A stretch of 64,000 bases of DNA from Alphaproteobacteria bacterium (GTDB lineage Bacteria; Pseudomonadota; Alphaproteobacteria; Rs-D84), in assembly GCA_017443235.1 (NCBI GenBank), contig JAFSOV010000007.1, forward strand, positions 4,769 to 68,768, written 5' to 3'. Under the pieces are notes generated by a model. The model saw only the letters and a list, made by a program, of their open reading frames with translations, was not told where the DNA came from and ran no database searches. Positions within the stretch are counted from its first letter, which is position 1. Each line of letters opens with the position of its first letter. Made by a program: the position numbers and the translations under genes. Shown here piece after piece: positions 1 through 64,000 of the stretch.

Positions 1-1317
1 TTCAAATGCCAGCAATGACAATCTGTGCAAAGTTGGCGCACGGTTCAACAAAACGGGATGTTCGTGAATAACCTTTTCAAGTATTTCCCAAACAATATCT
101 TCGCCGTTTTCGACCATTTTACGCGCGGTCTTTAATGTGTTGGCATAATCGCCCGCCATAAGGCGCGCAAACACGAACGGTTTGAACAATTCCAACGCCA
201 TCGCCTTGGGCAAACCAACCTGGTGCATCTTTAATGATGGCCCGGACACAATAACACTGCGGCCCGAATAATCCACACGCTTACCCAACATATGCATACG
301 GAAACGACCGGATTTACCATGCAACGCACCCGACAAAGATTTAAGCGGACGGCGATTTTGTGAAACCATCGGGCGGGCCTTGTGTTCATTGTCGAACAAA
401 GAATCGACCGCTTCTTGCAACATACGTTTTTCGTTGCGGATGATAATTTCCGGCGCATGCATTTCCATAAACCGTTTCAAACGATTGTTACGAATAATCA
501 CACGACGATACAAATCGTTCAGGTCAGATGCCGCAACATGTCCCGCATCCAACGTGACCAAGGGGCGCATATCTGGTGGAATAACCGGGATAATATCCGG
601 CAACATCCATGCAGGTTCCGTTTTAGAATCCAAGAACGCTTCGACCAATTTTAATTGTTTAATAATCGATTTGCGTTTTGCTTCAGATTTTGTTTCCGCC
701 AATTCTGCACGCAGACGTGTTCTTTCATCGCCCATATCAAGGTTTGCAATAATGCTGCGAACACCTTCGGCACCGATGCCAACGCGGAACGCATCTGGGC
801 CAAATTCTTCAACCGCGGCGCGATATTCATCTTCACTGATGACATCGTATTGTTTCAAATTGGTTAAACCCGGTTCAATAACAATATACGCATCATAAGA
901 TACAACTTGGTCCAATTTCTTTTGCGACAGGTTGTTTAACAGTGTCGCAATTTTACCTTCACGCAAGAACCAAGTGTGTGCGACCGGCATCGCCAATTTA
1001 ATATGTCCCATACGTTCACGGCGAACCGACGAAGAACCGACTTCGACCCCGCAACGTTCGCAGATAACACCGCGGAATTTGATTCTTTTATATTTTCCGC
1101 ACGCGCATTCATAATCTTTGACCGGTCCAAAAATCTTTTGACAGAACAAACCATCGGTTTCCGGTTTCAAAGAATGATAATTGATGGTTTCGGGTTTCGT
1201 CACCTCGCCATGGGACCAGGAAAGAATTTCTTCGGGTGATGCAATTGTGACGCGCAACGCATCGAATTGTTCCCTGGTTTCAATTTGTCCAAATATCTTT
1301 TGCAACATATTTGCCAT
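1..1317 (-). CDS. rpoC: DNA-directed RNA polymerase subunit beta-prime, N-terminal ~439 codons (gene runs off window start)
   Basis: Absent from the ORF track because it has no stop in the window. My translation from the ATG at 1317 reads [11 protein letters not shown].... It contains the zinc motif [25 protein letters not shown] plus [19 protein letters not shown] and [12 protein letters not shown]. It lies directly downstream of rpoB. Confidence 0.95.
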
Positions 1318-1334
1318 TTTTCTAAGCTCCTTAC

Positions 1335-1480
1335 TTAGTGTTAGTGGTTAGTGATAGTGGTTAGTATAAATTCTTTTTTATCTTCGCCACTCGTCCCGTC
1401 CACAGTTGGTTGTTAGTTTTGGGTGGTGGTTATGGCCAGCGAAATCTCACTAACCACTAACCACTCACACTATCCACTAA
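1335..1480. repeat. Palindromic repeat element with inverted arms built of TTAGTGG/ATAGTG units (1335-1366, 1448-1480) around an ~80-bp core
   Basis: Left arm is ttagtgttagtggttagtgatagtggttagta. Right arm cactaaccactaaccactcacactatccactaa is its imperfect reverse complement. Related copies occur at 29231-29338 and 48784-48874. Confidence 0.8.
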
Positions 1481-4400
1481 TCAATTTTTTTCGGCGTCAT
1501 CGCCAACCCCAGTCCGCGCAGTTCGCGAACAAACACGTTAAATGCCTCGGGCGTTCCGGTTTGTATATCATCACTGCCCGAAATGATGGATTCATACATC
1601 TTGTTTCGGCCGGTAATATCATCGGATTTCACCGTCAACATTTCACGCAGCAGGTGTGCGGCACCGTGTGCCTCTAACGCCCAAACCTCCATTTCACCCA
1701 AACGTTGACCACCCATATGTGCCTTACCAGACAAAGGTTGCTGGGTCACCAACGAATAACTTGCGGTGGAACGTGCGTGAATCTTTTCATCGACAAAGTG
1801 GTGCAATTTCAACATATACATAACACCAACCGTCACCGGACGGGCAAATTTTTCACCCGTTACACCATCATACAGTGTGAATTGACCGGTTTCCGGCAAC
1901 TTTGCCAATTTCAGCATACGACGAACATCTTCGGGTGTTGCACCGTCAAATGTCGGGGTTGCCATTGGCACGCCATCACGCAGCAACGCCGCGTGCGCGC
2001 GAACCTCGGTATCTGTCATTTTGGCCAATTTTTCGGCGGTTTCTTTGCCGTAAATCTTGCCCATAATCGCACGCAAATCATCCGTTACCGCGCGTTTTTG
2101 TTTGACTTCGTCCAAAACCGCACCGATTTGTTCACCCAAGCTGCGTGCCGCCATACCAAGGTGTGTTTCCAAAATTTGACCAAAGTTCATACGACTTGGC
2201 ACACCCAACGGATTCAGCACGATATCGACCGGGGTTCCATCTTCCATATGTGGCATATCTTCGATTGGAACAACGCGGGAAACGATACCTTTGTTTCCAT
2301 GACGACCCGCCATTTTATCACCCGGTTGCAATTTCATTTTATGGGCGATATAGACCTTGACTTCTTTCAAGACACCCGCGTTCAAAGAATTGCTTTCGGT
2401 TGCCTTTTCGATTTCGCGGTCGGCATTTTCATTCAACTGTTTCAGTTTAATGATATGCTGTTCGCGCAATTCATCAATCTTGGCCTGAGCTTCTTTGTTA
2501 TTCACAACCAATTTTTTAATATCGACCGGTTTAATACCTTCGAACACTTCGGCCGTCAATTTTTTACCAATAAATGGCTTCAAACTGCCGGTGCCAGATT
2601 CAATTGTATAACCTTCGGCGATTTGAAAAACCTGGTCTGCGAAACCCTTTTCGATAATCAGGATTTCTTCATCGCGGTCTTTATTGATTTTTTCAATCTT
2701 TTCCAATTCAATCATCTGGGTGCGTTCATCTTTCTTGACACCATGACGCGTCAAGATGTTCACACCGATGACCGTACCTTCTTCGTTCGGCCCAACACGC
2801 AGTGATGTATCTTTGACATTCAACGCCTTTTCACCAAAGATGTTACGCAATAACGCCTCTTCCGGGGTCAACAAAGTTTCAGATTTCGGTGAAACGTGAC
2901 CAACCAAAATATCGCCCTGTTTCACGCGCGCACCGATATAGATAATACCGGATTCGTCCAAATTCTTTAATGCCTCTTCACTAACGTTTGGAATATCGCG
3001 TGTCAAACTTTCCGGTCCCAATTGTGTATCACGAACCTTGATTTCCTTTTCAACGATTTTTACAGATGTATAAACATCGTCACGTGAAATGCGTTCGGAA
3101 ATAACAATAGAATCTTCATAGTTATAACCACGCCATGGCACAAACGCCACCAAAACGTTGCGACCCAACGCCAATTCACCATAGTTCATTGACGAACCGT
3201 CTGCGATAATATCACCCGCAGAAATACGGTCGCCGGCCTTGACCAATGGTTTTTGGTGCAAAATTGTATCGTTGTTTGAACGTTCATATTTTTCCAAATT
3301 GTAAATATCAACGCCGGTCACGACATTGCGACTGTTCATACATTTAACCACAATACGTTTTGCATCCGCAGATTCAACGATACCACTGTGTTTTGCAACC
3401 TTGCCGGTACGGGAATCACGTGCAACTTCGCGTTCAATGCCGGTTCCAACCAACGGCGTTTGCACACGCATAAGTGGCACGGCCTGGCGTTGCATGTTTG
3501 AACCCATCAAAGCGCGGTTCGCGTCGTCGTTTTCAACGAACGGAATAAGTCCCGTTGAAATAGACACAACCTGGCGCGGTTCAACGTCAATAAGGTCGAT
3601 TTCTTCACGCGGAACACGGGTAAATTCACCGTCAACACGTGCCGTAACCAATTCTTCGGTCAAAACACCTTTGTCATTTGTCGGGGTGTTACCCTGGGCA
3701 ATTTTGTGACCCAATTCTTCATCCGCGGTCAAATAAACCATTTTGTCGGTGATTTTACTTTTTTCGACAACATAGTACGGTGTTTCGATAAACCCATACG
3801 GATTAACACGTGCATATGATGCAAGGTGGTTAATCAAACCAATATTTGCGCCTTCGGGTGTGTTAATTGGGCATAAACGACCATAGTGTGTTGGATGAAC
3901 GTCGCGGACATCGATACCCGCACGTTCACGGTTCAATCCACCGGGACCAAGTGCGGAAATACGACGTTTGTGTTCCAATTCAGACAACGGGTTATACGCG
4001 TCCATAAATTGAGACAACTGACTGGTTCCCAAGAATTCTGCAACCAAAGACATCAATGGATTTACATTGACAACGTCTTGGGGTTGCATTGTTGCGATAT
4101 TCGGCGAAGACAAACTTTCGCGAACCAATCTTTCGATACGAACCATACCGGTGCGGAAATTTTGTTCCAACAATTCGCCAACGGTGCGAACACGACGATT
4201 TGACAGATTATCGATATCATCAATCGTATCTTTGTGGTCAATGATATTGGTCAAAGTCTTCAAAACCGCCAAGAAATCATTTTTGGTCAATAAACGTTCA
4301 TCTTCCGGTTTTTTCCCAGAATCGATTTTCAAACGTTTGTTCATTTTGAAACGACCAACCGGCGACAAATCATAATACGCAGATTCAAAACCTTGACGCA

Positions 4401-5613
4401 GGAACAGGTTGATTGCGGCTTCAAGCGTTGGACGTTCACCCGGACGGATGATGTTATAGATTTCAATCAATGCATCTTCACGATTTGTTGTTTTGTCGGC
4501 AACCAACGTATTGCGCATATGTGCAGTCATCGTTGTGTTATCAATTGAAATCAAAGAAATCTCTTTGATACCCAATTTTTCGATATCCGCCAAAACCTCT
4601 TCGGTGATTTCGGTACCAACCGGATAAATAACGTCGGTTCCAGACATAATCGGGTCAAACAAGTATTCGCCAACCAACGCATCCGGCAAAATACCGAATT
4701 CTTTGGACGCGGTCATAATTTTATTCAAACGTTTTGCGTTCAAACGGTCGCCTTTGACGGCCAATTCTTTTTTATCCTTGGGATTGATTAAATCGTAATT
4801 CAAACGATATTTATCCAAACCTTCGTACACAGATGTTTGGCCAACCCACATTTTGCCATTTGTTTTCAACGGAATGCGTTTATAGAACACAGACAATATT
4901 TCTGTATCGGTCATTCCGCGAATTGTGGTTTTGCGTGGTTCGGCAATCCATTTCTTTTCGTCTTCCGCACACGGCAGGCATCGCAACAGCACAGTTGCCG
5001 GCACTTTGCGGCGGCGGTCGATACGAACATAAATGATGCCCTTGGATTCTTCGAAATCAATCCAAGAACCGTGTTCCGGGATGATACGCGCAGTATACGT
5101 AATAGGATTTCCGGCGACCTTGGCTTCTTTGGTTGTTGCGAAAACCACACCTTGGGCGCGGTGCATTTGTGAAACGATAACACGTTCCACGCCCGATGCA
5201 ATAAAACTGCCGCGTTCGGTCATAAGTGGAACTTCGCCCATAAAGATTTCTTGTTCTTTGATATCACGCAAAGACTTTTTACCGTCTTCGGCGACATCCC
5301 ATAAAATCAATCTTAATTTTAATTTCAATTTGCTGGAATATGTCATTTTGCGTGCAAGGCATTCTTTCACATTGTACGCAGGTTTTTCCAAATTATATTC
5401 CACAAATTCCAATTCGGCGGCCCCCGCATAATCCTTGATTGGGAACATAGAAGCGAATACACTTTGCAACCCCATATTTTTGCGATTTTGGGGTGCAACA
5501 TCGGCCTGCAAGAAATCCTTGTAGGAATTGTATTGAATTTCTATTAAATCAGGAAGCGGAGTTTGCAAAAAACTTTTACCAAAAGATTTTCTAAGTTTCT
5601 GGATAACTGCCAT
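1477..5613 (-). CDS. rpoB: DNA-directed RNA polymerase subunit beta
   Basis: 1378-aa ORF with signature blocks SALGPGGL, GSNMQRQAVPL, GDKMAGRHGNKG and LNPLGVPSRMN. It lies between rplL and rpoC. Confidence 0.98.
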   Translation of the reverse strand: MAVIQKLRKSFGKSFLQTPLPDLIEIQYNSYKDFLQADVAPQNRKNMGLQSVFASMFPIKDYAGAAELEFVEYNLEKPAYNVKECLARKMTYSSKLKLKLRLILWDVAEDGKKSLRDIKEQEIFMGEVPLMTERGSFIASGVERVIVSQMHRAQGVVFATTKEAKVAGNPITYTARIIPEHGSWIDFEESKGIIYVRIDRRRKVPATVLLRCLPCAEDEKKWIAEPRKTTIRGMTDTEILSVFYKRIPLKTNGKMWVGQTSVYEGLDKYRLNYDLINPKDKKELAVKGDRLNAKRLNKIMTASKEFGILPDALVGEYLFDPIMSGTDVIYPVGTEITEEVLADIEKLGIKEISLISIDNTTMTAHMRNTLVADKTTNREDALIEIYNIIRPGERPTLEAAINLFLRQGFESAYYDLSPVGRFKMNKRLKIDSGKKPEDERLLTKNDFLAVLKTLTNIIDHKDTIDDIDNLSNRRVRTVGELLEQNFRTGMVRIERLVRESLSSPNIATMQPQDVVNVNPLMSLVAEFLGTSQLSQFMDAYNPLSELEHKRRISALGPGGLNRERAGIDVRDVHPTHYGRLCPINTPEGANIGLINHLASYARVNPYGFIETPYYVVEKSKITDKMVYLTADEELGHKIAQGNTPTNDKGVLTEELVTARVDGEFTRVPREEIDLIDVEPRQVVSISTGLIPFVENDDANRALMGSNMQRQAVPLMRVQTPLVGTGIEREVARDSRTGKVAKHSGIVESADAKRIVVKCMNSRNVVTGVDIYNLEKYERSNNDTILHQKPLVKAGDRISAGDIIADGSSMNYGELALGRNVLVAFVPWRGYNYEDSIVISERISRDDVYTSVKIVEKEIKVRDTQLGPESLTRDIPNVSEEALKNLDESGIIYIGARVKQGDILVGHVSPKSETLLTPEEALLRNIFGEKALNVKDTSLRVGPNEEGTVIGVNILTRHGVKKDERTQMIELEKIEKINKDRDEEILIIEKGFADQVFQIAEGYTIESGTGSLKPFIGKKLTAEVFEGIKPVDIKKLVVNNKEAQAKIDELREQHIIKLKQLNENADREIEKATESNSLNAGVLKEVKVYIAHKMKLQPGDKMAGRHGNKGIVSRVVPIEDMPHMEDGTPVDIVLNPLGVPSRMNFGQILETHLGMAARSLGEQIGAVLDEVKQKRAVTDDLRAIMGKIYGKETAEKLAKMTDTEVRAHAALLRDGVPMATPTFDGATPEDVRRMLKLAKLPETGQFTLYDGVTGEKFARPVTVGVMYMLKLHHFVDEKIHARSTASYSLVTQQPLSGKAHMGGQRLGEMEVWALEAHGAAHLLREMLTVKSDDITGRNKMYESIISGSDDIQTGTPEAFNVFVRELRGLGLAMTPKKID

Positions 5614-5672
5614 GGGTTTTAATCCTTTTTTTTATGTGTTTTGCAAACGAAACTATTGCGTATACTTTTTTA

Positions 5673-5710
5673 CGCCCGTCGCCCGTCCAGGGATTATTTC
5701 CCGGACGGGC
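5673..5710 (-). promoter_or_regulatory. GC-rich stem-loop in the rplL-rpoB spacer (possible attenuator)
   Basis: gcccgtcc (5681-5688) pairs with ggacgggc (5703-5710). Its position matches the known rplL-rpoB attenuator of E. coli, but no clean U-run follows on the minus strand. Confidence 0.3.
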
Positions 5711-5752
5711 ACGAACATTATTTTTGAACCATAACGGTTCGGGTTGGAATAA

Positions 5753-6118
5753 TTATTTCAATTCCACTTTTGCACCGGCTGCTTCGATGGTGGCCTTCAT
5801 TTTTTCGGCTTCATCTTTTGCAACGGCTTCTTTCACGGCCTTTGGTGCGGATTCAACCAACGCTTTGGCTTCACCCAATCCCAAACCTGTGATATCTTTG
5901 ACTGCCTTGATAACCGCCAATTTGTTTGCGCCAACATCGGTCAACACAACATCAAATTCGGTCTTTTCTTCGGCCGCAGCCGCCGCAGGACCCGCCGCAA
6001 CGGCAACCGCCGCAGCCGCGCTAACGCCCCATGTTTCTTCCAACGCCTTGGACAATTCGACTGCCTCCAAGACGGTCAATTTTGACAATTCTTCAACTAA
6101 TTTTTGAATGTCTGCCAT
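5753..6118 (-). CDS. rplL: 50S ribosomal protein L7/L12
   Basis: 121 aa with an Ala-rich hinge ([24 protein letters not shown]) and the C-terminal domain [12 protein letters not shown]. It is downstream of rplJ. Confidence 0.97.
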
Positions 6119-6155
6119 TTTTTTACTCCTTTTTATCGGAAATTATTCCCGATGT

Positions 6156-6635
6156 TTATTGATTCTTTTTTCCATACTCTGATGAAACACGTGCAAGGCG
6201 CGAACCCGGTTCGACCAAGATACGCGCGATTTGACCACGAATTTCCAACAGTGACGGAAGCTTGGATAATTGCACAATGTCGTCCACACCCAAAACATCC
6301 GCGTCCATTTTACCACCAACGATGGTGAGATTAGGATGTTCTTCGGCGAATTTGACCAAAACCTTGGTCACCGCCAATCCATCGGTTGCAACGGCAACCG
6401 CGGTCGGGCGCTTCATCAAATCAGACACAGGCGCGAAATCGGTATCTTGCAACGCCAATTTCATAAGGCGGTTTTTGACAACTTTGAAAACCGAAACCAA
6501 TGGGCGCAATTCATTGCGCAAACCTTCCATTTCTTTCACGGTCAGACCGTGGTTTTCAACGACAAAAACGCCGTTTGCATCTTGAAGAGACGACTGCAAC
6601 GCAGAAATCAAGTTTGACTTTTCTTCGCGTTTCAT
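6156..6635 (-). CDS. rplJ: 50S ribosomal protein L10
   Basis: 159 aa with an L10-like N-terminus (FVVENHGLTVKEMEGLRNELR). It is immediately upstream of rplL in the conserved operon. Confidence 0.93.
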   Translation of the reverse strand: MKREEKSNLISALQSSLQDANGVFVVENHGLTVKEMEGLRNELRPLVSVFKVVKNRLMKLALQDTDFAPVSDLMKRPTAVAVATDGLAVTKVLVKFAEEHPNLTIVGGKMDADVLGVDDIVQLSKLPSLLEIRGQIARILVEPGSRLARVSSEYGKKNQ

Positions 6636-6841
6636 CTTTTTACCCTTACTTCTTGGTTCATATGAAAACCATATAAACCAACCTTTGTTAAACTTTCCAT
6701 CCGGTTTCCCGGGATGGGACCATTTTCCGTCCCAAAGAATTTTTCTTTGTCTATGATGGAAATTAAGCGTTTCACCGCACCATCAGTCACGGACAGAAAT
6801 CTTGTTTGTGGCCCGGCGCACCCGCACCAGACCACACTTAT

Positions 6842-7516
6842 TTACTTTGCATCGATATGCAGACCCGGACCCTGGGTTGTTGCGACCGCAATGCCCAAGA
6901 TATATTGGCCTTTGCTTGATGCCGGTTTAACCTTTTTCAATTGTTCAACCAATGCGTTTGCATTTTCGACCAATTTTTCGGTTGAAAACGACATTTTACC
7001 AATGCCTGCATGGATAATACCGTTCTTTTCTGCACGATATTCAATTTGACCCGCCTTGGCCGTTTTCACCGCCGCCGCAACATCGTTTGTCACCGTTCCC
7101 AATTTCGGGTTCGGCATCAAGCCTTTTGGTCCCAAAACGCGTGCAACCTTGGACATTTTCGGCATCATATCCGGTGTCGCAATAACACGGTCAAAGTCAA
7201 TTTGACCCGCCGCAACCCGTTCAATCAAATCTTCGCCACCAATAACATCTGCGCCGGCCTTTTTGGCTTCTTCGGCTTTGTCATTGGTAAATACGGCAAC
7301 GCGAACCTTTTTGCCCGTGCCATTTGGCAAAGACAACATTCCGCGAATATTTTGGTCGGCCTTGGTCACATCAATGCTCAACCGAACCGCAATTTCCAAT
7401 GTTTCATCAAATTTCTTGGACGCGAATGGACGCAACGCTTCGATTGCATCGGCAAAAGAATATGTTTTTGCAGTATCCAATTCCGCCCACGTTTTTTGTC
7501 TTTTCGTAATTTTCAT
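6842..7516 (-). CDS. rplA: 50S ribosomal protein L1
   Basis: 224 aa containing DETLEIAVRLSIDVTKADQNIRG and LPNGTGK blocks. It starts 3 nt after the rplK stop. Confidence 0.96.
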   Translation of the reverse strand: MKITKRQKTWAELDTAKTYSFADAIEALRPFASKKFDETLEIAVRLSIDVTKADQNIRGMLSLPNGTGKKVRVAVFTNDKAEEAKKAGADVIGGEDLIERVAAGQIDFDRVIATPDMMPKMSKVARVLGPKGLMPNPKLGTVTNDVAAAVKTAKAGQIEYRAEKNGIIHAGIGKMSFSTEKLVENANALVEQLKKVKPASSKGQYILGIAVATTQGPGLHIDAK

Positions 7517-7519
7517 GGC

Positions 7520-7951
7520 TTATTCCTCCACCTTTACGCCCATTGAACGGCATTGACCCGCAACAATGTTCATCGCAGATTCAATGGTAGAGCAATTCAA
7601 GTCCGGCATTTTGTTTTCCGCAATTTCCCGGATTTGTGCCTTGGTGATAGTCCCAACAAAGTCACGACCCGGTTTATGCGAACCGATTTTCAATTTCAAC
7701 GCCTTTTTAATATAGTAAGAAACCGGCGGCAATTTCATAATAAATTCGAAACTGCGGTCCGTATAGACGGTGATAATGCACGGAATTGGCATACCCGGTT
7801 CTTTGTCAGACGTTTTATCGTTAAACTGTTTGCAGAATTCGGCGATATTCACACCCGCCGCACCCAACGCCGGCCCAATTGGTGGCGCAGGATTTGCCTG
7901 TTTTGCGGGGACGACCAGTTTCACAATCCCCTTCAGTTCTTTTTTTGCCAT
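7520..7951 (-). CDS. rplK: 50S ribosomal protein L11
   Basis: 143 aa containing [16 protein letters not shown] and [12 protein letters not shown]. Confidence 0.97.
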
Positions 7952-8050
7952 TTTTCATCCTTTTTTTGTTTTTGGATTCGTGGTACGATGTGGCGCATCT
8001 TCCACGGTTTATTTTGCGCGCATTTCACACGCCCGCCGACCCGGGGTCGG

Positions 8051-8590
8051 TTAAACTCTTTCGACCTGTTCAAAATCCAGTGAAACACTGGTTTCACGAC
8101 CAAATACCAAAATCGTGACGGTCATTTTTTGCTTTACATTATCAACATCGGACACAACACCATTAAAGTTCGCAAACGGCCCATCGATAACGTGAACTTC
8201 TTGACCAACTTCGTACACCATATCGTCCGGGACGGTGCTGCCCTCTTCTACCTGTTTCAACAAACGGCGCGCTTCTTCCTCGCTTACTGCGACAGGTTTT
8301 TGGCGCGCACCCAAGAACATTACAACCTGGGGCATCAATTTAACCAAGGAAAATGTTTCGTTATTCATAACCATTTGAACAACAATGTACCCCGGAAAGA
8401 ATTTTTTTTCGGTTTTAACACGTTTGCCGGCCTTGATTTCCGTCACTTCGCGCGTTGGCACCAAAATTTCACCAAAATACGCGTTCAGGCGGCGTTTATC
8501 AATTTGTTCCCTCAGGTTGCGCGCAACTTTGTCTTCGCATCCCGTGTGAACATTTACAACAAACCATTGCATTTTATCTTCCATTATCAT
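8051..8590 (-). CDS. nusG: Transcription termination/antitermination factor NusG
   Basis: ORF 8051..8626 has an NGN domain (MQWFVVNVHTGCEDKV) and a KOW motif (GQEVHVIDGPFANFNGVV). I trimmed the start to the in-frame ATG at 8590 so it does not overlap secE; the exact start is uncertain. Confidence 0.93.
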   Translation of the reverse strand: MIMEDKMQWFVVNVHTGCEDKVARNLREQIDKRRLNAYFGEILVPTREVTEIKAGKRVKTEKKFFPGYIVVQMVMNNETFSLVKLMPQVVMFLGARQKPVAVSEEEARRLLKQVEEGSTVPDDMVYEVGQEVHVIDGPFANFNGVVSDVDNVKQKMTVTILVFGRETSVSLDFEQVERV

Positions 8591-8609
8591 TCCCTTTGGC
8601 AAACCCGTG

Positions 8610-8789
8610 TTAGAAAATCCACCCAACCAGTGCGTTCAAAATGCTGTCCACTACAAAGAAAAACAGCGCCGCCAATCCAGAAAACACCAGAATCATAATG
8701 GTTGCGCGTACAACTTCGGCCCGGGTTGGCCAAACAATTTTGAACCATTCGGCCCGAACACCACGTATAAAATCCATTATTTTTTTCAT
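8610..8789 (-). CDS. secE: Preprotein translocase subunit SecE
   Basis: ORF 8610..8834 with a likely start at the internal ATG 8789 (MKKIMDFIRGVRAEWFKIVWPTR...). It has a single C-terminal TM helix and sits in the conserved position between tRNA-Trp and nusG. Confidence 0.88.
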   Translation of the reverse strand: MKKIMDFIRGVRAEWFKIVWPTRAEVVRATIMILVFSGLAALFFFVVDSILNALVGWIF

Positions 8790-8847
8790 TGACGCACCAA
8801 TTTCCTTTGTTTTTAACATCCGGCGTGCACCCACAAACCAAAATCTA

Positions 8848-8921
8848 TGGCAGGGGCAGAAGGAATCGAACCCTCATCTGCGGTTTTGGAGACCGATGTT
8901 CTACCATTGAACCATGCCCCT
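8848..8921 (-). tRNA. tRNA-Trp (anticodon CCA)
   Basis: The reverse complement AGGGGCATGGTTCAATGGTAGAACATCGGTCTCCAAAACCGCAGATGAGGGTTCGATTCCTTCTGCCCCTGCCA folds by hand into a cloverleaf. The anticodon loop is CTCCAAA and the T-loop is TTCGATT. Confidence 0.93.
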
Positions 8922-9147
8922 GTATCACGCGCAAATCTGCGCATTTCTGCGTATTTGGTTCGAACGCACACCCAATATTCCGGTAAAGATTAGCACAGTT
9001 TATCGGAAAATCAAGCGCAAATATTATAAATATTTTGTAAATCCGGCGCAAGTGTTTTTTTAGTGGACGTTGGTCTGTTATTACGACTGTAAAATTTACG
9101 ACGTTCATGCACAGAAATAATAATGCAAAAATAACACAAAAAAACAC

Positions 9148-9177
9148 TTGCATTGGGTGTAAAAATTTTTCTACAAT
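9148..9177 (+). promoter_or_regulatory. Sigma70-like promoter candidate for the virB8-10 operon
   Basis: ttgcat (9148-9153), an 18-nt spacer, then tacaat (9172-9177). This lies ~28 nt upstream of the GTG start, with the SD agggag at 9191-9196. Confidence 0.4.
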
Positions 9178-9204
9178 CGTTTTAAGTAAAGGGAGAATTG
9201 TGCC

Positions 9205-9867
9205 GTGCAAAGCCGCATAGAACCGCCGGTTTTATTATCAAGATTGCTGATTTTCGTGTTCGCCGGATGCGTGGTGGTGTTGTTTGTAATGTTTATGACA
9301 TTGGAAAAAATGTTTCCATTGAACCGGCCCGAAGTATTCTTTATAACATCAAAACCCGAAGGCGCGTCCGTAATTCAAATTACTGAATTGCCGCCAAATG
9401 ACCAAAATTTAGAGGCTTATCGCCAGGCGTTTGTTATGGAATACGTGCGCGCGCGCAACGAAATTGAACAAAATATGTCGGTTATGCGGCAAAAATGGGG
9501 CAACAGTGACGGTGTGGTTGCCGCATGGTCCACCACGGATGTTTATAACGCGTTCCGCAAAACGGGACTGTATCACGCGATTATGAGTGATTATCCCGAT
9601 ATCGCATTTAACTGTGTGGTGAATTTCCGTGGGCGGCCGATGCAGTTGCGCGACAATCAATACACGGTGAAATTCGAATATTTTTGCTCAGATAATAATG
9701 GACAAACCGATAAAAAAGATTATACAATCCTGATTGGAATTACTATGACGGATGACGCACAAATTAAATGGACGGAACGTTTGAATAACCCATTGGGGGT
9801 CAAGGTTTCGCGATATACGGTCGAAGGTGGTGGCGGCGATCCACTGGACACGGTGTATAAACAATAA
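9205..9867 (+). CDS. virB8: Type IV secretion system protein VirB8
   Basis: 220 aa with an N-terminal TM helix (LLSRLLIFVFAGCVVVLFVMFM) and a periplasmic domain with VirB8-type blocks (AYRQAFVMEYVRARNE, NPLGVKVSRYTV). It is followed by virB9 and virB10. Confidence 0.8.
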   Translation: MQSRIEPPVLLSRLLIFVFAGCVVVLFVMFMTLEKMFPLNRPEVFFITSKPEGASVIQITELPPNDQNLEAYRQAFVMEYVRARNEIEQNMSVMRQKWGNSDGVVAAWSTTDVYNAFRKTGLYHAIMSDYPDIAFNCVVNFRGRPMQLRDNQYTVKFEYFCSDNNGQTDKKDYTILIGITMTDDAQIKWTERLNNPLGVKVSRYTVEGGGGDPLDTVYKQ

Positions 9868-9896
9868 AATGTGAAAGGCAAAAAGGGAAAGGAAAT

Positions 9897-11450
9897 ATGA
9901 CATTGGTAAAATCATTTGCGGGCAAGATATCTTTAGTTGGCGCGATTATCGCGTTTGTTGCGTTTGACGCACGTGCGGTGAACTATGGCGTCCAAGGCGC
10001 ATGGGACAACCCAAATGCCAATATGGCATCGGGCAGTATTAAACCCGGATACGCCCAATTGTCTTGGGATGCGGGAACCGTATTACCGGTTAAATTGCGC
10101 AATGGTATGGTGACAATGGTGAACCTGCCGGTCGGTGAACAGATTGAAGAGGCCATTGTCGGTAATGACGGGTTCTTTTCCATTGACGCAACCCAGGGTG
10201 GTCGCACAATGTATATTACGCCCGCGGCCGATAATATGGGTTCCGATACAAACCTGATTGTGACGGGAAAATCGGGAAATGTTTATACTTTCTATCTGCG
10301 CAGCGAACCGTCAAACGCATCGGAAATCACATATTCCCAGGTTGATGTTGTATTGGATGGTGGCGCACGGTTGCCGGCGTCTATGGCCGTGGCGGGCGCG
10401 CAGACCGGTGGCGCAATGAATTCTATATTCAAAAAGACGCCTGCAAAAAGCGGGACCATTGGTGTTGACGGTGAAGATTATGATTGGATTAAAACAATGA
10501 AAATCGACCCATCTGAATTCCGTTTTGATTTAGATATATTTGTTCCAAACCCGGATGATTATGTGATTGCGCCGGAACGCGTGTGGCGTGACCGCGTATT
10601 CACATACATTGATTTCGGCGACAAAGTTATTTCTATGACCCAACGTCCGGTCGTGTCGTTGTTGGTCGAAGGTGGCGAATCGCCCGTTGGTTTCCGCACA
10701 GACGGCGAAGACGGACGGCTGTTGATTGTCGAGGCCGTTGGTGATATGGTCCTGCGCAGTGGTCAAAGAATTGTATGTATCAAAAAACGTTCTAAACCGT
10801 TCTTGATTGCCGACACCGCAAGTGTTATGGCCTTGGCCGAAGCGAACGTTGCACAAAGTATGCTGTCGGGGCAATCGTTGAACAACGTCCTGTACACCGC
10901 GGACCAGGTTGCAATTCAAAACGGTTATGGTAATTACACAACGACACCGACGTACATAAACAACACTATGCCGGTCACAAATGGTGTGCAAATGAATGTG
11001 CCGGCGGCAACATCGGGCGCAATGATGATGAATATGTACGGCACGCCAAGTGGTGGCAGTTCGACCGGATTAACAATGTTACCAACCGCGCGGAATACGG
11101 CCGGTGCGTATTTACCACAATCTAATATACCACTGATTACCACGAACCAAGGTGGCGTTGCGGTCGAATTAAAATCCGACACCAGTGTCAAGGCATTGGA
11201 CGATTACTGGGCGGATTTGATGGCGCGGTTCAGTGGCAATGATGGCCAAGGTTTATTGACCAAGTACAAAGACAGCGTATTTTATGCGGTCGATGAACAA
11301 GGTGTCGGCGAATTGGGCGCGACATCTTCGGCGGCACGTTTGTATCGGTTGCGTATTGGGCCTATGCCGGATATCGATACCGCACAAAAACTGTGTGACC
11401 AATTGTTAAAGTTCAGCGGTGCCAGTTGCCAAGTGGTTCGTATTCAATAA
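9897..11450 (+). CDS. virB9: Type IV secretion system protein VirB9 with a C-terminal SPOR-like extension
   Basis: 517 aa with a signal peptide (IIAFVAFDARA). The VirB9/TrbG N-domain shows VKLRNGMVTMVNLP and TNLIVTGKSGNVYTFYL. The VirB9 C-domain shows PVVSLLVEGGESPVGFRTDGEDGRLLIVE. The last 99 aa resemble a SPOR domain. Confidence 0.82.
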   Translation: MTLVKSFAGKISLVGAIIAFVAFDARAVNYGVQGAWDNPNANMASGSIKPGYAQLSWDAGTVLPVKLRNGMVTMVNLPVGEQIEEAIVGNDGFFSIDATQGGRTMYITPAADNMGSDTNLIVTGKSGNVYTFYLRSEPSNASEITYSQVDVVLDGGARLPASMAVAGAQTGGAMNSIFKKTPAKSGTIGVDGEDYDWIKTMKIDPSEFRFDLDIFVPNPDDYVIAPERVWRDRVFTYIDFGDKVISMTQRPVVSLLVEGGESPVGFRTDGEDGRLLIVEAVGDMVLRSGQRIVCIKKRSKPFLIADTASVMALAEANVAQSMLSGQSLNNVLYTADQVAIQNGYGNYTTTPTYINNTMPVTNGVQMNVPAATSGAMMMNMYGTPSGGSSTGLTMLPTARNTAGAYLPQSNIPLITTNQGGVAVELKSDTSVKALDDYWADLMARFSGNDGQGLLTKYKDSVFYAVDEQGVGELGATSSAARLYRLRIGPMPDIDTAQKLCDQLLKFSGASCQVVRIQ

Positions 11451-11474
11451 TGCGCAAAAATACGGTGGGTTATT

Positions 11475-13901
11475 ATGAGTAAAATCGGGGAACAATTTTC
11501 AGAATTTCGCAAAACCACACCACGGTATGTCCAATGGATATTGTTGGCGGCGGCAATTGTTATTGTGGTCGTGTTGCTGATGATGTTGGTTGGAAATCGC
11601 AAGGCGCAACGTGTTGTGATTGACCCAAATTCTTTGCCGCCGACGCCTGAATTGATTATCACGCCCGATGAACCGGTTGATTGGTCAGATACGGTTGTGG
11701 GCGAAGTTCGCGAAACAGAATTCTTTGTTTTTGCAAATACACGTGTCCAGGTCACCAATGTCGTTGTTCGTGTCGAAGGTGATACAAATGACGCCGTTGG
11801 AATTTCTGCAACGGAAACATGCAAGAATGATCAAACCATTATCGAAGAAAATGTTCCGTGCGTCATAAACATTAAATTTCAACCGGAACACCCAATCAAC
11901 ACAACCGACGCAAATGTCGCAATCACGTGGAGTGCATTTGAAACCGGGGCCGAAGTTGATAACCCAAAGGCAATCACGATGGTTATCGGCGCGCGTGAAA
12001 AACCAATATCACGCAACGACGCGCCCGCACCAAAACCGGAACCCGAACCAGAGCCCGAGCCGGAACCCGAACCCGCATTTGACGATTGGGGGTATAATAC
12101 GGATTTTCAAGATGACCTGAATAATATCGCGGCACCAATCAGTTTTAATGAACCCGCGTACAATGCGCCGGTTGCCGCGCCACGCAATATGTTCAAAAAT
12201 AATTGTTCGGACTTTGCATTTCCGGCATACAACACCGCCGGTATTCAAAGTGGTTGGATAAAACCAATGGGCGGCGCGTATTATTATCATCCGTTTTCCG
12301 ACACGAATTGCGATACACCAACCGGGATGTATAATGCAGACACAGGTTATATTATGGATATAAATAATCCAACACGCAAAATTGGGTCGGACGCGGAACA
12401 CATACGTTTTGTTGTGACGGACCGCCTGCCGCGGCTTGGGGGTGGCACATCAACACGCCGCACCGTCACAAAAGCAGAGCAAATCAATGATATGGATATG
12501 TTGGCATCGCAATTGGCATCTATGCCGGGGGCACGTCAACCGGGTGTTAGGTTAAAACCACGCAAAAAGACAACCGAATTTACCGGATACGACAATGACA
12601 AAGGCGTTGTTGGAACGCGTCCATATGACCGCAGTTTTGTTCTGCGTCAATATAAACCGATTCCGGCAACAATTGTATCGGATATTCAGGCAGATTCAAA
12701 ATTATTGCAAAGTGGTTTGCCGGTACGCGCAACGGTTGACCGCAACGTTTATTCCGATAATGGTCGTACGGTTATAATCCCAACCGGAACATTGATGTTG
12801 GGATATGTGACGGGCGAATTGCCCGGCCCGTACAAGGCGGTTGGCCGTATGGAAATAAAATGGTATCAATTTATTCGCCCCGATGGTGTGGAATTTAACT
12901 TTACAGATAATAAAAAACAGCCGTTTGCCGCCGATTCCCAGGGCCGCAAAGGCGTTCCCGGTCACGGCAGTACGGATTACCTGCAACAATTTGTTATGCC
13001 GATGCTGACCGCGATTGTGCCGGCGGCCGTGAATATGATTGCGCCAATTTCGGATGCATTTGTAAATCAAATTGATTTGGACAATAACACGGTTGTGCAA
13101 ACCGGTACCGTGCGTTCGTCTGAATTGGCCAAAAACGAGATTATTACCGCGTGGAATAATGTCGCAACAAAATTATTGGTGGATTTAATGGATAATACGA
13201 CACCGCCGTTTTCGATTGCCGCCGGTACGCGTATCACGGTATTTTCACCTGTTGATTTGTTTGTGACATGCGGTCAGGAAAATGGTGATACACGCAGATG
13301 TGCAATATTGCCTTATCCAGAATCACCGAAACGCGATGGCAAAGAAGATGACTTTACAGAAACAGATCCATCCAAAACAGAAGAGTTGATTGGTCAGGTT
13401 CGTTCAATGTTGGTCGCAAACATAAGTGAATTTTGCACTCCTGTTAAAGACACTAATGGCAAAGAAACAGGGGCGTATATGGCGGACATTAATGAAAAGA
13501 CAACAATGGAAAAACGTGGTTATAATTTTAATACTGTCGATTTCTATTGCCGTTCAATGGGAACATACGATGCAATCAACAATGCAAAGCAAAAGGCGGT
13601 ATTTGAAAATCAGCAACAACAGATGGCAAACAAAACCCCACAGGGTTCCCAGGCATACAATGAACAGGTTTTGGGATTGAAATATAACGATGATGGTTCA
13701 ATTCAAAATCCGTTCAAGAAAACTTCTTCATCTGGTTCGACCGCAACAACACAAAGCACATCGGTTGTGACGTGTGATGGTGGGGCGGCACCGGATATGA
13801 ATGGATGCTGTCCGGGTGAAACATATACAGATATGGGCGATCAAGGATTTAATTGCTGTCCGGATGCCGGGGGTGATTGTTTCCCGCCAATCGAGTTATA
13901 G
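11475..13901 (+). CDS. virB10: Type IV secretion system protein VirB10 (enlarged, 808 aa)
   Basis: It has an N-terminal TM helix and a PAPKPEPEPEPEPEPEPA linker. The TrbI/VirB10 core shows PATIVSDIQAD, VRATVDRNVYSDNGRTVIIPTGTLMLGY, IRPDGVEFNF and DSQGRKGVPGH. Confidence 0.85.
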   Translation: MSKIGEQFSEFRKTTPRYVQWILLAAAIVIVVVLLMMLVGNRKAQRVVIDPNSLPPTPELIITPDEPVDWSDTVVGEVRETEFFVFANTRVQVTNVVVRVEGDTNDAVGISATETCKNDQTIIEENVPCVINIKFQPEHPINTTDANVAITWSAFETGAEVDNPKAITMVIGAREKPISRNDAPAPKPEPEPEPEPEPEPAFDDWGYNTDFQDDLNNIAAPISFNEPAYNAPVAAPRNMFKNNCSDFAFPAYNTAGIQSGWIKPMGGAYYYHPFSDTNCDTPTGMYNADTGYIMDINNPTRKIGSDAEHIRFVVTDRLPRLGGGTSTRRTVTKAEQINDMDMLASQLASMPGARQPGVRLKPRKKTTEFTGYDNDKGVVGTRPYDRSFVLRQYKPIPATIVSDIQADSKLLQSGLPVRATVDRNVYSDNGRTVIIPTGTLMLGYVTGELPGPYKAVGRMEIKWYQFIRPDGVEFNFTDNKKQPFAADSQGRKGVPGHGSTDYLQQFVMPMLTAIVPAAVNMIAPISDAFVNQIDLDNNTVVQTGTVRSSELAKNEIITAWNNVATKLLVDLMDNTTPPFSIAAGTRITVFSPVDLFVTCGQENGDTRRCAILPYPESPKRDGKEDDFTETDPSKTEELIGQVRSMLVANISEFCTPVKDTNGKETGAYMADINEKTTMEKRGYNFNTVDFYCRSMGTYDAINNAKQKAVFENQQQQMANKTPQGSQAYNEQVLGLKYNDDGSIQNPFKKTSSSGSTATTQSTSVVTCDGGAAPDMNGCCPGETYTDMGDQGFNCCPDAGGDCFPPIEL

Positions 13902-13919
13902 GGTACCGATGAACAAGAT

Positions 13920-13950
13920 GCGGCCGCCATTTTATGGCGGCCTTTTTATT
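13920..13950 (+). terminator. Rho-independent terminator after virB10
   Basis: Hairpin gcggccgccattttatggcggcc is followed by tttttatt. A second hairpin (ggcgcatttttgcgcc plus a T-run) lies near 14000-14030. Confidence 0.75.
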
Positions 13951-14191
13951 AAACCAAAAGGATTTAATATGACATAGAATTCTGTTATTTTTTACAACCG
14001 GAATATTGGCGGCGCATTTTTGCGCCCTTTTTTACAAAAAAATCGATATATGCGATTCGTGGCATATAAGAATAAAATCCTAAACGAATCGCAAATCCAA
14101 GACTATATTCAATTATTGGTTGTAATTATTTATTTTAGTCAATTATATATAAAAAATTGAGAACGTCAAAAAAAACCAAGGAGAAAAGATT

Positions 14192-14536
14192 ATGACGGAA
14201 ATACAAGCAAATTATACACCCGAAAAATTTCAAAACGCGGAACAAATTTGGTTCTGGTTTTTATATTCTAAATCGGTGCGAAATGATATAGGCCAAAACA
14301 ACGGACGGACATCTACGCGGCGTGTGTGCGAATTGGTTGACGTTGAAACATTGATTACAAAACTGTATTTATCCGGAAAACTGAATGATGCCCAATTGGC
14401 GGTTATGAAGGAATTTGGTGACCGTCGTCGCGCACCGCATCAATATATATGGCGGGAAAATCACGCCGCCGCAATTTGGAATACGGCGATGCAAACTTTG
14501 GATGCGGCCGCGCGTGAAAAAGGTTGGATTGAATAA
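14192..14536 (+). CDS. Hypothetical protein (114 aa)
   Basis: ATG preceded by the SD aaggag. It is compact, shares a strand with and lies 12 nt from the next ORF. I recognised no motif. Confidence 0.55.
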   Translation: MTEIQANYTPEKFQNAEQIWFWFLYSKSVRNDIGQNNGRTSTRRVCELVDVETLITKLYLSGKLNDAQLAVMKEFGDRRRAPHQYIWRENHAAAIWNTAMQTLDAAAREKGWIE

Positions 14537-14548
14537 AAGGAGAACAAA

Positions 14549-14887
14549 ATGGTTATAATTGCGTTTGCACCGAAATCCAGTAAAATTTTACCAAATATTT
14601 TTTGCAACCACTTCAAGCACTGTGCCGTTTTGTTGCGTGACGAAAAAGGTTTTATTATGTATCAATTTTCATCGCACAAAAACGTGGCAGAAATTTTTAT
14701 TCGCACGCGCGATATACGGATACTGGGGCGATATGGTTGGCGATTTGTGTATGTGCCGTGCGATATAGATTCGCTTTTTAATCCATACCGTGCATGGACC
14801 TGCGTTGGTATGGCAAAGCGCGCAATTGGTATGCACGCACCGTTTATACAAACGCCCGATGCACTGTACAGAAAATTATGCGACTAA
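14549..14887 (+). CDS. Hypothetical protein (112 aa) with a conserved-looking His/Cys pair
   Basis: SD aaggag lies upstream. It contains KHCAVLL and WTCVGMAKRAIG, which could fit a papain-like/NlpC-type fold (speculative). It ends at a strong bidirectional terminator. Confidence 0.55.
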   Translation: MVIIAFAPKSSKILPNIFCNHFKHCAVLLRDEKGFIMYQFSSHKNVAEIFIRTRDIRILGRYGWRFVYVPCDIDSLFNPYRAWTCVGMAKRAIGMHAPFIQTPDALYRKLCD

Positions 14888-14919
14888 AAAATCCCCACAC
14901 AAATGTGGGGATTTTTTTA
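14886..14919. terminator. Bidirectional rho-independent terminator (ORF112 / yidC)
   Basis: aaaaaatccccacacaaatgtggggattttttt: a 9-bp stem flanked by an A-run and a T-run, between convergent genes. Confidence 0.85.
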
Positions 14920-16506
14920 TTTTTTATTTAATTGTTTTTTTATTATATATGTTTGGAATATGCCGAACACATTCGAAACCGTCCAATACAAAACCAATCC
15001 CGCCGGCATCCACGCAAACATAACCGCAAATATTATCGGCAACCATTTCATCATACGTGCCGTGGCCGCCATCGCATCGTTTTTCGGCGCATCTTTATTC
15101 ACACGACCCGATTGGATATATTGTTGCAACCACATTGTCGCACCCATCAAAATCGGCAATATGAAGTATGGGTCCATCGCCGCCAAATCATTTATCCACA
15201 GGAAATGCGCATTTCGCATTTGGACCGACACCAATAACGCCTTGTACAATGCAAAGAAAATCGGTATTTGAATCAGCATCGGCAAACAACCCGACATTGG
15301 TGAAGTCTTGTGCGTTTTGTATAAATTCATCATTTCTAATTGCAAACGCGCCTTGTCATTTGCATAAAGTTTTTGAATGCGTTGTAATTCCGGCTGCATT
15401 TTCTGCATTGCAATTGACGAAGAATAAGATTTACGCGTCAATGGCCACATCAATAACCGCAATAATATCGTCAATAAAATTATCGCAACACCATAATTCA
15501 TAACAAACGAATTTAATATATTCAACGCCCACAACATTGGCCGCGCCAAGAACCAGAACCACCCGTAATCTATGGTTTCATCCAAACCGCCGATTGTTGT
15601 TGCGGCCGCGTCTAATACACGTTGGTCACGTGGGCCGGCAAAAATTGTTGTTGTGAATATGCCTGTATCATTTGGCGCAACACGAATCGCCGCCGCAGAC
15701 GCATCCGCCATATATTTATCGCCAATGGATTTTGCGCGCATCGTTTGGTCCGGCGATTGAACATTCGCGATTGTTTCCCAATATTGGTCTGCAAAACCGA
15801 CAAATCCGTTTGTTGTAGAATATGCATAAGATTTCTTGGACAATTTATTCCAATCAACATAGTGAACTTTGGAATTGACATTCGTAATTGCACCGGTTGC
15901 AACACCTGCGGAACTGGATTTGTCACCGCGCACGATTCGCGCATACGGCGCAAAAGAAATTTCATGTTTTGTTTTATTTTCAACCGTATCAGTCACCGTT
16001 ATTAAATAACCATCAACGGTAATTGAACGCGTGAATACAACGCCGTCCACATTGCGCCAACGCATTGTGTCATCGGTATCTTGCCATTGGGTTTTGGCAT
16101 CGGGTGCGGTTGTGCCGGTCGCGTTCAGGCCAACCTCGATAAAATCGCCATCGCCGCCCAACAACGTCACGTGCGTGTCATCATCCGCCTTGGCCGAAGC
16201 CGCAAAATCTTGCAGTGCGACATTTGATATGCGTAATCCCCGAACATTTGCACTGATTTTATCGCCGGATATTTCATGCGCCGATACATTTGACACATCG
16301 GTCGCAATAATCGCGTTTTCTGTATCCGTCGGTAATGGGGTGTTTTTCGGCGCCATCCACATACTGAACAACCACCATGTTCCCAAAAATAAAATTCCCC
16401 ACCACAAAAAATTACCAATGCGGGATTTTGGTTTATCATTGGTCGCCGCGGTTTTATTCGCGTTCCACATATTGAATCCAGAATTATTGTCTAAATATTT
16501 TACCAT
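14917..16506 (-). CDS. yidC: Membrane protein insertase YidC
   Basis: 529 aa with an N-terminal TM helix, a large periplasmic domain, and the C-terminal core QPELQRIQKLYANDKARLQLEMMNLYKTHKTSPMSGCLPMLIQIPIFFALY. Confidence 0.95.
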   Translation of the reverse strand: MVKYLDNNSGFNMWNANKTAATNDKPKSRIGNFLWWGILFLGTWWLFSMWMAPKNTPLPTDTENAIIATDVSNVSAHEISGDKISANVRGLRISNVALQDFAASAKADDDTHVTLLGGDGDFIEVGLNATGTTAPDAKTQWQDTDDTMRWRNVDGVVFTRSITVDGYLITVTDTVENKTKHEISFAPYARIVRGDKSSSAGVATGAITNVNSKVHYVDWNKLSKKSYAYSTTNGFVGFADQYWETIANVQSPDQTMRAKSIGDKYMADASAAAIRVAPNDTGIFTTTIFAGPRDQRVLDAAATTIGGLDETIDYGWFWFLARPMLWALNILNSFVMNYGVAIILLTILLRLLMWPLTRKSYSSSIAMQKMQPELQRIQKLYANDKARLQLEMMNLYKTHKTSPMSGCLPMLIQIPIFFALYKALLVSVQMRNAHFLWINDLAAMDPYFILPILMGATMWLQQYIQSGRVNKDAPKNDAMAATARMMKWLPIIFAVMFAWMPAGLVLYWTVSNVFGIFQTYIIKKQLNKK

Positions 16507-16510
16507 TAAA

Positions 16511-17041
16511 TTACCCCCTGATATTTTTCAAACATTTGCGACGCGCCAACCACCAATTCAAAATATAGAACGCCACACCAATCGTTATAAACATATCTGC
16601 AACATTAAACGCCGGCCAATGAATCGCACCAATATGAAAATCCAAGAAATCAATCACTGCGCCAAAGCGGATTCTGTCAATCAAATTTCCCAATGCACCA
16701 CCAACAATCAACACCAAGGGTGCAACCTCGTAATCCCGCGCCCGGCGCAACAAATAATACAACAACAACACAATTATTAAACCCGTTGCAATAATCATTA
16801 TCAACGGCGCGTTATCACCAATCGCACGAAACATTGAAAACGCCGTTCCCGGATTCCACGTAAAAACCAAATTAAAGAAATTCGTCACACGCGCCATTAA
16901 ATATGGCACCGGTACAACCGACCACGCGGGTCCCACAACAAACGCCGAACCGGTAATTAAAAACAAAAGTATCCCCTTGGCAATTTGGTCCAATAAAATC
17001 ACACCGAAAATGCCGGCAAATATTTTGAACATCCTTTTCAT
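16511..17041 (-). CDS. lspA: Lipoprotein signal peptidase (signal peptidase II)
   Basis: ORF 16511..17095 contains GNLIDRIRFGAVIDFLDF and WPAFNVADMFITIG. The likely start is the internal MKRMFKIF at 17041. Confidence 0.92.
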   Translation of the reverse strand: MKRMFKIFAGIFGVILLDQIAKGILLFLITGSAFVVGPAWSVVPVPYLMARVTNFFNLVFTWNPGTAFSMFRAIGDNAPLIMIIATGLIIVLLLYYLLRRARDYEVAPLVLIVGGALGNLIDRIRFGAVIDFLDFHIGAIHWPAFNVADMFITIGVAFYILNWWLARRKCLKNIRG

Positions 17042-17122
17042 TTTCTTTCCTTTTTGATATGGGGTCAATATAGCAATATATGCGCACAAAATCAAACATA
17101 AAAAATGCCCAATCGGGCATTT

Positions 17123-18832
17123 TTAATTATTTCGGTCAGTGATGGCGTTATCCAGTTCCGCGTAATTTTCACTGCGCATTTCATCAACCAGTTTTGATAT
17201 AACAGTGTCCGCGATGCCCAATTGTCCCAAAACACCACGTGCCAACATCAACGAAGATTCTATGGTTTCGGGCCATGCCTCTTGGACGCCGTCTTTTAGT
17301 AATTCGCGCGTTTCGGCCAAATTGCGCGCACGCGCAAATATTTTTACACGTGGGGCAACACTGCGTACACTTAAAACCGCATTGCGTGCCGTGTTTGCAT
17401 TATCCAAAGCAACAACAACCGCACGCACGCGCCGTGACGCCAAACCAAAATCACGCAGGACACTGGAATTTGTGCTGTCGCCATAGAAAACATTATATCC
17501 GTGTTCGCGCCCCATCATAATTGCATTCACATCTAAATCAATCGCAACGTATGGTATCTTGCGCGAGCCCAAAACATATGCGATAATTTGACCAACACGA
17601 CCAAAACCACAAATTATGACTTCGGGTTGAACATTGTTTCCACCACCGTTTAATTGACGGCTGCGCGAACGCGTGAACCATTTTGTAGAACGCATAATCC
17701 GGTCATGAATCGCCAACAAGAACGGCGTTGACACCATAGATAATATAATTATCGCGGTTAAAAGTTCTTGATGTTCGGGTGGAACGGCGGAAATACCACT
17801 GGTCTTCATTGTTTGAAACATCAATAATGCGAATTCACCGCCTTGGCTTAACACCAACGCAATAAGGCGCGCATCATGCAGTGGAATATTGCGAACACGC
17901 GCAACCATAAACAGTGCCGTGAATTTGATTAAAACCAACGCAACCATACCCAAGACAACGATGTACCAATTTGCCAACAATATATCCAGATTTAATCCCA
18001 TACCCAACGACACAAAAAATAATGACAAGAACAATAATGCGTACGGTGCAATTTCTGCGCGCACTTGATGACTGTATATTGTTTCCGACATCAACATACC
18101 GGCCAAAAATGCCCCCAGTCCCACCGGCAATCCCATCAAATCCATAAACACCGCCCACAGCGCGATATTTAACATTACCACCAATAAAAATGCTTCACGT
18201 GATTTTAATTTTGATACGCGTCGCATCAGTGGGTTCAACACGAAACGCCCAACAATCACTACGCCGAAAATCAATGTGGCCGACGTGACAACAACATCAA
18301 TTACCGTTGCACCAAAGTTTAATGAACGCCCCGCAAACACCGGCAACATGGCAAGCAATGGAATAGACAACAAATCTTGGAACAACAATATGGAAAAAGT
18401 TTGATGCCCCATAACCGTGTTCAATTGATTTCTGTCTGTCAATAATTGCAAATCTTCAGACGTACTGGACATTGCCAACAGCAACGATATTGTTATCACG
18501 CCCAATATCGACCAAGTTGTTATACCAACCAATATTGGAAACAGCATTGTTGCAACCATTAAAACCTGGGCCGCACCGAAACCAAAGATTGTTCGCCGCA
18601 TTTTCCACAGGCGCTTCATATTTATTTCCAACCCGATATTAAACCACAAAAATAAAATTCCCAAATCGCCCAAAAATGTCCACGTGGAATTTACCTGGAA
18701 CAAATCCAAAATGAATGGCCCAGAAATCATACCCGCCACCAAAAACGCGACTATCGCGCCGATGCGCATCGTGCGCAACAAAAACACCAACACAAATAAC
18801 ATTGAAAAAAATATCAAAACAGATAAAGACAT
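17123..18832 (-). CDS. Monovalent cation:proton antiporter-2 (CPA2, KefB/YbaL-like) with a TrkA-N domain
   Basis: 569 aa with ~12 TM helices followed by the Rossmann motif VIICGFGRVGQ. Confidence 0.85.
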   Translation of the reverse strand: MSLSVLIFFSMLFVLVFLLRTMRIGAIVAFLVAGMISGPFILDLFQVNSTWTFLGDLGILFLWFNIGLEINMKRLWKMRRTIFGFGAAQVLMVATMLFPILVGITTWSILGVITISLLLAMSSTSEDLQLLTDRNQLNTVMGHQTFSILLFQDLLSIPLLAMLPVFAGRSLNFGATVIDVVVTSATLIFGVVIVGRFVLNPLMRRVSKLKSREAFLLVVMLNIALWAVFMDLMGLPVGLGAFLAGMLMSETIYSHQVRAEIAPYALLFLSLFFVSLGMGLNLDILLANWYIVVLGMVALVLIKFTALFMVARVRNIPLHDARLIALVLSQGGEFALLMFQTMKTSGISAVPPEHQELLTAIIILSMVSTPFLLAIHDRIMRSTKWFTRSRSRQLNGGGNNVQPEVIICGFGRVGQIIAYVLGSRKIPYVAIDLDVNAIMMGREHGYNVFYGDSTNSSVLRDFGLASRRVRAVVVALDNANTARNAVLSVRSVAPRVKIFARARNLAETRELLKDGVQEAWPETIESSLMLARGVLGQLGIADTVISKLVDEMRSENYAELDNAITDRNN

Positions 18833-18882
18833 CTCTCTCCCCTAAAATAACTCAGGGTTATTATAGCAAAAAAATATATAAC

Positions 18883-19710
18883 CTATGCAACCAGTTTTTT
18901 TGAAATTTCTAAAAATTTTTCCGGCGTTAAATCTTCGGCGCGTTCGGTCCCGGTCAAACCGAAACAGTTCCAATCAATATCGCGCATTATTCCGCGTACC
19001 ATTTTACGCCGCATTCCAAACAATCGCGCCGTAAGGTTTTCCAACGCACCAATATCATCAATATTTTTTATCTTGGTCGCGTTTGGAATAATTTGCACAA
19101 CCGCACTTTCAACACGCGGGCGCGGAACAAATGCGGTCGACGGGACACCAAACAAAATTTTTGCATCCGCAACCAGTGATGTTAAAACCGCCAATCGTCC
19201 ATATTGTTCATCGCCGGTTTTTGCAACGATGCGTTCCGCCACTTCGCGTTGAAACATCAACGTCATAGATGTTATCGGCACACCACGCGCAATATCATGC
19301 AACCAATTTATCAACAGTTCTGTTCCAACGTTATACGGCAAATTCGCACAGATGGAAAATTCACCGCCCGCAATTTTTTGCAAATCGACATGCAACGCAT
19401 CATCGTAAATGACGTTGAACCGCCCGGCCGCCGCCGCGATAATTTGCGATAAAATTGGTTCTGTGGTTTTGTCCTTTTCAATCGCAATCAGTTTGTGCGC
19501 ACCAACGGTCAGCAATGCACGCGACAGACCACCCGGACCCGGGCCAACCTCAATAACTGTGGAATTTTCGATATCGGGAACACTGCGCGCGATGCGACCG
19601 GTCAAATTCAAATCAAACAAAAAATTCTGGCCAAATTGTTTTTTGGGTTCTAATCCCGCATCACGCATCATTTGTGAAACCGGTGGCAAAGATTGTAATT
19701 TATCCATCAT
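18883..19710 (-). CDS. rsmA: 16S rRNA (adenine1518/1519-N6)-dimethyltransferase
   Basis: 275 aa containing FGQNFL, the SAM motif VIEVGPGPGGLS, and ANLPYNVGT. Its start overlaps the recR stop (ATGA). Confidence 0.93.
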   Translation of the reverse strand: MMDKLQSLPPVSQMMRDAGLEPKKQFGQNFLFDLNLTGRIARSVPDIENSTVIEVGPGPGGLSRALLTVGAHKLIAIEKDKTTEPILSQIIAAAAGRFNVIYDDALHVDLQKIAGGEFSICANLPYNVGTELLINWLHDIARGVPITSMTLMFQREVAERIVAKTGDEQYGRLAVLTSLVADAKILFGVPSTAFVPRPRVESAVVQIIPNATKIKNIDDIGALENLTARLFGMRRKMVRGIMRDIDWNCFGLTGTERAEDLTPEKFLEISKKLVA

Positions 19711-20303
19711 AATGCGCGCCGCCCCCCAAATGCCAAAGACAGTGTGCCGTCATCTATGTAATCCAAATCACCCCCCAACGGTACGCCGGACGCCAATTCT
19801 GTAAATTTAACATTCGCGGTCGCCAGTGTTGATATAATATATTGCTGGGTCGTTTTGCCTTCGACAGTATTTGGCAAAGCAAAAATTATTTCATTTATTT
19901 TTTCATCAATTATGCGTTGCGGTAAATTCCCTATGTTCAAATCCCCGGGCGTAATACCGGCAACACCCGACAACAAACCACCCAAGATATGATACCGACC
20001 ATTAAACACACCGGTTTTTTCCAATGTCCACACGTCCGCCAAATCGCGCACAATGCATAACATTCCATTTGCACGCGCCGCATCACGACAATATTCGCAT
20101 GTGCCATTTGTTCTGTCGGTTAAAACGCCGCAATTTGGGCAAGGATATACATTGTCGCGGCCATCCGTCAACGCATCAATCAATTTATCTATGCGTCCGG
20201 TTTTATCCTGTAATAAACCCAAGACGATACGACGTGCCGCACGGTTTCCAACGCGTGGCAACTTTGCAAATTGTTTAATAAGTTTTTCTATTTTTGCATT
20301 CAT
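19707..20303 (-). CDS. recR: Recombination protein RecR
   Basis: It has a helix-hairpin-helix (LPRVGNRAARRIVL), the Cys4 finger CPNCGVLTDRTNGTCEYC and a Toprim region. I trimmed the start to MNAKIEKL. Confidence 0.93.
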   Translation of the reverse strand: MNAKIEKLIKQFAKLPRVGNRAARRIVLGLLQDKTGRIDKLIDALTDGRDNVYPCPNCGVLTDRTNGTCEYCRDAARANGMLCIVRDLADVWTLEKTGVFNGRYHILGGLLSGVAGITPGDLNIGNLPQRIIDEKINEIIFALPNTVEGKTTQQYIISTLATANVKFTELASGVPLGGDLDYIDDGTLSLAFGGRRAL

Positions 20304-20320
20304 CGGTAATATAATAGCAA

Positions 20321-21433
20321 TCAATGAAACACATAGCAATCAATTCCGGCACCAATTGCACGATTTTTTAATTCGTTCGCCGATGCATCGGTCAGCCCCG
20401 AAACGCGCACACGGTATAATCCTGTGCCCGTTGGTTCAATATATCCATTTACACCAAGTGTGTTTTTAACCCGTACCAACATGGAATTTGCCGCATCGGT
20501 TGATGAAAATGCGCCGAATTGTACGCCAACGCCGCCACGCGCCGCAATCGCCGGTGCATCGGTCGCATATTTTTGCACAATCGGCGATGACACGGGCGCC
20601 GGCTGGGCCACCGCCGTTTGCCTTACCACCGCAGGCGCCCCGGCACGCAATATTTCAAATCCGCGATTCAACATACGAACCGAAACATCTGAACGAACGT
20701 CTTTGTTTTCCGCACCCAACACCACAGATATCAAACGATGACCATTTTGCTGTGCCGTCGCAACCAACGAATATTTCGATTTATTTGTAAAACCGGTCTT
20801 CATACCATCGCAACCCGGATATGTTCCCAATAACCGATTTCCGTTGGTATATGTTTTACCGTTATATGTCCAAGACCGAATTCCAAAATATTTCCAATAC
20901 TGTGGGAAATGTTTATAGACCGCCATAGACAGCAACGCAATATCACGCGCAGTAGAAAGATGGTCATCGTCCGGCAGGCCGGATGAATTTTCAAAATTTG
21001 TCTGTGACAAGCCAATTTCCCGCGCGACACGCGTCATCAGTGACGCAAAACTTCCTTCTTTACCGCCCTTTAGGTTTTCCGCCAAAACCCGGGCCACATC
21101 ATTTGCACTGTGCACCGCGACCGCGATAATCGCGTCTTCAACACGAATTTTTGACCCCGCCGTCAACCCAAGTTTCACCGGTGCCGCCGCCGCCGCATTT
21201 TGTGACACAATTAAATAATCATCCAAATGCAACCGCCCATGTTCCAGCGCATCAAAGGTTAAATAAAGTGTCATTATCTTGGTCAGTGATGCCGGATAAT
21301 TCACGTCCTTGGCATTTTCCGCAATTAGAACGCGGCCCGTATCCATATCTGCAACCAATGCCGCCCGATAATTCGTCGCATGCGCAAACGTGCAGAAAAA
21401 CAGTGCCGGCAAAACAAATAAAAATTTTCTCAT
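20321..21433 (-). CDS. D-alanyl-D-alanine carboxypeptidase (S11, PBP5/6 class) with a C-terminal SPOR domain
   Basis: It carries SxxK (SLTK), SxN (SAN) and KTG (KTGFT) motifs plus a signal peptide. The last 70 aa (GVGVQFGAFSSTDAANSML...GLYRVRVSGLTDASANELKNRAIGAGIDCYVF) are SPOR-like. The ORF track begins at 21466. Confidence 0.88.
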   Translation of the reverse strand: MRKFLFVLPALFFCTFAHATNYRAALVADMDTGRVLIAENAKDVNYPASLTKIMTLYLTFDALEHGRLHLDDYLIVSQNAAAAAPVKLGLTAGSKIRVEDAIIAVAVHSANDVARVLAENLKGGKEGSFASLMTRVAREIGLSQTNFENSSGLPDDDHLSTARDIALLSMAVYKHFPQYWKYFGIRSWTYNGKTYTNGNRLLGTYPGCDGMKTGFTNKSKYSLVATAQQNGHRLISVVLGAENKDVRSDVSVRMLNRGFEILRAGAPAVVRQTAVAQPAPVSSPIVQKYATDAPAIAARGGVGVQFGAFSSTDAANSMLVRVKNTLGVNGYIEPTGTGLYRVRVSGLTDASANELKNRAIGAGIDCYVFH

Positions 21434-21531
21434 TTCCATAAGTTTTATGTTAGTAAAAAATCGCAACGCGGGTCAACACAATTTATACAAAAAGTTGCAA
21501 AGGGGATAATATTTTTTATAATGCGCGTGTT

Positions 21532-22071
21532 ATGATTGTTGAAATAGAAGAATTTTCTTTTCGAAATATTATTCCACAATTTCGTGAGTTTAATTCTGCG
21601 GTGCGTGAAAATCGTGCGCGATTGACGCCGTACTTTTGGTGGGCGGATATAAATTCCATATCCAGATTCAATTTTATACTGTCCGGCGTGTTGACCGAAA
21701 AATTGACCCGCGTTATGCGTGATTTGCCGTATAACAAGAAATTTATAATCCGCGCAGACGGTGAATTTGCCGGCACAATTGGACTGGACGATGCGGCACA
21801 AAACGCATACCGCGCGGAACTCTGGATTTTTGTGACCGCGAAACATGCCGGGGCGCATGTTGCATCCCATTCGATAAAATTGATTGAAGAATACGCGTCA
21901 AAAAAATCTATTCAAAATATCTATGCGCGTACAGACGAACAGAATTGGAATTCGCGGAATATGTTGGCGGCCAATAATTATGAATTGAAACAAACAAAAT
22001 CAAACTTTTGGCGAAATGTGATTGAATTGCGTTGGAATAAAACGATTAAAACAAAAACTGTTGAAAAATAA
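21532..22071 (+). CDS. GNAT-family N-acetyltransferase (RimJ/RimL-like)
   Basis: 179 aa with a pattern typical of RimL-type GNATs: FIIRADGEFAGTIGLD, ELWIFVTAKHAGAHVAS and ARTDEQNWNSRNMLAANNYEL. Confidence 0.7.
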   Translation: MIVEIEEFSFRNIIPQFREFNSAVRENRARLTPYFWWADINSISRFNFILSGVLTEKLTRVMRDLPYNKKFIIRADGEFAGTIGLDDAAQNAYRAELWIFVTAKHAGAHVASHSIKLIEEYASKKSIQNIYARTDEQNWNSRNMLAANNYELKQTKSNFWRNVIELRWNKTIKTKTVEK

Positions 22072-22194
22072 AATTAGGTTGTTAAAATAACCGCGTATAT
22101 TGGTCCCATCGTTCTGGCCGAAACACCCACGCGATGCATCGCGCGGGACCCGGACGCCGGAATGACAACGACGACGGGGCCACGCTTCGCTAGG

Positions 22195-22269
22195 GGTCCC
22201 ATCGTCTAGCGGTCAGGACATCGGATTCTCATTCCGGTAACATGGGTTCGATTCCCATTGGGACTGCCA
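22195..22269 (+). tRNA. tRNA-Glu (anticodon CUC), CCA encoded
   Basis: GGTCCCATCGTCTAGCGGTCAGGACATCGGATTCTCATTCCGGTAACATGGGTTCGATTCCCATTGGGACTGCCA folds by hand into a cloverleaf. It has a Glu-type 3-bp D stem (GTC/GAC), anticodon loop TTCTCAT and T-loop TTCGATT. Confidence 0.88.
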
Positions 22270-22298
22270 TCCGCTTTCGCTTACGCTACAGCGAGATT
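22264..22298 (+). repeat. 35-bp direct repeat, left copy (overlaps the last 6 nt of tRNA-Glu)
   Basis: CTGCCATCCGCTTTCGCTTACGCTACAGCGAGATT is identical to 25531-25565. Confidence 0.9.
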
Positions 22299-22393
22299 GG
22301 TTTTGCAAAAAACAAGCGAAGGTGGAGTGTTAGAGAAACGGATGTCTCGCTGTAATGAACGTAGTGAATGAAAGCGGACCGAATGGATTGAAA

Positions 22394-22633
22394 ATGTATT
22401 ATACTTATATCTTGCAAAGTATAAATTTTCCTAAACATTTTTATGTTGGATATACCCAGGATTTAGAACAGCGTTTAAAACAACACAATCTTGGTAATTC
22501 CATTCATACCAACAAATTTCGGCCTTGGAAATTACGAGGCTGTATTGCATTTGATACCGAAGACAAGGCAAAAAAGTTTGAACAATTTCTAAAAACCGGT
22601 AATGGCAGACTTTTTCAGAAAAAATTTTTCTAG
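22394..22633 (+). CDS. GIY-YIG nuclease-superfamily protein (YhbQ/UPF0213-like, ~80 aa)
   Basis: ORF 22355..22633 with a likely start at MYYTYILQS. The GIY (YTYIL) and YIG-type (FYVGYTQDLEQRLKQHN) blocks are present, followed by PWKL...E...A...E..LK. Confidence 0.82.
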   Translation: MYYTYILQSINFPKHFYVGYTQDLEQRLKQHNLGNSIHTNKFRPWKLRGCIAFDTEDKAKKFEQFLKTGNGRLFQKKFF

Positions 22634-22780
22634 TTATTTATCATTTGAATTTAACCGCTGCAAAAAGGCAGACGGAAGTATGCCGGTCACCCGAAGTTTT
22701 AACGAAGGGTGATTTTGCAAGGTGGCGAAGCATTCCCATTATGTCAATTTTCGAACTCTTTAAGAAAAACGATTGGTTTT

Positions 22781-25411
22781 TTACATTTTATGTTGGTCAT
22801 CTGGTTTGGTGCTGTTTTCTATATCCTGCACCGCACTCATCGCACCAACCACTTTTGTTCCATCTTGCAATGATTGCCACTTCTTTCGTTTTCGACCAGC
22901 CCAAGCTTTATCTATTAGTGCCTGTTTTTTACTTTTATGCACACATCTAGACACCATGGAACCATTTTTCATTTCAAGTATAAAACCTTCGAAATCCGGA
23001 TCGTGTCGAAGTTCGTCCAACAGTTTATTGGTAGTTGATGCATCATTACGTGGGAAATCTTTATCTTTTGCTAAATCATTAGCCGATAACCATTCATCTG
23101 TTTTAGGTGGATAATACTTAAATCCCGCTCTTTCGGCAAGTAATTGTTTTTTACTAACATGTATGCATTTGGTCACCTTACTTCTGGTTTTCATATTAAG
23201 TATAAATCCTTCAAAGTCAGGATCATGTTCAAATTTGTCCAATGCATCATAGATATATCTGATATGACCGCTTGGAAAATCTTTGTCTTTTATCAAATCA
23301 CTAGCCGATAGCCATTCATCTGTTTTAGGTGGGTATGTTCTAAATCCAGCTCTTTTCGCAAACAACAGTTTTTTACTAACATGCAAACACTTGGTAACTA
23401 AGCCACTACATTTCATATCAAGTATAAAACCTTCAAAGTCTGGATCGTATTCAAATTTGTCCAATGCATCATTGATATTTTCACGATTACTGTTGGGAAA
23501 ATCTTTATCTTTTGCCAAATCGTTAGCTGACAGCCATTCATCTGTCTTTAATGGATATGCTATAAATCCCGCTCTTTTTGCAAACAACAATTTTTTACTT
23601 TTGTGTATGCATTTGGTCACAAAGCCACCACTTTTCATATCGCGTATAAATCCTTCAAAGTCCGGATCATGTTGAAGTTCATCCAACGCTTTATTGATAA
23701 TAGGTGGCGTATTACGTGGGAAATCTTTATCTTTTGCTAAATCGTTAGCTGACAGCCATTCATCTGTCTTTAATGGATATGCTATAAATCCCGCTCTTTT
23801 TGCAAACAACAATTTTTTACTTTTGTGTATGCATTTGGTCACAAAGCCACCACTTTTCATATCGCGTATAAATCCCTCAAAGTCAGGATCGTGTTCAAAT
23901 TTATTCAATGCGTTATTGATTATTATCCAATCACTACGTGGGAAATCTTTATCTTTCGACAAATCTTTAACCGACAACCATTCATCTGTTTTTTCGGGAA
24001 TAAATTCGTCTGCTATGCGTTCTTCGGTTCGACGATTCAATTCGATTAGGGTTGCACTATCCGTAATCAAGTCGAAATCCACAAATTCGACATTGCCATG
24101 AGTGCGTGCACCTATGTTAGTTTTATCACGTTGAAAATCCTTGGGGTACAAAACGATATTACCTTCGGCGATATCTTTGAATAATACTTGATGCGAATTT
24201 GATGCCGTGTATAAAATTTCTTCAGGTGCTTCATTTTTTGTAGCACGAAATATAGTATCCAAAACAAATGCAATTTTATCGGGGTTATCTTCATCCAATC
24301 GTATTGCTCGACCGGCGGTCTGTTCCGCTTTGACCCGCGAACGTGTCGGATAATTTATACACAAAGCAACCGTTACATCATCAAACCCCTCGGTTAATGT
24401 CCCCACCTGACATGCGACAGTGTACCTGTTGCCATATTGGAATTCATCTTTTAAACTATTATATTCTTTATCGCCAATTCCTACTTTATGTAAAGATATT
24501 GCGACATCTTGTCCCATAACTTCATTTATTTTGGCTGCCTGTAAATTTGCAATTGCTGCATTTGGACAATTTATTATTGTTTTTAATGTCCTGAACTGTA
24601 TCCCTGTTTCTTTATCAAACCCATCCGCATAAATACGTGCGATTTCCGTTGCCAAAGTTTCTGGGCTGATTTTTGTTGTTATTTTTTCATAATCATAATC
24701 GCCGGTACTTGTTGCAGCCACCGAAGACAAATCGCATACAATACTTGAACGATAAAGGATGTTTTTCACTGGGCTTAGAACACCTCTATCTACAGCTTCT
24801 GGGATATTCATGGAGTATATTTCAGTGTTCAGCATATTCGCAACCGCACGATTTACTTCATATTTAGGTGTAGCGGTAAAACCTATAATTGGCACAAACT
24901 GGTTATAGAAAGTTAATTGTTCGGAAATTTTCGCCCCCAACATATGATGTGCCTCGTCCGCAAAAATCAGGGCAACATCATTAAAATCTACAACCCCAAA
25001 TAATTTTACTAACGAATTATAGGTCGTGATAATAACATCACTATTGATATTCTTTTTCTGTCCGCTGTATTCTGTTGCGGTAATGTTTGCGAATTTTTCT
25101 AGTTTTTTCTGTGTTTGTTCTATCAGTGATAAACGTGGCACAATTATTACAATTTTTTGGTGTTTTTTTGTACCGGTTGCAATAAGCGCATCAAAATAAG
25201 CACGTGCCATACGCGCAAACATAACCGTTTTGCCATAGCCAGTTGGCAATTTAAAATAACTATGTGCTATTTGTTCGTCTGTAAATTTGTCGGACACAAG
25301 TTCACGAAAAACCTCAAGTTTTTGCTTGTCACGCCACGTAGGCCAAGCATCTGCATCGGCTATCTGCCTGGCAAGACCCGTACGTAAAAGTTCCACATCT
25401 GTTGTATCCAT
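22781..25411 (-). CDS. SF2 (ResIII/DEAH-type) helicase with five C-terminal 74-aa tandem repeats
   Basis: 876 aa carrying motif I PTGYGKT, motif II FADEAHH, motif III FTATP and motif VI QTAGRAIR. From aa 474 onward KTDEWLS recurs at 474, 548, 622, 696 and 770. Confidence 0.85.
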   Translation of the reverse strand: MDTTDVELLRTGLARQIADADAWPTWRDKQKLEVFRELVSDKFTDEQIAHSYFKLPTGYGKTVMFARMARAYFDALIATGTKKHQKIVIIVPRLSLIEQTQKKLEKFANITATEYSGQKKNINSDVIITTYNSLVKLFGVVDFNDVALIFADEAHHMLGAKISEQLTFYNQFVPIIGFTATPKYEVNRAVANMLNTEIYSMNIPEAVDRGVLSPVKNILYRSSIVCDLSSVAATSTGDYDYEKITTKISPETLATEIARIYADGFDKETGIQFRTLKTIINCPNAAIANLQAAKINEVMGQDVAISLHKVGIGDKEYNSLKDEFQYGNRYTVACQVGTLTEGFDDVTVALCINYPTRSRVKAEQTAGRAIRLDEDNPDKIAFVLDTIFRATKNEAPEEILYTASNSHQVLFKDIAEGNIVLYPKDFQRDKTNIGARTHGNVEFVDFDLITDSATLIELNRRTEERIADEFIPEKTDEWLSVKDLSKDKDFPRSDWIIINNALNKFEHDPDFEGFIRDMKSGGFVTKCIHKSKKLLFAKRAGFIAYPLKTDEWLSANDLAKDKDFPRNTPPIINKALDELQHDPDFEGFIRDMKSGGFVTKCIHKSKKLLFAKRAGFIAYPLKTDEWLSANDLAKDKDFPNSNRENINDALDKFEYDPDFEGFILDMKCSGLVTKCLHVSKKLLFAKRAGFRTYPPKTDEWLSASDLIKDKDFPSGHIRYIYDALDKFEHDPDFEGFILNMKTRSKVTKCIHVSKKQLLAERAGFKYYPPKTDEWLSANDLAKDKDFPRNDASTTNKLLDELRHDPDFEGFILEMKNGSMVSRCVHKSKKQALIDKAWAGRKRKKWQSLQDGTKVVGAMSAVQDIENSTKPDDQHKM
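22904..23992 (-). repeat. Five in-frame 222-bp tandem repeats inside the helicase gene
   Basis: The period is exactly 222 bp. 23521-23656 and 23743-23878 are identical by eye, and the other copies are diverged. Confidence 0.9.
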
Positions 25412-25530
25412 ATTTAGACCTATCTTACGAATTGCATTGTACCATAAAAATCTAATAAAAACACCTTAATTTTCTTTCCGAACCGCAACAAATCTTTGAT
25501 TTCATCGGTTCGTGAATTGCACAGTATGTC

Positions 25531-25565
25531 CTGCCATCCGCTTTCGCTTACGCTACAGCGAGATT
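25531..25565 (+). repeat. 35-bp direct repeat, right copy
   Basis: CTGCCATCCGCTTTCGCTTACGCTACAGCGAGATT is identical to 22264-22298. Confidence 0.9.
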
Positions 25566-25596
25566 AAGCAGCGCGACCAGTAAATAATTCTGATTT

Positions 25597-25998
25597 TTAT
25601 TGCAGCAACTCTCTCGCTTGATTCAACAGACCAATTGCCAAATCTATTTTTGTTGTATCAAATGGTGATGCGGTCGGTGCGGATTCGGTTTCGTAAATGT
25701 CGGGGCGTGGCGTGCTGTGCGGAATTTCACGCGTTGGCATTTCCATATCAATCGCAGAAAAATCACCATTATGAATCAATTTTTTTACACCGGCGATTGT
25801 CATTCCGCGATTATACAACAAATCTTGGATAGTTTTCAGGCGCGCGATTGTTTCCGGACGATAATAACGTCGCCCGCCGGCGCCGGCGATTGGGCGCACA
25901 ACGGTTGGAAATTGCTTTTCCCAATACCGCAGTGTGTGCGCCGGCAAGCCCATTTCACGCGATACTTCGTTTATTGATGCAAAGTATTCTTTATCCAT
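25597..25998 (-). CDS. MerR-family transcriptional regulator
   Basis: 133 aa with a MerR-type HTH ([22 protein letters not shown]...[21 protein letters not shown]). Its start overlaps the gyrA stop by 8 nt. Confidence 0.85.
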
Positions 25999-28729
25999 TT
26001 GTCACCTGATCCAATGTTTCTTCTTCCGCGTCCGCACCGTCCGATTCAATAGAAATTGCAGACATAACCTTTTCATTTTCCGCCGTACGGAACAGTGTCA
26101 CACCCGCAGTTGAACGGCCCGCAATGCGAATGTCCGATGCCGGTGTGCGAATAATTTTTCCACCATTCGTCACCATAATAACATCGTTATCTGCGTTCAC
26201 CGGGAAAGAACCCGCAACCGCGGTATTTTTACCGCCCAATTTAATGTTGGTAAATCCGCCACCACCACGATGCGTTAAACGATATTCATACGAAGATGTC
26301 CGTTTACCAAATCCGTTTTCAGAAATGGTCAGTATGAATTCTTCTTTCTTCGCCATTTCCGCCATTTTCGCATCGTCCAGAACCAGTGTTGTTGTTTCTT
26401 CTTCGGCATCACCCTCTTCTTCTATACCGGTTGCGGCGCGACGCGCGGCGCGTGACTGTTTCACATATGCCGCACGAACCGACGAGTCAGATTCACCACG
26501 ATTCAACATGGACATTCCAATAATACGGTCGTCTTTGGATAACGTGATTCCGCGCACGCCGGTCGAATTGCGTCCGGCAAAGATACGAATTTCCGGCACA
26601 GGGAATCGTATTGCGCGCCCGCGATATGTTGCCAAGAATACGTCTTGGTTTTCGTTGCACGGCAATACAGAAACCAAACTGTCGCCTTCGTCCAGTTTCA
26701 TTGCAATTTTTCCGTTGGCACGAATTGAATCAAAATCAGACATACGATTACGGCGTACCGTACCCGACGCGGTTACAAACATCAAGAAATGTTCCGTACC
26801 AGAATTTTTGATTGCTGCAACATCTTCTTCGGGAACCGGTAAAATGGCCGTGATTGTTTCGCCCGCCTCTAACGGCAACAGGTTCACCAATGGCCGTCCC
26901 TTGGCCGCGGCCGCCGCCTCGGGCAACTTGTACGTTTTTAATTTATAGCACAAACCACGCGACGAGAAGAAAAGCAACGGCGTATGTGTGTTTGCAACAA
27001 AAACCTGGACCACATAGTCGTCGTCTTTGGTTGTCATTGCATTGCGACCCTTGCCACCGCGTTTTTGCGCGCGATATGTATCCAGTGACACGCGTTTGAT
27101 ATAACCCGTATTTGACACAGTCACGACCATGTCTTCGCGCGCAATCAAATCTTCGATATCAATATCGATTTCCGCATCAGAAATTTCTGTACGACGTGGC
27201 GATGCCCAATTATCACGCACCGCGGTCGTTTCATCACGAATAATTTGAATAATGCGCTCGTGCGATGCCAAAATATCCAACAGGTCGCGAATCTGCGCAC
27301 CCAATTCCACCAAATCCGCGTGTAGTTTATCGCGTTCCAACCCGGTCAATCGATGCAATTGCAATTCCAAAATCGCACGTGCCTGGTCTTCGGACATATA
27401 GAACATTCCGTCTTTGTATTCCGTGTTCGGATCATCAATCAATTTAATATAGTTTTCAATATCAGATGCACGCCAACCACGCGCAATCAACGCGGCGCGG
27501 GCTTCCTCGGGGTTTGCGGATGATTTAATCAGTTCGATAACTTCATCCAAATTACCAACCGCAACAGACAATCCCAACAAAGTGTGCGCACGATTTCGCG
27601 CCTTGTTCAAATCAAAAATTGTTCTGCGGCGAATAACCTCTTCACGGAATTCGATAAACGCATCCAGCACCCCACGCACGTTGAACAGCATTGGCCGCCC
27701 GCGGTTCAACGCCATCATATTTACCGGGAAATTCGTCTGCATTTCCGTGTATTGGAACAGATGATTCAACACAACGTCCGCAATCGCATCGCGCTTTAAT
27801 TCGATAACAATGCGCAGACCTTCCTTGGACGATTCATCACGAATTTCACTGATGCCTTCGATTTTTTTATCTTTGGCAAGTTCGGCGATTTTGATAATCA
27901 TCTGGGCCTTGTTCACCTGGTACGGGATTTCATCGACAATAATCGCCTCGTGATCATGGAATTTTTCGATATGGGTTTTTGCACGAACAATAATCGAACC
28001 ACGACCGGTGGTGTGCGCCTTGTATGCGCCGGCACGACCCATAATGACCGCACCCGTCGGGAAATCCGGTCCCGGAATAATTTGGAACAATTCATCATCG
28101 CTCAGTTCACGATTATCCAACACCGCCAAAATACCATTGCAAATTTCACCAAGGTTATATGTTGGCACATTTGTCGCCATACCAACCGCAATACCCGAAC
28201 CGCCGTTCACCAAGAAATTTGGAAACTTGGTCGGCAACACAACCGGTTCTTGCAGTGTTCCGTCAAAGTTCGGTTGCCAATCAACGGTATCTTTGTCCAT
28301 ATCTTCCATAAGCGATGCGCCCAGTTTGGACAGGCGTGCCTCGGTATAACGCATAGCCGCGGCCTTGTCCCCGTCGCGCGAACCAAAGTTACCCTGGCCT
28401 TGGACCAACATTTCGCCCATAGAAAAATCTTGGCCCATACGAACCATTGCTTCGTAAATAGAACTGTCGCCGTGGGGGTGATATTTACCCATAACATCAC
28501 CGACAATACGCGCAGATTTAACCGTTGGCTTGGTCGCCGGCGCGACATCGTTCATAACGTATAAAATACGGCGATGCACCGGTTTGCAACCGTCGCGCAC
28601 ATCAGGCAACGCACGGTCCACAATAACAGACATCGCATAGTCCAAAAACGATGTCCGCATTTCATGTTCCAACGAAGATTGTGGGACTTTGATTGTATTT
28701 ATTTCGTTTGTGTTTTCGATTTCTGACAT
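25991..28729 (-). CDS. gyrA: DNA gyrase subunit A
   Basis: ORF 25991..28771 contains [12 protein letters not shown], the active-site region [10 protein letters not shown] and a C-terminal beta-pinwheel repeat region. I trimmed the start to MSEIENT by codon arithmetic. My reading of the printed sequence near 28680 disagreed with the ORF track by 1 nt in a T-run, and I followed the track. Confidence 0.95.
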
Positions 28730-28885
28730 AACTTCACTTTCCCTTGGTTTATAGCATATAAACGATAGCAAATTTTTGCGCGCACGGTCAAGAAATAAAG
28801 CAATTTTTATGTATTAAATTTCATATTGACAAAAGGTTTTATTTGTAATACGATTAAACCAAGAAAAACAAAAAGGGATAGAAAA

Positions 28886-28996
28886 ATGATAACAGGCGTT
28901 TTTTCTGGGATTTTTTGGAATTTGTTCGCGGCGTTGTTTGTATATCACCTTATATTGTTGGCGTTGCAAAAACTGGGGTTGGTAAAAAGTAAATAA
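28886..28996 (+). CDS. Possible small hydrophobic peptide (36 aa)
   Basis: My translation is MITGVFSGIFWNLFAALFVYHLILLALQKLGLVKSK, preceded by the SD-like aaaagggatag. It is below the ORF-track size cutoff and sits upstream of rpmH. Confidence 0.25.
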   Translation: MITGVFSGIFWNLFAALFVYHLILLALQKLGLVKSK

Positions 28997-29052
28997 AATA
29001 TTTGCTTTTTTATAAAACATATGATTAAATATATGGCACAAAAGGATTTGAA

Positions 29053-29205
29053 ATGGCAACTAAAAGAACTTATCAACCGTCAAAGACACGCCGTATTCGC
29101 ACGCACGGGTTTCGCGCACGTATGGCAACCAAGGGCGGTCGCGACGTTTTGAATCGCCGCAGGGCGACGGGTCGCAAACGCATTGCGGTCACCGCAGCAA
29201 ATTAA
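29053..29205 (+). CDS. rpmH: 50S ribosomal protein L34
   Basis: Not in the ORF track (50 aa). My translation is [50 protein letters not shown], the canonical L34 sequence pattern. The SD aaaggat lies upstream. Confidence 0.95.
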
Positions 29206-29210
29206 AAAAT

Positions 29211-29232
29211 CGCCGCACGGCGGTTTTTTTTT
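29211..29232 (+). terminator. Rho-independent terminator after rpmH
   Basis: Short GC hairpin cgccgcacggcg followed by a run of 9 T. Confidence 0.7.
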
Positions 29233-29338
29233 AGTGGTTAGTGTTAGTGGATAGTGGTTAGTAAATTCTGGAATAAGTTCACAATTACAAAATTATTCCG
29301 GAACCTGCTAACCACTAACACTAACCACTAATCACTAA
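29231..29338. repeat. Palindromic TTAGTGG-unit repeat element (best-preserved copy)
   Basis: Left arm ttagtggttagtgttagtggatagtggttagta (29231-29263) and right arm ctaaccactaacactaaccactaatcactaa (29308-29338) are inverted. The core contains its own small inverted repeat, ctggaataa...ttattccgg. Confidence 0.85.
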
Positions 29339-29370
29339 AAAATTGCCGTGCGGAGGAAATGCACGGCAAT
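29335..29370 (-). terminator. Rho-independent terminator of the surface-protein gene
   Basis: A 10-bp stem, attgccgtgc/gcacggcaat, is followed on the minus strand by a T-run. Confidence 0.8.
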
Positions 29371-29388
29371 TGACTTTACTTGGTATAC

Positions 29389-30315
29389 TTACGATTGACT
29401 GCCACCGGTGACACAATTGATCGTAATCAAATCACATGGTGTGGTACCACCATCACTGGATGCACATGTGTGTGTGCAATTTTGTAATGCGGTGACCGCA
29501 GTTTGAACGGTATTCAGTGCCGATGCAGCAACCAATTTATTTGCATCTGTACCCGCGGTATACGATGATGCATCGCTGTAAATTCCGCGTTCACCGATTT
29601 GACCGGCCGTACCTGTATAAGTGATAACTGTTGTACCGGCTGTTGCACTGTTTGTACCGGTCGCAGGTATCGTTGCCTGTTTACCGTTCAATGCGGTTGT
29701 TGTTGCCGCATTGGTCAACGCGTGCGTAGTATCCGTTGTACTTTGTGTACCATTTAAAATATTAGTTGCCACGGAAGAGGCCTGACTATCAACGTATGTT
29801 TTCACAGCATTTGCCGTAGGTATTTTTGCCGCATCGGTTCCGCCGGTCCCAGCATTTGCCAAACTACCATCTGTTGTGGCATTAACATCAATAGTCACAG
29901 CACCCGTTGTTGCATTAACACTTTTGGTTGCATATGTACCATTGGTGACGGCATTTTCAACTGCAGACCACGCACCATTTTGGCCAACCTTATAAACCTG
30001 TGTAGTATCTTTATCCTGTTTATTTGCCAATGCATCGTGAACCGCATTTTCTGATGGTGCTTTATTTGTCACACCGTCAGTGATGGAATCTTCAACAAAA
30101 TTACTTGCCGCAACTTCGCCCAATTCCAAATTACCTTGCGAATTGACGATAAGTGTTTTACCAACGTTTGCGTTATTGGTACCAACACCCTGGGCAATAT
30201 CTACTTTCAAATTATCCCTGTTATCAACGTATGTTTTTGATGTGACGATTGTGTCTGCGGACGCGGCCACGGACGCCATTATCGCCGCCAACGATATAAA
30301 TGCTAATTTTTTCAT
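29389..30315 (-). CDS. Secreted Thr/Ala/Asn-rich repetitive surface protein (308 aa)
   Basis: It has a signal peptide (MKKLAFISLAAIMASVAASA) and low-complexity T/A/N/G-rich sequence. Recurring motifs are APSENAVHDALANKQD, IPTANAVKTYVDSQ and LVAASALNTVQTAV. The tail is Cys-rich. Confidence 0.75.
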   Translation of the reverse strand: MKKLAFISLAAIMASVAASADTIVTSKTYVDNRDNLKVDIAQGVGTNNANVGKTLIVNSQGNLELGEVAASNFVEDSITDGVTNKAPSENAVHDALANKQDKDTTQVYKVGQNGAWSAVENAVTNGTYATKSVNATTGAVTIDVNATTDGSLANAGTGGTDAAKIPTANAVKTYVDSQASSVATNILNGTQSTTDTTHALTNAATTTALNGKQATIPATGTNSATAGTTVITYTGTAGQIGERGIYSDASSYTAGTDANKLVAASALNTVQTAVTALQNCTHTCASSDGGTTPCDLITINCVTGGSQS

Positions 30316-30659
30316 GCTTGTTTTCCCCCTTCCTTTTAGAGTCTGTTGTGTGTTTTTGAATCAAATGGTGAAACTGTGTGGTCGGGGCGTTGAGGAATCA
30401 TACAAGCAAATGACTCCGAAAGTCTTCAGATATACACTTTCGGCACCCCGACCCCATAACGGGAAAAATCGGGCGACACACCACATGTAACAAAAATTGT
30501 TGTACGTGCGTTGTGTCATACCTGTCTGAGACCCCTTCAAAAATCCCAAACCCAACAACTTCAATTGGATTCATACCTATTATATATGTTTTCCAGAAAT
30601 AAAACAAGCGTTATTTTACAAAAAACAATTTTCGCAAAATTTATCGTATTTCCGCATAC

Positions 30660-31706
30660 TTACGAAACAACCGTATCGGCAATCATTTTAACCGCGTGAT
30701 TTGGAACCAATGATTTTTTTGCCATTTTTTCCAAACGCGTCGGGTTTTCAAAAAGTTCCGTCAATGTTGCGGTCAACCATTTTGGGGTAAATTTATCCTG
30801 GGGCAGTGCAAACCCACCACCCAGTTTTTCAAAGTTTGCGGCATTGGCGGCCTGGTCCGGGTTTATGGATAATGGCACCAATATTGCCGGGCGACCGATT
30901 GTTGTCAATTCTATGACGGTACTGGCCCCACTGCGGCCGATAACCAGGTCTGCATCGGTAATCGCGTCCGCCATATTGCGAATAAACGACAAAACATTTG
31001 CGTGAATTTTATTGTCTGCATAGAATTTCTGCAATCGCGCAACGTTTTCCGGACGCGTTTGATGAGTTATAAAAACTTTTTTATTTTTCATATCGCGCAC
31101 CGCGATTGGCACAACATCGTCCAAAATTTGTGCGCCCAGCGACCCACCCGTCACCAAGATATGTGTTTTACCCGGCAAAGGCGCGCCGGCGCGTTCAATG
31201 AATTCACGCCGCACCGGCAACCCGGTATATACCACGCGCGCACCCGAATTTTTTGGAATGCCGGTGACGTTATTGAAACTGGTCATCAATGTTTTTACCC
31301 AACGCATTGCAAACCGATTTGCGCGACCGATTGCGCCGTTCTGTTCATGCAGGTATGTTGGAATGCCCCACACGTGCGCCGCAAACACCGCCGGCACAGA
31401 TGCATATCCACCGAATGCCACGACCCTATTGGGGCGCGAAAACACAAAACGCAGAATTAACGCAACCCCGGATGTTCCAATTTTGAACAAAGCCCATAAT
31501 TGTTTTATGCGACTTTTGGCGCCAACACCCGATGCCCAGATATGAACGCGTCGCGCACCACGCGGGGCGCCTTCGGCAACCATTTTTCGCACACGACCAT
31601 CGCATGAAATTGTTATTTTATGACCGCGTGATGCCAATTCGTGGGCCACCGCCAATGCCGGAAAAACATGTCCACCCGTGCCACCCGTTGCAATCCATAT
31701 TTTCAT
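30660..31706 (-). CDS. murG: UDP-N-acetylglucosamine--N-acetylmuramyl-(pentapeptide) pyrophosphoryl-undecaprenol GlcNAc transferase
   Basis: It carries the G-loop IATGGTGGHVFPALAVAHEL and a C-terminal GT28 domain. I trimmed the start to MKIWIATGG; the ORF track begins at 31784. Confidence 0.93.
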   Translation of the reverse strand: MKIWIATGGTGGHVFPALAVAHELASRGHKITISCDGRVRKMVAEGAPRGARRVHIWASGVGAKSRIKQLWALFKIGTSGVALILRFVFSRPNRVVAFGGYASVPAVFAAHVWGIPTYLHEQNGAIGRANRFAMRWVKTLMTSFNNVTGIPKNSGARVVYTGLPVRREFIERAGAPLPGKTHILVTGGSLGAQILDDVVPIAVRDMKNKKVFITHQTRPENVARLQKFYADNKIHANVLSFIRNMADAITDADLVIGRSGASTVIELTTIGRPAILVPLSINPDQAANAANFEKLGGGFALPQDKFTPKWLTATLTELFENPTRLEKMAKKSLVPNHAVKMIADTVVS

Positions 31707-31722
31707 CACGCGCCCCCTTTTA

Positions 31723-32862
31723 TTATTTCCATTTGTCTTCACGCACAATCGCCAACACCATACCGAACAACAGGCAAAAACCAATCAGCGAACTGCCCCC
31801 GTACGATATGAACGGCAAAGTCATACCCTTGGGCGCGAACAAATGCAATGTTGATATTAAATTTATACACGCCTGAATTCCAAACAGTGCCGCCGTGCCG
31901 CCCACCGCATAGAACACAAACCGGTCACGCGCATTCAATGCATCGGTCACCAATAACTTTAACACATACACCAATAAACAGAGCAACAAACACGCCATTA
32001 TCGCACCCAAATCTTCCACAATGGCGGCGTAAATAAAGTCTGTGTGTGCATCGGGCAGCGATTGTTTTATAAACGCATCATCGCCACGCCCAAACAACCC
32101 ACCGTGTTGAATTGACTGAACAGACTGAGTCACTTGGTACGTGTCACCGGTGCCGGTCAGCATAGATTCTATACGATTGTGAACGTGCGACATTGTATGA
32201 TACGCAAACACCAACATACCCGCACCCGCCGCAATCAGGCCCGCAAATATCGACCACGGCAAACCCGCAATCAACAACATTGCAACCAAAACCCCAAGGT
32301 ACAGCAAGGACGTTCCCACATCGGGGTGCGTTAAAATAATCACCAAAACCGGAATGAACAGTGCGATATAACTCCACCAACTGAACCAATGAAATTTCCA
32401 CGCAGATTTAACCGTGAACATATGTTCGCCAAAGCGTTGGCGCATACCCGCCAAAAACCAAGCGGTCAACATAATGAATCCGGGTTTCATAATATCAGAC
32501 GGCAAAACATTCACCGGGCCAATCGATACAAATCGTGCGGAACCCTTGATAATATGTGGGGAAACAACCGTCATCGCCAACAATAATAAACCAACCGCCA
32601 CATCGGCAACCGACAGCCCCAAAATCGTTTTCTTGTTCAATAAACTGGTCACGAACAATGTAATGACGCCGATGACATAAAACGGCAAAGCCTTGGCAAT
32701 AAAGAAATACCACGGTTGATTTATACGTTCGGCGGCGACACTGCCGGCGGAAACGGCAAAGCACATACCAATTGCAATCATCAGCAGTACGACATACAAC
32801 AACCGTCTGTCTATTTCAAAAAACCAACTGGTCAGTTTGCTTTCTTCCGTACGTTTGAACAT
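31723..32862 (-). CDS. ftsW: SEDS-family peptidoglycan glycosyltransferase FtsW
   Basis: 379 aa, polytopic, containing LPDAHTDFIYAAIVEDLG and PFISYGGSS. It lies between mraY and murG. Confidence 0.9.
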   Translation of the reverse strand: MFKRTEESKLTSWFFEIDRRLLYVVLLMIAIGMCFAVSAGSVAAERINQPWYFFIAKALPFYVIGVITLFVTSLLNKKTILGLSVADVAVGLLLLAMTVVSPHIIKGSARFVSIGPVNVLPSDIMKPGFIMLTAWFLAGMRQRFGEHMFTVKSAWKFHWFSWWSYIALFIPVLVIILTHPDVGTSLLYLGVLVAMLLIAGLPWSIFAGLIAAGAGMLVFAYHTMSHVHNRIESMLTGTGDTYQVTQSVQSIQHGGLFGRGDDAFIKQSLPDAHTDFIYAAIVEDLGAIMACLLLCLLVYVLKLLVTDALNARDRFVFYAVGGTAALFGIQACINLISTLHLFAPKGMTLPFISYGGSSLIGFCLLFGMVLAIVREDKWK

Positions 32863-32874
32863 TTAACCAATCCC

Positions 32875-33963
32875 TTATGCGAATTTTAATAACATCAGTG
32901 CCAGGCCCGAAAACAAGATAGACATAACAAAGAACCGGTCCACTATCTTGGTTTCGTCCCAACCCAATTCTTCAAAATGATGGTGCAATGGCGCGCGCAG
33001 GAACACCCGACGGCCCGTACCCGATATGCGCCGCGTGATTTTGAAAAACATTGTTTGAATAAACGATGACAACAATATCAAAACCATCATCGCCGCCGCA
33101 ATTCCCATAATGACTTCGGATTTAAGCAGCATCGCAACCGTTCCCATAAATCCACCCAAGGCCAATGAACCCACATCACCCATAAATATTGATGCAGGCC
33201 GCGCATTAAACCATAAAAAACCAAGTACCGCACCAAACGCCGCACCCAATACCGCGTACAGGCCACTGGTCGCCGGCATAAACAAAACCGTGTCCATAAA
33301 ACCAATGCGTGTCGCGCCATACAACGCAACAACCAAAACAATCAACACCGGCATATATAACTTGGCCAACATTCCATCCAAACCGTCTGTGATATTCGTT
33401 GCGTTCGCGCCACCACAGATAACAAAATATGCAAAAACATAGTAAAACAGACCAAGCGAGAATATTATCCCAAACGGTAACGCCAATGAATATTCCGGCA
33501 CATATGACGGCATAGTTTTATTTATCAAATATGCCAAAATTACGACGAATATGCCTTCGACAAACAAACGCATCATCGGCGTCAGGCCATTTGATGCCTT
33601 TTTGGATTGACTGGATACCTTTTTATAATCATCAACGAACCCAAGTGTGCCGAACATAACCAAAGCCAGCAATGCAATCCAACCCGTCATACTGTCCACC
33701 GGCATAAACAAAATCGCACCGATTAAAATCGCAATTATCACCAATATTCCGCCCATTGTCGGGGTGCCGGCCTTTTTGCGGTGTGATTCGGGAACATTTT
33801 CACTGATTGGTTGGCCTTTTTTCTGCCACGCGTGCATCGCACGAATAAATGGGCGCCCAAATATCATCATTATCAAAAACGCCGTGCCAAAGGCCGCACC
33901 AAACTGTGTCCAACCACCAAAAAACAATCCATAACCGTGTGATAACAAATAATCCGTAAGCAT
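32875..33963 (-). CDS. mraY: Phospho-N-acetylmuramoyl-pentapeptide transferase
   Basis: 362 aa containing PTMGGI, NATNITDGLDG and MGDVGSLALGG. Confidence 0.95.
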   Translation of the reverse strand: MLTDYLLSHGYGLFFGGWTQFGAAFGTAFLIMMIFGRPFIRAMHAWQKKGQPISENVPESHRKKAGTPTMGGILVIIAILIGAILFMPVDSMTGWIALLALVMFGTLGFVDDYKKVSSQSKKASNGLTPMMRLFVEGIFVVILAYLINKTMPSYVPEYSLALPFGIIFSLGLFYYVFAYFVICGGANATNITDGLDGMLAKLYMPVLIVLVVALYGATRIGFMDTVLFMPATSGLYAVLGAAFGAVLGFLWFNARPASIFMGDVGSLALGGFMGTVAMLLKSEVIMGIAAAMMVLILLSSFIQTMFFKITRRISGTGRRVFLRAPLHHHFEELGWDETKIVDRFFVMSILFSGLALMLLKFA

Positions 33964-34029
33964 AAATTCTCCTTTTATGCAATTATTGTATCACAAACGT
34001 GAAGATAATGAAATCTTATTTGAAAAAAA

Positions 34030-34317
34030 TTATTTACATTCAACCGGTTCTTCGTCACCGATAATCAATGTCCAATCGCGACCCTTGTTCCACAGGGTGA
34101 TTTCCGTATCGTTCAGGTTCGCAATATACCGCGCCCCATCGGCGGATGGCGCAATATTCATTTCCACCACGTCGCCATTCAAATCCGCGGTCAATTTTTC
34201 CCCGGATTCATCCAAATTGATTTCAACCGTATATTTATCGCAAACATATACATTGTCCGCACGGTCGCACGCAACCAAAGTCAACAAACCAATAAAACCA
34301 AACATAATTTTTTTCAT
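34030..34317 (-). CDS. mliC: MliC-family lipoprotein (membrane-bound lysozyme inhibitor, C-type)
   Basis: The likely start is MKKIMFGFIGLLTLVACD, which includes a lipobox. The pattern Y.C...V......L.A.L.G....M....SADGARY.......LWNKG.......C is typical of MliC. Confidence 0.7.
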   Translation of the reverse strand: MKKIMFGFIGLLTLVACDRADNVYVCDKYTVEINLDESGEKLTADLNGDVVEMNIAPSADGARYIANLNDTEITLWNKGRDWTLIIGDEEPVECK

Positions 34318-34333
34318 ATCATACCCCCTTGTC

Positions 34334-36412
34334 TTAGAACACGCCACCAACAACCGCACTGGACCCGGAATTGCCACTTTGATAGACAACCGGATTTGGA
34401 TGCTGGCCGGGCTTGAAAGCCTCGGTCACAATTGTGCCGTTTGGGTCTTCGGCGGCCGATGCGCCGGTGCGGCGGTTTACCCGCACAAAGTTCAACCCGT
34501 CCGGTACAGAAAACGGTTGGTTCTTTTCATTTTCCAACGCCACACGCATAAAGTCGGCGAATGCGGTTGCGGCCATATGGCTGCCTGCGCCTTTGCCCAA
34601 CGGTTTTGGCGTGTCATAACCCAAATACACCCCCGCAATCAGGTTTTTTGTGAACCCAACAAACCAAACATCTTTGACATCGTTTGTTGTGCCGGTTTTA
34701 CCCGCAATTGTGTGACCGGGAATTGCCGCCTGGCGACCGGTGCCGCGGTCAACAACGCCCTGTAATATCGACAACAATTGATACAGACTTTGCGGGTCCG
34801 ACAATGGTTCGGCATCATTTTTTTCTTCGACCGGTTCCATATCGGGCGACCAAGTCAATATTTCACTTTTATCGCCGCCGATAATGTTGCCATATCGGTC
34901 TTCGATATAGTCAACCAATTTCGGTTCAATTTTGCGGCCACCGTTCACAAATGCAGAATAACCCAAAACCAAATTTTCCAATGTTGTTTCACCCGAACCC
35001 AATGCCAAAGACAGATTCATATTCTTCATATCGGCCGGATACACGCCAAAGCGTTGTGCGGTCTCAATCGCATTTTCAACGCCGATTTTTTCGACCATAC
35101 GAACACTGGGGACATTACGCGAAGTTTCCAACGCAAAACGCAATGGCACATCACCAAGGAATTTCTTGTCATAATTTTCCGGCTTCCATTGCATATTGTT
35201 CTCGCGCCACCCAACAATCGGCGTATCAGAAATCAAATATTCTGGCGAAAAATCACGTTCCAATGCAGACAGATATACAAACGGTTTTATCGTACTGCCA
35301 ATCTGGCGGTATGCCTGGGTTGCACGGTTAAACGAACTTTCTGCGAACGAACGCCCACCCGCCATCGCCAACACACGACCCGTATGCGGATTCATAACAA
35401 TAATTGCGCCCTGTAATTTTTCACTGCGGCCCGCGTTATACGCATCCAACGCTTTGTTCAATGCCGCAGACGCCGCCCGTTGATAAACCGGATTGATTGT
35501 CGTTTTGATGTATAAACCTTGGTTATACAATGTTTCGCGCCCTAATTTGTCCAACAATTGTCGGCGCACATCTTCGGCAAAGTATTGAAAATCATCCTCC
35601 ATCTGGGCGGTGAAACCACTGTTGATATTCAATGGTTCGGCCGCGGCGGTGTTCGCCTCGTCCCGGGTGATATAGCCTTCATCGGCCATACGGCGTAAAA
35701 CATAGTTCCGGCGTTCTTCGGCACGCGCGCGGTCATTTGGTGCCTTGGGCAGAGACGCCAAGAACGCACATTCTGATAAAGTTAAATCTTTCACCGGTTT
35801 GTTAAAATACATCAATGCCGCAGAACCCACACCATATGCACGCGCACCCAAGAATATTTGATTCAAATACAGTGTCATAATATGCTTTTTCGAAAACGCG
35901 CGTTCCAGGCGCAATGCCAAAATCGCCTCTTTAATCTTTCGTGACATAGTGCGGTCGGACGAAAGGAAGAAATTTTTTGCAACCTGTTGAGTGATAGTTG
36001 ATGCGCCGGTAAAGGTTTTATCAAAACCGAACACACGCATCGCGTTGTTTATCGACGCACGCAAAATACCCTGGACATCTATACCGGGATGGGTCCAAAA
36101 ATTTTGGTCTTCGGCGGCAACGAACGCATTTATCAATTGCGGCGGCATATCTTCAAAGTCAATAAAGACGCGACGTTCTTCGGCATATTCAATCAAGAGC
36201 GAACCGTCCGCCGCATACAGGCGTGTCGCAACCGGTGGCGCATAGGTTGCCAATTTACGATAATCCGGCAAATTTCCACCATAAATTAAAAACAATGTCG
36301 CAGTCGCGGCAACCATTGCAACCACGCACCAAAATATAACGTGTAAAAAGATACGAAAAATTTTCTTGAATTTCATAAAAATGATTTTAAGACAAAAACT
36401 TTTCATTTGCAA
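34334..36412 (-). CDS. mrcA: Penicillin-binding protein 1A (bifunctional GT51 / transpeptidase)
   Basis: GT51 blocks are EDQNFWTHPGID, STITQQVAKNFF and RKIKEAILALRLE. Transpeptidase blocks are GSTIKPFVY and KTGTTND. The true start may be an internal Met (MKFKKIF). Confidence 0.93.
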   Translation of the reverse strand: MQMKSFCLKIIFMKFKKIFRIFLHVIFWCVVAMVAATATLFLIYGGNLPDYRKLATYAPPVATRLYAADGSLLIEYAEERRVFIDFEDMPPQLINAFVAAEDQNFWTHPGIDVQGILRASINNAMRVFGFDKTFTGASTITQQVAKNFFLSSDRTMSRKIKEAILALRLERAFSKKHIMTLYLNQIFLGARAYGVGSAALMYFNKPVKDLTLSECAFLASLPKAPNDRARAEERRNYVLRRMADEGYITRDEANTAAAEPLNINSGFTAQMEDDFQYFAEDVRRQLLDKLGRETLYNQGLYIKTTINPVYQRAASAALNKALDAYNAGRSEKLQGAIIVMNPHTGRVLAMAGGRSFAESSFNRATQAYRQIGSTIKPFVYLSALERDFSPEYLISDTPIVGWRENNMQWKPENYDKKFLGDVPLRFALETSRNVPSVRMVEKIGVENAIETAQRFGVYPADMKNMNLSLALGSGETTLENLVLGYSAFVNGGRKIEPKLVDYIEDRYGNIIGGDKSEILTWSPDMEPVEEKNDAEPLSDPQSLYQLLSILQGVVDRGTGRQAAIPGHTIAGKTGTTNDVKDVWFVGFTKNLIAGVYLGYDTPKPLGKGAGSHMAATAFADFMRVALENEKNQPFSVPDGLNFVRVNRRTGASAAEDPNGTIVTEAFKPGQHPNPVVYQSGNSGSSAVVGGVF

Positions 36413-36471
36413 GTGCGATATGAAGTTGTTAAACTAAAATTCGAAAGGAATATTTTATGGAGAGGTTAATC

Positions 36472-37647
36472 ATGAGAAAATTTCTAATCGCCATATGTGG
36501 AATTTTGGTTGTAAGCGGTGCATTGGGGGCAAAAAGCCAAAAGAGCCCTAACCCAGTTACAGACGCAATTAAACAATCATGGGGTTGGGGTGGTAATTAT
36601 AATCAATCCGTGGCCGGAGAATTTATGGATGCAGATTATCTTAATCAACGACACGGCGCATGTGGCAGAGATGAGGGTGCAGGTGTTGCAATTATTGCAC
36701 ACAAGATATGGGAACATGGCGGATATTTTTGCACAACACAAATTCAATCCGCAAATGCGGGAGGCAAGTCTTGGATTGATTTCTATAAGCGAACAGATAA
36801 CATATATAAATGCGAGACCATATGTATGCCTGGATATTATGGTACAAAATGTGAAAAAACCGGTGTTGGCGATTGTAATGATGGTGCAAACAAAGATTAT
36901 ACATCCGATTTGGATAATGTTATAGATAATTCCAAATTGGACAAAACCGATGGTTGCGAAACTGGGGTTATCACTTCTGATATAGATGTTTTCCGATATG
37001 TTTCGAACAGCAATAACAACAGACATTCTAATGTACATGTGTTGGGTGTTATTGAACGTAAAGAACACGGAGTGATTGTTGGTATAATTCAAGTCAATGC
37101 CAACAGAAGAAGTAATCATTATTCTTATATTGCCGATGTATATTCAGATGGCCAAACTAAATTGCTTTGCGCCGAAGGTTATGTTGCAAATTCTAATAAG
37201 ACGGACTGCATACCCGGGCCATTGTGTGCCACCGATGAAGACAAGTTGAATAATATGTGTCCCGGTTTTTCCGGATATGATTCATCCCAACACAGTCTTA
37301 AACACGATGCCGCAAAAAGTTGTTATTATTTCCGTTGCAAGAACAACAAGGGATTTCAAAGCGAGCTAAGTAGGACATGCATTGAATGTGAAGGTGGACT
37401 GTTGGCGTATGTGAATAACGATGGGTTATGCGACGTATGTATAAAGGGTGAATATCCCAGAAGCAGTGGCAACGGCTGCATACCAAAGGAGCAAATGGAC
37501 ACATATTCACAAACACAAATGAAATCTGGGCCTAATAGCAATCGGGATTGTTGGTTAGAAACCGACCCAGAAAAATTTGGCGGATGCGTGATATGCAGTT
37601 CAAATAATCAGTGTTGGGACGGTGGAAGTTGTACATCGTGCGATTGA
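36472..37647 (+). CDS. Secreted Cys-rich protein with EGF-like / furin-like repeats
   Basis: ORF 36457..37647 has a signal peptide (MRKFLIAICGILVVSGALGA). It contains CETICMPGYYGTKCEKTGVGDC (EGF-like spacing), CAEGYVANSNKTDCIPGPLC and CIECEGGLLAYVNNDGLCDVCIKGEYPRSSGNGCIP, with many paired Cys. Confidence 0.7.
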   Translation: MRKFLIAICGILVVSGALGAKSQKSPNPVTDAIKQSWGWGGNYNQSVAGEFMDADYLNQRHGACGRDEGAGVAIIAHKIWEHGGYFCTTQIQSANAGGKSWIDFYKRTDNIYKCETICMPGYYGTKCEKTGVGDCNDGANKDYTSDLDNVIDNSKLDKTDGCETGVITSDIDVFRYVSNSNNNRHSNVHVLGVIERKEHGVIVGIIQVNANRRSNHYSYIADVYSDGQTKLLCAEGYVANSNKTDCIPGPLCATDEDKLNNMCPGFSGYDSSQHSLKHDAAKSCYYFRCKNNKGFQSELSRTCIECEGGLLAYVNNDGLCDVCIKGEYPRSSGNGCIPKEQMDTYSQTQMKSGPNSNRDCWLETDPEKFGGCVICSSNNQCWDGGSCTSCD

Positions 37648-37661
37648 TGTCATTACGAATC

Positions 37662-37694
37662 AAAAAAAACGCCGGCGGTTGCCGGTGTTTTTTA
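37662..37694. terminator. Bidirectional terminator between the Cys-rich gene and the IMPase-like gene
   Basis: aaaaaaaacgccggcggttgccggtgtttttt: a GC hairpin flanked by A- and T-runs. Confidence 0.75.
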
Positions 37695-37729
37695 TCTACC
37701 CCACCGTGTTCCACGGTCCCCCCCCTTCA

Positions 37730-38440
37730 CTATGCGAAGGGGAATTTGCCATTTGTGGCGATTACGTCTGCGCCGATTTCAATTTTGCCGCCCGATTCGC
37801 GAACGATTAAATCACCCGCCGCAATTTCTGCAAAATCCAGATTCGTTGACATAAACCCGTCAAATTTACCCGCGGCAACCCACGCCAAATCCATCGCCGG
37901 ACACCCGGTTGTGCGAACATTGCCCGCGTTCAGCGGATTTCCCACAATATCGTTATATGCGACCGTCATATCGGCCAAATCTTTGATATTAGACGTGCGG
38001 ATGCGCGCCGAATGAAAGGCGGAATATGCATATGCACCCGCGCCCGCCTCGGCATAATACAAATATTCATCAATCGGCGAATAAATCAGTGCGATTTTTG
38101 TTTCGTCCATTGAACGCAATGCCAAAGATATTGCAAAACGCGGATTTCCGCGAACAAAATTCGCCGCCCCAGACAGAGCCAGCACAAATTCATCGCGACC
38201 ATCACCCGCACGCGTCACATTTGGGGTCAGCAGCCCCGCCGATGGACGAACCAATGATAAATCGGATAAAATTTCTTCTTCAATACGGGCGGCGGCACGG
38301 TGCACAAAATCACGCGCACCACGCAGGGATTGTTGCAGGTTTTCAACCTCGCCAAAATCGTGGCGCAGACCCGTTGCGGTCCGTTGCAGCGCCATAAACA
38401 TCTTGTTTAATTCCGGCGAACCCTTAATCAACAAATCCAT
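37730..38440 (-). CDS. Inositol-monophosphatase (SuhB)-family protein with degenerate catalytic motifs
   Basis: The C-terminal blocks GCPAMDLAWVAAGKFDGF and DFAEIAAGDLIVRESGG match the IMPase family. The expected DPxDGTxNF motif reads ALSGAANF instead. Confidence 0.7.
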   Translation of the reverse strand: MDLLIKGSPELNKMFMALQRTATGLRHDFGEVENLQQSLRGARDFVHRAAARIEEEILSDLSLVRPSAGLLTPNVTRAGDGRDEFVLALSGAANFVRGNPRFAISLALRSMDETKIALIYSPIDEYLYYAEAGAGAYAYSAFHSARIRTSNIKDLADMTVAYNDIVGNPLNAGNVRTTGCPAMDLAWVAAGKFDGFMSTNLDFAEIAAGDLIVRESGGKIEIGADVIATNGKFPFA

Positions 38441-38467
38441 TATGCGCCCCCCAATTTACACACAAAT

Positions 38468-38680
38468 TTAGAAACCAAAACCGGCAAATTTCTTTTTGAA
38501 ATCCGCGGTACGGCGACCTTTTTCACCAGCGTTTGAACGTTGACCCGTCCATGCAGAATGGTTCAAATTGTCGGTGGACAAAACCAAATCTTTATTCACC
38601 GAAGAAAACATTTTAACCGTTTTGCCGTCGGTACGTGTCACGTTGATTTCATAATAATCCGGATGAATACCCTTTTTCAT
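38468..38680 (-). CDS. rpmE: 50S ribosomal protein L31
   Basis: MKKGIHPDYYEINVTRTDGKTVKMFS...; it lacks the CxxC pair (type-B-like). The ORF track starts one Met earlier, at 38683. Confidence 0.9.
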   Translation of the reverse strand: MKKGIHPDYYEINVTRTDGKTVKMFSSVNKDLVLSTDNLNHSAWTGQRSNAGEKGRRTADFKKKFAGFGF

Positions 38681-38761
38681 CACAAACCCCTTTTTAATTT
38701 TTTTGCCCGGAAATTATACAGGCTTTTTTTGGAAAATCAAGGCAATAATGCAATTGCCACA

Positions 38762-39277
38762 CTAATATTGGCCAATGCAACCCAGATACGCGTTTCCGGT
38801 CGATTCCAATACGCGGACAAATCGATTCTTGTCATGTCCCGCAAACAGCGCCAATATCGTCCCCGCATCGGTCGCCAACATATCGGCAACCGTCGCGATT
38901 TCAGAACTCATTTTCTTGAAAAATCCACTGGTTGGGTATATTTCCGCCGCAAATAACTGATGCGATGCGTGTTTCGGCGTCTTTGCCATATTCGAATTTT
39001 CAATAACCATCAATTGGCATTCCGGCGATATAATCAATTTATCGGTTATAACCCCGGCACCACCCAATAATTCGCCCCACCAACCGGTAGAACCGTAAAA
39101 CACAGGATAATATATCACCGCATCGGGACGCGCGACAAAAATATCACCGACATTCAAATCGCCGGTTATAACATCGGGCATTGCCCCAATGGTGGAATTT
39201 ATGACCTTGCGTGCCGTCTGATATTCTGTATCAGATTTCGTACTGCGCGGCCAATAAAGAATCGGAAATCTACTCAT
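38762..39277 (-). CDS. Hypothetical protein (171 aa)
   Basis: Coding-looking ORF downstream of, and co-directional with, the first VirB6-like gene. I recognised no motif. Confidence 0.5.
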   Translation of the reverse strand: MSRFPILYWPRSTKSDTEYQTARKVINSTIGAMPDVITGDLNVGDIFVARPDAVIYYPVFYGSTGWWGELLGGAGVITDKLIISPECQLMVIENSNMAKTPKHASHQLFAAEIYPTSGFFKKMSSEIATVADMLATDAGTILALFAGHDKNRFVRVLESTGNAYLGCIGQY

Positions 39278-39345
39278 TGCTAAGAATTATATCAGATTCG
39301 GTGCAAATAAAAAAGGGGTGGGCGAAAAATAAATGTCTTGATTTT

Positions 39346-40653
39346 TTATTTTTTCAATGTTTTCCACCATTTTCCGGCCAAGCCGCGCATTGTATTAAAG
39401 TCTTTTTTCGCCGTTTGATAGTATTTATCGGAAACACTGACATTGAATAATGTCTTAATCAATGCCGGAATTGACGTCATAAACACCATAAAGAACGCCC
39501 CCAGCAAGATTATGGTTATAAGGCCGTCATCACGCAACATAAGGCCATCCATCAAAATTTTCGAACTTTCCGAATCGCCCGCCATAACCGCCGCCGCGAT
39601 TCGCGACACGCCATCAACATTTCCAATAATCGCGTCCAAAAACATCAGTCCAAAGATTAAAAATACCACCGTCATGGCAATACCGACCGTGCCTTTGACC
39701 ACATCGTCTATCATACCTTGGATATTTTTACCGCCATTCAATGCGGCCGCAATTTTCCAATCTTTGAACAACCAACCCAATAACATCAACGGCAACATTA
39801 TGAAATCCAATGCCAACCCAACAAAAATTTCCAAGAAATATAACGGTATCGGCAATATCGCCATAAAATACAGAACCAAAACCAAAAGTCCCCCAAAAAA
39901 CATTGGAACATTTGGAAAGATTGGTATGCCCCACATAATCTTGTGCATATAATCGTAATTGAACGCCATATTCAACATCGTCCATCCAACCGTCATCCCC
40001 AAACCGGTCACTTGGTGAACATTTGCCAATTCACAGCTTAGGCCACTGCGCAACTTTACCGGGAATGCCCCCGTTGGCATATTGTCGTTACGCAAAGATT
40101 TCGCGTCCCCGCCATTGTCCATCAATGTTGTTGCAACCATACATTCGGCAAATTTATCACCGTCACCCACAATATGATTCACCGACATACCAATATTGAA
40201 AACGGGTTCTATGACAACGTTGCTTATCAATCGGGGCAAAGGTAAAAATAACACCGTACATATCACCGCCAATTTAATCATATGTGTTGTGAATTTAGAT
40301 GTGATTGCCCATCCGCTTTCAATTTTAGAATTAAAAAATCCCGATGTTATGGTCCATGTAAAATACACCGCCGTCAACATCAATGCCATTGGTACAACCG
40401 CACGACCAATCTCGGCAAATATTTGTGGCAAAATTGTTGACATTGTTGCCATAACCGCACTGAACATTTGGCACGTCCAACACGAAGAAAAAAATTGCAA
40501 TGCATCATTCACATTGACCGGTGCAACACTGCGCCAAATAGAAAAACCTGCAACAACCGTACCAACACCCGCCAACACCCACGGCCAAAATGCAGCCGCG
40601 GTTAGTGGAAAGAATGATAAAAATACAATTAAAAATTTTTTTAACTTGCTCAT
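39346..40653 (-). CDS. VirB6/TrbL-like polytopic membrane protein, paralogue 1
   Basis: 435 aa with an N-terminal signal-like helix and multiple TM helices. Its central block FVGLALDFIMLPLMLLGWLFKDWK resembles the VirB6/TrbL L(A)P...F..T+..F..W region. It is divergent from paralogue 2. Confidence 0.55.
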   Translation of the reverse strand: MSKLKKFLIVFLSFFPLTAAAFWPWVLAGVGTVVAGFSIWRSVAPVNVNDALQFFSSCWTCQMFSAVMATMSTILPQIFAEIGRAVVPMALMLTAVYFTWTITSGFFNSKIESGWAITSKFTTHMIKLAVICTVLFLPLPRLISNVVIEPVFNIGMSVNHIVGDGDKFAECMVATTLMDNGGDAKSLRNDNMPTGAFPVKLRSGLSCELANVHQVTGLGMTVGWTMLNMAFNYDYMHKIMWGIPIFPNVPMFFGGLLVLVLYFMAILPIPLYFLEIFVGLALDFIMLPLMLLGWLFKDWKIAAALNGGKNIQGMIDDVVKGTVGIAMTVVFLIFGLMFLDAIIGNVDGVSRIAAAVMAGDSESSKILMDGLMLRDDGLITIILLGAFFMVFMTSIPALIKTLFNVSVSDKYYQTAKKDFNTMRGLAGKWWKTLKK

Positions 40654-40715
40654 TTTGTTTAATTATATCACAATTTTGTCATAAGTAATATAATCAATTG
40701 TAAAAATGTAGGATA

Positions 40716-42008
40716 ATGTTTTTTAACCGGCGACATTTTAGAAATATTTTTCGGCGTTTTTTGCCGGTGGTTTTTGTTGCATCCATATTCGCGCCACACG
40801 CGGCATCCGCGGCCAGTTGGGCGGTTGTTGATAAATTAAACCTGGCGCCGTTTGTACCGCATGTGTTGGATGCATTTATGACGGTTGCACGTGGAACGTA
40901 CGAATACTTTGTTGGAAACGGCGATGGAATTATTTACATTTTAATTTGGACGTTTTTGGCGTTTTCAATTTTACTGTACGCGGCGTTGATGTGGTTTCCA
41001 AAACGTTGGGTTGAATTCTTGGGATTTTCCGGTGGTGGCGAAATGTGGGACGGAAAAACATCGGGATTTGCAATGGCGGAAACGGTATTGAAAAGTGCAA
41101 TGCGCGCGGTTATTGCGGCAACATTTTTATTGCAGGTAAAACCCGTATATGTGACGCAATGGTTGGTAAATCCGTTCTTGGAATTTGGCGCGATTTATAC
41201 GAAATCTGTAATAGATACCGCAAACATAAATGGTGCACACGTTGATAACATAAAATGTCCGCAAAGCGTGTTGGCCGGCGATTGGATGAGCGAACGCAGT
41301 TGCGATTTCCTTATACAACCGGTTGCAAAAGTATCGGCCGCAAACAATGTGATTATAAAACGTGGATTTGAATATCTGTCACGTGGGTTGCACGGCCTGG
41401 TGACGTTGGTTCCGCACGGCGGACAAAATATTATGAGTGTGATAACGGGGGTGCTGTTGATATTTACTTTTGTTGGTTGCAATTTGTTTATGGCACTGCT
41501 TATTATCCAGGGTATATTTGATTTTGGTATGGCATTGATACTGTATCCGTTTGGTGTATTGGCGTGGGTTGCAAAGCGTAATGACAAATGGTTCGATATT
41601 TGGCCGCCGTTCAGTGAAATTATCAAAGCGTTGCAAAAATTGGTTATAACAATGATTGCGTGTGCGTTTATATTGATTATCAATATCGCCGTTGTGCGCG
41701 CATTGTTTCAATCGGCCGGAACGCAAAGCATTGCCGCCGGTGGCACGGCCGCCAGTAATTTGATGAACGGAAATATAACGGCAACGGCGGTGAACTTTGG
41801 TGGGCATTCGTTGTTATGGTTGTCTGCATTACTTACATTCTTTTTGATGAACGCGATTTTCGATATGACACGTAAAAAACTGAACGAATATGCATCGGGA
41901 ATGTCAAAATTGTACGACCAAACAAAATCAGATTTCAAGGCAACAACCACATGGACCAAGAACGCGTACACTTCTATTAAAAAGGCCATAGGATTGATTA
42001 AGAAATGA
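40716..42008 (+). CDS. VirB6/TrbL-like polytopic membrane protein, paralogue 2
   Basis: 430 aa with a signal peptide (ASIFAPHAASAAS), polytopic. The central block is FDFGMALILYPFGVLAWVAKRNDKWFDIW. Confidence 0.55.
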   Translation: MFFNRRHFRNIFRRFLPVVFVASIFAPHAASAASWAVVDKLNLAPFVPHVLDAFMTVARGTYEYFVGNGDGIIYILIWTFLAFSILLYAALMWFPKRWVEFLGFSGGGEMWDGKTSGFAMAETVLKSAMRAVIAATFLLQVKPVYVTQWLVNPFLEFGAIYTKSVIDTANINGAHVDNIKCPQSVLAGDWMSERSCDFLIQPVAKVSAANNVIIKRGFEYLSRGLHGLVTLVPHGGQNIMSVITGVLLIFTFVGCNLFMALLIIQGIFDFGMALILYPFGVLAWVAKRNDKWFDIWPPFSEIIKALQKLVITMIACAFILIINIAVVRALFQSAGTQSIAAGGTAASNLMNGNITATAVNFGGHSLLWLSALLTFFLMNAIFDMTRKKLNEYASGMSKLYDQTKSDFKATTTWTKNAYTSIKKAIGLIKK

Positions 42009-43237
42009 ACAATATGATGAACAGTTTTGTTGAACGTATCGCGCAATGTTGGGGTTGCGATGTGTTTGATAATTTGTTTGGCGTTGTATCAAACGCGGGC
42101 GCGGTTGTTTATAACAAAGTGGCCAATATATGTTTTGCAATTTTTGCGGTGTTGTTTGTGTTCTATGTCATATGGGCCGTATGGAAAACATTGAACCCCC
42201 AAAAACCGGACACGTCCGACCCAATGTACACAAAAAGCGTTGTTCGCGTCGTGATAAATTCTTTGTTTGCATTGACACTTTTGGGATTGGGCGTTGGCGT
42301 ACCACGATTTGTGACACGTATAACATTTGAACCGGTTGCGGATATTACTTTGATTTATACGCAATCGATATTAAAGACCACACCTGAATTTGTGGACGAA
42401 CATGTAAAAAGCGCACCATTGAAAACGGTGTCCAGTGACGGTTTTTATCGCCCAGAATTGCGCAACACAATTATTGACATTATGAAAACAACAATTGTAA
42501 TGTTTCAATCGTATATGAAATTGGGAATTGCGGTCATAGATAAATCTTTCACATGGCATGAAATGCCGACCATCGGTGCAATATTCCGGCATATATTGTA
42601 TTTCTTTGTGGGTATATATTTGTTCTATGGTTTTCTTAAATTATTTTTACGTTTTTGTTTTTACTTTGTGGACGTGATTATCAATATGGCGATGTTTGCA
42701 TTTCTGTTTCCAATTGCGTTGATGATGATGTCTTTCCGCGGGGGCGATATGCCGGAATGGATGTCATCATTGGGCAAAGGTTTGGGAACAAATCAATTAA
42801 AAAAAGTTATCGGTTCAATTGTCGCACTTGGTGCGGCGGTTATAACATACCTTGTTGTTATGGTGATTATTGCGCGTTTCTTTACAGATTCCGGAACATC
42901 GGTCAATGAATTGATGAATGCAATTATGTCTGGCGAAGTTTTCGCATCAGATTTGTCGGATGATAATTTGGCATCTATTACACTGGTTGGAATTATCGTG
43001 TTGATATATGTTTTAAATTATATTTATTCCAAAGTTCCCGATGTATCAAAAATGATACTTGATACGTTTGGCGTTTCGCAGGAAAATAAGATGAGTGAAC
43101 AAATGGCAGACGATGCAGAAAAATTGGTTGGATTGATTACAAATGGAATTAAAAACGTTGGAGAAAAAATAATCAACAACGGCGATAAAAAAGAATCAGG
43201 TGATAAAAAGGCGGACGATAAAGAAGATAAAAAGTAA
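42005..43237 (+). CDS. VirB6/TrbL-like polytopic membrane protein, paralogue 3
   Basis: 410 aa, polytopic, with the block FYFVDVIINMAMFAFLFPIALMMMSF. It has a charged K/D/E-rich C-tail. Its start overlaps the previous stop by 4 nt. Confidence 0.5.
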   Translation: MNNMMNSFVERIAQCWGCDVFDNLFGVVSNAGAVVYNKVANICFAIFAVLFVFYVIWAVWKTLNPQKPDTSDPMYTKSVVRVVINSLFALTLLGLGVGVPRFVTRITFEPVADITLIYTQSILKTTPEFVDEHVKSAPLKTVSSDGFYRPELRNTIIDIMKTTIVMFQSYMKLGIAVIDKSFTWHEMPTIGAIFRHILYFFVGIYLFYGFLKLFLRFCFYFVDVIINMAMFAFLFPIALMMMSFRGGDMPEWMSSLGKGLGTNQLKKVIGSIVALGAAVITYLVVMVIIARFFTDSGTSVNELMNAIMSGEVFASDLSDDNLASITLVGIIVLIYVLNYIYSKVPDVSKMILDTFGVSQENKMSEQMADDAEKLVGLITNGIKNVGEKIINNGDKKESGDKKADDKEDKK

Positions 43238-44676
43238 TGAAAAAATTATTATTGGGATATCTTGTTCGTTTTCTTATTGGCGCAATTGCGTTGGGTGTCG
43301 GTATTTGGTATGTTAGTTCATCACTTGGTAATGCATCAATTACATATACCAGTATGGACAGTTTCCTTAAATCAATCGGTGCAACGGATGGAAACATTGC
43401 GTCTGCAAATGGTTGTTTCCTGTGTGGATACGTAAATGATTTATTTACGGTATTGGGGGTGGCCGCGGAGAAATTCTGGACGGCAATTTTGGATAACCTG
43501 TGGATAATTATGGTGTTTGGGTTTGGTATATTTATTGTCATTCACACAATTAAATACGTGTCCAAGGCAATGGTTGACACCGGCACATTGGATACAAAAG
43601 AAAAGAAATTAGAATTTGCGCCGTGGTTTGACACCGTTTGGCGCCAAGGCGTACGTGTTATGATTGTGGGCGCATTGATTGGTGCGTTTGGTATGGGCGG
43701 AATTTCATCTATTAAAACACTGTCCAATGTGACCATAACGCCCGTAATGTACATTGGCACAGAATTATCAATGGCCGCAACCAATGTTTCGGATTCAACC
43801 AAGTGCGTTCCAACAAAATTTGATATTGAAAACCCGATGGCACCGGTTGCGAATTCGTTTATGTGCATTGTTGGAAATATAAATACGGTTATGTTGGCGG
43901 GCGCGGCGGGCGGATTCGCATTGATGAACTATGCGTGGATGGGAATTGGTGGTGGTGTGTTCACCTGGGTCGCAGGATTATTGATTGTGATAATGTTTGT
44001 TGTTATGGGATTTGATTTATTCTTTCAAATATTATCGGTCATATTCAAATTGGTATTCTTGGTTATATTCTTGCCGTTGATTGTCGCGGCATCGACATTT
44101 GAAAAAACATGGAAGATTGCGTCATCCGCATTAAAAAATTCAATTACTATGTTGGTCGATTCGGCAATAAAAGTTATCGGTATTTCATTAAAGGTTGTTA
44201 TAATCTTTGCAATTATATCTTTTGCCGGTGGCGAGGTTTTCCGCGGTGCCGGTCTGTTTCCGCCGTTATTGGGTGCGGAAAGTGTTGCAACCGATGAAAC
44301 GCTTTCTGTAAAAAATACTTTCGCAATGTGTGAAGCCCAATCGACACAACCCAATGGTGAAATTGATAAAGATGCATTCAAAGAATGTTTTATTGCACGC
44401 AAACAAATTGTAGAGGCCCGATATCCCGGTGCATTTGATTTTATGCGTGATGGATTTGGGTTCCTGATTTTGATGGCGGGTTTGGTGTTTATTTATTTCT
44501 ATATATTAAGTCCGCGCATTGATAAACTGATGGTCAGTGTTCCACCATTTGAACCATTTAATAAATCCGATGGCAAGGGCGGATTTGATGACTTTGGAAC
44601 CGACCTTAAAAAAATGGCGAAAATGACGTGGCAAAAACCCCAAGAATTGGCAGACAAATTGATAAATAAAAAATGA
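43237..44676 (+). CDS. VirB6/TrbL-like polytopic membrane protein, paralogue 4
   Basis: 479 aa, polytopic, with the block FKLVFLVIFLPLIVAASTFEKTWKIASSAL. Its start overlaps the previous stop. Confidence 0.55.
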   Translation: MKKLLLGYLVRFLIGAIALGVGIWYVSSSLGNASITYTSMDSFLKSIGATDGNIASANGCFLCGYVNDLFTVLGVAAEKFWTAILDNLWIIMVFGFGIFIVIHTIKYVSKAMVDTGTLDTKEKKLEFAPWFDTVWRQGVRVMIVGALIGAFGMGGISSIKTLSNVTITPVMYIGTELSMAATNVSDSTKCVPTKFDIENPMAPVANSFMCIVGNINTVMLAGAAGGFALMNYAWMGIGGGVFTWVAGLLIVIMFVVMGFDLFFQILSVIFKLVFLVIFLPLIVAASTFEKTWKIASSALKNSITMLVDSAIKVIGISLKVVIIFAIISFAGGEVFRGAGLFPPLLGAESVATDETLSVKNTFAMCEAQSTQPNGEIDKDAFKECFIARKQIVEARYPGAFDFMRDGFGFLILMAGLVFIYFYILSPRIDKLMVSVPPFEPFNKSDGKGGFDDFGTDLKKMAKMTWQKPQELADKLINKK

Positions 44677-45980
44677 AGAAAATTATAAAAAGATTTTTAT
44701 CGGTTATATGTATCGCATCTTTGGCGGCGGTTTTTGTTGCACCGGCAAATGCCGTCACAATCGGCAATATTTCAACGGGCGATATTGGTGAATATGGCAC
44801 ATGGACGACCGACCACAACCGCAATGAATTATTGGGTAATGTTCAAAATGATTTAAACGGATTTGAAAGCGAATACGGCCACGAATATGTTCAAACAGGC
44901 GTCCCAATCGAGGCACGTTTAGGAATTGTATTTGTGCGCGCATTATCATATGTTGCAAAAATTTTGGACAATTCTTTGGTGCGATTTGTAAATATATTTT
45001 TGATTATCGCATTTATATTTTGGGTCATGCTGTATGCATATCAATTGATTACAGACGATAAAACGAAACCAATGGCAACATTCCAAGATATTGCAAAAAA
45101 GGGTGCAACTCTTGCAATATGGTTGATTTTATTGACCGGTGGAATTCAATGGTTATTTGGCGCGATTATGGGGCCGGTTTTTGGATTTTCTTCGTATTTA
45201 TCAAATTTAATTTTGAATGCAACAACCGAAACGGGGGGATATGTGTTGGCGGATAATTGCGCCGCAATTCATTCATATGCGGTATCGCACCTTGGGAATA
45301 ACACAATATTTACCCCCGATTTTGCTGCAAACATAATGTGCGTTCCGGCGCGATTGTCGGGATTTTACTATGGTGCAATAAAATTTGGTTGGGGGTTGGT
45401 TTTATCCGGACTGGGGACCAGTACGTTCACACTGTTGGTTGGATTGATATTGGTGTGTTTGTTTATATACACGGCATACAAATTTTTATTCGTCGCATTT
45501 GGGGTTATCGCAGATTTATTCTTGGTCGTAATAACATTGCCATTTACCGCCATCGCAGAAACCGTGAACAAAACATCATATAAAGGAATTGCCGGCGATA
45601 TATACAATGCATTCTTGGGACTGTTCAAATCACAAAGTTTATCATCACAAATTAAACGGTTTATTGATGCGGCGATTTATTTTGTGTCGTTATCAATTAT
45701 CATCGCAATTGCGGGCGCGTTGTTGGCATCGGCCGTTCAGTTAAATTCTCAAACACATTTGATAACTGTATTAAATGGCGATGTGGTCACATTATTGCTT
45801 ACGGGTGCATTGGTTGCGTATATCGCTACGCACGCCGAAGAATTTGCAAAAACAATTGGTGGTGCCATAGACTATGCAATCGGGTCTGATTTGCAGAAAG
45901 ATTTGAAAACCGTATATAATGATACCAAGAAAAAAGCCGAAGCATTTATCAAGGCATTAAAGGCAGACAAGAAAAAATAA
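44673..45980 (+). CDS. VirB6/TrbL-like polytopic membrane protein, paralogue 5
   Basis: 435 aa with a signal peptide (LAAVFVAPANA), polytopic. The block is ADLFLVVITLPFTAIAETVNKTSYKGIAGDIYNAF. It overlaps the previous stop by 4 nt. Confidence 0.55.
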   Translation: MKKIIKRFLSVICIASLAAVFVAPANAVTIGNISTGDIGEYGTWTTDHNRNELLGNVQNDLNGFESEYGHEYVQTGVPIEARLGIVFVRALSYVAKILDNSLVRFVNIFLIIAFIFWVMLYAYQLITDDKTKPMATFQDIAKKGATLAIWLILLTGGIQWLFGAIMGPVFGFSSYLSNLILNATTETGGYVLADNCAAIHSYAVSHLGNNTIFTPDFAANIMCVPARLSGFYYGAIKFGWGLVLSGLGTSTFTLLVGLILVCLFIYTAYKFLFVAFGVIADLFLVVITLPFTAIAETVNKTSYKGIAGDIYNAFLGLFKSQSLSSQIKRFIDAAIYFVSLSIIIAIAGALLASAVQLNSQTHLITVLNGDVVTLLLTGALVAYIATHAEEFAKTIGGAIDYAIGSDLQKDLKTVYNDTKKKAEAFIKALKADKKK

Positions 45981-45984
45981 ATTA

Positions 45985-48066
45985 TCAATCAATTATTTTT
46001 ATAAAATCGCGTGCAACTTTTTTTATTCCGGTCTTATTGAATGCAACCGTCAAAATGTTTTCGTTTTCTTCAATAACAACACCGCGACCCATATCCGCGT
46101 GCGCGACCAATTTTCCAACCATTGTTGTGCGCATCGGTTTTATGCGCGGTTGATATGTTGCCGGGCGCGCGGCATATCGCGGCGACCGCCCGCCAAAGTC
46201 CAAATAACGCGCATCCATTTCACCAATAAAACGTGCCGGCGGATAAAATTGCCGTGAACCGAAAATAACACGTGACATAGTATTTGTAATTATCACACGC
46301 CGGCGCGCACGTGTAATTGCAACATATGCAAGACGGCGTTCTTCTTCCATACCGCCTTCTTTGATTGCTTTATCATTCGGGAAAATTCCATCTTCCCATG
46401 CCGGCAAAAATACAGTATCAAATTCCAAACCTTTGGCGGCGTGAATTGTCATAACACTTACCGCCTGGGAATCATTTGTAAATTCTGCATCATTTTCATC
46501 GGTTGTCATCAATGCGGCGTGTTCCAAAAATTCCGGCAAAGTATTATAATTTGCAATAACATTTGTTATCAATTCGCGAATATTTGATAAACGTTCTTCG
46601 GCATCTGCATCTTTCGATTCGGTCCAGTATTTCATATACCCAGATTCATTCAATAATTTTGTCACGGCGTCTTTTGGCGATACGGACGCCCAATCAAAAT
46701 CAAACGCAGATAAAAATTCTTTGGCGATTATTCCCTGTTTGCCACCAAACCCGACATTACGCAACCCCGACATCAGCGAATCGCCCGCCGCGTGCATCTT
46801 TGCAATGGCCGCCGGCCCAAACCCACGGCGTGGCCGCGTCATTGTGCGCACAAAAGACACGTCATCCGCCGGATGCACCAACAAACGTATGTATGCAATA
46901 ACATCACGAATTTCCATTCTATCATAGAACTTGGTCGTGCCGATTAAACGATACGGTATGCGCGATTCGGCAAATGTTTCTTCGAACCCGCGCGACAGCG
47001 AACCGGTGCGAATTAAAACCGCATAGTCGCCGTACCGCCCATTCGCATATCGCAAAATTGTATCTGCAATCAATTTAACTTCGTCAAAATTTGATGGCAC
47101 GGTTAAAACATAAACAGGTTCGCCAACATTTTTTTCATCGGCCGGCCGCAGGTCTTTGCCCAAACGTCCATCGTTATGCCGTATCAAAGAATTCGCCGCC
47201 CCCAGGATGTTTGCGGTACTGCGATAATTTGTCTCAAGCCGAATAATTTTCGCACCCGGAAAATTTTTTTCAAAATCCAAAATGTTTTTAATTTCTGCGC
47301 CACGCCAAGAATAAATAGATTGGTCATCATCACCGACACAGCATATATTCGGCGAATCCGTATCACGCGTCAACATTTTCAAAAATTGCATCTGGGCGGC
47401 GTTGGTATCTTGGAATTCATCAACCATAATATATTTGAATTGCCGTGCGTATTTTTCGCGCACATCGGGATTTTTTTCGAACAATTCCAACACCAATAAA
47501 ATAATATCACCAAAGTCAATTGCACCTTGACGCCGCAATTCGGCGTTATAATTATCCAAGATTTGTTTCGTCCGCGCACCAATATCCATATTTTCCACGC
47601 GTCCGCGGTCTTTGATATTTGAAATTTTTTCGACCCAATCGGTTGCATCAAATTCCTTGGAATCTGCGCCCATTGCCGCAAATACATTTTTCAAAACCGC
47701 GCGTTGGTCGTCTTCGCCAAAAATTATAAAGTCCGGTTTCAATTCGGTGTACATAACATTTGCGCGCAGTATTCGCAGACATATCGAATGAAACGTCCCA
47801 CACCACAGGTCGCGCGCATAAAACCCGGTATCGCCCGCCAACATAGCCGCAATTCTATTTTTCATTTCGTTCGCGGCTTTGTTGGTAAATGTCAATGCCA
47901 AAATTTGCCACGGGGCGGCCAAATTATTTGCCAATATATACGCGACACGCGTCACCAAAACGCAGGTTTTTCCGGTTCCCGCACCCGACAGCACCAAAAG
48001 TGGCCCTGCGGTCGTTTCAACCGCTTTTTTTTGTTCGGGGTTAAGATTTTCTAGCATTAAATTCAT
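45985..48066 (-). CDS. uvrD: ATP-dependent DNA helicase UvrD/PcrA/Rep family
   Basis: 693 aa containing LNPEQKKAV, Walker A GAGTGKT, DEFQDTN, and the TIHAAKGLEF and VAITRAR blocks. Confidence 0.9.
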   Translation of the reverse strand: MNLMLENLNPEQKKAVETTAGPLLVLSGAGTGKTCVLVTRVAYILANNLAAPWQILALTFTNKAANEMKNRIAAMLAGDTGFYARDLWCGTFHSICLRILRANVMYTELKPDFIIFGEDDQRAVLKNVFAAMGADSKEFDATDWVEKISNIKDRGRVENMDIGARTKQILDNYNAELRRQGAIDFGDIILLVLELFEKNPDVREKYARQFKYIMVDEFQDTNAAQMQFLKMLTRDTDSPNICCVGDDDQSIYSWRGAEIKNILDFEKNFPGAKIIRLETNYRSTANILGAANSLIRHNDGRLGKDLRPADEKNVGEPVYVLTVPSNFDEVKLIADTILRYANGRYGDYAVLIRTGSLSRGFEETFAESRIPYRLIGTTKFYDRMEIRDVIAYIRLLVHPADDVSFVRTMTRPRRGFGPAAIAKMHAAGDSLMSGLRNVGFGGKQGIIAKEFLSAFDFDWASVSPKDAVTKLLNESGYMKYWTESKDADAEERLSNIRELITNVIANYNTLPEFLEHAALMTTDENDAEFTNDSQAVSVMTIHAAKGLEFDTVFLPAWEDGIFPNDKAIKEGGMEEERRLAYVAITRARRRVIITNTMSRVIFGSRQFYPPARFIGEMDARYLDFGGRSPRYAARPATYQPRIKPMRTTMVGKLVAHADMGRGVVIEENENILTVAFNKTGIKKVARDFIKIID

Positions 48067-48111
48067 TATTTCATTATAATATCACAAAATTTGCTTTGGG
48101 AAAGGGTAAAA

Positions 48112-48795
48112 ATGACACGGGTAATTTGTTTTGATATCGAAACCACAGGATTTGAATACCTGCGTGGTGACCGATGCATTGAAATCGGTGCGGTCGAGGT
48201 GGTGGACGGTAAAATCACCGACAACACATTTCACGAATATATAAATCCCGAAGGCAAAATAATTCCACCCGAAACATATATGGTGCATAAAATTTCAAAT
48301 GCATTTTTGGATGACAAGCCCAAGATGTCTGTCGTTGCACCAAAATTTCTGGAATTTGTCGGCGATTCGCCAATTGTTGCGCATAACGGGTTGGACTTTG
48401 ACTTTCCGTTTGTAAATCACGAATTGGAAATGTTGGGGTTGCCACAAATTCCGCGCACGCAAATGCAGGACACTTTGGTTATCGCACGCAACCGGGTATT
48501 TGGTCCCAAAAGTTATACTTTGGATGCATTGGCAAAATGGTTTGGCGTGTCTTTGACCGCGCGTGCGGATGCGCACGGCGCATTGATAGACAGCGAAATT
48601 TTGGCCAAGGTTTATTTGGAATTGGAAAATACCGCCCCGGCACCGGAAATCGCGGATATTGTCGCCGAACAACATGCGGCATTTTTAAAGCACCCGAAAA
48701 TTGGTGGCGATTTTCCGTATCGACAATTCCCCGTGTCGGCCCAAGAAGAAAAAATTCATAATGAATTTATGGAAAAAATAAAAGTTAGTGGTTAG
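48112..48795 (+). CDS. dnaQ: DNA polymerase III subunit epsilon (3'-5' exonuclease)
   Basis: Exo I is FDIETTG, Exo II is AHNGLDFDFPF and Exo III is HGALIDSEILAKVY. The ATG at 48112 is preferred over the TTG at 48091. Confidence 0.92.
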   Translation: MTRVICFDIETTGFEYLRGDRCIEIGAVEVVDGKITDNTFHEYINPEGKIIPPETYMVHKISNAFLDDKPKMSVVAPKFLEFVGDSPIVAHNGLDFDFPFVNHELEMLGLPQIPRTQMQDTLVIARNRVFGPKSYTLDALAKWFGVSLTARADAHGALIDSEILAKVYLELENTAPAPEIADIVAEQHAAFLKHPKIGGDFPYRQFPVSAQEEKIHNEFMEKIKVSG

Positions 48796-48874
48796 TCCGT
48801 CCCGGCATCCGCTTACGCTTGCGCTACAGCGAGATATGCCGCGGCCGCGACGGGTGTTAGCGGTTAGTGGATAG
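48784..48874. repeat. Composite repeat: two direct TTAGTGG-unit arms flanking a GC-rich hairpin that contains the CGCTACAGCGAGAT motif
   Basis: The arms are gttagtggttagt (48784-48796) and gtgttagcggttagtggatag (48854-48874). Between them, ccgtcccggcat...atgccgcggccgcgacgg encloses ggcatccgcttacgcttgcgctacagcgagat, which has 3 mismatches to the 35-bp direct-repeat core. Confidence 0.8.
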
Positions 48875-49028
48875 CAAACCACAATAAAAAATCGATTCGG
48901 TCAAAAAGCACCAATTTTGATATACTATCTGGATTTCTAAGATGACTTTCTTATAATACTAGAATCATTTGACTAATTTCTTAAATTCCGCCAAAATGGA
49001 TTTGTGTTAAATTAAATGGGGGAATACT

Positions 49029-49283
49029 ATGACGCATAATGATGTATGGATGGGAATCGTGAACGTTGCACGTTGGAAAAATTTATCTTGTTCGGGTTTG
49101 GCACGATTATCCGGATTGGATTCTACGACGTTTAACAAAAGCAAGCGCACGAATCGTGACGGTTCGCCGCATTGGCCGTCAACATATACGATTGCATGCG
49201 TGTTGAACGCACTGCATATGACATTGGGTGATTTTGCAAAATTTATGCCGAACAACGGCCCGACATCCCACCAAAAGAATTAG
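49029..49283 (+). CDS. HTH DNA-binding protein, phage-repressor N-terminal-domain-like (84 aa), paralogue A
   Basis: MTHNDVW..IV..A..KNLSCSGLARLSGLDSTTFNKSKR...G.P.WPSTYTIA.VLNA. From memory this resembles the HTH half of alphaproteobacterial LexA/S24-type repressors, but no peptidase domain is present. Confidence 0.7.
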   Translation: MTHNDVWMGIVNVARWKNLSCSGLARLSGLDSTTFNKSKRTNRDGSPHWPSTYTIACVLNALHMTLGDFAKFMPNNGPTSHQKN

Positions 49284-49551
49284 TCTGGGAAATTCCGTAA
49301 AGACCAATCCGTATCGGCGTGGGCGGGCGCATTTGTCGCAGCGCCCCCAATATCGCCATTCGCATTATATGTGACCGGCCCCCGACGTTTCGGTCGGCAA
49401 ATAACTACTGGATATATCCAATTTTTTTACTTTATTTTTACAAGTTAAATTTTTTTGATACAAAAACCAACAAAATACGCGTCACAACCCACCAAATGGG
49501 ACGAACGCGCACAATTATTTCAATTTAATCAAATTAAAAAAAGAGGATACA

Positions 49552-50151
49552 ATGGCTGTAATTGGATATATTCGCGTTAGTTCTAATAAACAAACATGTG
49601 AACATCAACACTATGAAATTGAACGATTCGCACGACAAAACAGAATAAAAATAAATCGTTGGGTTGAAGAAACTATTTCGTCTAAAAAACCACTGCACAC
49701 GCGCAAACTGGGGAAATTACTAAATGAATTGCAACCCCAAGATATTTTAATTTCCTGCGAAATTTCACGATTGGGGCGATCACTGCTTGAGGTGATGCGA
49801 ATATTGGAAAATTGTTTGAGTAAAAATTGCCGTGTGTGGACGATAAAAGAAAACTATCGATTGGGCAACGATATTCAAAGCAAAGTTATGGCGTTCGCGT
49901 TCGGGTTGTCTGCGGAAATTGAACGCAACCTTATCAGTCAACGAACCAAGGCGTCTTTGGACAACCTGCGGGCACGCGGACAAAAACTGGGGCGACCATT
50001 GGCCGCGACATCAAAGAAACTGAAAATGGATAAAAACAAAATTATTGTTAGGCATATGTTGGACGCGGGACTGTCGAAATCACAAATTGCACAGAATTTC
50101 CAAATTCAAAGAATTACCCTGCGCCGATTTATGCGACGTATGGATTGGTAG
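49552..50151 (+). CDS. Small serine recombinase (resolvase/invertase family)
   Basis: 199 aa with the catalytic-Ser block VIGYIRVSSNKQ, plus ISRLGRS, ERNLISQRTKASLDNLRARGQKLGRP and a C-terminal HTH. Confidence 0.9.
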   Translation: MAVIGYIRVSSNKQTCEHQHYEIERFARQNRIKINRWVEETISSKKPLHTRKLGKLLNELQPQDILISCEISRLGRSLLEVMRILENCLSKNCRVWTIKENYRLGNDIQSKVMAFAFGLSAEIERNLISQRTKASLDNLRARGQKLGRPLAATSKKLKMDKNKIIVRHMLDAGLSKSQIAQNFQIQRITLRRFMRRMDW

Positions 50152-50162
50152 GCCGCATCGGT

Positions 50163-50414
50163 CTATCTTTCCGGGGTGGACGTGTCGTGTGATGGCATAA
50201 ATTTCACAAAATCACTCATCGTTGTACCTGTGGCGTTTAATACTTTGGCCAAACTGTACGTGGACGGCCAACGTGGTTGACCATATTTACTGAATCGTTT
50301 GCTTTTATTAAAAGTTGTTGCGTCCAGACCGGAAAACTTGGCCAAGCCCGAACAAGACATATTCTTTGACGCCGCCAATTTAACAATTGCGCGCCACAGT
50401 TCATCGTGGGTCAT
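50163..50414 (-). CDS. HTH DNA-binding protein, phage-repressor N-terminal-domain-like (83 aa), paralogue B
   Basis: About 60% identical by eye to the 49029..49283 product (MTHDELW..IV..A..KNMSCSGLAKFSGLDATTFNKSKR...G.P.WPSTYSLAKVLNA). It is in inverted orientation. Confidence 0.7.
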   Translation of the reverse strand: MTHDELWRAIVKLAASKNMSCSGLAKFSGLDATTFNKSKRFSKYGQPRWPSTYSLAKVLNATGTTMSDFVKFMPSHDTSTPER

Positions 50415-50617
50415 ACTTATCCCTCCATTTGTATAAGACTAGAATAATTTATGTTGTTCATATTATACTTGAAACATTTTCCTAGGACAAGTCTTTATAC
50501 AATGTATGTTTTCCTAAGGGACGATTTGAGTTTTTAATAAAATGTCGCGGGCGCGCCGCACTTTCAACTTGATTTTGATATAAATTAGTATATAATCGGT
50601 TTGCTCTTGAATTTATC

Positions 50618-50692
50618 GCGGGCATAGTACAAGGGCTAGTACGCAAGCCTTCCAAGCTTGATGTGCGGGTTCGAGTCCCGCTGCCCGCACCA
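50618..50692 (+). tRNA. tRNA-Gly (anticodon UCC), CCA encoded
   Basis: GCGGGCATAGTACAAGGGCTAGTACGCAAGCCTTCCAAGCTTGATGTGCGGGTTCGAGTCCCGCTGCCCGCACCA gives a clean hand-folded cloverleaf with anticodon loop CTTCCAA. Confidence 0.93.
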
Positions 50693-50804
50693 CGAATTTT
50701 CGTTATTGCGCGCATAGCGCACAATTAAGAAAATTCAGTGCCGCGGCGTAGCGAAGCGGAGACGGGCTATATCGCAAAGGCGGACATAAGTGGGAAAAAG
50801 TTCT

Positions 50805-50891
50805 GGGCGTGCGCCGGAGTTGGAGAGCCGGGGCAGACTGTAAATCTGTTGGCTTAAGCCTGAGGTGGTTCGAATCCACCCACTCCCACCA
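50805..50891 (+). tRNA. tRNA-Tyr (anticodon GUA), long variable arm, CCA encoded
   Basis: GGGCGTGCGCCGGAGTTGGAGAGCCGGGGCAGACTGTAAATCTGTTGGCTTAAGCCTGAGGTGGTTCGAATCCACCCACTCCCACCA has anticodon loop CTGTAAA and variable stem GGC/GCC. There is one C4:U69 mismatch in the acceptor stem. Confidence 0.85.
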
Positions 50892-50898
50892 AGAAATG

Positions 50899-50922
50899 CC
50901 GACCAAGTATGGTCGGTTTTTT
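50899..50922 (+). terminator. Rho-independent terminator after the tRNA-Gly/tRNA-Tyr pair
   Basis: ccgacc aagtat ggtcgg followed by tttttt. Confidence 0.8.
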
Positions 50923-51063
50923 CTTTGTCCAAACATGGCTGATTTCCGGGACGTTTTCAGGGTGTTTTGTGGTGAAAATATCTTGTATGTATATAGGGTT
51001 CGCCAAAATACGTTATTTTTCCAAAATTACATACAAAGCCGATTTTTTAACTGGAGATTCATC

Positions 51064-51933
51064 TCATATAATAAGACGCATCGCGACATTCATATCAGAA
51101 ATCCAAGGTTCTTGATTGTTATGATACAATGATAAATTGCGATCCAACTCTAGTTGTGTACTTTTGTACACAGCTTGCAATTCAACGATGTTTTGACCTT
51201 CTTTGGGGGCTATAATCTGGTTTGATATATCTTGTAGTTTTTTTACCTCATCTGTACACCAAATATGAAAGTTTTTTGAGAATTGAGCTTTTACGTTTTG
51301 CAACAATAGACTGGTGTGAAAGGATGCATACTTGTAAGCGTCTAAAATAGAGCAGTTTCCATCGCCATCAACATCTTGATTGTTGTTTTCAATAAACCAG
51401 CGAGAAAAGAAATACAGAAATATGTTTGCACACCAGGAAACTTCACTAAATTCAGCACTTAATGATTCACAAAAATTACTTGCACCAATAACACATATTT
51501 TTGATGTTGTTGGCGTATTGAAGACACCCGCAAAACACTGACCCAATAACAATAGGCCGTCAGTTAGTCCTGGAATGTTGTTTATACAGCTTAATATTTT
51601 GTTAGGATTTAATGTTGCTGCACCATCTATGTTTCCGTGTGACGACACGACACATCCTAAAAATGGTATACCAGATAATTTACCCATTTCAGTTTTAAAT
51701 TGAGATATTTCATAGACTTTATCTGTTGATATGTTTTTTAGTGCTAAAACTGATTTCAACTGCTCTACGTTATCAACAAAGAAATAAAAATTAGAATCAT
51801 TACCAGATTGTTTGGCTTTTAACTTCTCAGCAAAATTTTGTATATCAAACAAAAACCTCGGCAGATCCCTATCCATTTCAGCAATAAACACCCATACAGA
51901 ACTTTGCGCTGAAGTTTGGAGAATCTGAACCAT
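51064..51933 (-). CDS. Caspase/legumain-like (clan CD, C13-like) cysteine peptidase homologue (289 aa)
   Basis: A hydrophobic strand precedes His-Gly (FLGCVVSSHG, His99). A second strand precedes Cys (GLLLLGQCFAG, Cys133). Then come a legumain-like IGASNFCESLSA block and DVDGDGNCSILDAYKYA (a DxDGDGxxSxxEAxxY-like motif). This is motif-level evidence only. Confidence 0.5.
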   Translation of the reverse strand: MVQILQTSAQSSVWVFIAEMDRDLPRFLFDIQNFAEKLKAKQSGNDSNFYFFVDNVEQLKSVLALKNISTDKVYEISQFKTEMGKLSGIPFLGCVVSSHGNIDGAATLNPNKILSCINNIPGLTDGLLLLGQCFAGVFNTPTTSKICVIGASNFCESLSAEFSEVSWCANIFLYFFSRWFIENNNQDVDGDGNCSILDAYKYASFHTSLLLQNVKAQFSKNFHIWCTDEVKKLQDISNQIIAPKEGQNIVELQAVYKSTQLELDRNLSLYHNNQEPWISDMNVAMRLII

Positions 51934-51935
51934 AA

Positions 51936-52178
51936 TTAATCCTTTTGGAGTATAACCAAATCAGATCTATCGGCATTCTCTGGCATTTTATCAAGTGGTG
52001 GTAAAATTAACTTTCCAGTTACGTTTATTCTGAAATACAGATCGCCAACCACCATTATATATTTTGTTCCTCTATCATCAAAACCATCCTGTTGTGAATA
52101 TAACGCAATATTTCCACTCATAATTTCATTTCTTATTTGTGGCGGAAGATCTACTAATACATCATACTTTAAAATCAT
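51936..52178 (-). CDS. Hypothetical small protein (80 aa), translationally coupled to the C13-like gene
   Basis: Its stop TAA lies 2 nt before the ATG of the downstream gene. It has its own AT-rich upstream region of ~160 bp. I recognised no motif. Confidence 0.55.
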   Translation of the reverse strand: MILKYDVLVDLPPQIRNEIMSGNIALYSQQDGFDDRGTKYIMVVGDLYFRINVTGKLILPPLDKMPENADRSDLVILQKD

Positions 52179-52338
52179 ATTTGACCCTTTTGCAATGTCA
52201 TTATATCACAAATTATCCATATTTGTTATGAAATATTTAGCACATAAAAATGGAAAAATCAACTTGATAAGATACGGTTTATATACTTAACCGTCTTGAT
52301 GCAGGCATTATATCATAAAACAACATAAAAATCAAGAA

Positions 52339-53928
52339 TTAAAGCATGTTTGGCAGATTAAACAACTTATCAACACTACATTGCAACTTGCCAGACATGA
52401 TGTCATTGATAGTATGCGGGTTCATATATGCAAGTTTCAGATGTCGGTATACACTGCTTTCCGAGACATTTTCTGCTCTTGCGATTGATTTATAATCACT
52501 ATTTTTTTCATATAATTCACGATATTTAAATGCACGTGCAAATGTACGAACAATTAAATGATTATTATCAGTAATACTGATAGCACCAGATTTGCCACAG
52601 TTATATTCATTGCTTTTGTTGTATTTACTAAGAATAAATAGCTGTTCAATTATTATGGTGTCACCATTCACAATGTAATCCATTTGATTGGTTGATTCAT
52701 TTATGAAATCATCACACATAAATTGTTTCAAATCATTACTTAATTTCAAATAAAACGTCAGTTTGTTGTCGGAATAAACTACTTTATCAACAATTGTTTT
52801 TATAAATTCTCGTTTCTGCGTATACGGCAAACTTTGTACATTTACACGTTTTAACATCAATGTTATATCCGGTGGTAATTTTTGCATGTCAGAATTCAAA
52901 AAATCGATGATGGTATTCATTGCAATTTCATCAACACTAAGTGACGGAATATAAAAACCAGGTTTTGAATAGTAATATTTTATAGGTTGTCCAGATTTTC
53001 GTGTTTGTTGATTTGTGAATTTAGTACCATCTATATCAAATAATTTTCCAGTCAGTAAATTTGGTGAACCAGCATAACGATTACCTTTATGATTACCATT
53101 TCTGTTCAATGCCATTTGAACACGATTGAACAAATCTTTTTCTATGATTGCCGCATGTTCACCCTTTACAGATGTTCCACCAGATTTACAGACCATATTC
53201 CCAATATAAACTTCATCACGCAATAAATTGTGCAACGTTTGTTGATAAAATTCTGCGCCACCACGCACAACACCTTTCTTGGTTGTCCATTGCTTGTTAT
53301 GGATATTGTTTTCACGTGCGAAGCGAACTAATTCAACCACAGATTGTAATTCCAGATATTTTTCAAATAAGATTTTTACCTGTTCTGCTTCGGATTTATT
53401 AATAATCAACTTTTTATTTATTATGTCATAACCAAGTCGCGGATTACCACCAACCCAAATGCCTTTGGCTTTTGATGCACGAATTTTATCACGCACACGT
53501 TCACTGGCAACCTCGCGTTCAAACTGAGCAAATGACAGCAACATGTTCAATGTCAATTTACCCATAGAATTTGATGTGTCAAATGACTGTGTTATGGATA
53601 CAAAATTCGCACCGTATTTCTCAAAATATTTCATCATATTATGAAAGTCCAGAATTGAACGTGACAACCGGTCGACCTTATAAACAACCACTGTGTTTAC
53701 CAAACCGTGTGCCATATCGTCCAACATTTGCTTTAACGCCGGACGTTCCATAGTCCCGCCAGATATTGCCGCATCACTGTATGTTTTATAATATTGCCAA
53801 CCGTTGAATGTTTGGGACGCAATATATGCTTTGCAAGATTCTTCTTGGTTTTGCAAAGAATTGAATTCCATATCTAAACCGTGTTCGGTTGATTTGCGAA
53901 CATATATGGCACATCTATTTATCGGCAT
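52339..53928 (-). CDS. Large serine recombinase (integrase)
   Basis: 529 aa with a resolvase-type N-domain (CAIYVRKSTE catalytic Ser, VYKVDRLSRS, LSFAQFERE), followed by a recombinase domain and a long C-terminal region. Confidence 0.9.
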   Translation of the reverse strand: MPINRCAIYVRKSTEHGLDMEFNSLQNQEESCKAYIASQTFNGWQYYKTYSDAAISGGTMERPALKQMLDDMAHGLVNTVVVYKVDRLSRSILDFHNMMKYFEKYGANFVSITQSFDTSNSMGKLTLNMLLSFAQFEREVASERVRDKIRASKAKGIWVGGNPRLGYDIINKKLIINKSEAEQVKILFEKYLELQSVVELVRFARENNIHNKQWTTKKGVVRGGAEFYQQTLHNLLRDEVYIGNMVCKSGGTSVKGEHAAIIEKDLFNRVQMALNRNGNHKGNRYAGSPNLLTGKLFDIDGTKFTNQQTRKSGQPIKYYYSKPGFYIPSLSVDEIAMNTIIDFLNSDMQKLPPDITLMLKRVNVQSLPYTQKREFIKTIVDKVVYSDNKLTFYLKLSNDLKQFMCDDFINESTNQMDYIVNGDTIIIEQLFILSKYNKSNEYNCGKSGAISITDNNHLIVRTFARAFKYRELYEKNSDYKSIARAENVSESSVYRHLKLAYMNPHTINDIMSGKLQCSVDKLFNLPNML

Positions 53929-54355
53929 TTTTCGTCCTTTTGGCTATTCCAAAGAAATCTGGTCCCGATATTTTTATGCCGGTTATATCCATCGCAACTG
54001 CTGACAAAGTTCGGTATCTTTTATCGTTATACGCGAACCCGTCGTCTGTAACGACAACATTGTGTTTAATGCCACGAAATGTCTTGGTTATGGTGCTACC
54101 GATGGTTAGGTTGTATTTATTTTTATGCACCTTATCCAAACAAGCATTGGGGTTATCCTTATATTTGCGAATTTTTACCATATATTTTGGTTCTATTCGC
54201 AGTTTTAATCGGTCGCATTGAATGTAATACCACAGGGCAAAATTCTGGCGTTTGAACGGGTATTGCGAATACTTTGCCCACAATCGCCCACGTTCTGCAA
54301 ATGACAGGCGTTTTAACTCTGCCAAACTCTGCGGTAAATCAGTTTCATACGACAT
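53915..54355 (-). CDS. DUF2924-family protein (recombinase-associated)
   Basis: 146 aa. The C-terminal block GSTITKTFRGIKHNVVVTDDGFAYNDKRYRTLSAVAMDITGIKISGPDFFGI matches my recollection of DUF2924. It overlaps the recombinase start by 14 nt, which is the typical pairing. Confidence 0.7.
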   Translation of the reverse strand: MSYETDLPQSLAELKRLSFAERGRLWAKYSQYPFKRQNFALWYYIQCDRLKLRIEPKYMVKIRKYKDNPNACLDKVHKNKYNLTIGSTITKTFRGIKHNVVVTDDGFAYNDKRYRTLSAVAMDITGIKISGPDFFGIAKRTKNADK

Positions 54356-54476
54356 ATAAACTCCTTTTAACGTCGTCCAATTACCGCTCTAAAGAAGCCG
54401 AAAGTCAAGTTATTTTAAGAAAATTTCTTGAATAAATTGTATATTTATGTAGTATGTACGTCACAAGAGGTAACAA

Positions 54477-55565
54477 ATGGCATCGTTTGAAGATATACAA
54501 AATAAATTAAATGAATTACGTAGTATTATAGGAGAGATAGAACAAGTTTGGCCTACAGATCAATTAGATCAAAAAGAAAAAGTCAACGTTCTTATGCGAT
54601 TTGCAACAGATAGATTACAAAGCGAATATGTACAATTGTTGCATGTAAATGAAATTAATAATATATTTAATGCAATAAACGCTATTATTGCGGATCTTAC
54701 TAATTACAAAAATACAAAACATCCAAATTATATTCGTAATGCCGTAGCTCAAATTAATAATTTAAGAGTACAACTGAACGCGATTCCAACAAGTAGCATA
54801 AACCAAATTTCGTTAAGAAAGTTAATTGCTGAATGTTCTAAAATGAAAGATGTAAACGCGAAAACAATAGACCAATTAAGACAACAGCAAGACGATTTAA
54901 AAAGTAGAGGTGATCGGATATTAAATCAGGCAATAAATTTATTATCAAATGTTACTACTGGGGTTTTATCGAAGGAATTTGAACTAAAACGTCAAACGGA
55001 AATAGGAGGTTTGCCACAGAATTTTAAACCACTTAAATGGCTAGGCGTAAAAAAATTGGGTGTTTATCAAAAAAACACTATTGGGCTATGGTTATTATTA
55101 TTAATTATGTGTTGCATAGTTATATTTGGGGGATATCTAATTGATTATATTGTTGTTTTGGACAAACCACAAACATCATTATGGATTTATGCTTTGATAA
55201 AATTTATAGTAAGATTATCCATATTGGGACCACTAATTTGGTTAGCTATTGTGCAAAACAAAAAGATGAATTTATCAAAAAAATTAGCTGAGGAATACTG
55301 GCATAAGGAAATTATAACAAAAACATTTGTTGGATTGTCTGATCAGATTGATAAAACAACAGAAGGAGAAACGTCAAAAAAATTAAGACTAAAATTATTA
55401 GAATTGACATTAGATACAATTGCGAAAGATCCTGCAGACTGTATAGGAAACCACAATGATGCAGACAACCCCATGCATAATATTATGAAAATATCAAATA
55501 AGGGCTTGGGTAAAGTGAATGATATATTAGATATAACTAAAAAGACAAAAGAAGTTTTAGAATAA
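54477..55565 (+). CDS. Hypothetical membrane protein: N-terminal helical/coiled-coil region, 2-3 TM helices, C-terminal helical domain (362 aa)
   Basis: The TM segments are IGLWLLLLIMCCIVIFGGYLIDYIVVL and LWIYALIKFIVRLSILGPLIWLAIV. It is the first gene of a co-directional, tightly spaced four-gene block. Confidence 0.6.
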   Translation: MASFEDIQNKLNELRSIIGEIEQVWPTDQLDQKEKVNVLMRFATDRLQSEYVQLLHVNEINNIFNAINAIIADLTNYKNTKHPNYIRNAVAQINNLRVQLNAIPTSSINQISLRKLIAECSKMKDVNAKTIDQLRQQQDDLKSRGDRILNQAINLLSNVTTGVLSKEFELKRQTEIGGLPQNFKPLKWLGVKKLGVYQKNTIGLWLLLLIMCCIVIFGGYLIDYIVVLDKPQTSLWIYALIKFIVRLSILGPLIWLAIVQNKKMNLSKKLAEEYWHKEIITKTFVGLSDQIDKTTEGETSKKLRLKLLELTLDTIAKDPADCIGNHNDADNPMHNIMKISNKGLGKVNDILDITKKTKEVLE

Positions 55566-55581
55566 ATTAATTAGGCTAATA

Positions 55582-55863
55582 ATGATAAAATCGTTTAATT
55601 GTCGTGAGACAGAAAAGATTTTCAACGGCAAGTGTTCTAAGGACTTTCCTGCAGATATTCAGTCTAGAGCATTTAAGAAATTAAGCATGATTAATGCGTC
55701 TGAAAAGGTGGAAGATTTACGTCTTCCGCCATCAAATCATCTTGAAAAGTTGTCAGGAGATCGTAAGGGGCAATGGAGTATTCGTATAAACGGTAAGTAT
55801 AGAATATGTTTTACTTGGACCGAGAAAGAAGCAAATAATGTGGAGATAGTAGAATATCATTAA
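55582..55863 (+). CDS. higB: HigB-type toxin (RelE/ParE superfamily, plasmid maintenance system killer)
   Basis: 93 aa containing IKSF....TEKIF.G......P.......A.KKL..I and LRLPPSNHLEKLSGDRKGQWSIRINGKYRICFTW, which is the classic HigB pattern. Confidence 0.85.
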   Translation: MIKSFNCRETEKIFNGKCSKDFPADIQSRAFKKLSMINASEKVEDLRLPPSNHLEKLSGDRKGQWSIRINGKYRICFTWTEKEANNVEIVEYH

Positions 55864-55870
55864 ATAATAC

Positions 55871-55899
55871 TTGACTTTTCTTATTATCTATTACATAAT
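55871..55899 (+). promoter_or_regulatory. Sigma70-like promoter candidate in front of higA
   Basis: ttgact (55871-55876), a 17-nt spacer, then cataat (55894-55899). Confidence 0.35.
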
Positions 55900-55923
55900 A
55901 CATAATAAAAGAATAGGTAAGCT

Positions 55924-56265
55924 ATGTCTAACTATATTGATATTGAACATGTTGGTACTATTTTAAAAGAAGAATTCATGGAACCTTTGGGGTTGTCCAT
56001 GAATGCTTTGGCGCGTGCAATAGACGTTCCTGCTAATTATATTCATGGAATAGTTCACGGTACGCGGGGTATATCTGCAATGTTAGATTTACGTTTAACT
56101 CATTATTTTGGATTGTCTCAAGGATATTTTCTGCGTATTCAGACACATTATGATATGGTGTTGGCTTCTCGTAATATAACAAGTAAAGAATTAGCGAAAA
56201 TTATACCTTTTAGACCATTAGACAGTCGTCCTGCTAACGATGATTTTAAACGGATAGCGATGTAA
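55924..56265 (+). CDS. higA: HigA-type antitoxin (XRE-family HTH)
   Basis: 113 aa containing ILKEEFMEPLGLSMNALARAIDVPANYIHGIVHGTRGISAMLDLRLTHYFGLSQGYFLRIQTHYD. It follows higB in the toxin-first order typical of HigBA. Confidence 0.85.
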   Translation: MSNYIDIEHVGTILKEEFMEPLGLSMNALARAIDVPANYIHGIVHGTRGISAMLDLRLTHYFGLSQGYFLRIQTHYDMVLASRNITSKELAKIIPFRPLDSRPANDDFKRIAM

Positions 56266-56320
56266 ATATTTCCTTCAAAAGTCTAATTGTATGATAATAT
56301 CCTCCTAAAAGGAGACGTTT

Positions 56321-57487
56321 ATGGATATATCTAATATTTATAATTTGTCAGAAGAACAACTTGTAAAATATCAAAACAATCCATTCCCAGATGATGAAAT
56401 TAGACCGGGTTTGAAGGGTTTTGCTAAAAAATTCAAAGAGGAAATATCCGTTTTGCCGACACCATATGTTATGGCTCTTGAAGGCGGTTATGGAACAGGT
56501 AAAACGTATTTTATTACAAGATTTTGTGAGTATTTGAAAAAAGTAAATTTTGATGGAGATGAATCTATTTTTGCTATTTATTTAAATTTGTGGGAAAGGG
56601 ATTATATAGAAAATCCGTTTCCTGTCATATATTCTCAAATAATATCCGCATTGGAACCTGGTCATGAATTACAAAAATCTATAAGAGATAACGCAGTAAA
56701 AATTACAAAGAATTTGTTAAAATTTGGTGCGAAGGCATTTGGTGGGTTAGATATAAGTGAATTGTTGCCAGATCCAGAACAAGAAAAAGCTGATTTGATA
56801 TCTTTTAAACAATCAATGCAACAAGTAATTGCGGAAAAAGGCACAAAAGTTGTTTTAGTCGTCGATGAGTTGGATAGATGCAAACCTGATTATGCGGTAA
56901 AAGCTCTTGAAACACTAAAACACTTTTTTGATATAGAGGGCTTATTTGTGATATTAACTACAAAACTTGATTTTATGAACAATATATGTGAGGCATATTA
57001 TGGTCATCCCCAGTGCAAGGTTAATATGGGCGAAGGTTATATACAAAAATTTGTTCAATCAACAAAGATTTTAAATCCAACATCTAAAGAGGACTATTGG
57101 TTTATAATAAACAGGATTTTGAATAAGGATACCCTACCGGTCAGAATGCCTAATTATGGACAAGCACTAGAAAGAGACAGCGATGAAAATTTATACGCGA
57201 TTAACGGTTTTCAAAATAATATGGCTGAACTGTTTTGTACAGCTAAATTTTCAATACGTAAAACGATTGATGTTTCCAAAGAATGTTTGAATATTATCAA
57301 AAAGTATAAAGGTAAGATATGGGAACGAATATATGCTGGCTTCCCTGAGTTTATATTGATCAGGTATTTAAAAGCAAAATCTTTGATTCCAGAAAATTTT
57401 CCAGATCCAAAAGTTGGTTGGGACTACAAAACAGACTCTTCAAGAGTAAATAATTTCATCGAGGAAACTTTAAAAACATTACTATAA
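56321..57487 (+). CDS. KAP-family P-loop NTPase (short, no obvious TM insert)
   Basis: 388 aa with Walker A LEGGYGTGKTYF and the Walker B/KAP block VLVVDELDRCKPDYAVKALETLKHFF. Confidence 0.8.
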   Translation: MDISNIYNLSEEQLVKYQNNPFPDDEIRPGLKGFAKKFKEEISVLPTPYVMALEGGYGTGKTYFITRFCEYLKKVNFDGDESIFAIYLNLWERDYIENPFPVIYSQIISALEPGHELQKSIRDNAVKITKNLLKFGAKAFGGLDISELLPDPEQEKADLISFKQSMQQVIAEKGTKVVLVVDELDRCKPDYAVKALETLKHFFDIEGLFVILTTKLDFMNNICEAYYGHPQCKVNMGEGYIQKFVQSTKILNPTSKEDYWFIINRILNKDTLPVRMPNYGQALERDSDENLYAINGFQNNMAELFCTAKFSIRKTIDVSKECLNIIKKYKGKIWERIYAGFPEFILIRYLKAKSLIPENFPDPKVGWDYKTDSSRVNNFIEETLKTLL

Positions 57488-58141
57488 TGTTCTGTCTTCG
57501 ATATTGGTACGTTGGTGTTGGCGTGATAACTCCCATAACGTTTTGCCATTGTACATAAAATCTTTTGCTCCGTCTGGCAACCCTTTAATTCCATTGTTCG
57601 GGTTCGTTTGATCGCGAAATCTTTTTGCGGCAATACTTAATGTTGAACTTTCGCCATTCAAAAAGAAAACTCTCCGCCAATCATTGCCGGTTTTTACCCT
57701 TAATTTTGGCTTTGATACAAATGTCAATATAGTTCCAACGGGAATATTTAACGATTTAAATGTGATAGTTTTACGTTGGTTTTTGATTGCTACTTTTTCT
57801 TCTGGTAAAAACGCATTTTTTATTGGAACTTCGACAGCGCTACCACTTGCAATATGGACAGATAATAAGTTAATTGCATCATCAACGCTCATTTTGAAGA
57901 ACTCACGATTTGGATTGTGTCGTAATTTTGTTAACCCCTTGTGAATCAATTTTTCTATATCTTTATAATTGTTCACGCAAATTGCGAATTTTGCTTCAAA
58001 TGGTTGTGGCATGTTTTCTCCGTGTGACAATTCTTTACGGCGTTTTTCAACATCTTTTGATGTACTGCCTTGGGTCACACCAATTTTCACCAGTTCTGGA
58101 AATAACTCATTCCACATTACATAAATAATTCCACGGTTCAT
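57482..58141 (-). CDS. T5orf172 / GIY-YIG-like domain protein (219 aa)
   Basis: The N-terminus GIIYVMWNELFPELVKIGVTQGS...RRKELS...PFE...NREFF has the T5orf172 (MUG113) pattern. The C-terminal ~100 aa are uncharacterised. It converges on and overlaps the KAP gene by 6 nt. Confidence 0.7.
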   Translation of the reverse strand: MNRGIIYVMWNELFPELVKIGVTQGSTSKDVEKRRKELSHGENMPQPFEAKFAICVNNYKDIEKLIHKGLTKLRHNPNREFFKMSVDDAINLLSVHIASGSAVEVPIKNAFLPEEKVAIKNQRKTITFKSLNIPVGTILTFVSKPKLRVKTGNDWRRVFFLNGESSTLSIAAKRFRDQTNPNNGIKGLPDGAKDFMYNGKTLWELSRQHQRTNIEDRTL

Positions 58142-58158
58142 TTGGTTGCTCCTATATA

Positions 58159-58656
58159 TTACCTTGCATATCTATTCTGGTATTTATTTGTATTATAAAT
58201 TCCTGTTAGACCGCGTGTTTGTGACACTGGCACTAAACTTAAATCATTGCCCCAACCACCACATTGCAGTTCCATAAACGTTCTTCTTCCAGAAATAATA
58301 TTCACATCATCACCAACTCTACTTTCTGTTGGTAGAGCAGCTCCTGCATAATAAACCGAACTTTTTGCGTTGCCTGATATATTATGATTACCAGGCGTTA
58401 AATTTACACAAAAGTACTCATTGCCTGTACGGATATCGCCGATTGTGCGTTCATAGTTATCAATAAAAGTGAATTTTAGTCCTTTATCACAAGTGTAAGC
58501 ATCGCCAACACGTGATATACATAATTGTCCCTGTCCGTAATTCATAGGTGGCAATTTTGTTGCCACAGCATGTGTTTCAGAAACAGACAATTCCTGTATT
58601 GATGTAACACAAGCAGCTAAACTGCAAACTAACCCCAAAATTATAAAATTTTTCAT
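58159..58656 (-). CDS. Lipoprotein (165 aa), possibly DUF2846-like
   Basis: The lipobox is LVCSLAAC. The pattern FIDNYERTIGDIRTGNEYFCVNLTPGNHNISG resembles DUF2846 (from memory, weak). Confidence 0.65.
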   Translation of the reverse strand: MKNFIILGLVCSLAACVTSIQELSVSETHAVATKLPPMNYGQGQLCISRVGDAYTCDKGLKFTFIDNYERTIGDIRTGNEYFCVNLTPGNHNISGNAKSSVYYAGAALPTESRVGDDVNIISGRRTFMELQCGGWGNDLSLVPVSQTRGLTGIYNTNKYQNRYAR

Positions 58657-58680
58657 CGCGCTCTCCTTTTTTTGGTATTA

Positions 58681-58710
58681 ATTAAAAACCGCTATCATCA
58701 AGAGAGCGGT
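58681..58710 (-). terminator. Rho-independent terminator downstream of terL
   Basis: The stem accgct/agcggt is followed by a T-run on the minus strand. Confidence 0.65.
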
Positions 58711-58898
58711 TGGAGGTTAGTTACTACCAAATGAATAGTGTGGCTTATTTGGCAAATGCCTTATTCACCGACCCTCCAACCATAAGGCTGCAGGGCTATT
58801 AACGTCAGCGCTGACGCATTTGGAGAGGTAACTACACCCCAACATCGGGATCCCCGACATCAGTCCTATTTTACAATAAACATGTTGTTTTATCAAGT

Positions 58899-60347
58899 TT
58901 ATACGATAAATAAGTGTGGGGTTGGTTGCGCAATTATTTTGGTGCAGTATAGAACACCCTGTGCAAAGGCATCGCATTGGTCTTTGAATGCGGAATTTGG
59001 GAACAGCAACAATTCTTTTTCAAAATTATCCCAAAAATGGTTGTGGATTGATGGAAATAATACCGTTCCACGATAAACATATGCTGATGCACCATTCATA
59101 CGCGCAACTTTGTCTTCGTCTGGATGAACGGCTTGAATATACGTGCTACGGATACCATTTTCTGGCAAAAATTGAATAAGTTGAGTACCCGACGAAGCAT
59201 CCTCTATAACAACTTTATGTTGTGCTCTTGGATATGCTGAACATAAATAATCAAATTTAGATTTTACCATATTTGCCAAGTGCGGAAATTCAAGTTTATC
59301 GCGATAAATGTCCAACAGATAAATATGTTTGTCTGCAGAAATTCCGAACGTTATGCATGCAGAATATGCGTTTGTCGAGCCTGTTTTTGATGCGGTGTCC
59401 CAAGATGTAATTATATGCGTAAAGTTTTCGGGTATTGCCGTATAATATTGCATCCATTCAGATTTGATTATGCAACCTTCCTGGGGCGCAGGTAATTGTT
59501 GATATTGTCCAGCGAACACCAATTCACCGACACTGTTTTTGATGCGCATAACGGTTTCAATGGATTCACGTTCCGGATGTAGTGGTGTCCCAATCGTTCG
59601 CTTAAAAACACGATTTGATTGTGTGAAGTGTATTTGTTCATCCGTGTCCGCAATAATCGGCAATCGCAGGAGTTGAAAATCATCACTATTTTCTAACAGG
59701 TGTCCAGTCAGGTCATCTTGATGCAATCGCTGCATAATTAATAAAATGCGACCGGTGTTTTTATCATTTAACCGCGAAAATAACGTTGTATGATACCAAT
59801 CATTCACTCGATTTCGTATAATTTCTGAATTTGCATCAACAGGTTTTATCGGGTCGTCAATAATTATCCATTCTGCACCACGTCCAGTTAAAACACCACC
59901 AACAGATGTCGCAAAACGTCCACCATGGACGGTTGTTTCAAAATCATCTTTGGCGAATTGTTGCTTGGAAATTCGTGTTTGTGGAAACACGTGTTTATAC
60001 CAATCTGTTGTCATAACCGTTCTGGTATCATTTGCGAATTTAGTTGCCAGGTCATCAGAATAACTTACACATATTATGTGTGAACGCGGATTGTGCCCCA
60101 GTATAAACGCTGATAAAGCAACCGAACAAATGATGGATTTCATATATCGTGGCGGTATATTGATAATCAGGCGGTTTTTATTGCCATTAATAACATTAAC
60201 GATATAATCGCAAACCAGGTCGATATATTCTCCGTCTATGTATCCGCCGCCACCAGATATTTCATTGAACACTTTAATAACGAACGATTTAAAATCTGTT
60301 CGTAATAACGAATAAAACACATCTAATTCAGTAATATTATTGTCCAT
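58899..60347 (-). CDS. Phage terminase large subunit-like protein
   Basis: 482 aa with an ATPase N-domain (LIINIPPRYMKSI Walker-A-like, IIIDDPIKP Walker B) and a nuclease C-domain. It is preceded by a DUF5681-type small gene, as in alphaproteobacterial prophages and GTA-like clusters. Confidence 0.75.
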   Translation of the reverse strand: MDNNITELDVFYSLLRTDFKSFVIKVFNEISGGGGYIDGEYIDLVCDYIVNVINGNKNRLIINIPPRYMKSIICSVALSAFILGHNPRSHIICVSYSDDLATKFANDTRTVMTTDWYKHVFPQTRISKQQFAKDDFETTVHGGRFATSVGGVLTGRGAEWIIIDDPIKPVDANSEIIRNRVNDWYHTTLFSRLNDKNTGRILLIMQRLHQDDLTGHLLENSDDFQLLRLPIIADTDEQIHFTQSNRVFKRTIGTPLHPERESIETVMRIKNSVGELVFAGQYQQLPAPQEGCIIKSEWMQYYTAIPENFTHIITSWDTASKTGSTNAYSACITFGISADKHIYLLDIYRDKLEFPHLANMVKSKFDYLCSAYPRAQHKVVIEDASSGTQLIQFLPENGIRSTYIQAVHPDEDKVARMNGASAYVYRGTVLFPSIHNHFWDNFEKELLLFPNSAFKDQCDAFAQGVLYCTKIIAQPTPHLFIV

Positions 60348-60711
60348 TGTGCGATTTGACGTATTGTTGCAATATTAGTTTGTCGTCGTGATTCAGGTGT
60401 TCGCGTGCCGCGGACATGGCTTCGTATTCCGCATCTGCGACATCGCTTAATTCCATTATCCACTTTGCAGAATTCAGGTCGCCTTGTAGAGCTTTGTTGG
60501 TTTGTTTTGCGATAATGCCTTCTTTGGTACTAATACGACGACTATTGCCATCCGGACTCGTCAAAGTTATTTTGCGGTTCATTTGCTCACGCACAATCGT
60601 ATTGCGATTACGAACACCACGTGGGCGACCACGTGGATTGCCCGATTGTCCCTTTTGATATTGGTGTTCTTTTGGCGGGACACAAAACCCGCATTTTTGT
60701 TCATTAGGCAT
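60337..60711 (-). CDS. DUF5681-family protein (putative small terminase-like)
   Basis: It contains PPKEHQYQKGQSGNPRGRPRG, the hallmark GNP.GRP.G block. I trimmed the start to MPNEQK. It overlaps the terL start. Confidence 0.65.
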   Translation of the reverse strand: MPNEQKCGFCVPPKEHQYQKGQSGNPRGRPRGVRNRNTIVREQMNRKITLTSPDGNSRRISTKEGIIAKQTNKALQGDLNSAKWIMELSDVADAEYEAMSAAREHLNHDDKLILQQYVKSHNGQ

Positions 60712-62032
60712 TTTGCACCTCCTTAGCTGCATGTTTTTCCACCAACAAATCCGTATATGTTTTACCAGTACGCAGATTTATCGCATCAATACCGAATGCC
60801 TCGTAAAAACGTTTTACACAGGTATCGACATATTTCGGTTCGTATTCAATTCCATAACAAATGCGTTTATGCCGTTGCGCCGCGATAAATGTGCTGCCAG
60901 ACCCCAAGAAACAATCCAAGACGGCATCGCCAATACTTGTTACGTCCAACATAATATCGCTTAACATCTCGAAACTTTTAACGGTTGGATGCATTTTCAA
61001 ATCATTGCGGTGCGGTCCATACGAATTACATCCATAGTAATGCCAAACATTACTGCGATTGCGTCCGTATTTGCCTAATTGAATATGGTCGGGAACCTTG
61101 CCATCTTTGTTCAAGAATACAGTGCATAACTCATGCTGACTTCGGTAAGGCGTTCCCATGCCAGCCTTGTTTTTAACCCACACGCACAGGTTGATATATC
61201 GTGCAAAATTTTGTTTGCAGGCGGTCAGCATAGGCATAACGTTTCGCCAATCTATGAAATTAAAAATCATGGCATTGTCATTGGCAAATTCTGAACAAAG
61301 CGCAAAGTTTTTACCAAGAAATTCCGTATATTCGGAATCTGACATTTCCCCGGCAGCCATTGCAAAGTCTGGATGTTTAACACTGCCGTTGCCAGACACA
61401 AATCCTTTGATTTTTATATTAAACGGCGGATCTTGCAAAACCAGATTTACCCGTTTGTTACCAAGCAGTTTCGCAAAAGTATCACGATCTGTGCTGTCGC
61501 CACAAATAATTCTGTGACCGCCGTCAAATTCCCAAATATCGTCAGGGACTGTGATTATCTCATCATCCGCCACATATGGCACCGCATCCAGTTTTTTGAC
61601 TTCGGCCTTTGTACGCGGTTCTGCCAAGATTTGATCGATTTCAATGTCATTAAATCCGGTAATTGTTATGTCTGAAACATCTTCCAGTTCGCATAATTCG
61701 CTGATTTCTATATTCAAAATATCCGCATTCCATCCGCCACCATTTTCAGATATTCGATTGTCGGCAATCCGCAACTTGCGTTTTTGGACATTGGTCAAAT
61801 GTCCAATACGTATCACAGGCACTTGTGGCAGATTTAATACCTTGGCTGCCTCAAATCGTCCGTGTCCGGCGATGATTTCACCATTTTCATCAATCAAGAT
61901 TGGATTCACAAAACCGAACTGATGAATGGAATCAGCAATTTGACTAATCTGGTCTGGACTGTGAATTTTTGCGTTATTTTTATAAGGTTTTAATTGTTCA
62001 ACGTTTACGGTTTCGATTTTTAATTCTGTCAT
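60704..62032 (-). CDS. ParB-like nuclease domain fused to a DNA (N6-adenine/N4-cytosine) methyltransferase
   Basis: The ParB-N block is LKPYKNNAKIHS...ILIDENGEIIAGHGRFEAAK. The catalytic motif is LVLQDPPFN (DPPF). The SAM motif is VLDCFLGSGSTFIAA, giving beta-class order. Confidence 0.85.
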   Translation of the reverse strand: MTELKIETVNVEQLKPYKNNAKIHSPDQISQIADSIHQFGFVNPILIDENGEIIAGHGRFEAAKVLNLPQVPVIRIGHLTNVQKRKLRIADNRISENGGGWNADILNIEISELCELEDVSDITITGFNDIEIDQILAEPRTKAEVKKLDAVPYVADDEIITVPDDIWEFDGGHRIICGDSTDRDTFAKLLGNKRVNLVLQDPPFNIKIKGFVSGNGSVKHPDFAMAAGEMSDSEYTEFLGKNFALCSEFANDNAMIFNFIDWRNVMPMLTACKQNFARYINLCVWVKNKAGMGTPYRSQHELCTVFLNKDGKVPDHIQLGKYGRNRSNVWHYYGCNSYGPHRNDLKMHPTVKSFEMLSDIMLDVTSIGDAVLDCFLGSGSTFIAAQRHKRICYGIEYEPKYVDTCVKRFYEAFGIDAINLRTGKTYTDLLVEKHAAKEVQNA

Positions 62033-62101
62033 TGCATATACCTTTGGTTAATTCACAACGAATATATGCGGACAGAATCAGGGTTGCAATAACTCGTTTC
62101 T

Positions 62102-62827
62102 CTAAGCGCGCTTACCGGGTAAATGATTTATGGAAAATTCATAAATCCAGTTCGTAATTGTTTTATCACATGGGGTGATGCCACCTTTTTTGTTCGGTTT
62201 TTGCAGTGATTCGCCATATATCTCAAAGTATACATCTTTGATTTTTTGGATCGTGTCCGCTAAATGCGTTTGGGTATTGCTCGGTCTGATATTATATTCT
62301 GGTGATTGAATTATTGCTTTGCATCGTGCTTGCCTGGTACTGCGTTTTTCACCGCCGGTTTTAGCGTTCTTACCGTTAATACACACTGTTGATAAATCGT
62401 CGGTAATTCCGCGTAATGTATCAGTGCGCATAAACAGCAATCTTATGTCCTTGGGTAATTTTAATTGGTCGGGGGCGGTCATTTGTTGCCATATCTGGTC
62501 AATCAAAATAAAGACTTCGCCAATAAGGAACAGTTTATTTTCTTTACTTGATTTGACGCCTGCGGTTCGCCACAGTTCTTTTTCGTAATTAGGTTGAATA
62601 TATAATTTTCGATTTCCATGGGTTAAAAAGCCGACTAAATCACAGCCATATTTTTGGGCGATATTTGCCATCAAATCATGAATATTTGCGGTTAAAACAT
62701 CATATTGTTTATGTTTTAATTTTTCAGAAATATCTGGGCGTATAATTCCCCAAGCGGTGAGCGCAATGCTTAAGTGGGCTTGAAATAAAGATTGGAATTT
62801 AAAATTATCAGTAAAAAAATCGGTCAT
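62102..62827 (-). CDS. Hypothetical protein (241 aa)
   Basis: Coding-looking ORF co-directional with the methylase gene. I recognised no motif. Confidence 0.5.
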   Translation of the reverse strand: MTDFFTDNFKFQSLFQAHLSIALTAWGIIRPDISEKLKHKQYDVLTANIHDLMANIAQKYGCDLVGFLTHGNRKLYIQPNYEKELWRTAGVKSSKENKLFLIGEVFILIDQIWQQMTAPDQLKLPKDIRLLFMRTDTLRGITDDLSTVCINGKNAKTGGEKRSTRQARCKAIIQSPEYNIRPSNTQTHLADTIQKIKDVYFEIYGESLQKPNKKGGITPCDKTITNWIYEFSINHLPGKRA

Positions 62828-63210
62828 CTAAATCTCCTTAATTTTATGCCAAATGTTACCTGACGGAACACATGAAATACAGTAAAAACGACAATTGCGT
62901 AAAATCAAAGGGTTGTCCGCCAAAAATCGCTGATATTTAAAATATTTTCCCTGTTATTTTTGTGATCATTCTCTGATGATATGCAGAAAAACCGGTGTTT
63001 TCACAAAATTTGTGCAAAAATCACTATAACAAAATCCCTGCAAATCCCTGTTATCTTGTATGTGAAAAACCGTACTAATTTACAACTCCACCAAAAGATA
63101 CACCGCACCATTAAAGTGCGGTTTTCTTTTAGATTTCCAATACTTTTAATGGTTTGAAGAAAGCATATCCAAAAAACACCGTTTTTTACCAATCTTCGAA
63201 CAAATTTATA

Positions 63211-63238
63211 AAAAAGGTTAGAAAACTAACCTTTTTTA
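63211..63238 (-). terminator. Rho-independent terminator after the ART-like ORF
   Basis: aaaaaggttagaaaactaacctttttt: a 7-bp stem flanked by A/T runs, 16 nt past the stop at 63254. Confidence 0.75.
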
Positions 63239-63253
63239 TCTGTCTACCCTATT

Positions 63254-63925
63254 TTAATCATTTTTTTGATGAAATAATTTATGAAACATTGTGGAGGCCC
63301 TGTTTTTAGATTGTTGCTCTATCATACTTGCTATATCAACACGATGATACCTTTTGTTTTCAATCGCATCATTAAATTCTTTTTGAACATTGAAATTATG
63401 TCCTAACCCTTTATCTACTTTGGTTTTTAACGGCTCATCTAAAACATATACTTCGTAACCCAGTTTTCTTATCTCTTCTGCCGTATCACATTTTTCAGAT
63501 TCTGCTATTTTTATTGGTTGTGTAGAGTAATATTCTGTTCCTTTATCGTGTATAAACGGATTTTCTTCCGTTTCATATGCTGTGTATATATAAAAATAAG
63601 ATTTTATATTTTCTTGCAATTGTTCAAGATATAAAACATTGCCATGTTTTTTACCCATTCCCTTGCCAATGCAATGATGAATTGCAAAATATTTAGCATG
63701 ATTTATATCAGATGTTACAAAAGCACCAGAAACAACACCATCTTGTACACTATTAAAAGCCTCTCTTGGCCTTAGATACTCACCATGTATTTCTCTATCA
63801 GAACCATGATAATACTTATGTGGTGTTAAACTTGTTGTCGCCTGATTAAATATATCTACTTTATCCATAACAAACCTTTTTAGTAATTGTATCATATTCT
63901 GAAAATTAATCAAATTTTTCACCAT
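63254..63925 (-). CDS. Hypothetical protein with H-Y-E ADP-ribosyltransferase-like motifs (223 aa or shorter)
   Basis: It contains KYYHGSD, SGAFVTSDINHAKYFA and GTEYYS, which resemble the YHG[ST] / [FY]xT[SD] / EY triad layout of diphtheria-toxin/PARP-type ARTs. The true start may be an internal Met (MDKVDIF). Confidence 0.5.
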   Translation of the reverse strand: MVKNLINFQNMIQLLKRFVMDKVDIFNQATTSLTPHKYYHGSDREIHGEYLRPREAFNSVQDGVVSGAFVTSDINHAKYFAIHHCIGKGMGKKHGNVLYLEQLQENIKSYFYIYTAYETEENPFIHDKGTEYYSTQPIKIAESEKCDTAEEIRKLGYEVYVLDEPLKTKVDKGLGHNFNVQKEFNDAIENKRYHRVDIASMIEQQSKNRASTMFHKLFHQKND

Positions 63926-64000
63926 CGGGTGAAATTAACCATTTTTCTTTAAACTCTTTTATCCGTTGCATTAAATCAGCAAATTCTTGTTTGTTTTCTG
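63906..64000 (-). CDS. 3' end of an unidentified gene (runs off window end)
   Basis: My translation of the minus strand reads ...ENKQEFADLMQRIKEFKEKWLISPDGEKFD*. Its stop overlaps the annotated start of the next ORF. Confidence 0.4.
   Translation of the reverse strand, partial: ENKQEFADLMQRIKEFKEKWLISPDGEKFD

Follow-up and report, generated by a model that had tools for sequence, protein, structure and literature searches.

Stand-alone KAP P-loop NTPases give Walker B-dependent defence (PMC13552941). Transmembrane (TM) helices inside the KAP NTPase domain are frequent, not universal (Aravind et al. 2004, as relayed in PMC13552941), small serine recombinases are markers of defence islands (PMC13552941), and the hitch-hiking of toxin-antitoxin pairs in such islands is common (PMC11980606). 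In WO prophages, the genes are laid out as serine recombinase, DUF2924, cargo and TerL (PMC11376236).

The locus described here lies in the window, by which we mean the whole 64,000-nucleotide stretch of contig JAFSOV010000007.1 that was analysed, and is the variable cargo slot of a ~12-kb prophage remnant in an uncultured gut alphaproteobacterium. It carries a cassette of genes for a membrane protein (ORF362), HigB, HigA and a KAP NTPase, which a first-pass annotation had read either as independent neighbours or as a system with KAP as the sensor, HigBA as the regulator and ORF362 as the membrane effector. Our analysis indicates that the cassette is, with high probability, a mosaic in which three or more modules (ORF362; HigB-HigA; KAP) are independent of one another and mobile on their own, with a T5orf172 gene as the fourth.

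Organization of the locus

The features of the locus, numbered from the first nucleotide of the window, are as follows.

52339-53928, minus strand: large serine recombinase, with Resolvase and Recombinase domains
53915-54355, minus strand: DUF2924 protein, by domain match
54413-54476, plus strand: left edge of the cargo slot and upstream region of ORF362, where homology to the related elements L021 and L019 ends
54428-54455, plus strand: promoter-like TTGAAT-16-TAGTAT of ORF362, weak (8/12), below the scan threshold and inferred by eye
54465-54470, plus strand: AAGAGG, putative ribosome-binding site of ORF362, by eye
54477-55565, plus strand: ORF362, 362 aa, listed ORF
55582-55863, plus strand: higB, 93 aa, listed ORF
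55864-55923, plus strand: higB-higA spacer, with the promoter-like site at 55871-55899 and the ACATAATACATAATA direct repeat
55924-56265, plus strand: higA, 113 aa, listed ORF
56285-56320, plus strand: KAP upstream segment, with the TATGATAAT -10-like element and an AGGAG ribosome-binding site
56321-57487, plus strand: KAP P-loop NTPase gene, 388 aa, listed ORF
57482-58141, minus strand: T5orf172/MUG113 (GIY-YIG-like) gene (PF10544, E 3.6e-13; PADLOC PDC-S57, E 5.6e-41)

The exact ORF coordinates confirm the earlier description of four co-directional plus-strand genes, separated in the order ORF362, higB, higA and KAP by 16, 60 and 55 nt. These ORFs are considered to be real genes and not chance ORFs because all four (4/4) have homologues elsewhere. 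The AT-rich island in which the cassette had been placed was likewise evident, as the GC content is 30-34% over 51-58 kb, compared with ~42-49% in the rest of the window. The same four-gene layout was found in 23 metagenome contigs, all from one strain or element, and a BLASTN search of 54300-57600 against 50,697 phage records returned no match.

The gene order of the remnant is large serine recombinase, DUF2924, cargo, TerL, DUF5681 and ParB-methyltransferase, and it adjoins tRNA-Gly and tRNA-Tyr; a small serine recombinase is also located in the window, at 49552-50151. L021 and L019 are homologous to the window as far as 54412 and 54422, respectively. The large serine recombinase and DUF2924 genes serve as conserved anchors of the integrated element, with the variable cargo starting right after them. 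This pair flanks ORF362 or KAP homologues, with varying cargo, in L015, L016, L019, L020 and L021, and the slot cargo in related elements includes restriction-modification, AIPR, Gabija-like, type III restriction-modification, Trypsin_2 and other genes. At the right side of the cassette, the T5orf172 gene is convergent with KAP, overlaps its 3′ end by 6 nt and stays beside it in L021. KAP-T5orf172 was considered as a conserved pair for these reasons and was rejected because T5orf172 is missing beside KAP in L018, L019, L020 and L025. A diverged T5orf172 gene adjoins the ORF362 homologue in L015.

Gene neighbourhoods and breakpoints

The independent contexts available for comparison are few, at eight per family. 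For ORF362 they are the window, L009, L010, L011/L012, L013, L014, L015 and L016, and for KAP they are the window, L021/L022 (99% identity), L023 (87%), L018 (73%), L024 and L019 (both 65%), L020 (61%) and L025 (57%). ORF362 homologues (34-54% identity) had HigBA or KAP nearby in 0/7 contexts beyond the window, and KAP homologues (57-99% identity) had ORF362 in 0/7. HigBA was found beside a KAP homologue in one of the seven other contexts, that of L023, which is the closest diverged relative (87% protein identity). The first-pass annotation had called for this neighbourhood search and had named a lack of linkage in other genomes as the outcome that would count against a system; in the contexts examined outside this locus, homologues of ORF362 and KAP are indeed unlinked. 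The ORF362, HigBA and KAP modules occur separately in other genomes, and the four-gene cassette does not show the co-occurrence across diverged homologues that is looked for in a multi-gene system. With these counts, the sensor, regulator and effector scheme was given up.

The recombination breakpoints map to the ORF362/higB gap and the higA/KAP gap, and their position at gene junctions, together with the separate occurrence of the modules, bears out the other reading of the first-pass annotation, that of independent neighbours. L023 retains HigB-HigA-KAP without ORF362. Its homology to the window begins at 55577, inside the 16-nt ORF362/higB gap, and a type IIG restriction-modification gene lies upstream of the block. 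Identity between the two blocks is fairly uniform, at 80-94% of nucleotides segment by segment, the HigA proteins are 98% identical, and the spacing of 60 and 55 nt is the same in both. In the sister strain L021, the KAP gene is 99.2% identical in nucleotides and ORF362-HigBA has been swapped for other genes, with the DNA left of 56285 encoding proteins of 306, 64 and 86 aa and a Trypsin_2 protein. Identity between L021 and the window is 37-44% (unrelated) before 56285 versus 88.9% over 56285-56320, and the break at 56285 is independently present in contigs of four gut-metagenome runs.

The HigB-HigA pair

HigB matches PF05015 (E 2e-19, 82/91 profile positions) and phrog_3066 (E 1.8e-33), and in PDB it best matches the chain 6f8s_B (E 8.7e-25), whose deposited name is 'Putative Killer protein'. 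HigA matches TIGR02607 with 81.7 bits against a cut-off of 47.7, and it also matches PDB HTH-XRE chains including 6f8s_A and 7csv_A/6jpi_A (E 1e-9 to 1e-11), 6f8s_A being the chain that pairs with 6f8s_B. We take 6f8s, the closest solved structure, to be Pseudomonas putida GraTA. The pair has the hallmarks of HigBA: a toxin with a HigB-like RelE/BECR fold and an HTH-XRE HigA located 60 nt 3′ of the toxin, in reversed order. On the basis of these matches, the pair is predicted to be GraTA-like, with HigB as a putative GraT/HigB-type toxin (a RelE-fold mRNA endonuclease that depends on the ribosome) and HigA as a putative HTH-XRE antitoxin and autorepressor. From what is known of the family, HigBA would act as a type II toxin-antitoxin module in which HigB cleaves ribosome-bound mRNA and HigA neutralises HigB and represses transcription, and it may either stabilise the island or work by abortive infection.

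The KAP P-loop NTPase

The KAP protein matches PF07693 with 102 bits against a cut-off of 20 (E 4.6e-29), and the profile searches (PF05015, TIGR02607, PF07693) uphold the identities of both the HigBA pair and the short KAP NTPase as first proposed. The protein contains the following parts.

Residues 55-62: Walker A, GGYGTGKT
Residues 180-185: Walker B, VVDELD
Residues ~256-388: helical C-terminal region (~130 aa)

Residues G55-T62 and D182/E183 are invariant among 28 homologues. No TM segment was detected at a threshold of >=1.6, the maximum 19-residue Kyte-Doolittle hydropathy being 1.02, and TM helices inserted in the NTPase domain are absent from this protein. At residues 115-173, the AlphaFold2 model (pLDDT 78) has an insert made up of two amphipathic helices.

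The PADLOC run that had been suggested at the outset matched KAP to PDC-S20 and T5orf172 to PDC-S57, both of them candidate PADLOC systems that are not validated, and gave no match for ORF362. Four PDC-S20 models matched the KAP protein, with E values of 4.9e-42, 6.8e-35, 2.6e-25 and 1.5e-24. Along with this model match, assignment to PDC-S20 is based on the lone occurrence of the KAP gene in defence islands, as in L018-L021 and L025 the homologue is solitary, with restriction-modification, AIPR, Gabija-like and Fic genes around it. The name 'PDC-S20' did not turn up in the literature searched.

The KAP profile found no match among PDB sequences. The best Foldseek match of the KAP model was RADAR RdrA (E 6.7e-7, query-normalised TM-score 0.39-0.49), a likeness in modelled fold that suggests an oligomeric ring ATPase. 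From family knowledge, KAP would act against phages as a PDC-S20-type single-gene system that depends on ATP, probably as a ring-shaped ATPase like RdrA, in which the helical C-terminal region may carry the output. Membership of RADAR was rejected, as the similarity is one of fold only, the protein has 388 aa and its neighbours are HigA and T5orf172; no RdrB-like gene was found nearby, and the PADLOC RADAR model was not among the matches. Membership of Qat (as QatA) was also rejected, with a score of 32.8 bits against the NF041923 cut-off of 600 over ~55 residues only and no match to QatB, QatC or QatD among the ten ORFs scanned, and so was membership of Tmn. When 2.9 million viral contigs were scanned with the KAP and ORF362 profiles, no relatives of either were found, and the idea that these are common phage genes was dropped because of this.

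The ORF362 membrane protein

ORF362 is the sole unfamiliar part of the cassette. Its parts are as follows.

Residues ~1-100: N-terminal helical bundle
Residues 110-176: long helix
Residues 198-230 and 235-261: TM hairpin, by hydropathy
C-terminal domain: predicted cytoplasmic, with the invariant motif NKKMNLSKKLAEEYWHKEI and a PADCI motif

The helical N-terminal region and the hydrophobic helices that had been described for this protein were both recovered, and the 2-3 TM segments were narrowed to two, not three. In the AlphaFold2 model, the N-terminal half is all-helical (pLDDT 68). The family comprises ~1,175 clusters at 50% identity (E<=1e-3) and is spread over Alphaproteobacteria, Bacteroidota and other groups. 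Its N-terminal coiled coil is variable, its hairpin and juxtamembrane motif (W..NKKxNLSKxLxEEYxHK...G...P...D.P) are near-invariant, and the NKKMNLSKKLAEEYWHKE motif is invariant among 16 homologues.

No family match to ORF362 was found in Pfam, NCBIfam or PADLOC, and Pfam at E<=0.01 gave nothing for ORF362 or 10 superfamily members. There is a weak match to phrog_34659 (function unknown), with an E value of 5.4e-6. Foldseek searches of PDB and BFVD gave nothing at E<=0.001, and the PDB profile search gave nothing below E 0.025. What ranked highest in Foldseek (query-normalised TM-score ~0.15) was a mix of generic helical bundles, alpha-pore-forming toxins and tape-measure proteins; homology to pore-forming toxins is not claimed. 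For 45 superfamily members, the sole PADLOC/NCBIfam matches were JetC, LmuB, SMC, Rad50 and ZorA, and these are attributed to coiled-coil composition and not to homology because those families have long coiled coils.

All contexts of the close ORF362 family (8/8) adjoin restriction-modification or defence genes, and a Chryseobacterium homologue sits between hsdS and hsdR. No conserved partner gene was found beside ORF362 homologues in the contexts examined, and it is plausible that ORF362 is a candidate stand-alone defence gene. Three distant superfamily members were inspected, two of which are in housekeeping neighbourhoods: L017, flanked by a class I aminoacyl-tRNA synthetase-like ORF and a signal peptidase II-like ORF as judged by eye, and L027, surrounded by metabolic genes. 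Because of these two neighbourhoods, a defence role for the whole superfamily is uncertain.

In terms of mechanism, ORF362 would be a stand-alone protein of the inner membrane whose two termini both face the cytoplasm. The N-terminal helical bundle and coiled coil may sense or hold a partner. The membrane would be the target of the conserved hairpin together with the juxtamembrane domain, and an effector role in abortive infection or exclusion is the most likely one.

Transcription signals

The promoter-like sequence TTGACT-17-CATAAT at 55871-55899 (10/12), which the first-pass annotation had assigned to higA, was found by the scan. In the 86-nt higB-higA alignment, L023 does not differ from the window at any of positions 3-58, a stretch that covers this site, and the spacer as a whole is 93.3% identical. 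This conservation is the one point in favour of the assignment; the region shows no enrichment of sites of this kind, with 15 found versus 24 expected from shuffles. Judged from its sequence, the spacer is a probable internal higA promoter or operator. The AGGAG of the KAP ribosome-binding site lies within a CTCCT...AGGAG inverted repeat, and the upstream segment 56285-56320 moves with KAP where the upstream genes are replaced. When the upstream regions of seven KAP homologues were aligned, they had a TTGAA-N17-TAnAAT-like pattern in common.

The scan found no plus-strand terminator-like site among the four genes, which may form one transcript in this strain; the sole contig from one metatranscriptome is 147 nt, lies inside ORF362 and is too short to define transcripts. 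A promoter and a palindrome, AATACT-N12-AGTATT, precede higB in L023 and are absent from the window. The higB gene is probably read through from ORF362, and higA and KAP have their own promoter-like signals. The arrangement would be one of transcriptional adjacency without functional coupling.

Alternative interpretations

If the four genes formed one defence system, KAP would sense infection, HigBA would regulate or amplify the response and ORF362 would be the membrane effector. The co-directional genes, the tight gaps of 16, 60 and 55 nt without an intervening plus-strand terminator-like site, and the identical layout in the 23 metagenome contigs are what such a system would look like, although the contigs represent the same strain or element. 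We consider this interpretation highly improbable, because ORF362 has neither KAP nor HigBA, and KAP does not have ORF362, in any of the seven other contexts of each, the sister strain with the 99.2%-identical KAP gene has neither ORF362 nor HigBA, and both families are found alone beside unrelated defence genes. A smaller unit of HigB-HigA-KAP, in which HigA controls KAP or the toxin-antitoxin pair guards it and ORF362 is an unrelated neighbour, fares slightly better and is still quite unlikely. The three genes are together at identical spacing in two different upstream contexts, with fairly uniform nucleotide identity (80-94%) along the block; however, the two linked cases are close relatives and may be a single inherited event, six of the eight KAP contexts lack HigBA, including L021 with its 99.2%-identical KAP, and toxin-antitoxin pairs often hitch-hike in defence islands (PMC11980606). 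In addition, the L021 break leaves the 36 nt before the KAP start codon, with the promoter-like segment of KAP, in place. A functional link between HigBA and KAP at short evolutionary range could still exist, since the 60- and 55-nt spacing is identical in the window and L023.

For ORF362 itself, a bolder reading, which we consider less likely than not, is that it founds an unrecognised, widespread family of stand-alone membrane-anchored antiphage proteins, with a motif that would disrupt the membrane or exclude phage DNA upon infection. It is somewhat unlikely, yet not far behind this proposal, that ORF362 is instead no defence gene and serves as a general membrane-associated protein (envelope stress, membrane organisation) or as a prophage exclusion or lysis accessory on mobile DNA. 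The housekeeping neighbourhoods of L017 and L027 and the absent PADLOC match are in keeping with such a role, and the weak phrog_34659 match is a hint that relatives may be carried by phages. Against it are the restriction-modification or defence genes that adjoin ORF362 in 8/8 close-family contexts and in Chryseobacterium (hsdS/hsdR), and the lack of relatives in the 2.9 million viral contigs.

With the cassette read as a mosaic, its tight spacing and co-orientation would be the product of cargo shuffling beside a recombinase and not of shared function, and this reading keeps a tidy four-gene 'system' out of the catalogue of new multi-component defence systems. The well-delimited variable slot straight after the serine recombinase and DUF2924 in WO-like elements of gut alphaproteobacteria can be mined for defence genes. 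The ORF362 family, which is unannotated and has an unusually invariant motif and restriction-modification neighbours, offers a cheap single-gene candidate for phage challenge, and the KAP NTPase, short and soluble, is a minimal representative of a KAP class that was validated recently; there are few parts in it to dissect.

Comparison with known systems

The remnant resembles phage WO-like prophages, in gene layout alone, in its identical order of anchor genes, its accessory cargo straight after DUF2924 and its alphaproteobacterial host. It differs in that WO cargo consists of ankyrin-repeat genes and the cargo here of antiphage and toxin-antitoxin genes, and in its reduction to ~12 kb, with TerL, DUF5681 and ParB-methyltransferase as the phage genes left. 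The toxin-antitoxin pair is similar to HigBA/GraTA (Rts1 HigBA; 6f8s) in its toxin-first order, HigB-like RelE fold, HTH-XRE HigA and promoter-like site before higA. In contrast to these, higB is located here 16 nt from ORF362, without the upstream promoter and palindrome of L023, and the 60-nt higB-higA gap is longer than the spacer in most toxin-antitoxin operons.

ORF362 is comparable to SLATT-type and other two-TM defence effectors in its two-helix hairpin, cytoplasmic ends, conserved juxtamembrane helix and defence-island setting, and by analogy the resemblance might concern a possible mode of action. Unlike them, it has no SLATT family match, significant fold match or conserved nucleotide-sensing partner, and membership of the SLATT/2TM effectors was rejected on family match, fold match and linkage to a signal generator.

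KAP is similar to the single-gene KAP antiphage proteins (PDC-S20; EF_KAP and gut-metagenome KAPs, PMC13552941) in having an NTPase with intact Walker A/B followed by a C-terminal region, and in its setting, as the gene stands by itself in defence islands with serine recombinases close by. It differs from the PDC-S20 models in length (388 aa versus 446-464 positions), with the best model matching in two stretches, from EF_KAP, which is modelled with two TM helices, in having none, and from the group in its C-terminal region of only ~130 aa, which is purely helical. The solved chains of RADAR RdrA, at ~780-850 residues, are about double its size and have the adenosine deaminase RdrB as a partner.

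Genes of the cassette and their surroundings

The four co-directional ORFs claimed by the first-pass annotation were all found at their coordinates on the + strand, separated by gaps of 16, 60 and 55 nt. They lie, as it had described, in an AT-rich island (30-34% GC at 51-58 kb versus roughly 42-49% in the remaining window). Domain scans bore out the proposed HigBA pair and the KAP-family NTPase.

Features of the cassette and its flanks (window coordinates, strand, description)
49552-50151, small serine recombinase, beyond the tRNA genes
50618-50692, tRNA-Gly
50805-50891, tRNA-Tyr
Beyond the large serine recombinase, two ORFs of 80 and 289 aa, no family match
52339-53928, - strand, large serine recombinase, beside the DUF2924 gene
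53915-54355, - strand, DUF2924 gene, immediately upstream of ORF362
54477-55565, + strand, ORF362, 362 aa, two hydrophobic segments
55582-55863, + strand, higB, 93 aa, PF05015 (E 2e-19)
55924-56265, + strand, higA, 113 aa, TIGR02607 (81.7 bits, cut-off 47.7)
56321-57487, + strand, KAP gene, 388 aa, PF07693 (102 bits, cut-off 20)
57482-58141, - strand, T5orf172/MUG113 gene, convergent on the KAP gene with a 6-nt overlap, matching the PADLOC candidate system PDC-S57 (E 5.6e-41)
58159-58656, - strand, 165-aa ORF with a hydrophobic N-terminus and a lipoprotein-like signal peptide (MKNFIILGLVCSLAAC), no family match
58899-60347, large terminase subunit, phrog_38 (E 4.9e-90)
Following the large terminase subunit, a DUF5681 gene, then a ParB-methyltransferase gene

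Linkage of the cassette genes in other genomes

Two readings of this arrangement had been offered, independent neighbours or a system with the KAP protein as sensor, HigBA as regulator and ORF362 as membrane effector. Besides the window, seven independent contexts of ORF362 homologues and seven contexts of KAP homologues were compared.

Contexts of ORF362 homologues
L009, GmrSD and two EcoRI-type methylases upstream, Mrr downstream
L010, preceded by Eco57I, ResIII and PHP genes
L011/L012, adjoins type I HsdM and HsdS
L013, preceded by AIPR and PAP2
L014, ResIII-Eco57I enzyme of 1,334 aa nearby
L015, serine recombinase, DUF2924, ORF362 homologue, T5orf172, small resolvase, methylase and ResIII
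L016, HsdM and UvrD-like gene, ORF362 homologue, serine recombinase, DUF2924, Dam, AAA_15 ATPase

Contexts of KAP homologues (protein identity to the window KAP)
L021/L022 (99.2%), serine recombinase, DUF2924, 306-aa DUF5655 protein, 64 aa, 86 aa, Trypsin_2, KAP, T5orf172, ORF165, TerL
L023 (87%), type IIG restriction-modification gene, then HigB-HigA-KAP
L018 (73%), no recognisable neighbours
L024 (65%), ORF80-like gene upstream; short contig
L019 (65%), serine recombinase, DUF2924, DpnII restriction-modification, AIPR, KAP, OLD-family ATPase and UvrD-like helicase (Gabija-like)
L020 (61%), serine recombinase, DUF2924, KAP, 1,378-aa ATPase
L025 (57%), ResIII and methylase, KAP, Fic, tyrosine integrase

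HigB, HigA and KAP of the window were absent by TBLASTN from all seven ORF362 contexts, and ORF362 was beside KAP in none of the seven further KAP contexts. The supposed linkage to HigBA held in part, for KAP in one of these seven (L023) and for ORF362 in 0 of 7. The four-gene system is thus refuted by the linkage measure that the first-pass annotation itself had set, as homologues of ORF362 and KAP were never linked elsewhere.

Sequence comparison of the junctions argues for independent neighbours. Homology of L023 to the window starts at 55577, within the 16-nt gap between ORF362 and higB, and continues at a fairly even 80-94% identity across higB, higA and the KAP gene, and the 42 nt preceding this start, at 41% identity, resemble the window no more than unrelated sequence would. 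In the sister strain L021, the KAP gene has 99.2% nucleotide identity to the window, and to the left of 56285, a point 36 nt ahead of the start codon, identity falls to 37-44%; contigs of four separate gut-metagenome runs break there too. On the left side, homology to the window stops at 54422 in L019 and at 54412 in L021, approximately 55-65 nt upstream of ORF362, which places the start of the variable slot just past DUF2924. The gene junctions are demonstrable as recombination breakpoints, and in the slot ORF362, HigBA and KAP were gained or lost separately from one another. Our data indicate that the three are independent neighbours in a cargo hot spot. The cassette is an ordinary mosaic defence island, and its KAP gene and HigBA are of kinds already known.

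In L021, positions 3521-5920 hold, in place of ORF362-HigBA, a 306-aa DUF5655/HSDR_N-like protein, 64-aa and 86-aa ORFs and a 284-aa Trypsin_2 protease. On the P0018 contig, genes of 306 aa and 64 aa lie upstream of a type IIG restriction-modification gene; the two pairs, alike by product lengths alone, may be another mobile module.

The ORF362 family

ORF362 matched no family in Pfam, NCBIfam or PADLOC. The helical N-terminal region and hydrophobic helices attributed to it were recovered: AlphaFold2 models helices throughout (mean pLDDT 68; 76-89 per ten-residue block over residues 1-100), arranged as a helical bundle at 1-100, a single long helix at 110-176 and then a hairpin, and hydropathy places the hydrophobic segments at residues 198-230 and 235-261. 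Both termini are predicted to be cytoplasmic from the basic residues that border the hairpin on its cytoplasmic sides. Among 5.8 billion proteins searched, only 16 homologues were found, at 34-54% identity. Their alignment is invariant over N261-I279 (NKKMNLSKKLAEEYWHKEI), immediately past the second transmembrane helix, and also at F284, G286, Q290, L303, R304, P319-I323 (PADCI), D330 and P332.

When 1.84 billion representative proteins were searched with a profile, 1,175 clusters passed E<=1e-3 and 384 of them E<=1e-10. The majority are 450-500 aa long and align over the long helix, hairpin and C-terminal core, and their N-termini are different, longer coiled coils. None of ten superfamily members tested had a Pfam family above cut-off, and PADLOC and NCBIfam scans gave matches solely to long-coiled-coil families. 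One member, in Chryseobacterium, sits between hsdS and hsdR in a type I restriction-modification operon adjoining AbiEii, and two other distant members have housekeeping neighbourhoods. Judged from protein layout and neighbours only, ORF362 is best read as a membrane effector or sensor that would stand alone and act in abortive infection or exclusion; a defence role as such is considered possible, at somewhat below an even chance. Part of the remaining interest lies in a family that is unannotated and widespread and carries a strikingly invariant motif.

The Chryseobacterium locus (L026; Chryseobacterium sp. 6424, CP023540.1, 4588-15590) has six genes splitting the operon between hsdS and hsdR, including the superfamily member and a DUF3644 gene, with DUF6088 and AbiEii genes just downstream of hsdR, outside the interruption. 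It represents defence genes nested in a restriction-modification locus on a mobilisable element.

The KAP NTPase

KAP homologues number 204, and among them proteins of approximately 388 aa form a tight group (47-100% identity). Both Walker motifs, A (GGYGTGKT, residues 55-62) and B (DE, 182-183), are invariant across 28 homologues, and hydropathy revealed no transmembrane segment. For the AlphaFold2 model (pLDDT 78), Foldseek ranked RADAR RdrA first (E 6.7e-7, query-normalised TM-score 0.39-0.49) and Cdc6/Orc1 next. The suggested PADLOC check was positive, with all four models of the candidate single-gene system PDC-S20 matching (E down to 4.9e-42). In a 2026 study, phage protection that depended on Walker B was shown for stand-alone KAP NTPases whose C-terminal regions have no assigned function (PMC13552941). 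Because of the Walker motifs, the RdrA-like model, the PDC-S20 matches and that study, the protein is read as a putative single-gene defence protein of the KAP kind, soluble and minimal. A ring ATPase is its probable assembly, in which the helical region 256-388 would give the output, and this minimal soluble variant is one remaining point of interest.

Membership of the KAP protein in three known systems was considered and rejected. The fold is like that of RdrA, but RADAR has RdrB, which is lacking here, and the protein is about half the length of RdrA. Qat was rejected on score (32.8 bits versus a cut-off of 600), and a Tmn-like assignment because transmembrane helices are absent.

HigBA and expression signals

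HigB matched phrog_3066, 'toxin of TA system' (E 1.8e-33), and its closest PDB match was 6f8s_B (E 8.7e-25), a chain that the entry calls 'Putative Killer protein'. HigA matched the partner chain, 6f8s_A, and other HTH-XRE chains; 6f8s is the Pseudomonas putida GraTA complex. Toxins of the HigB family cut mRNA in the ribosomal A site, and their HigA antitoxins neutralise them and act at palindromic sites as repressors of the operon. Among the known roles of HigBA loci are the stabilisation of replicons and, for one HigBAC variant, the triggering of abortive infection (PMC11980606). In the cassette, HigBA would most likely serve island stabilisation or as an added abortive-infection layer.

Upstream of ORF362, the inferred signals are AAGAGG as ribosome-binding site and a weak motif, TTGAAT-16-TAGTAT. 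Ahead of higB, L023 has TTGATA-17-TACACT and the palindrome AATACT-N12-AGTATT, a segment whose place in the window is taken by the 3' end of ORF362; higB is therefore probably transcribed there by read-through. Of the higA promoter claimed at 55871-55899, the motif itself stood, as the scan returned TTGACT-17-CATAAT (10/12), but such sites are not enriched there, with 15 found in the AT-rich stretch versus 24 expected from shuffles. Positions 3-58 of the higB-higA spacer alignment, spanning the promoter-like site, are identical in the window and L023, which would suit a promoter or operator of higA inside the operon. Such an internal arrangement exists in the Rts1 higBA locus. KAP homologues share a TTGAA-N17-TAnAAT-like upstream pattern, and in L021 the segment 56285-56320 (TATGATAAT and AGGAG) is kept along with KAP. 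No terminator-like sites were found on the + strand by scan. RNA data consisted of a single 147-nt metatranscriptome contig, inside ORF362.

Other genes near the cassette

At 40716-45980 (+ strand, 38-40% GC) lies a tightly coupled, co-directional set of four ORFs (430, 410, 479 and 435 aa), adjacent or overlapping by 4 nt at junctions near 42005, 43237 and 44673, and no Pfam family scores above cut-off in any of them. Next come a UvrD helicase gene in convergent orientation (45985-48066) and an ORF at 48091-48795; in contigs with the same locus, the gene at the latter position carries RNase_T/RNase_H_2 matches. The four ORFs could be another uncharacterised operon, possibly of defence.

At 51064-52178 (- strand), the 289-aa ORF contains SSHGNIDG and GQCFAG, which by eye resemble a caspase-type His/Cys dyad, and matched nothing in Pfam, PADLOC, NCBIfam or PHROG. 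It is preceded by the 80-aa ORF, a homologue of which adjoins the KAP homologue in L024. The 165-aa ORF is kept between T5orf172 and TerL in L021 at 87% protein identity.

A small serine recombinase (Hin/resolvase-like, 197-199 aa) recurs beside islands in the window (49552-50414), L015 (12213-12806) and L020 (11830-12423), and in the window an 83-aa HTH protein lies on the opposite strand. This recurrence agrees with the 2026 KAP study, in which such recombinases were shown to mark defence islands (PMC13552941).

A prophage remnant with a cargo slot

The exact locus is present in 23 metagenome contigs, from runs labelled gut metagenome, and partial holders include bovine and sheep gut. Among genome-derived sequences, MAGs of uncultured Alphaproteobacteria are closest. 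In longer metagenome contigs, the next genes with Pfam matches past the ParB-methyltransferase gene are HxlR and cupin, which look like ordinary host genes. The gene content around the cassette, including the terminase, and the host-like genes beyond mark the element as a prophage remnant of approximately 12 kb. Its clearly delimited cargo slot, beside the pair of serine recombinase and DUF2924 genes, is a further point of interest.

In Wolbachia WO prophages, a large serine recombinase and DUF2924 are followed by accessory genes and then TerL, and the slot after DUF2924 holds ankyrin-repeat genes (PMC11376236). Window 52339-62032 has a similar order of anchors (large serine recombinase, DUF2924, cargo, TerL, DUF5681, ParB-methyltransferase), a likeness in gene order alone. 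Unlike WO, the element described here is found in a free-living gut alphaproteobacterium and is reduced to approximately 12 kb.
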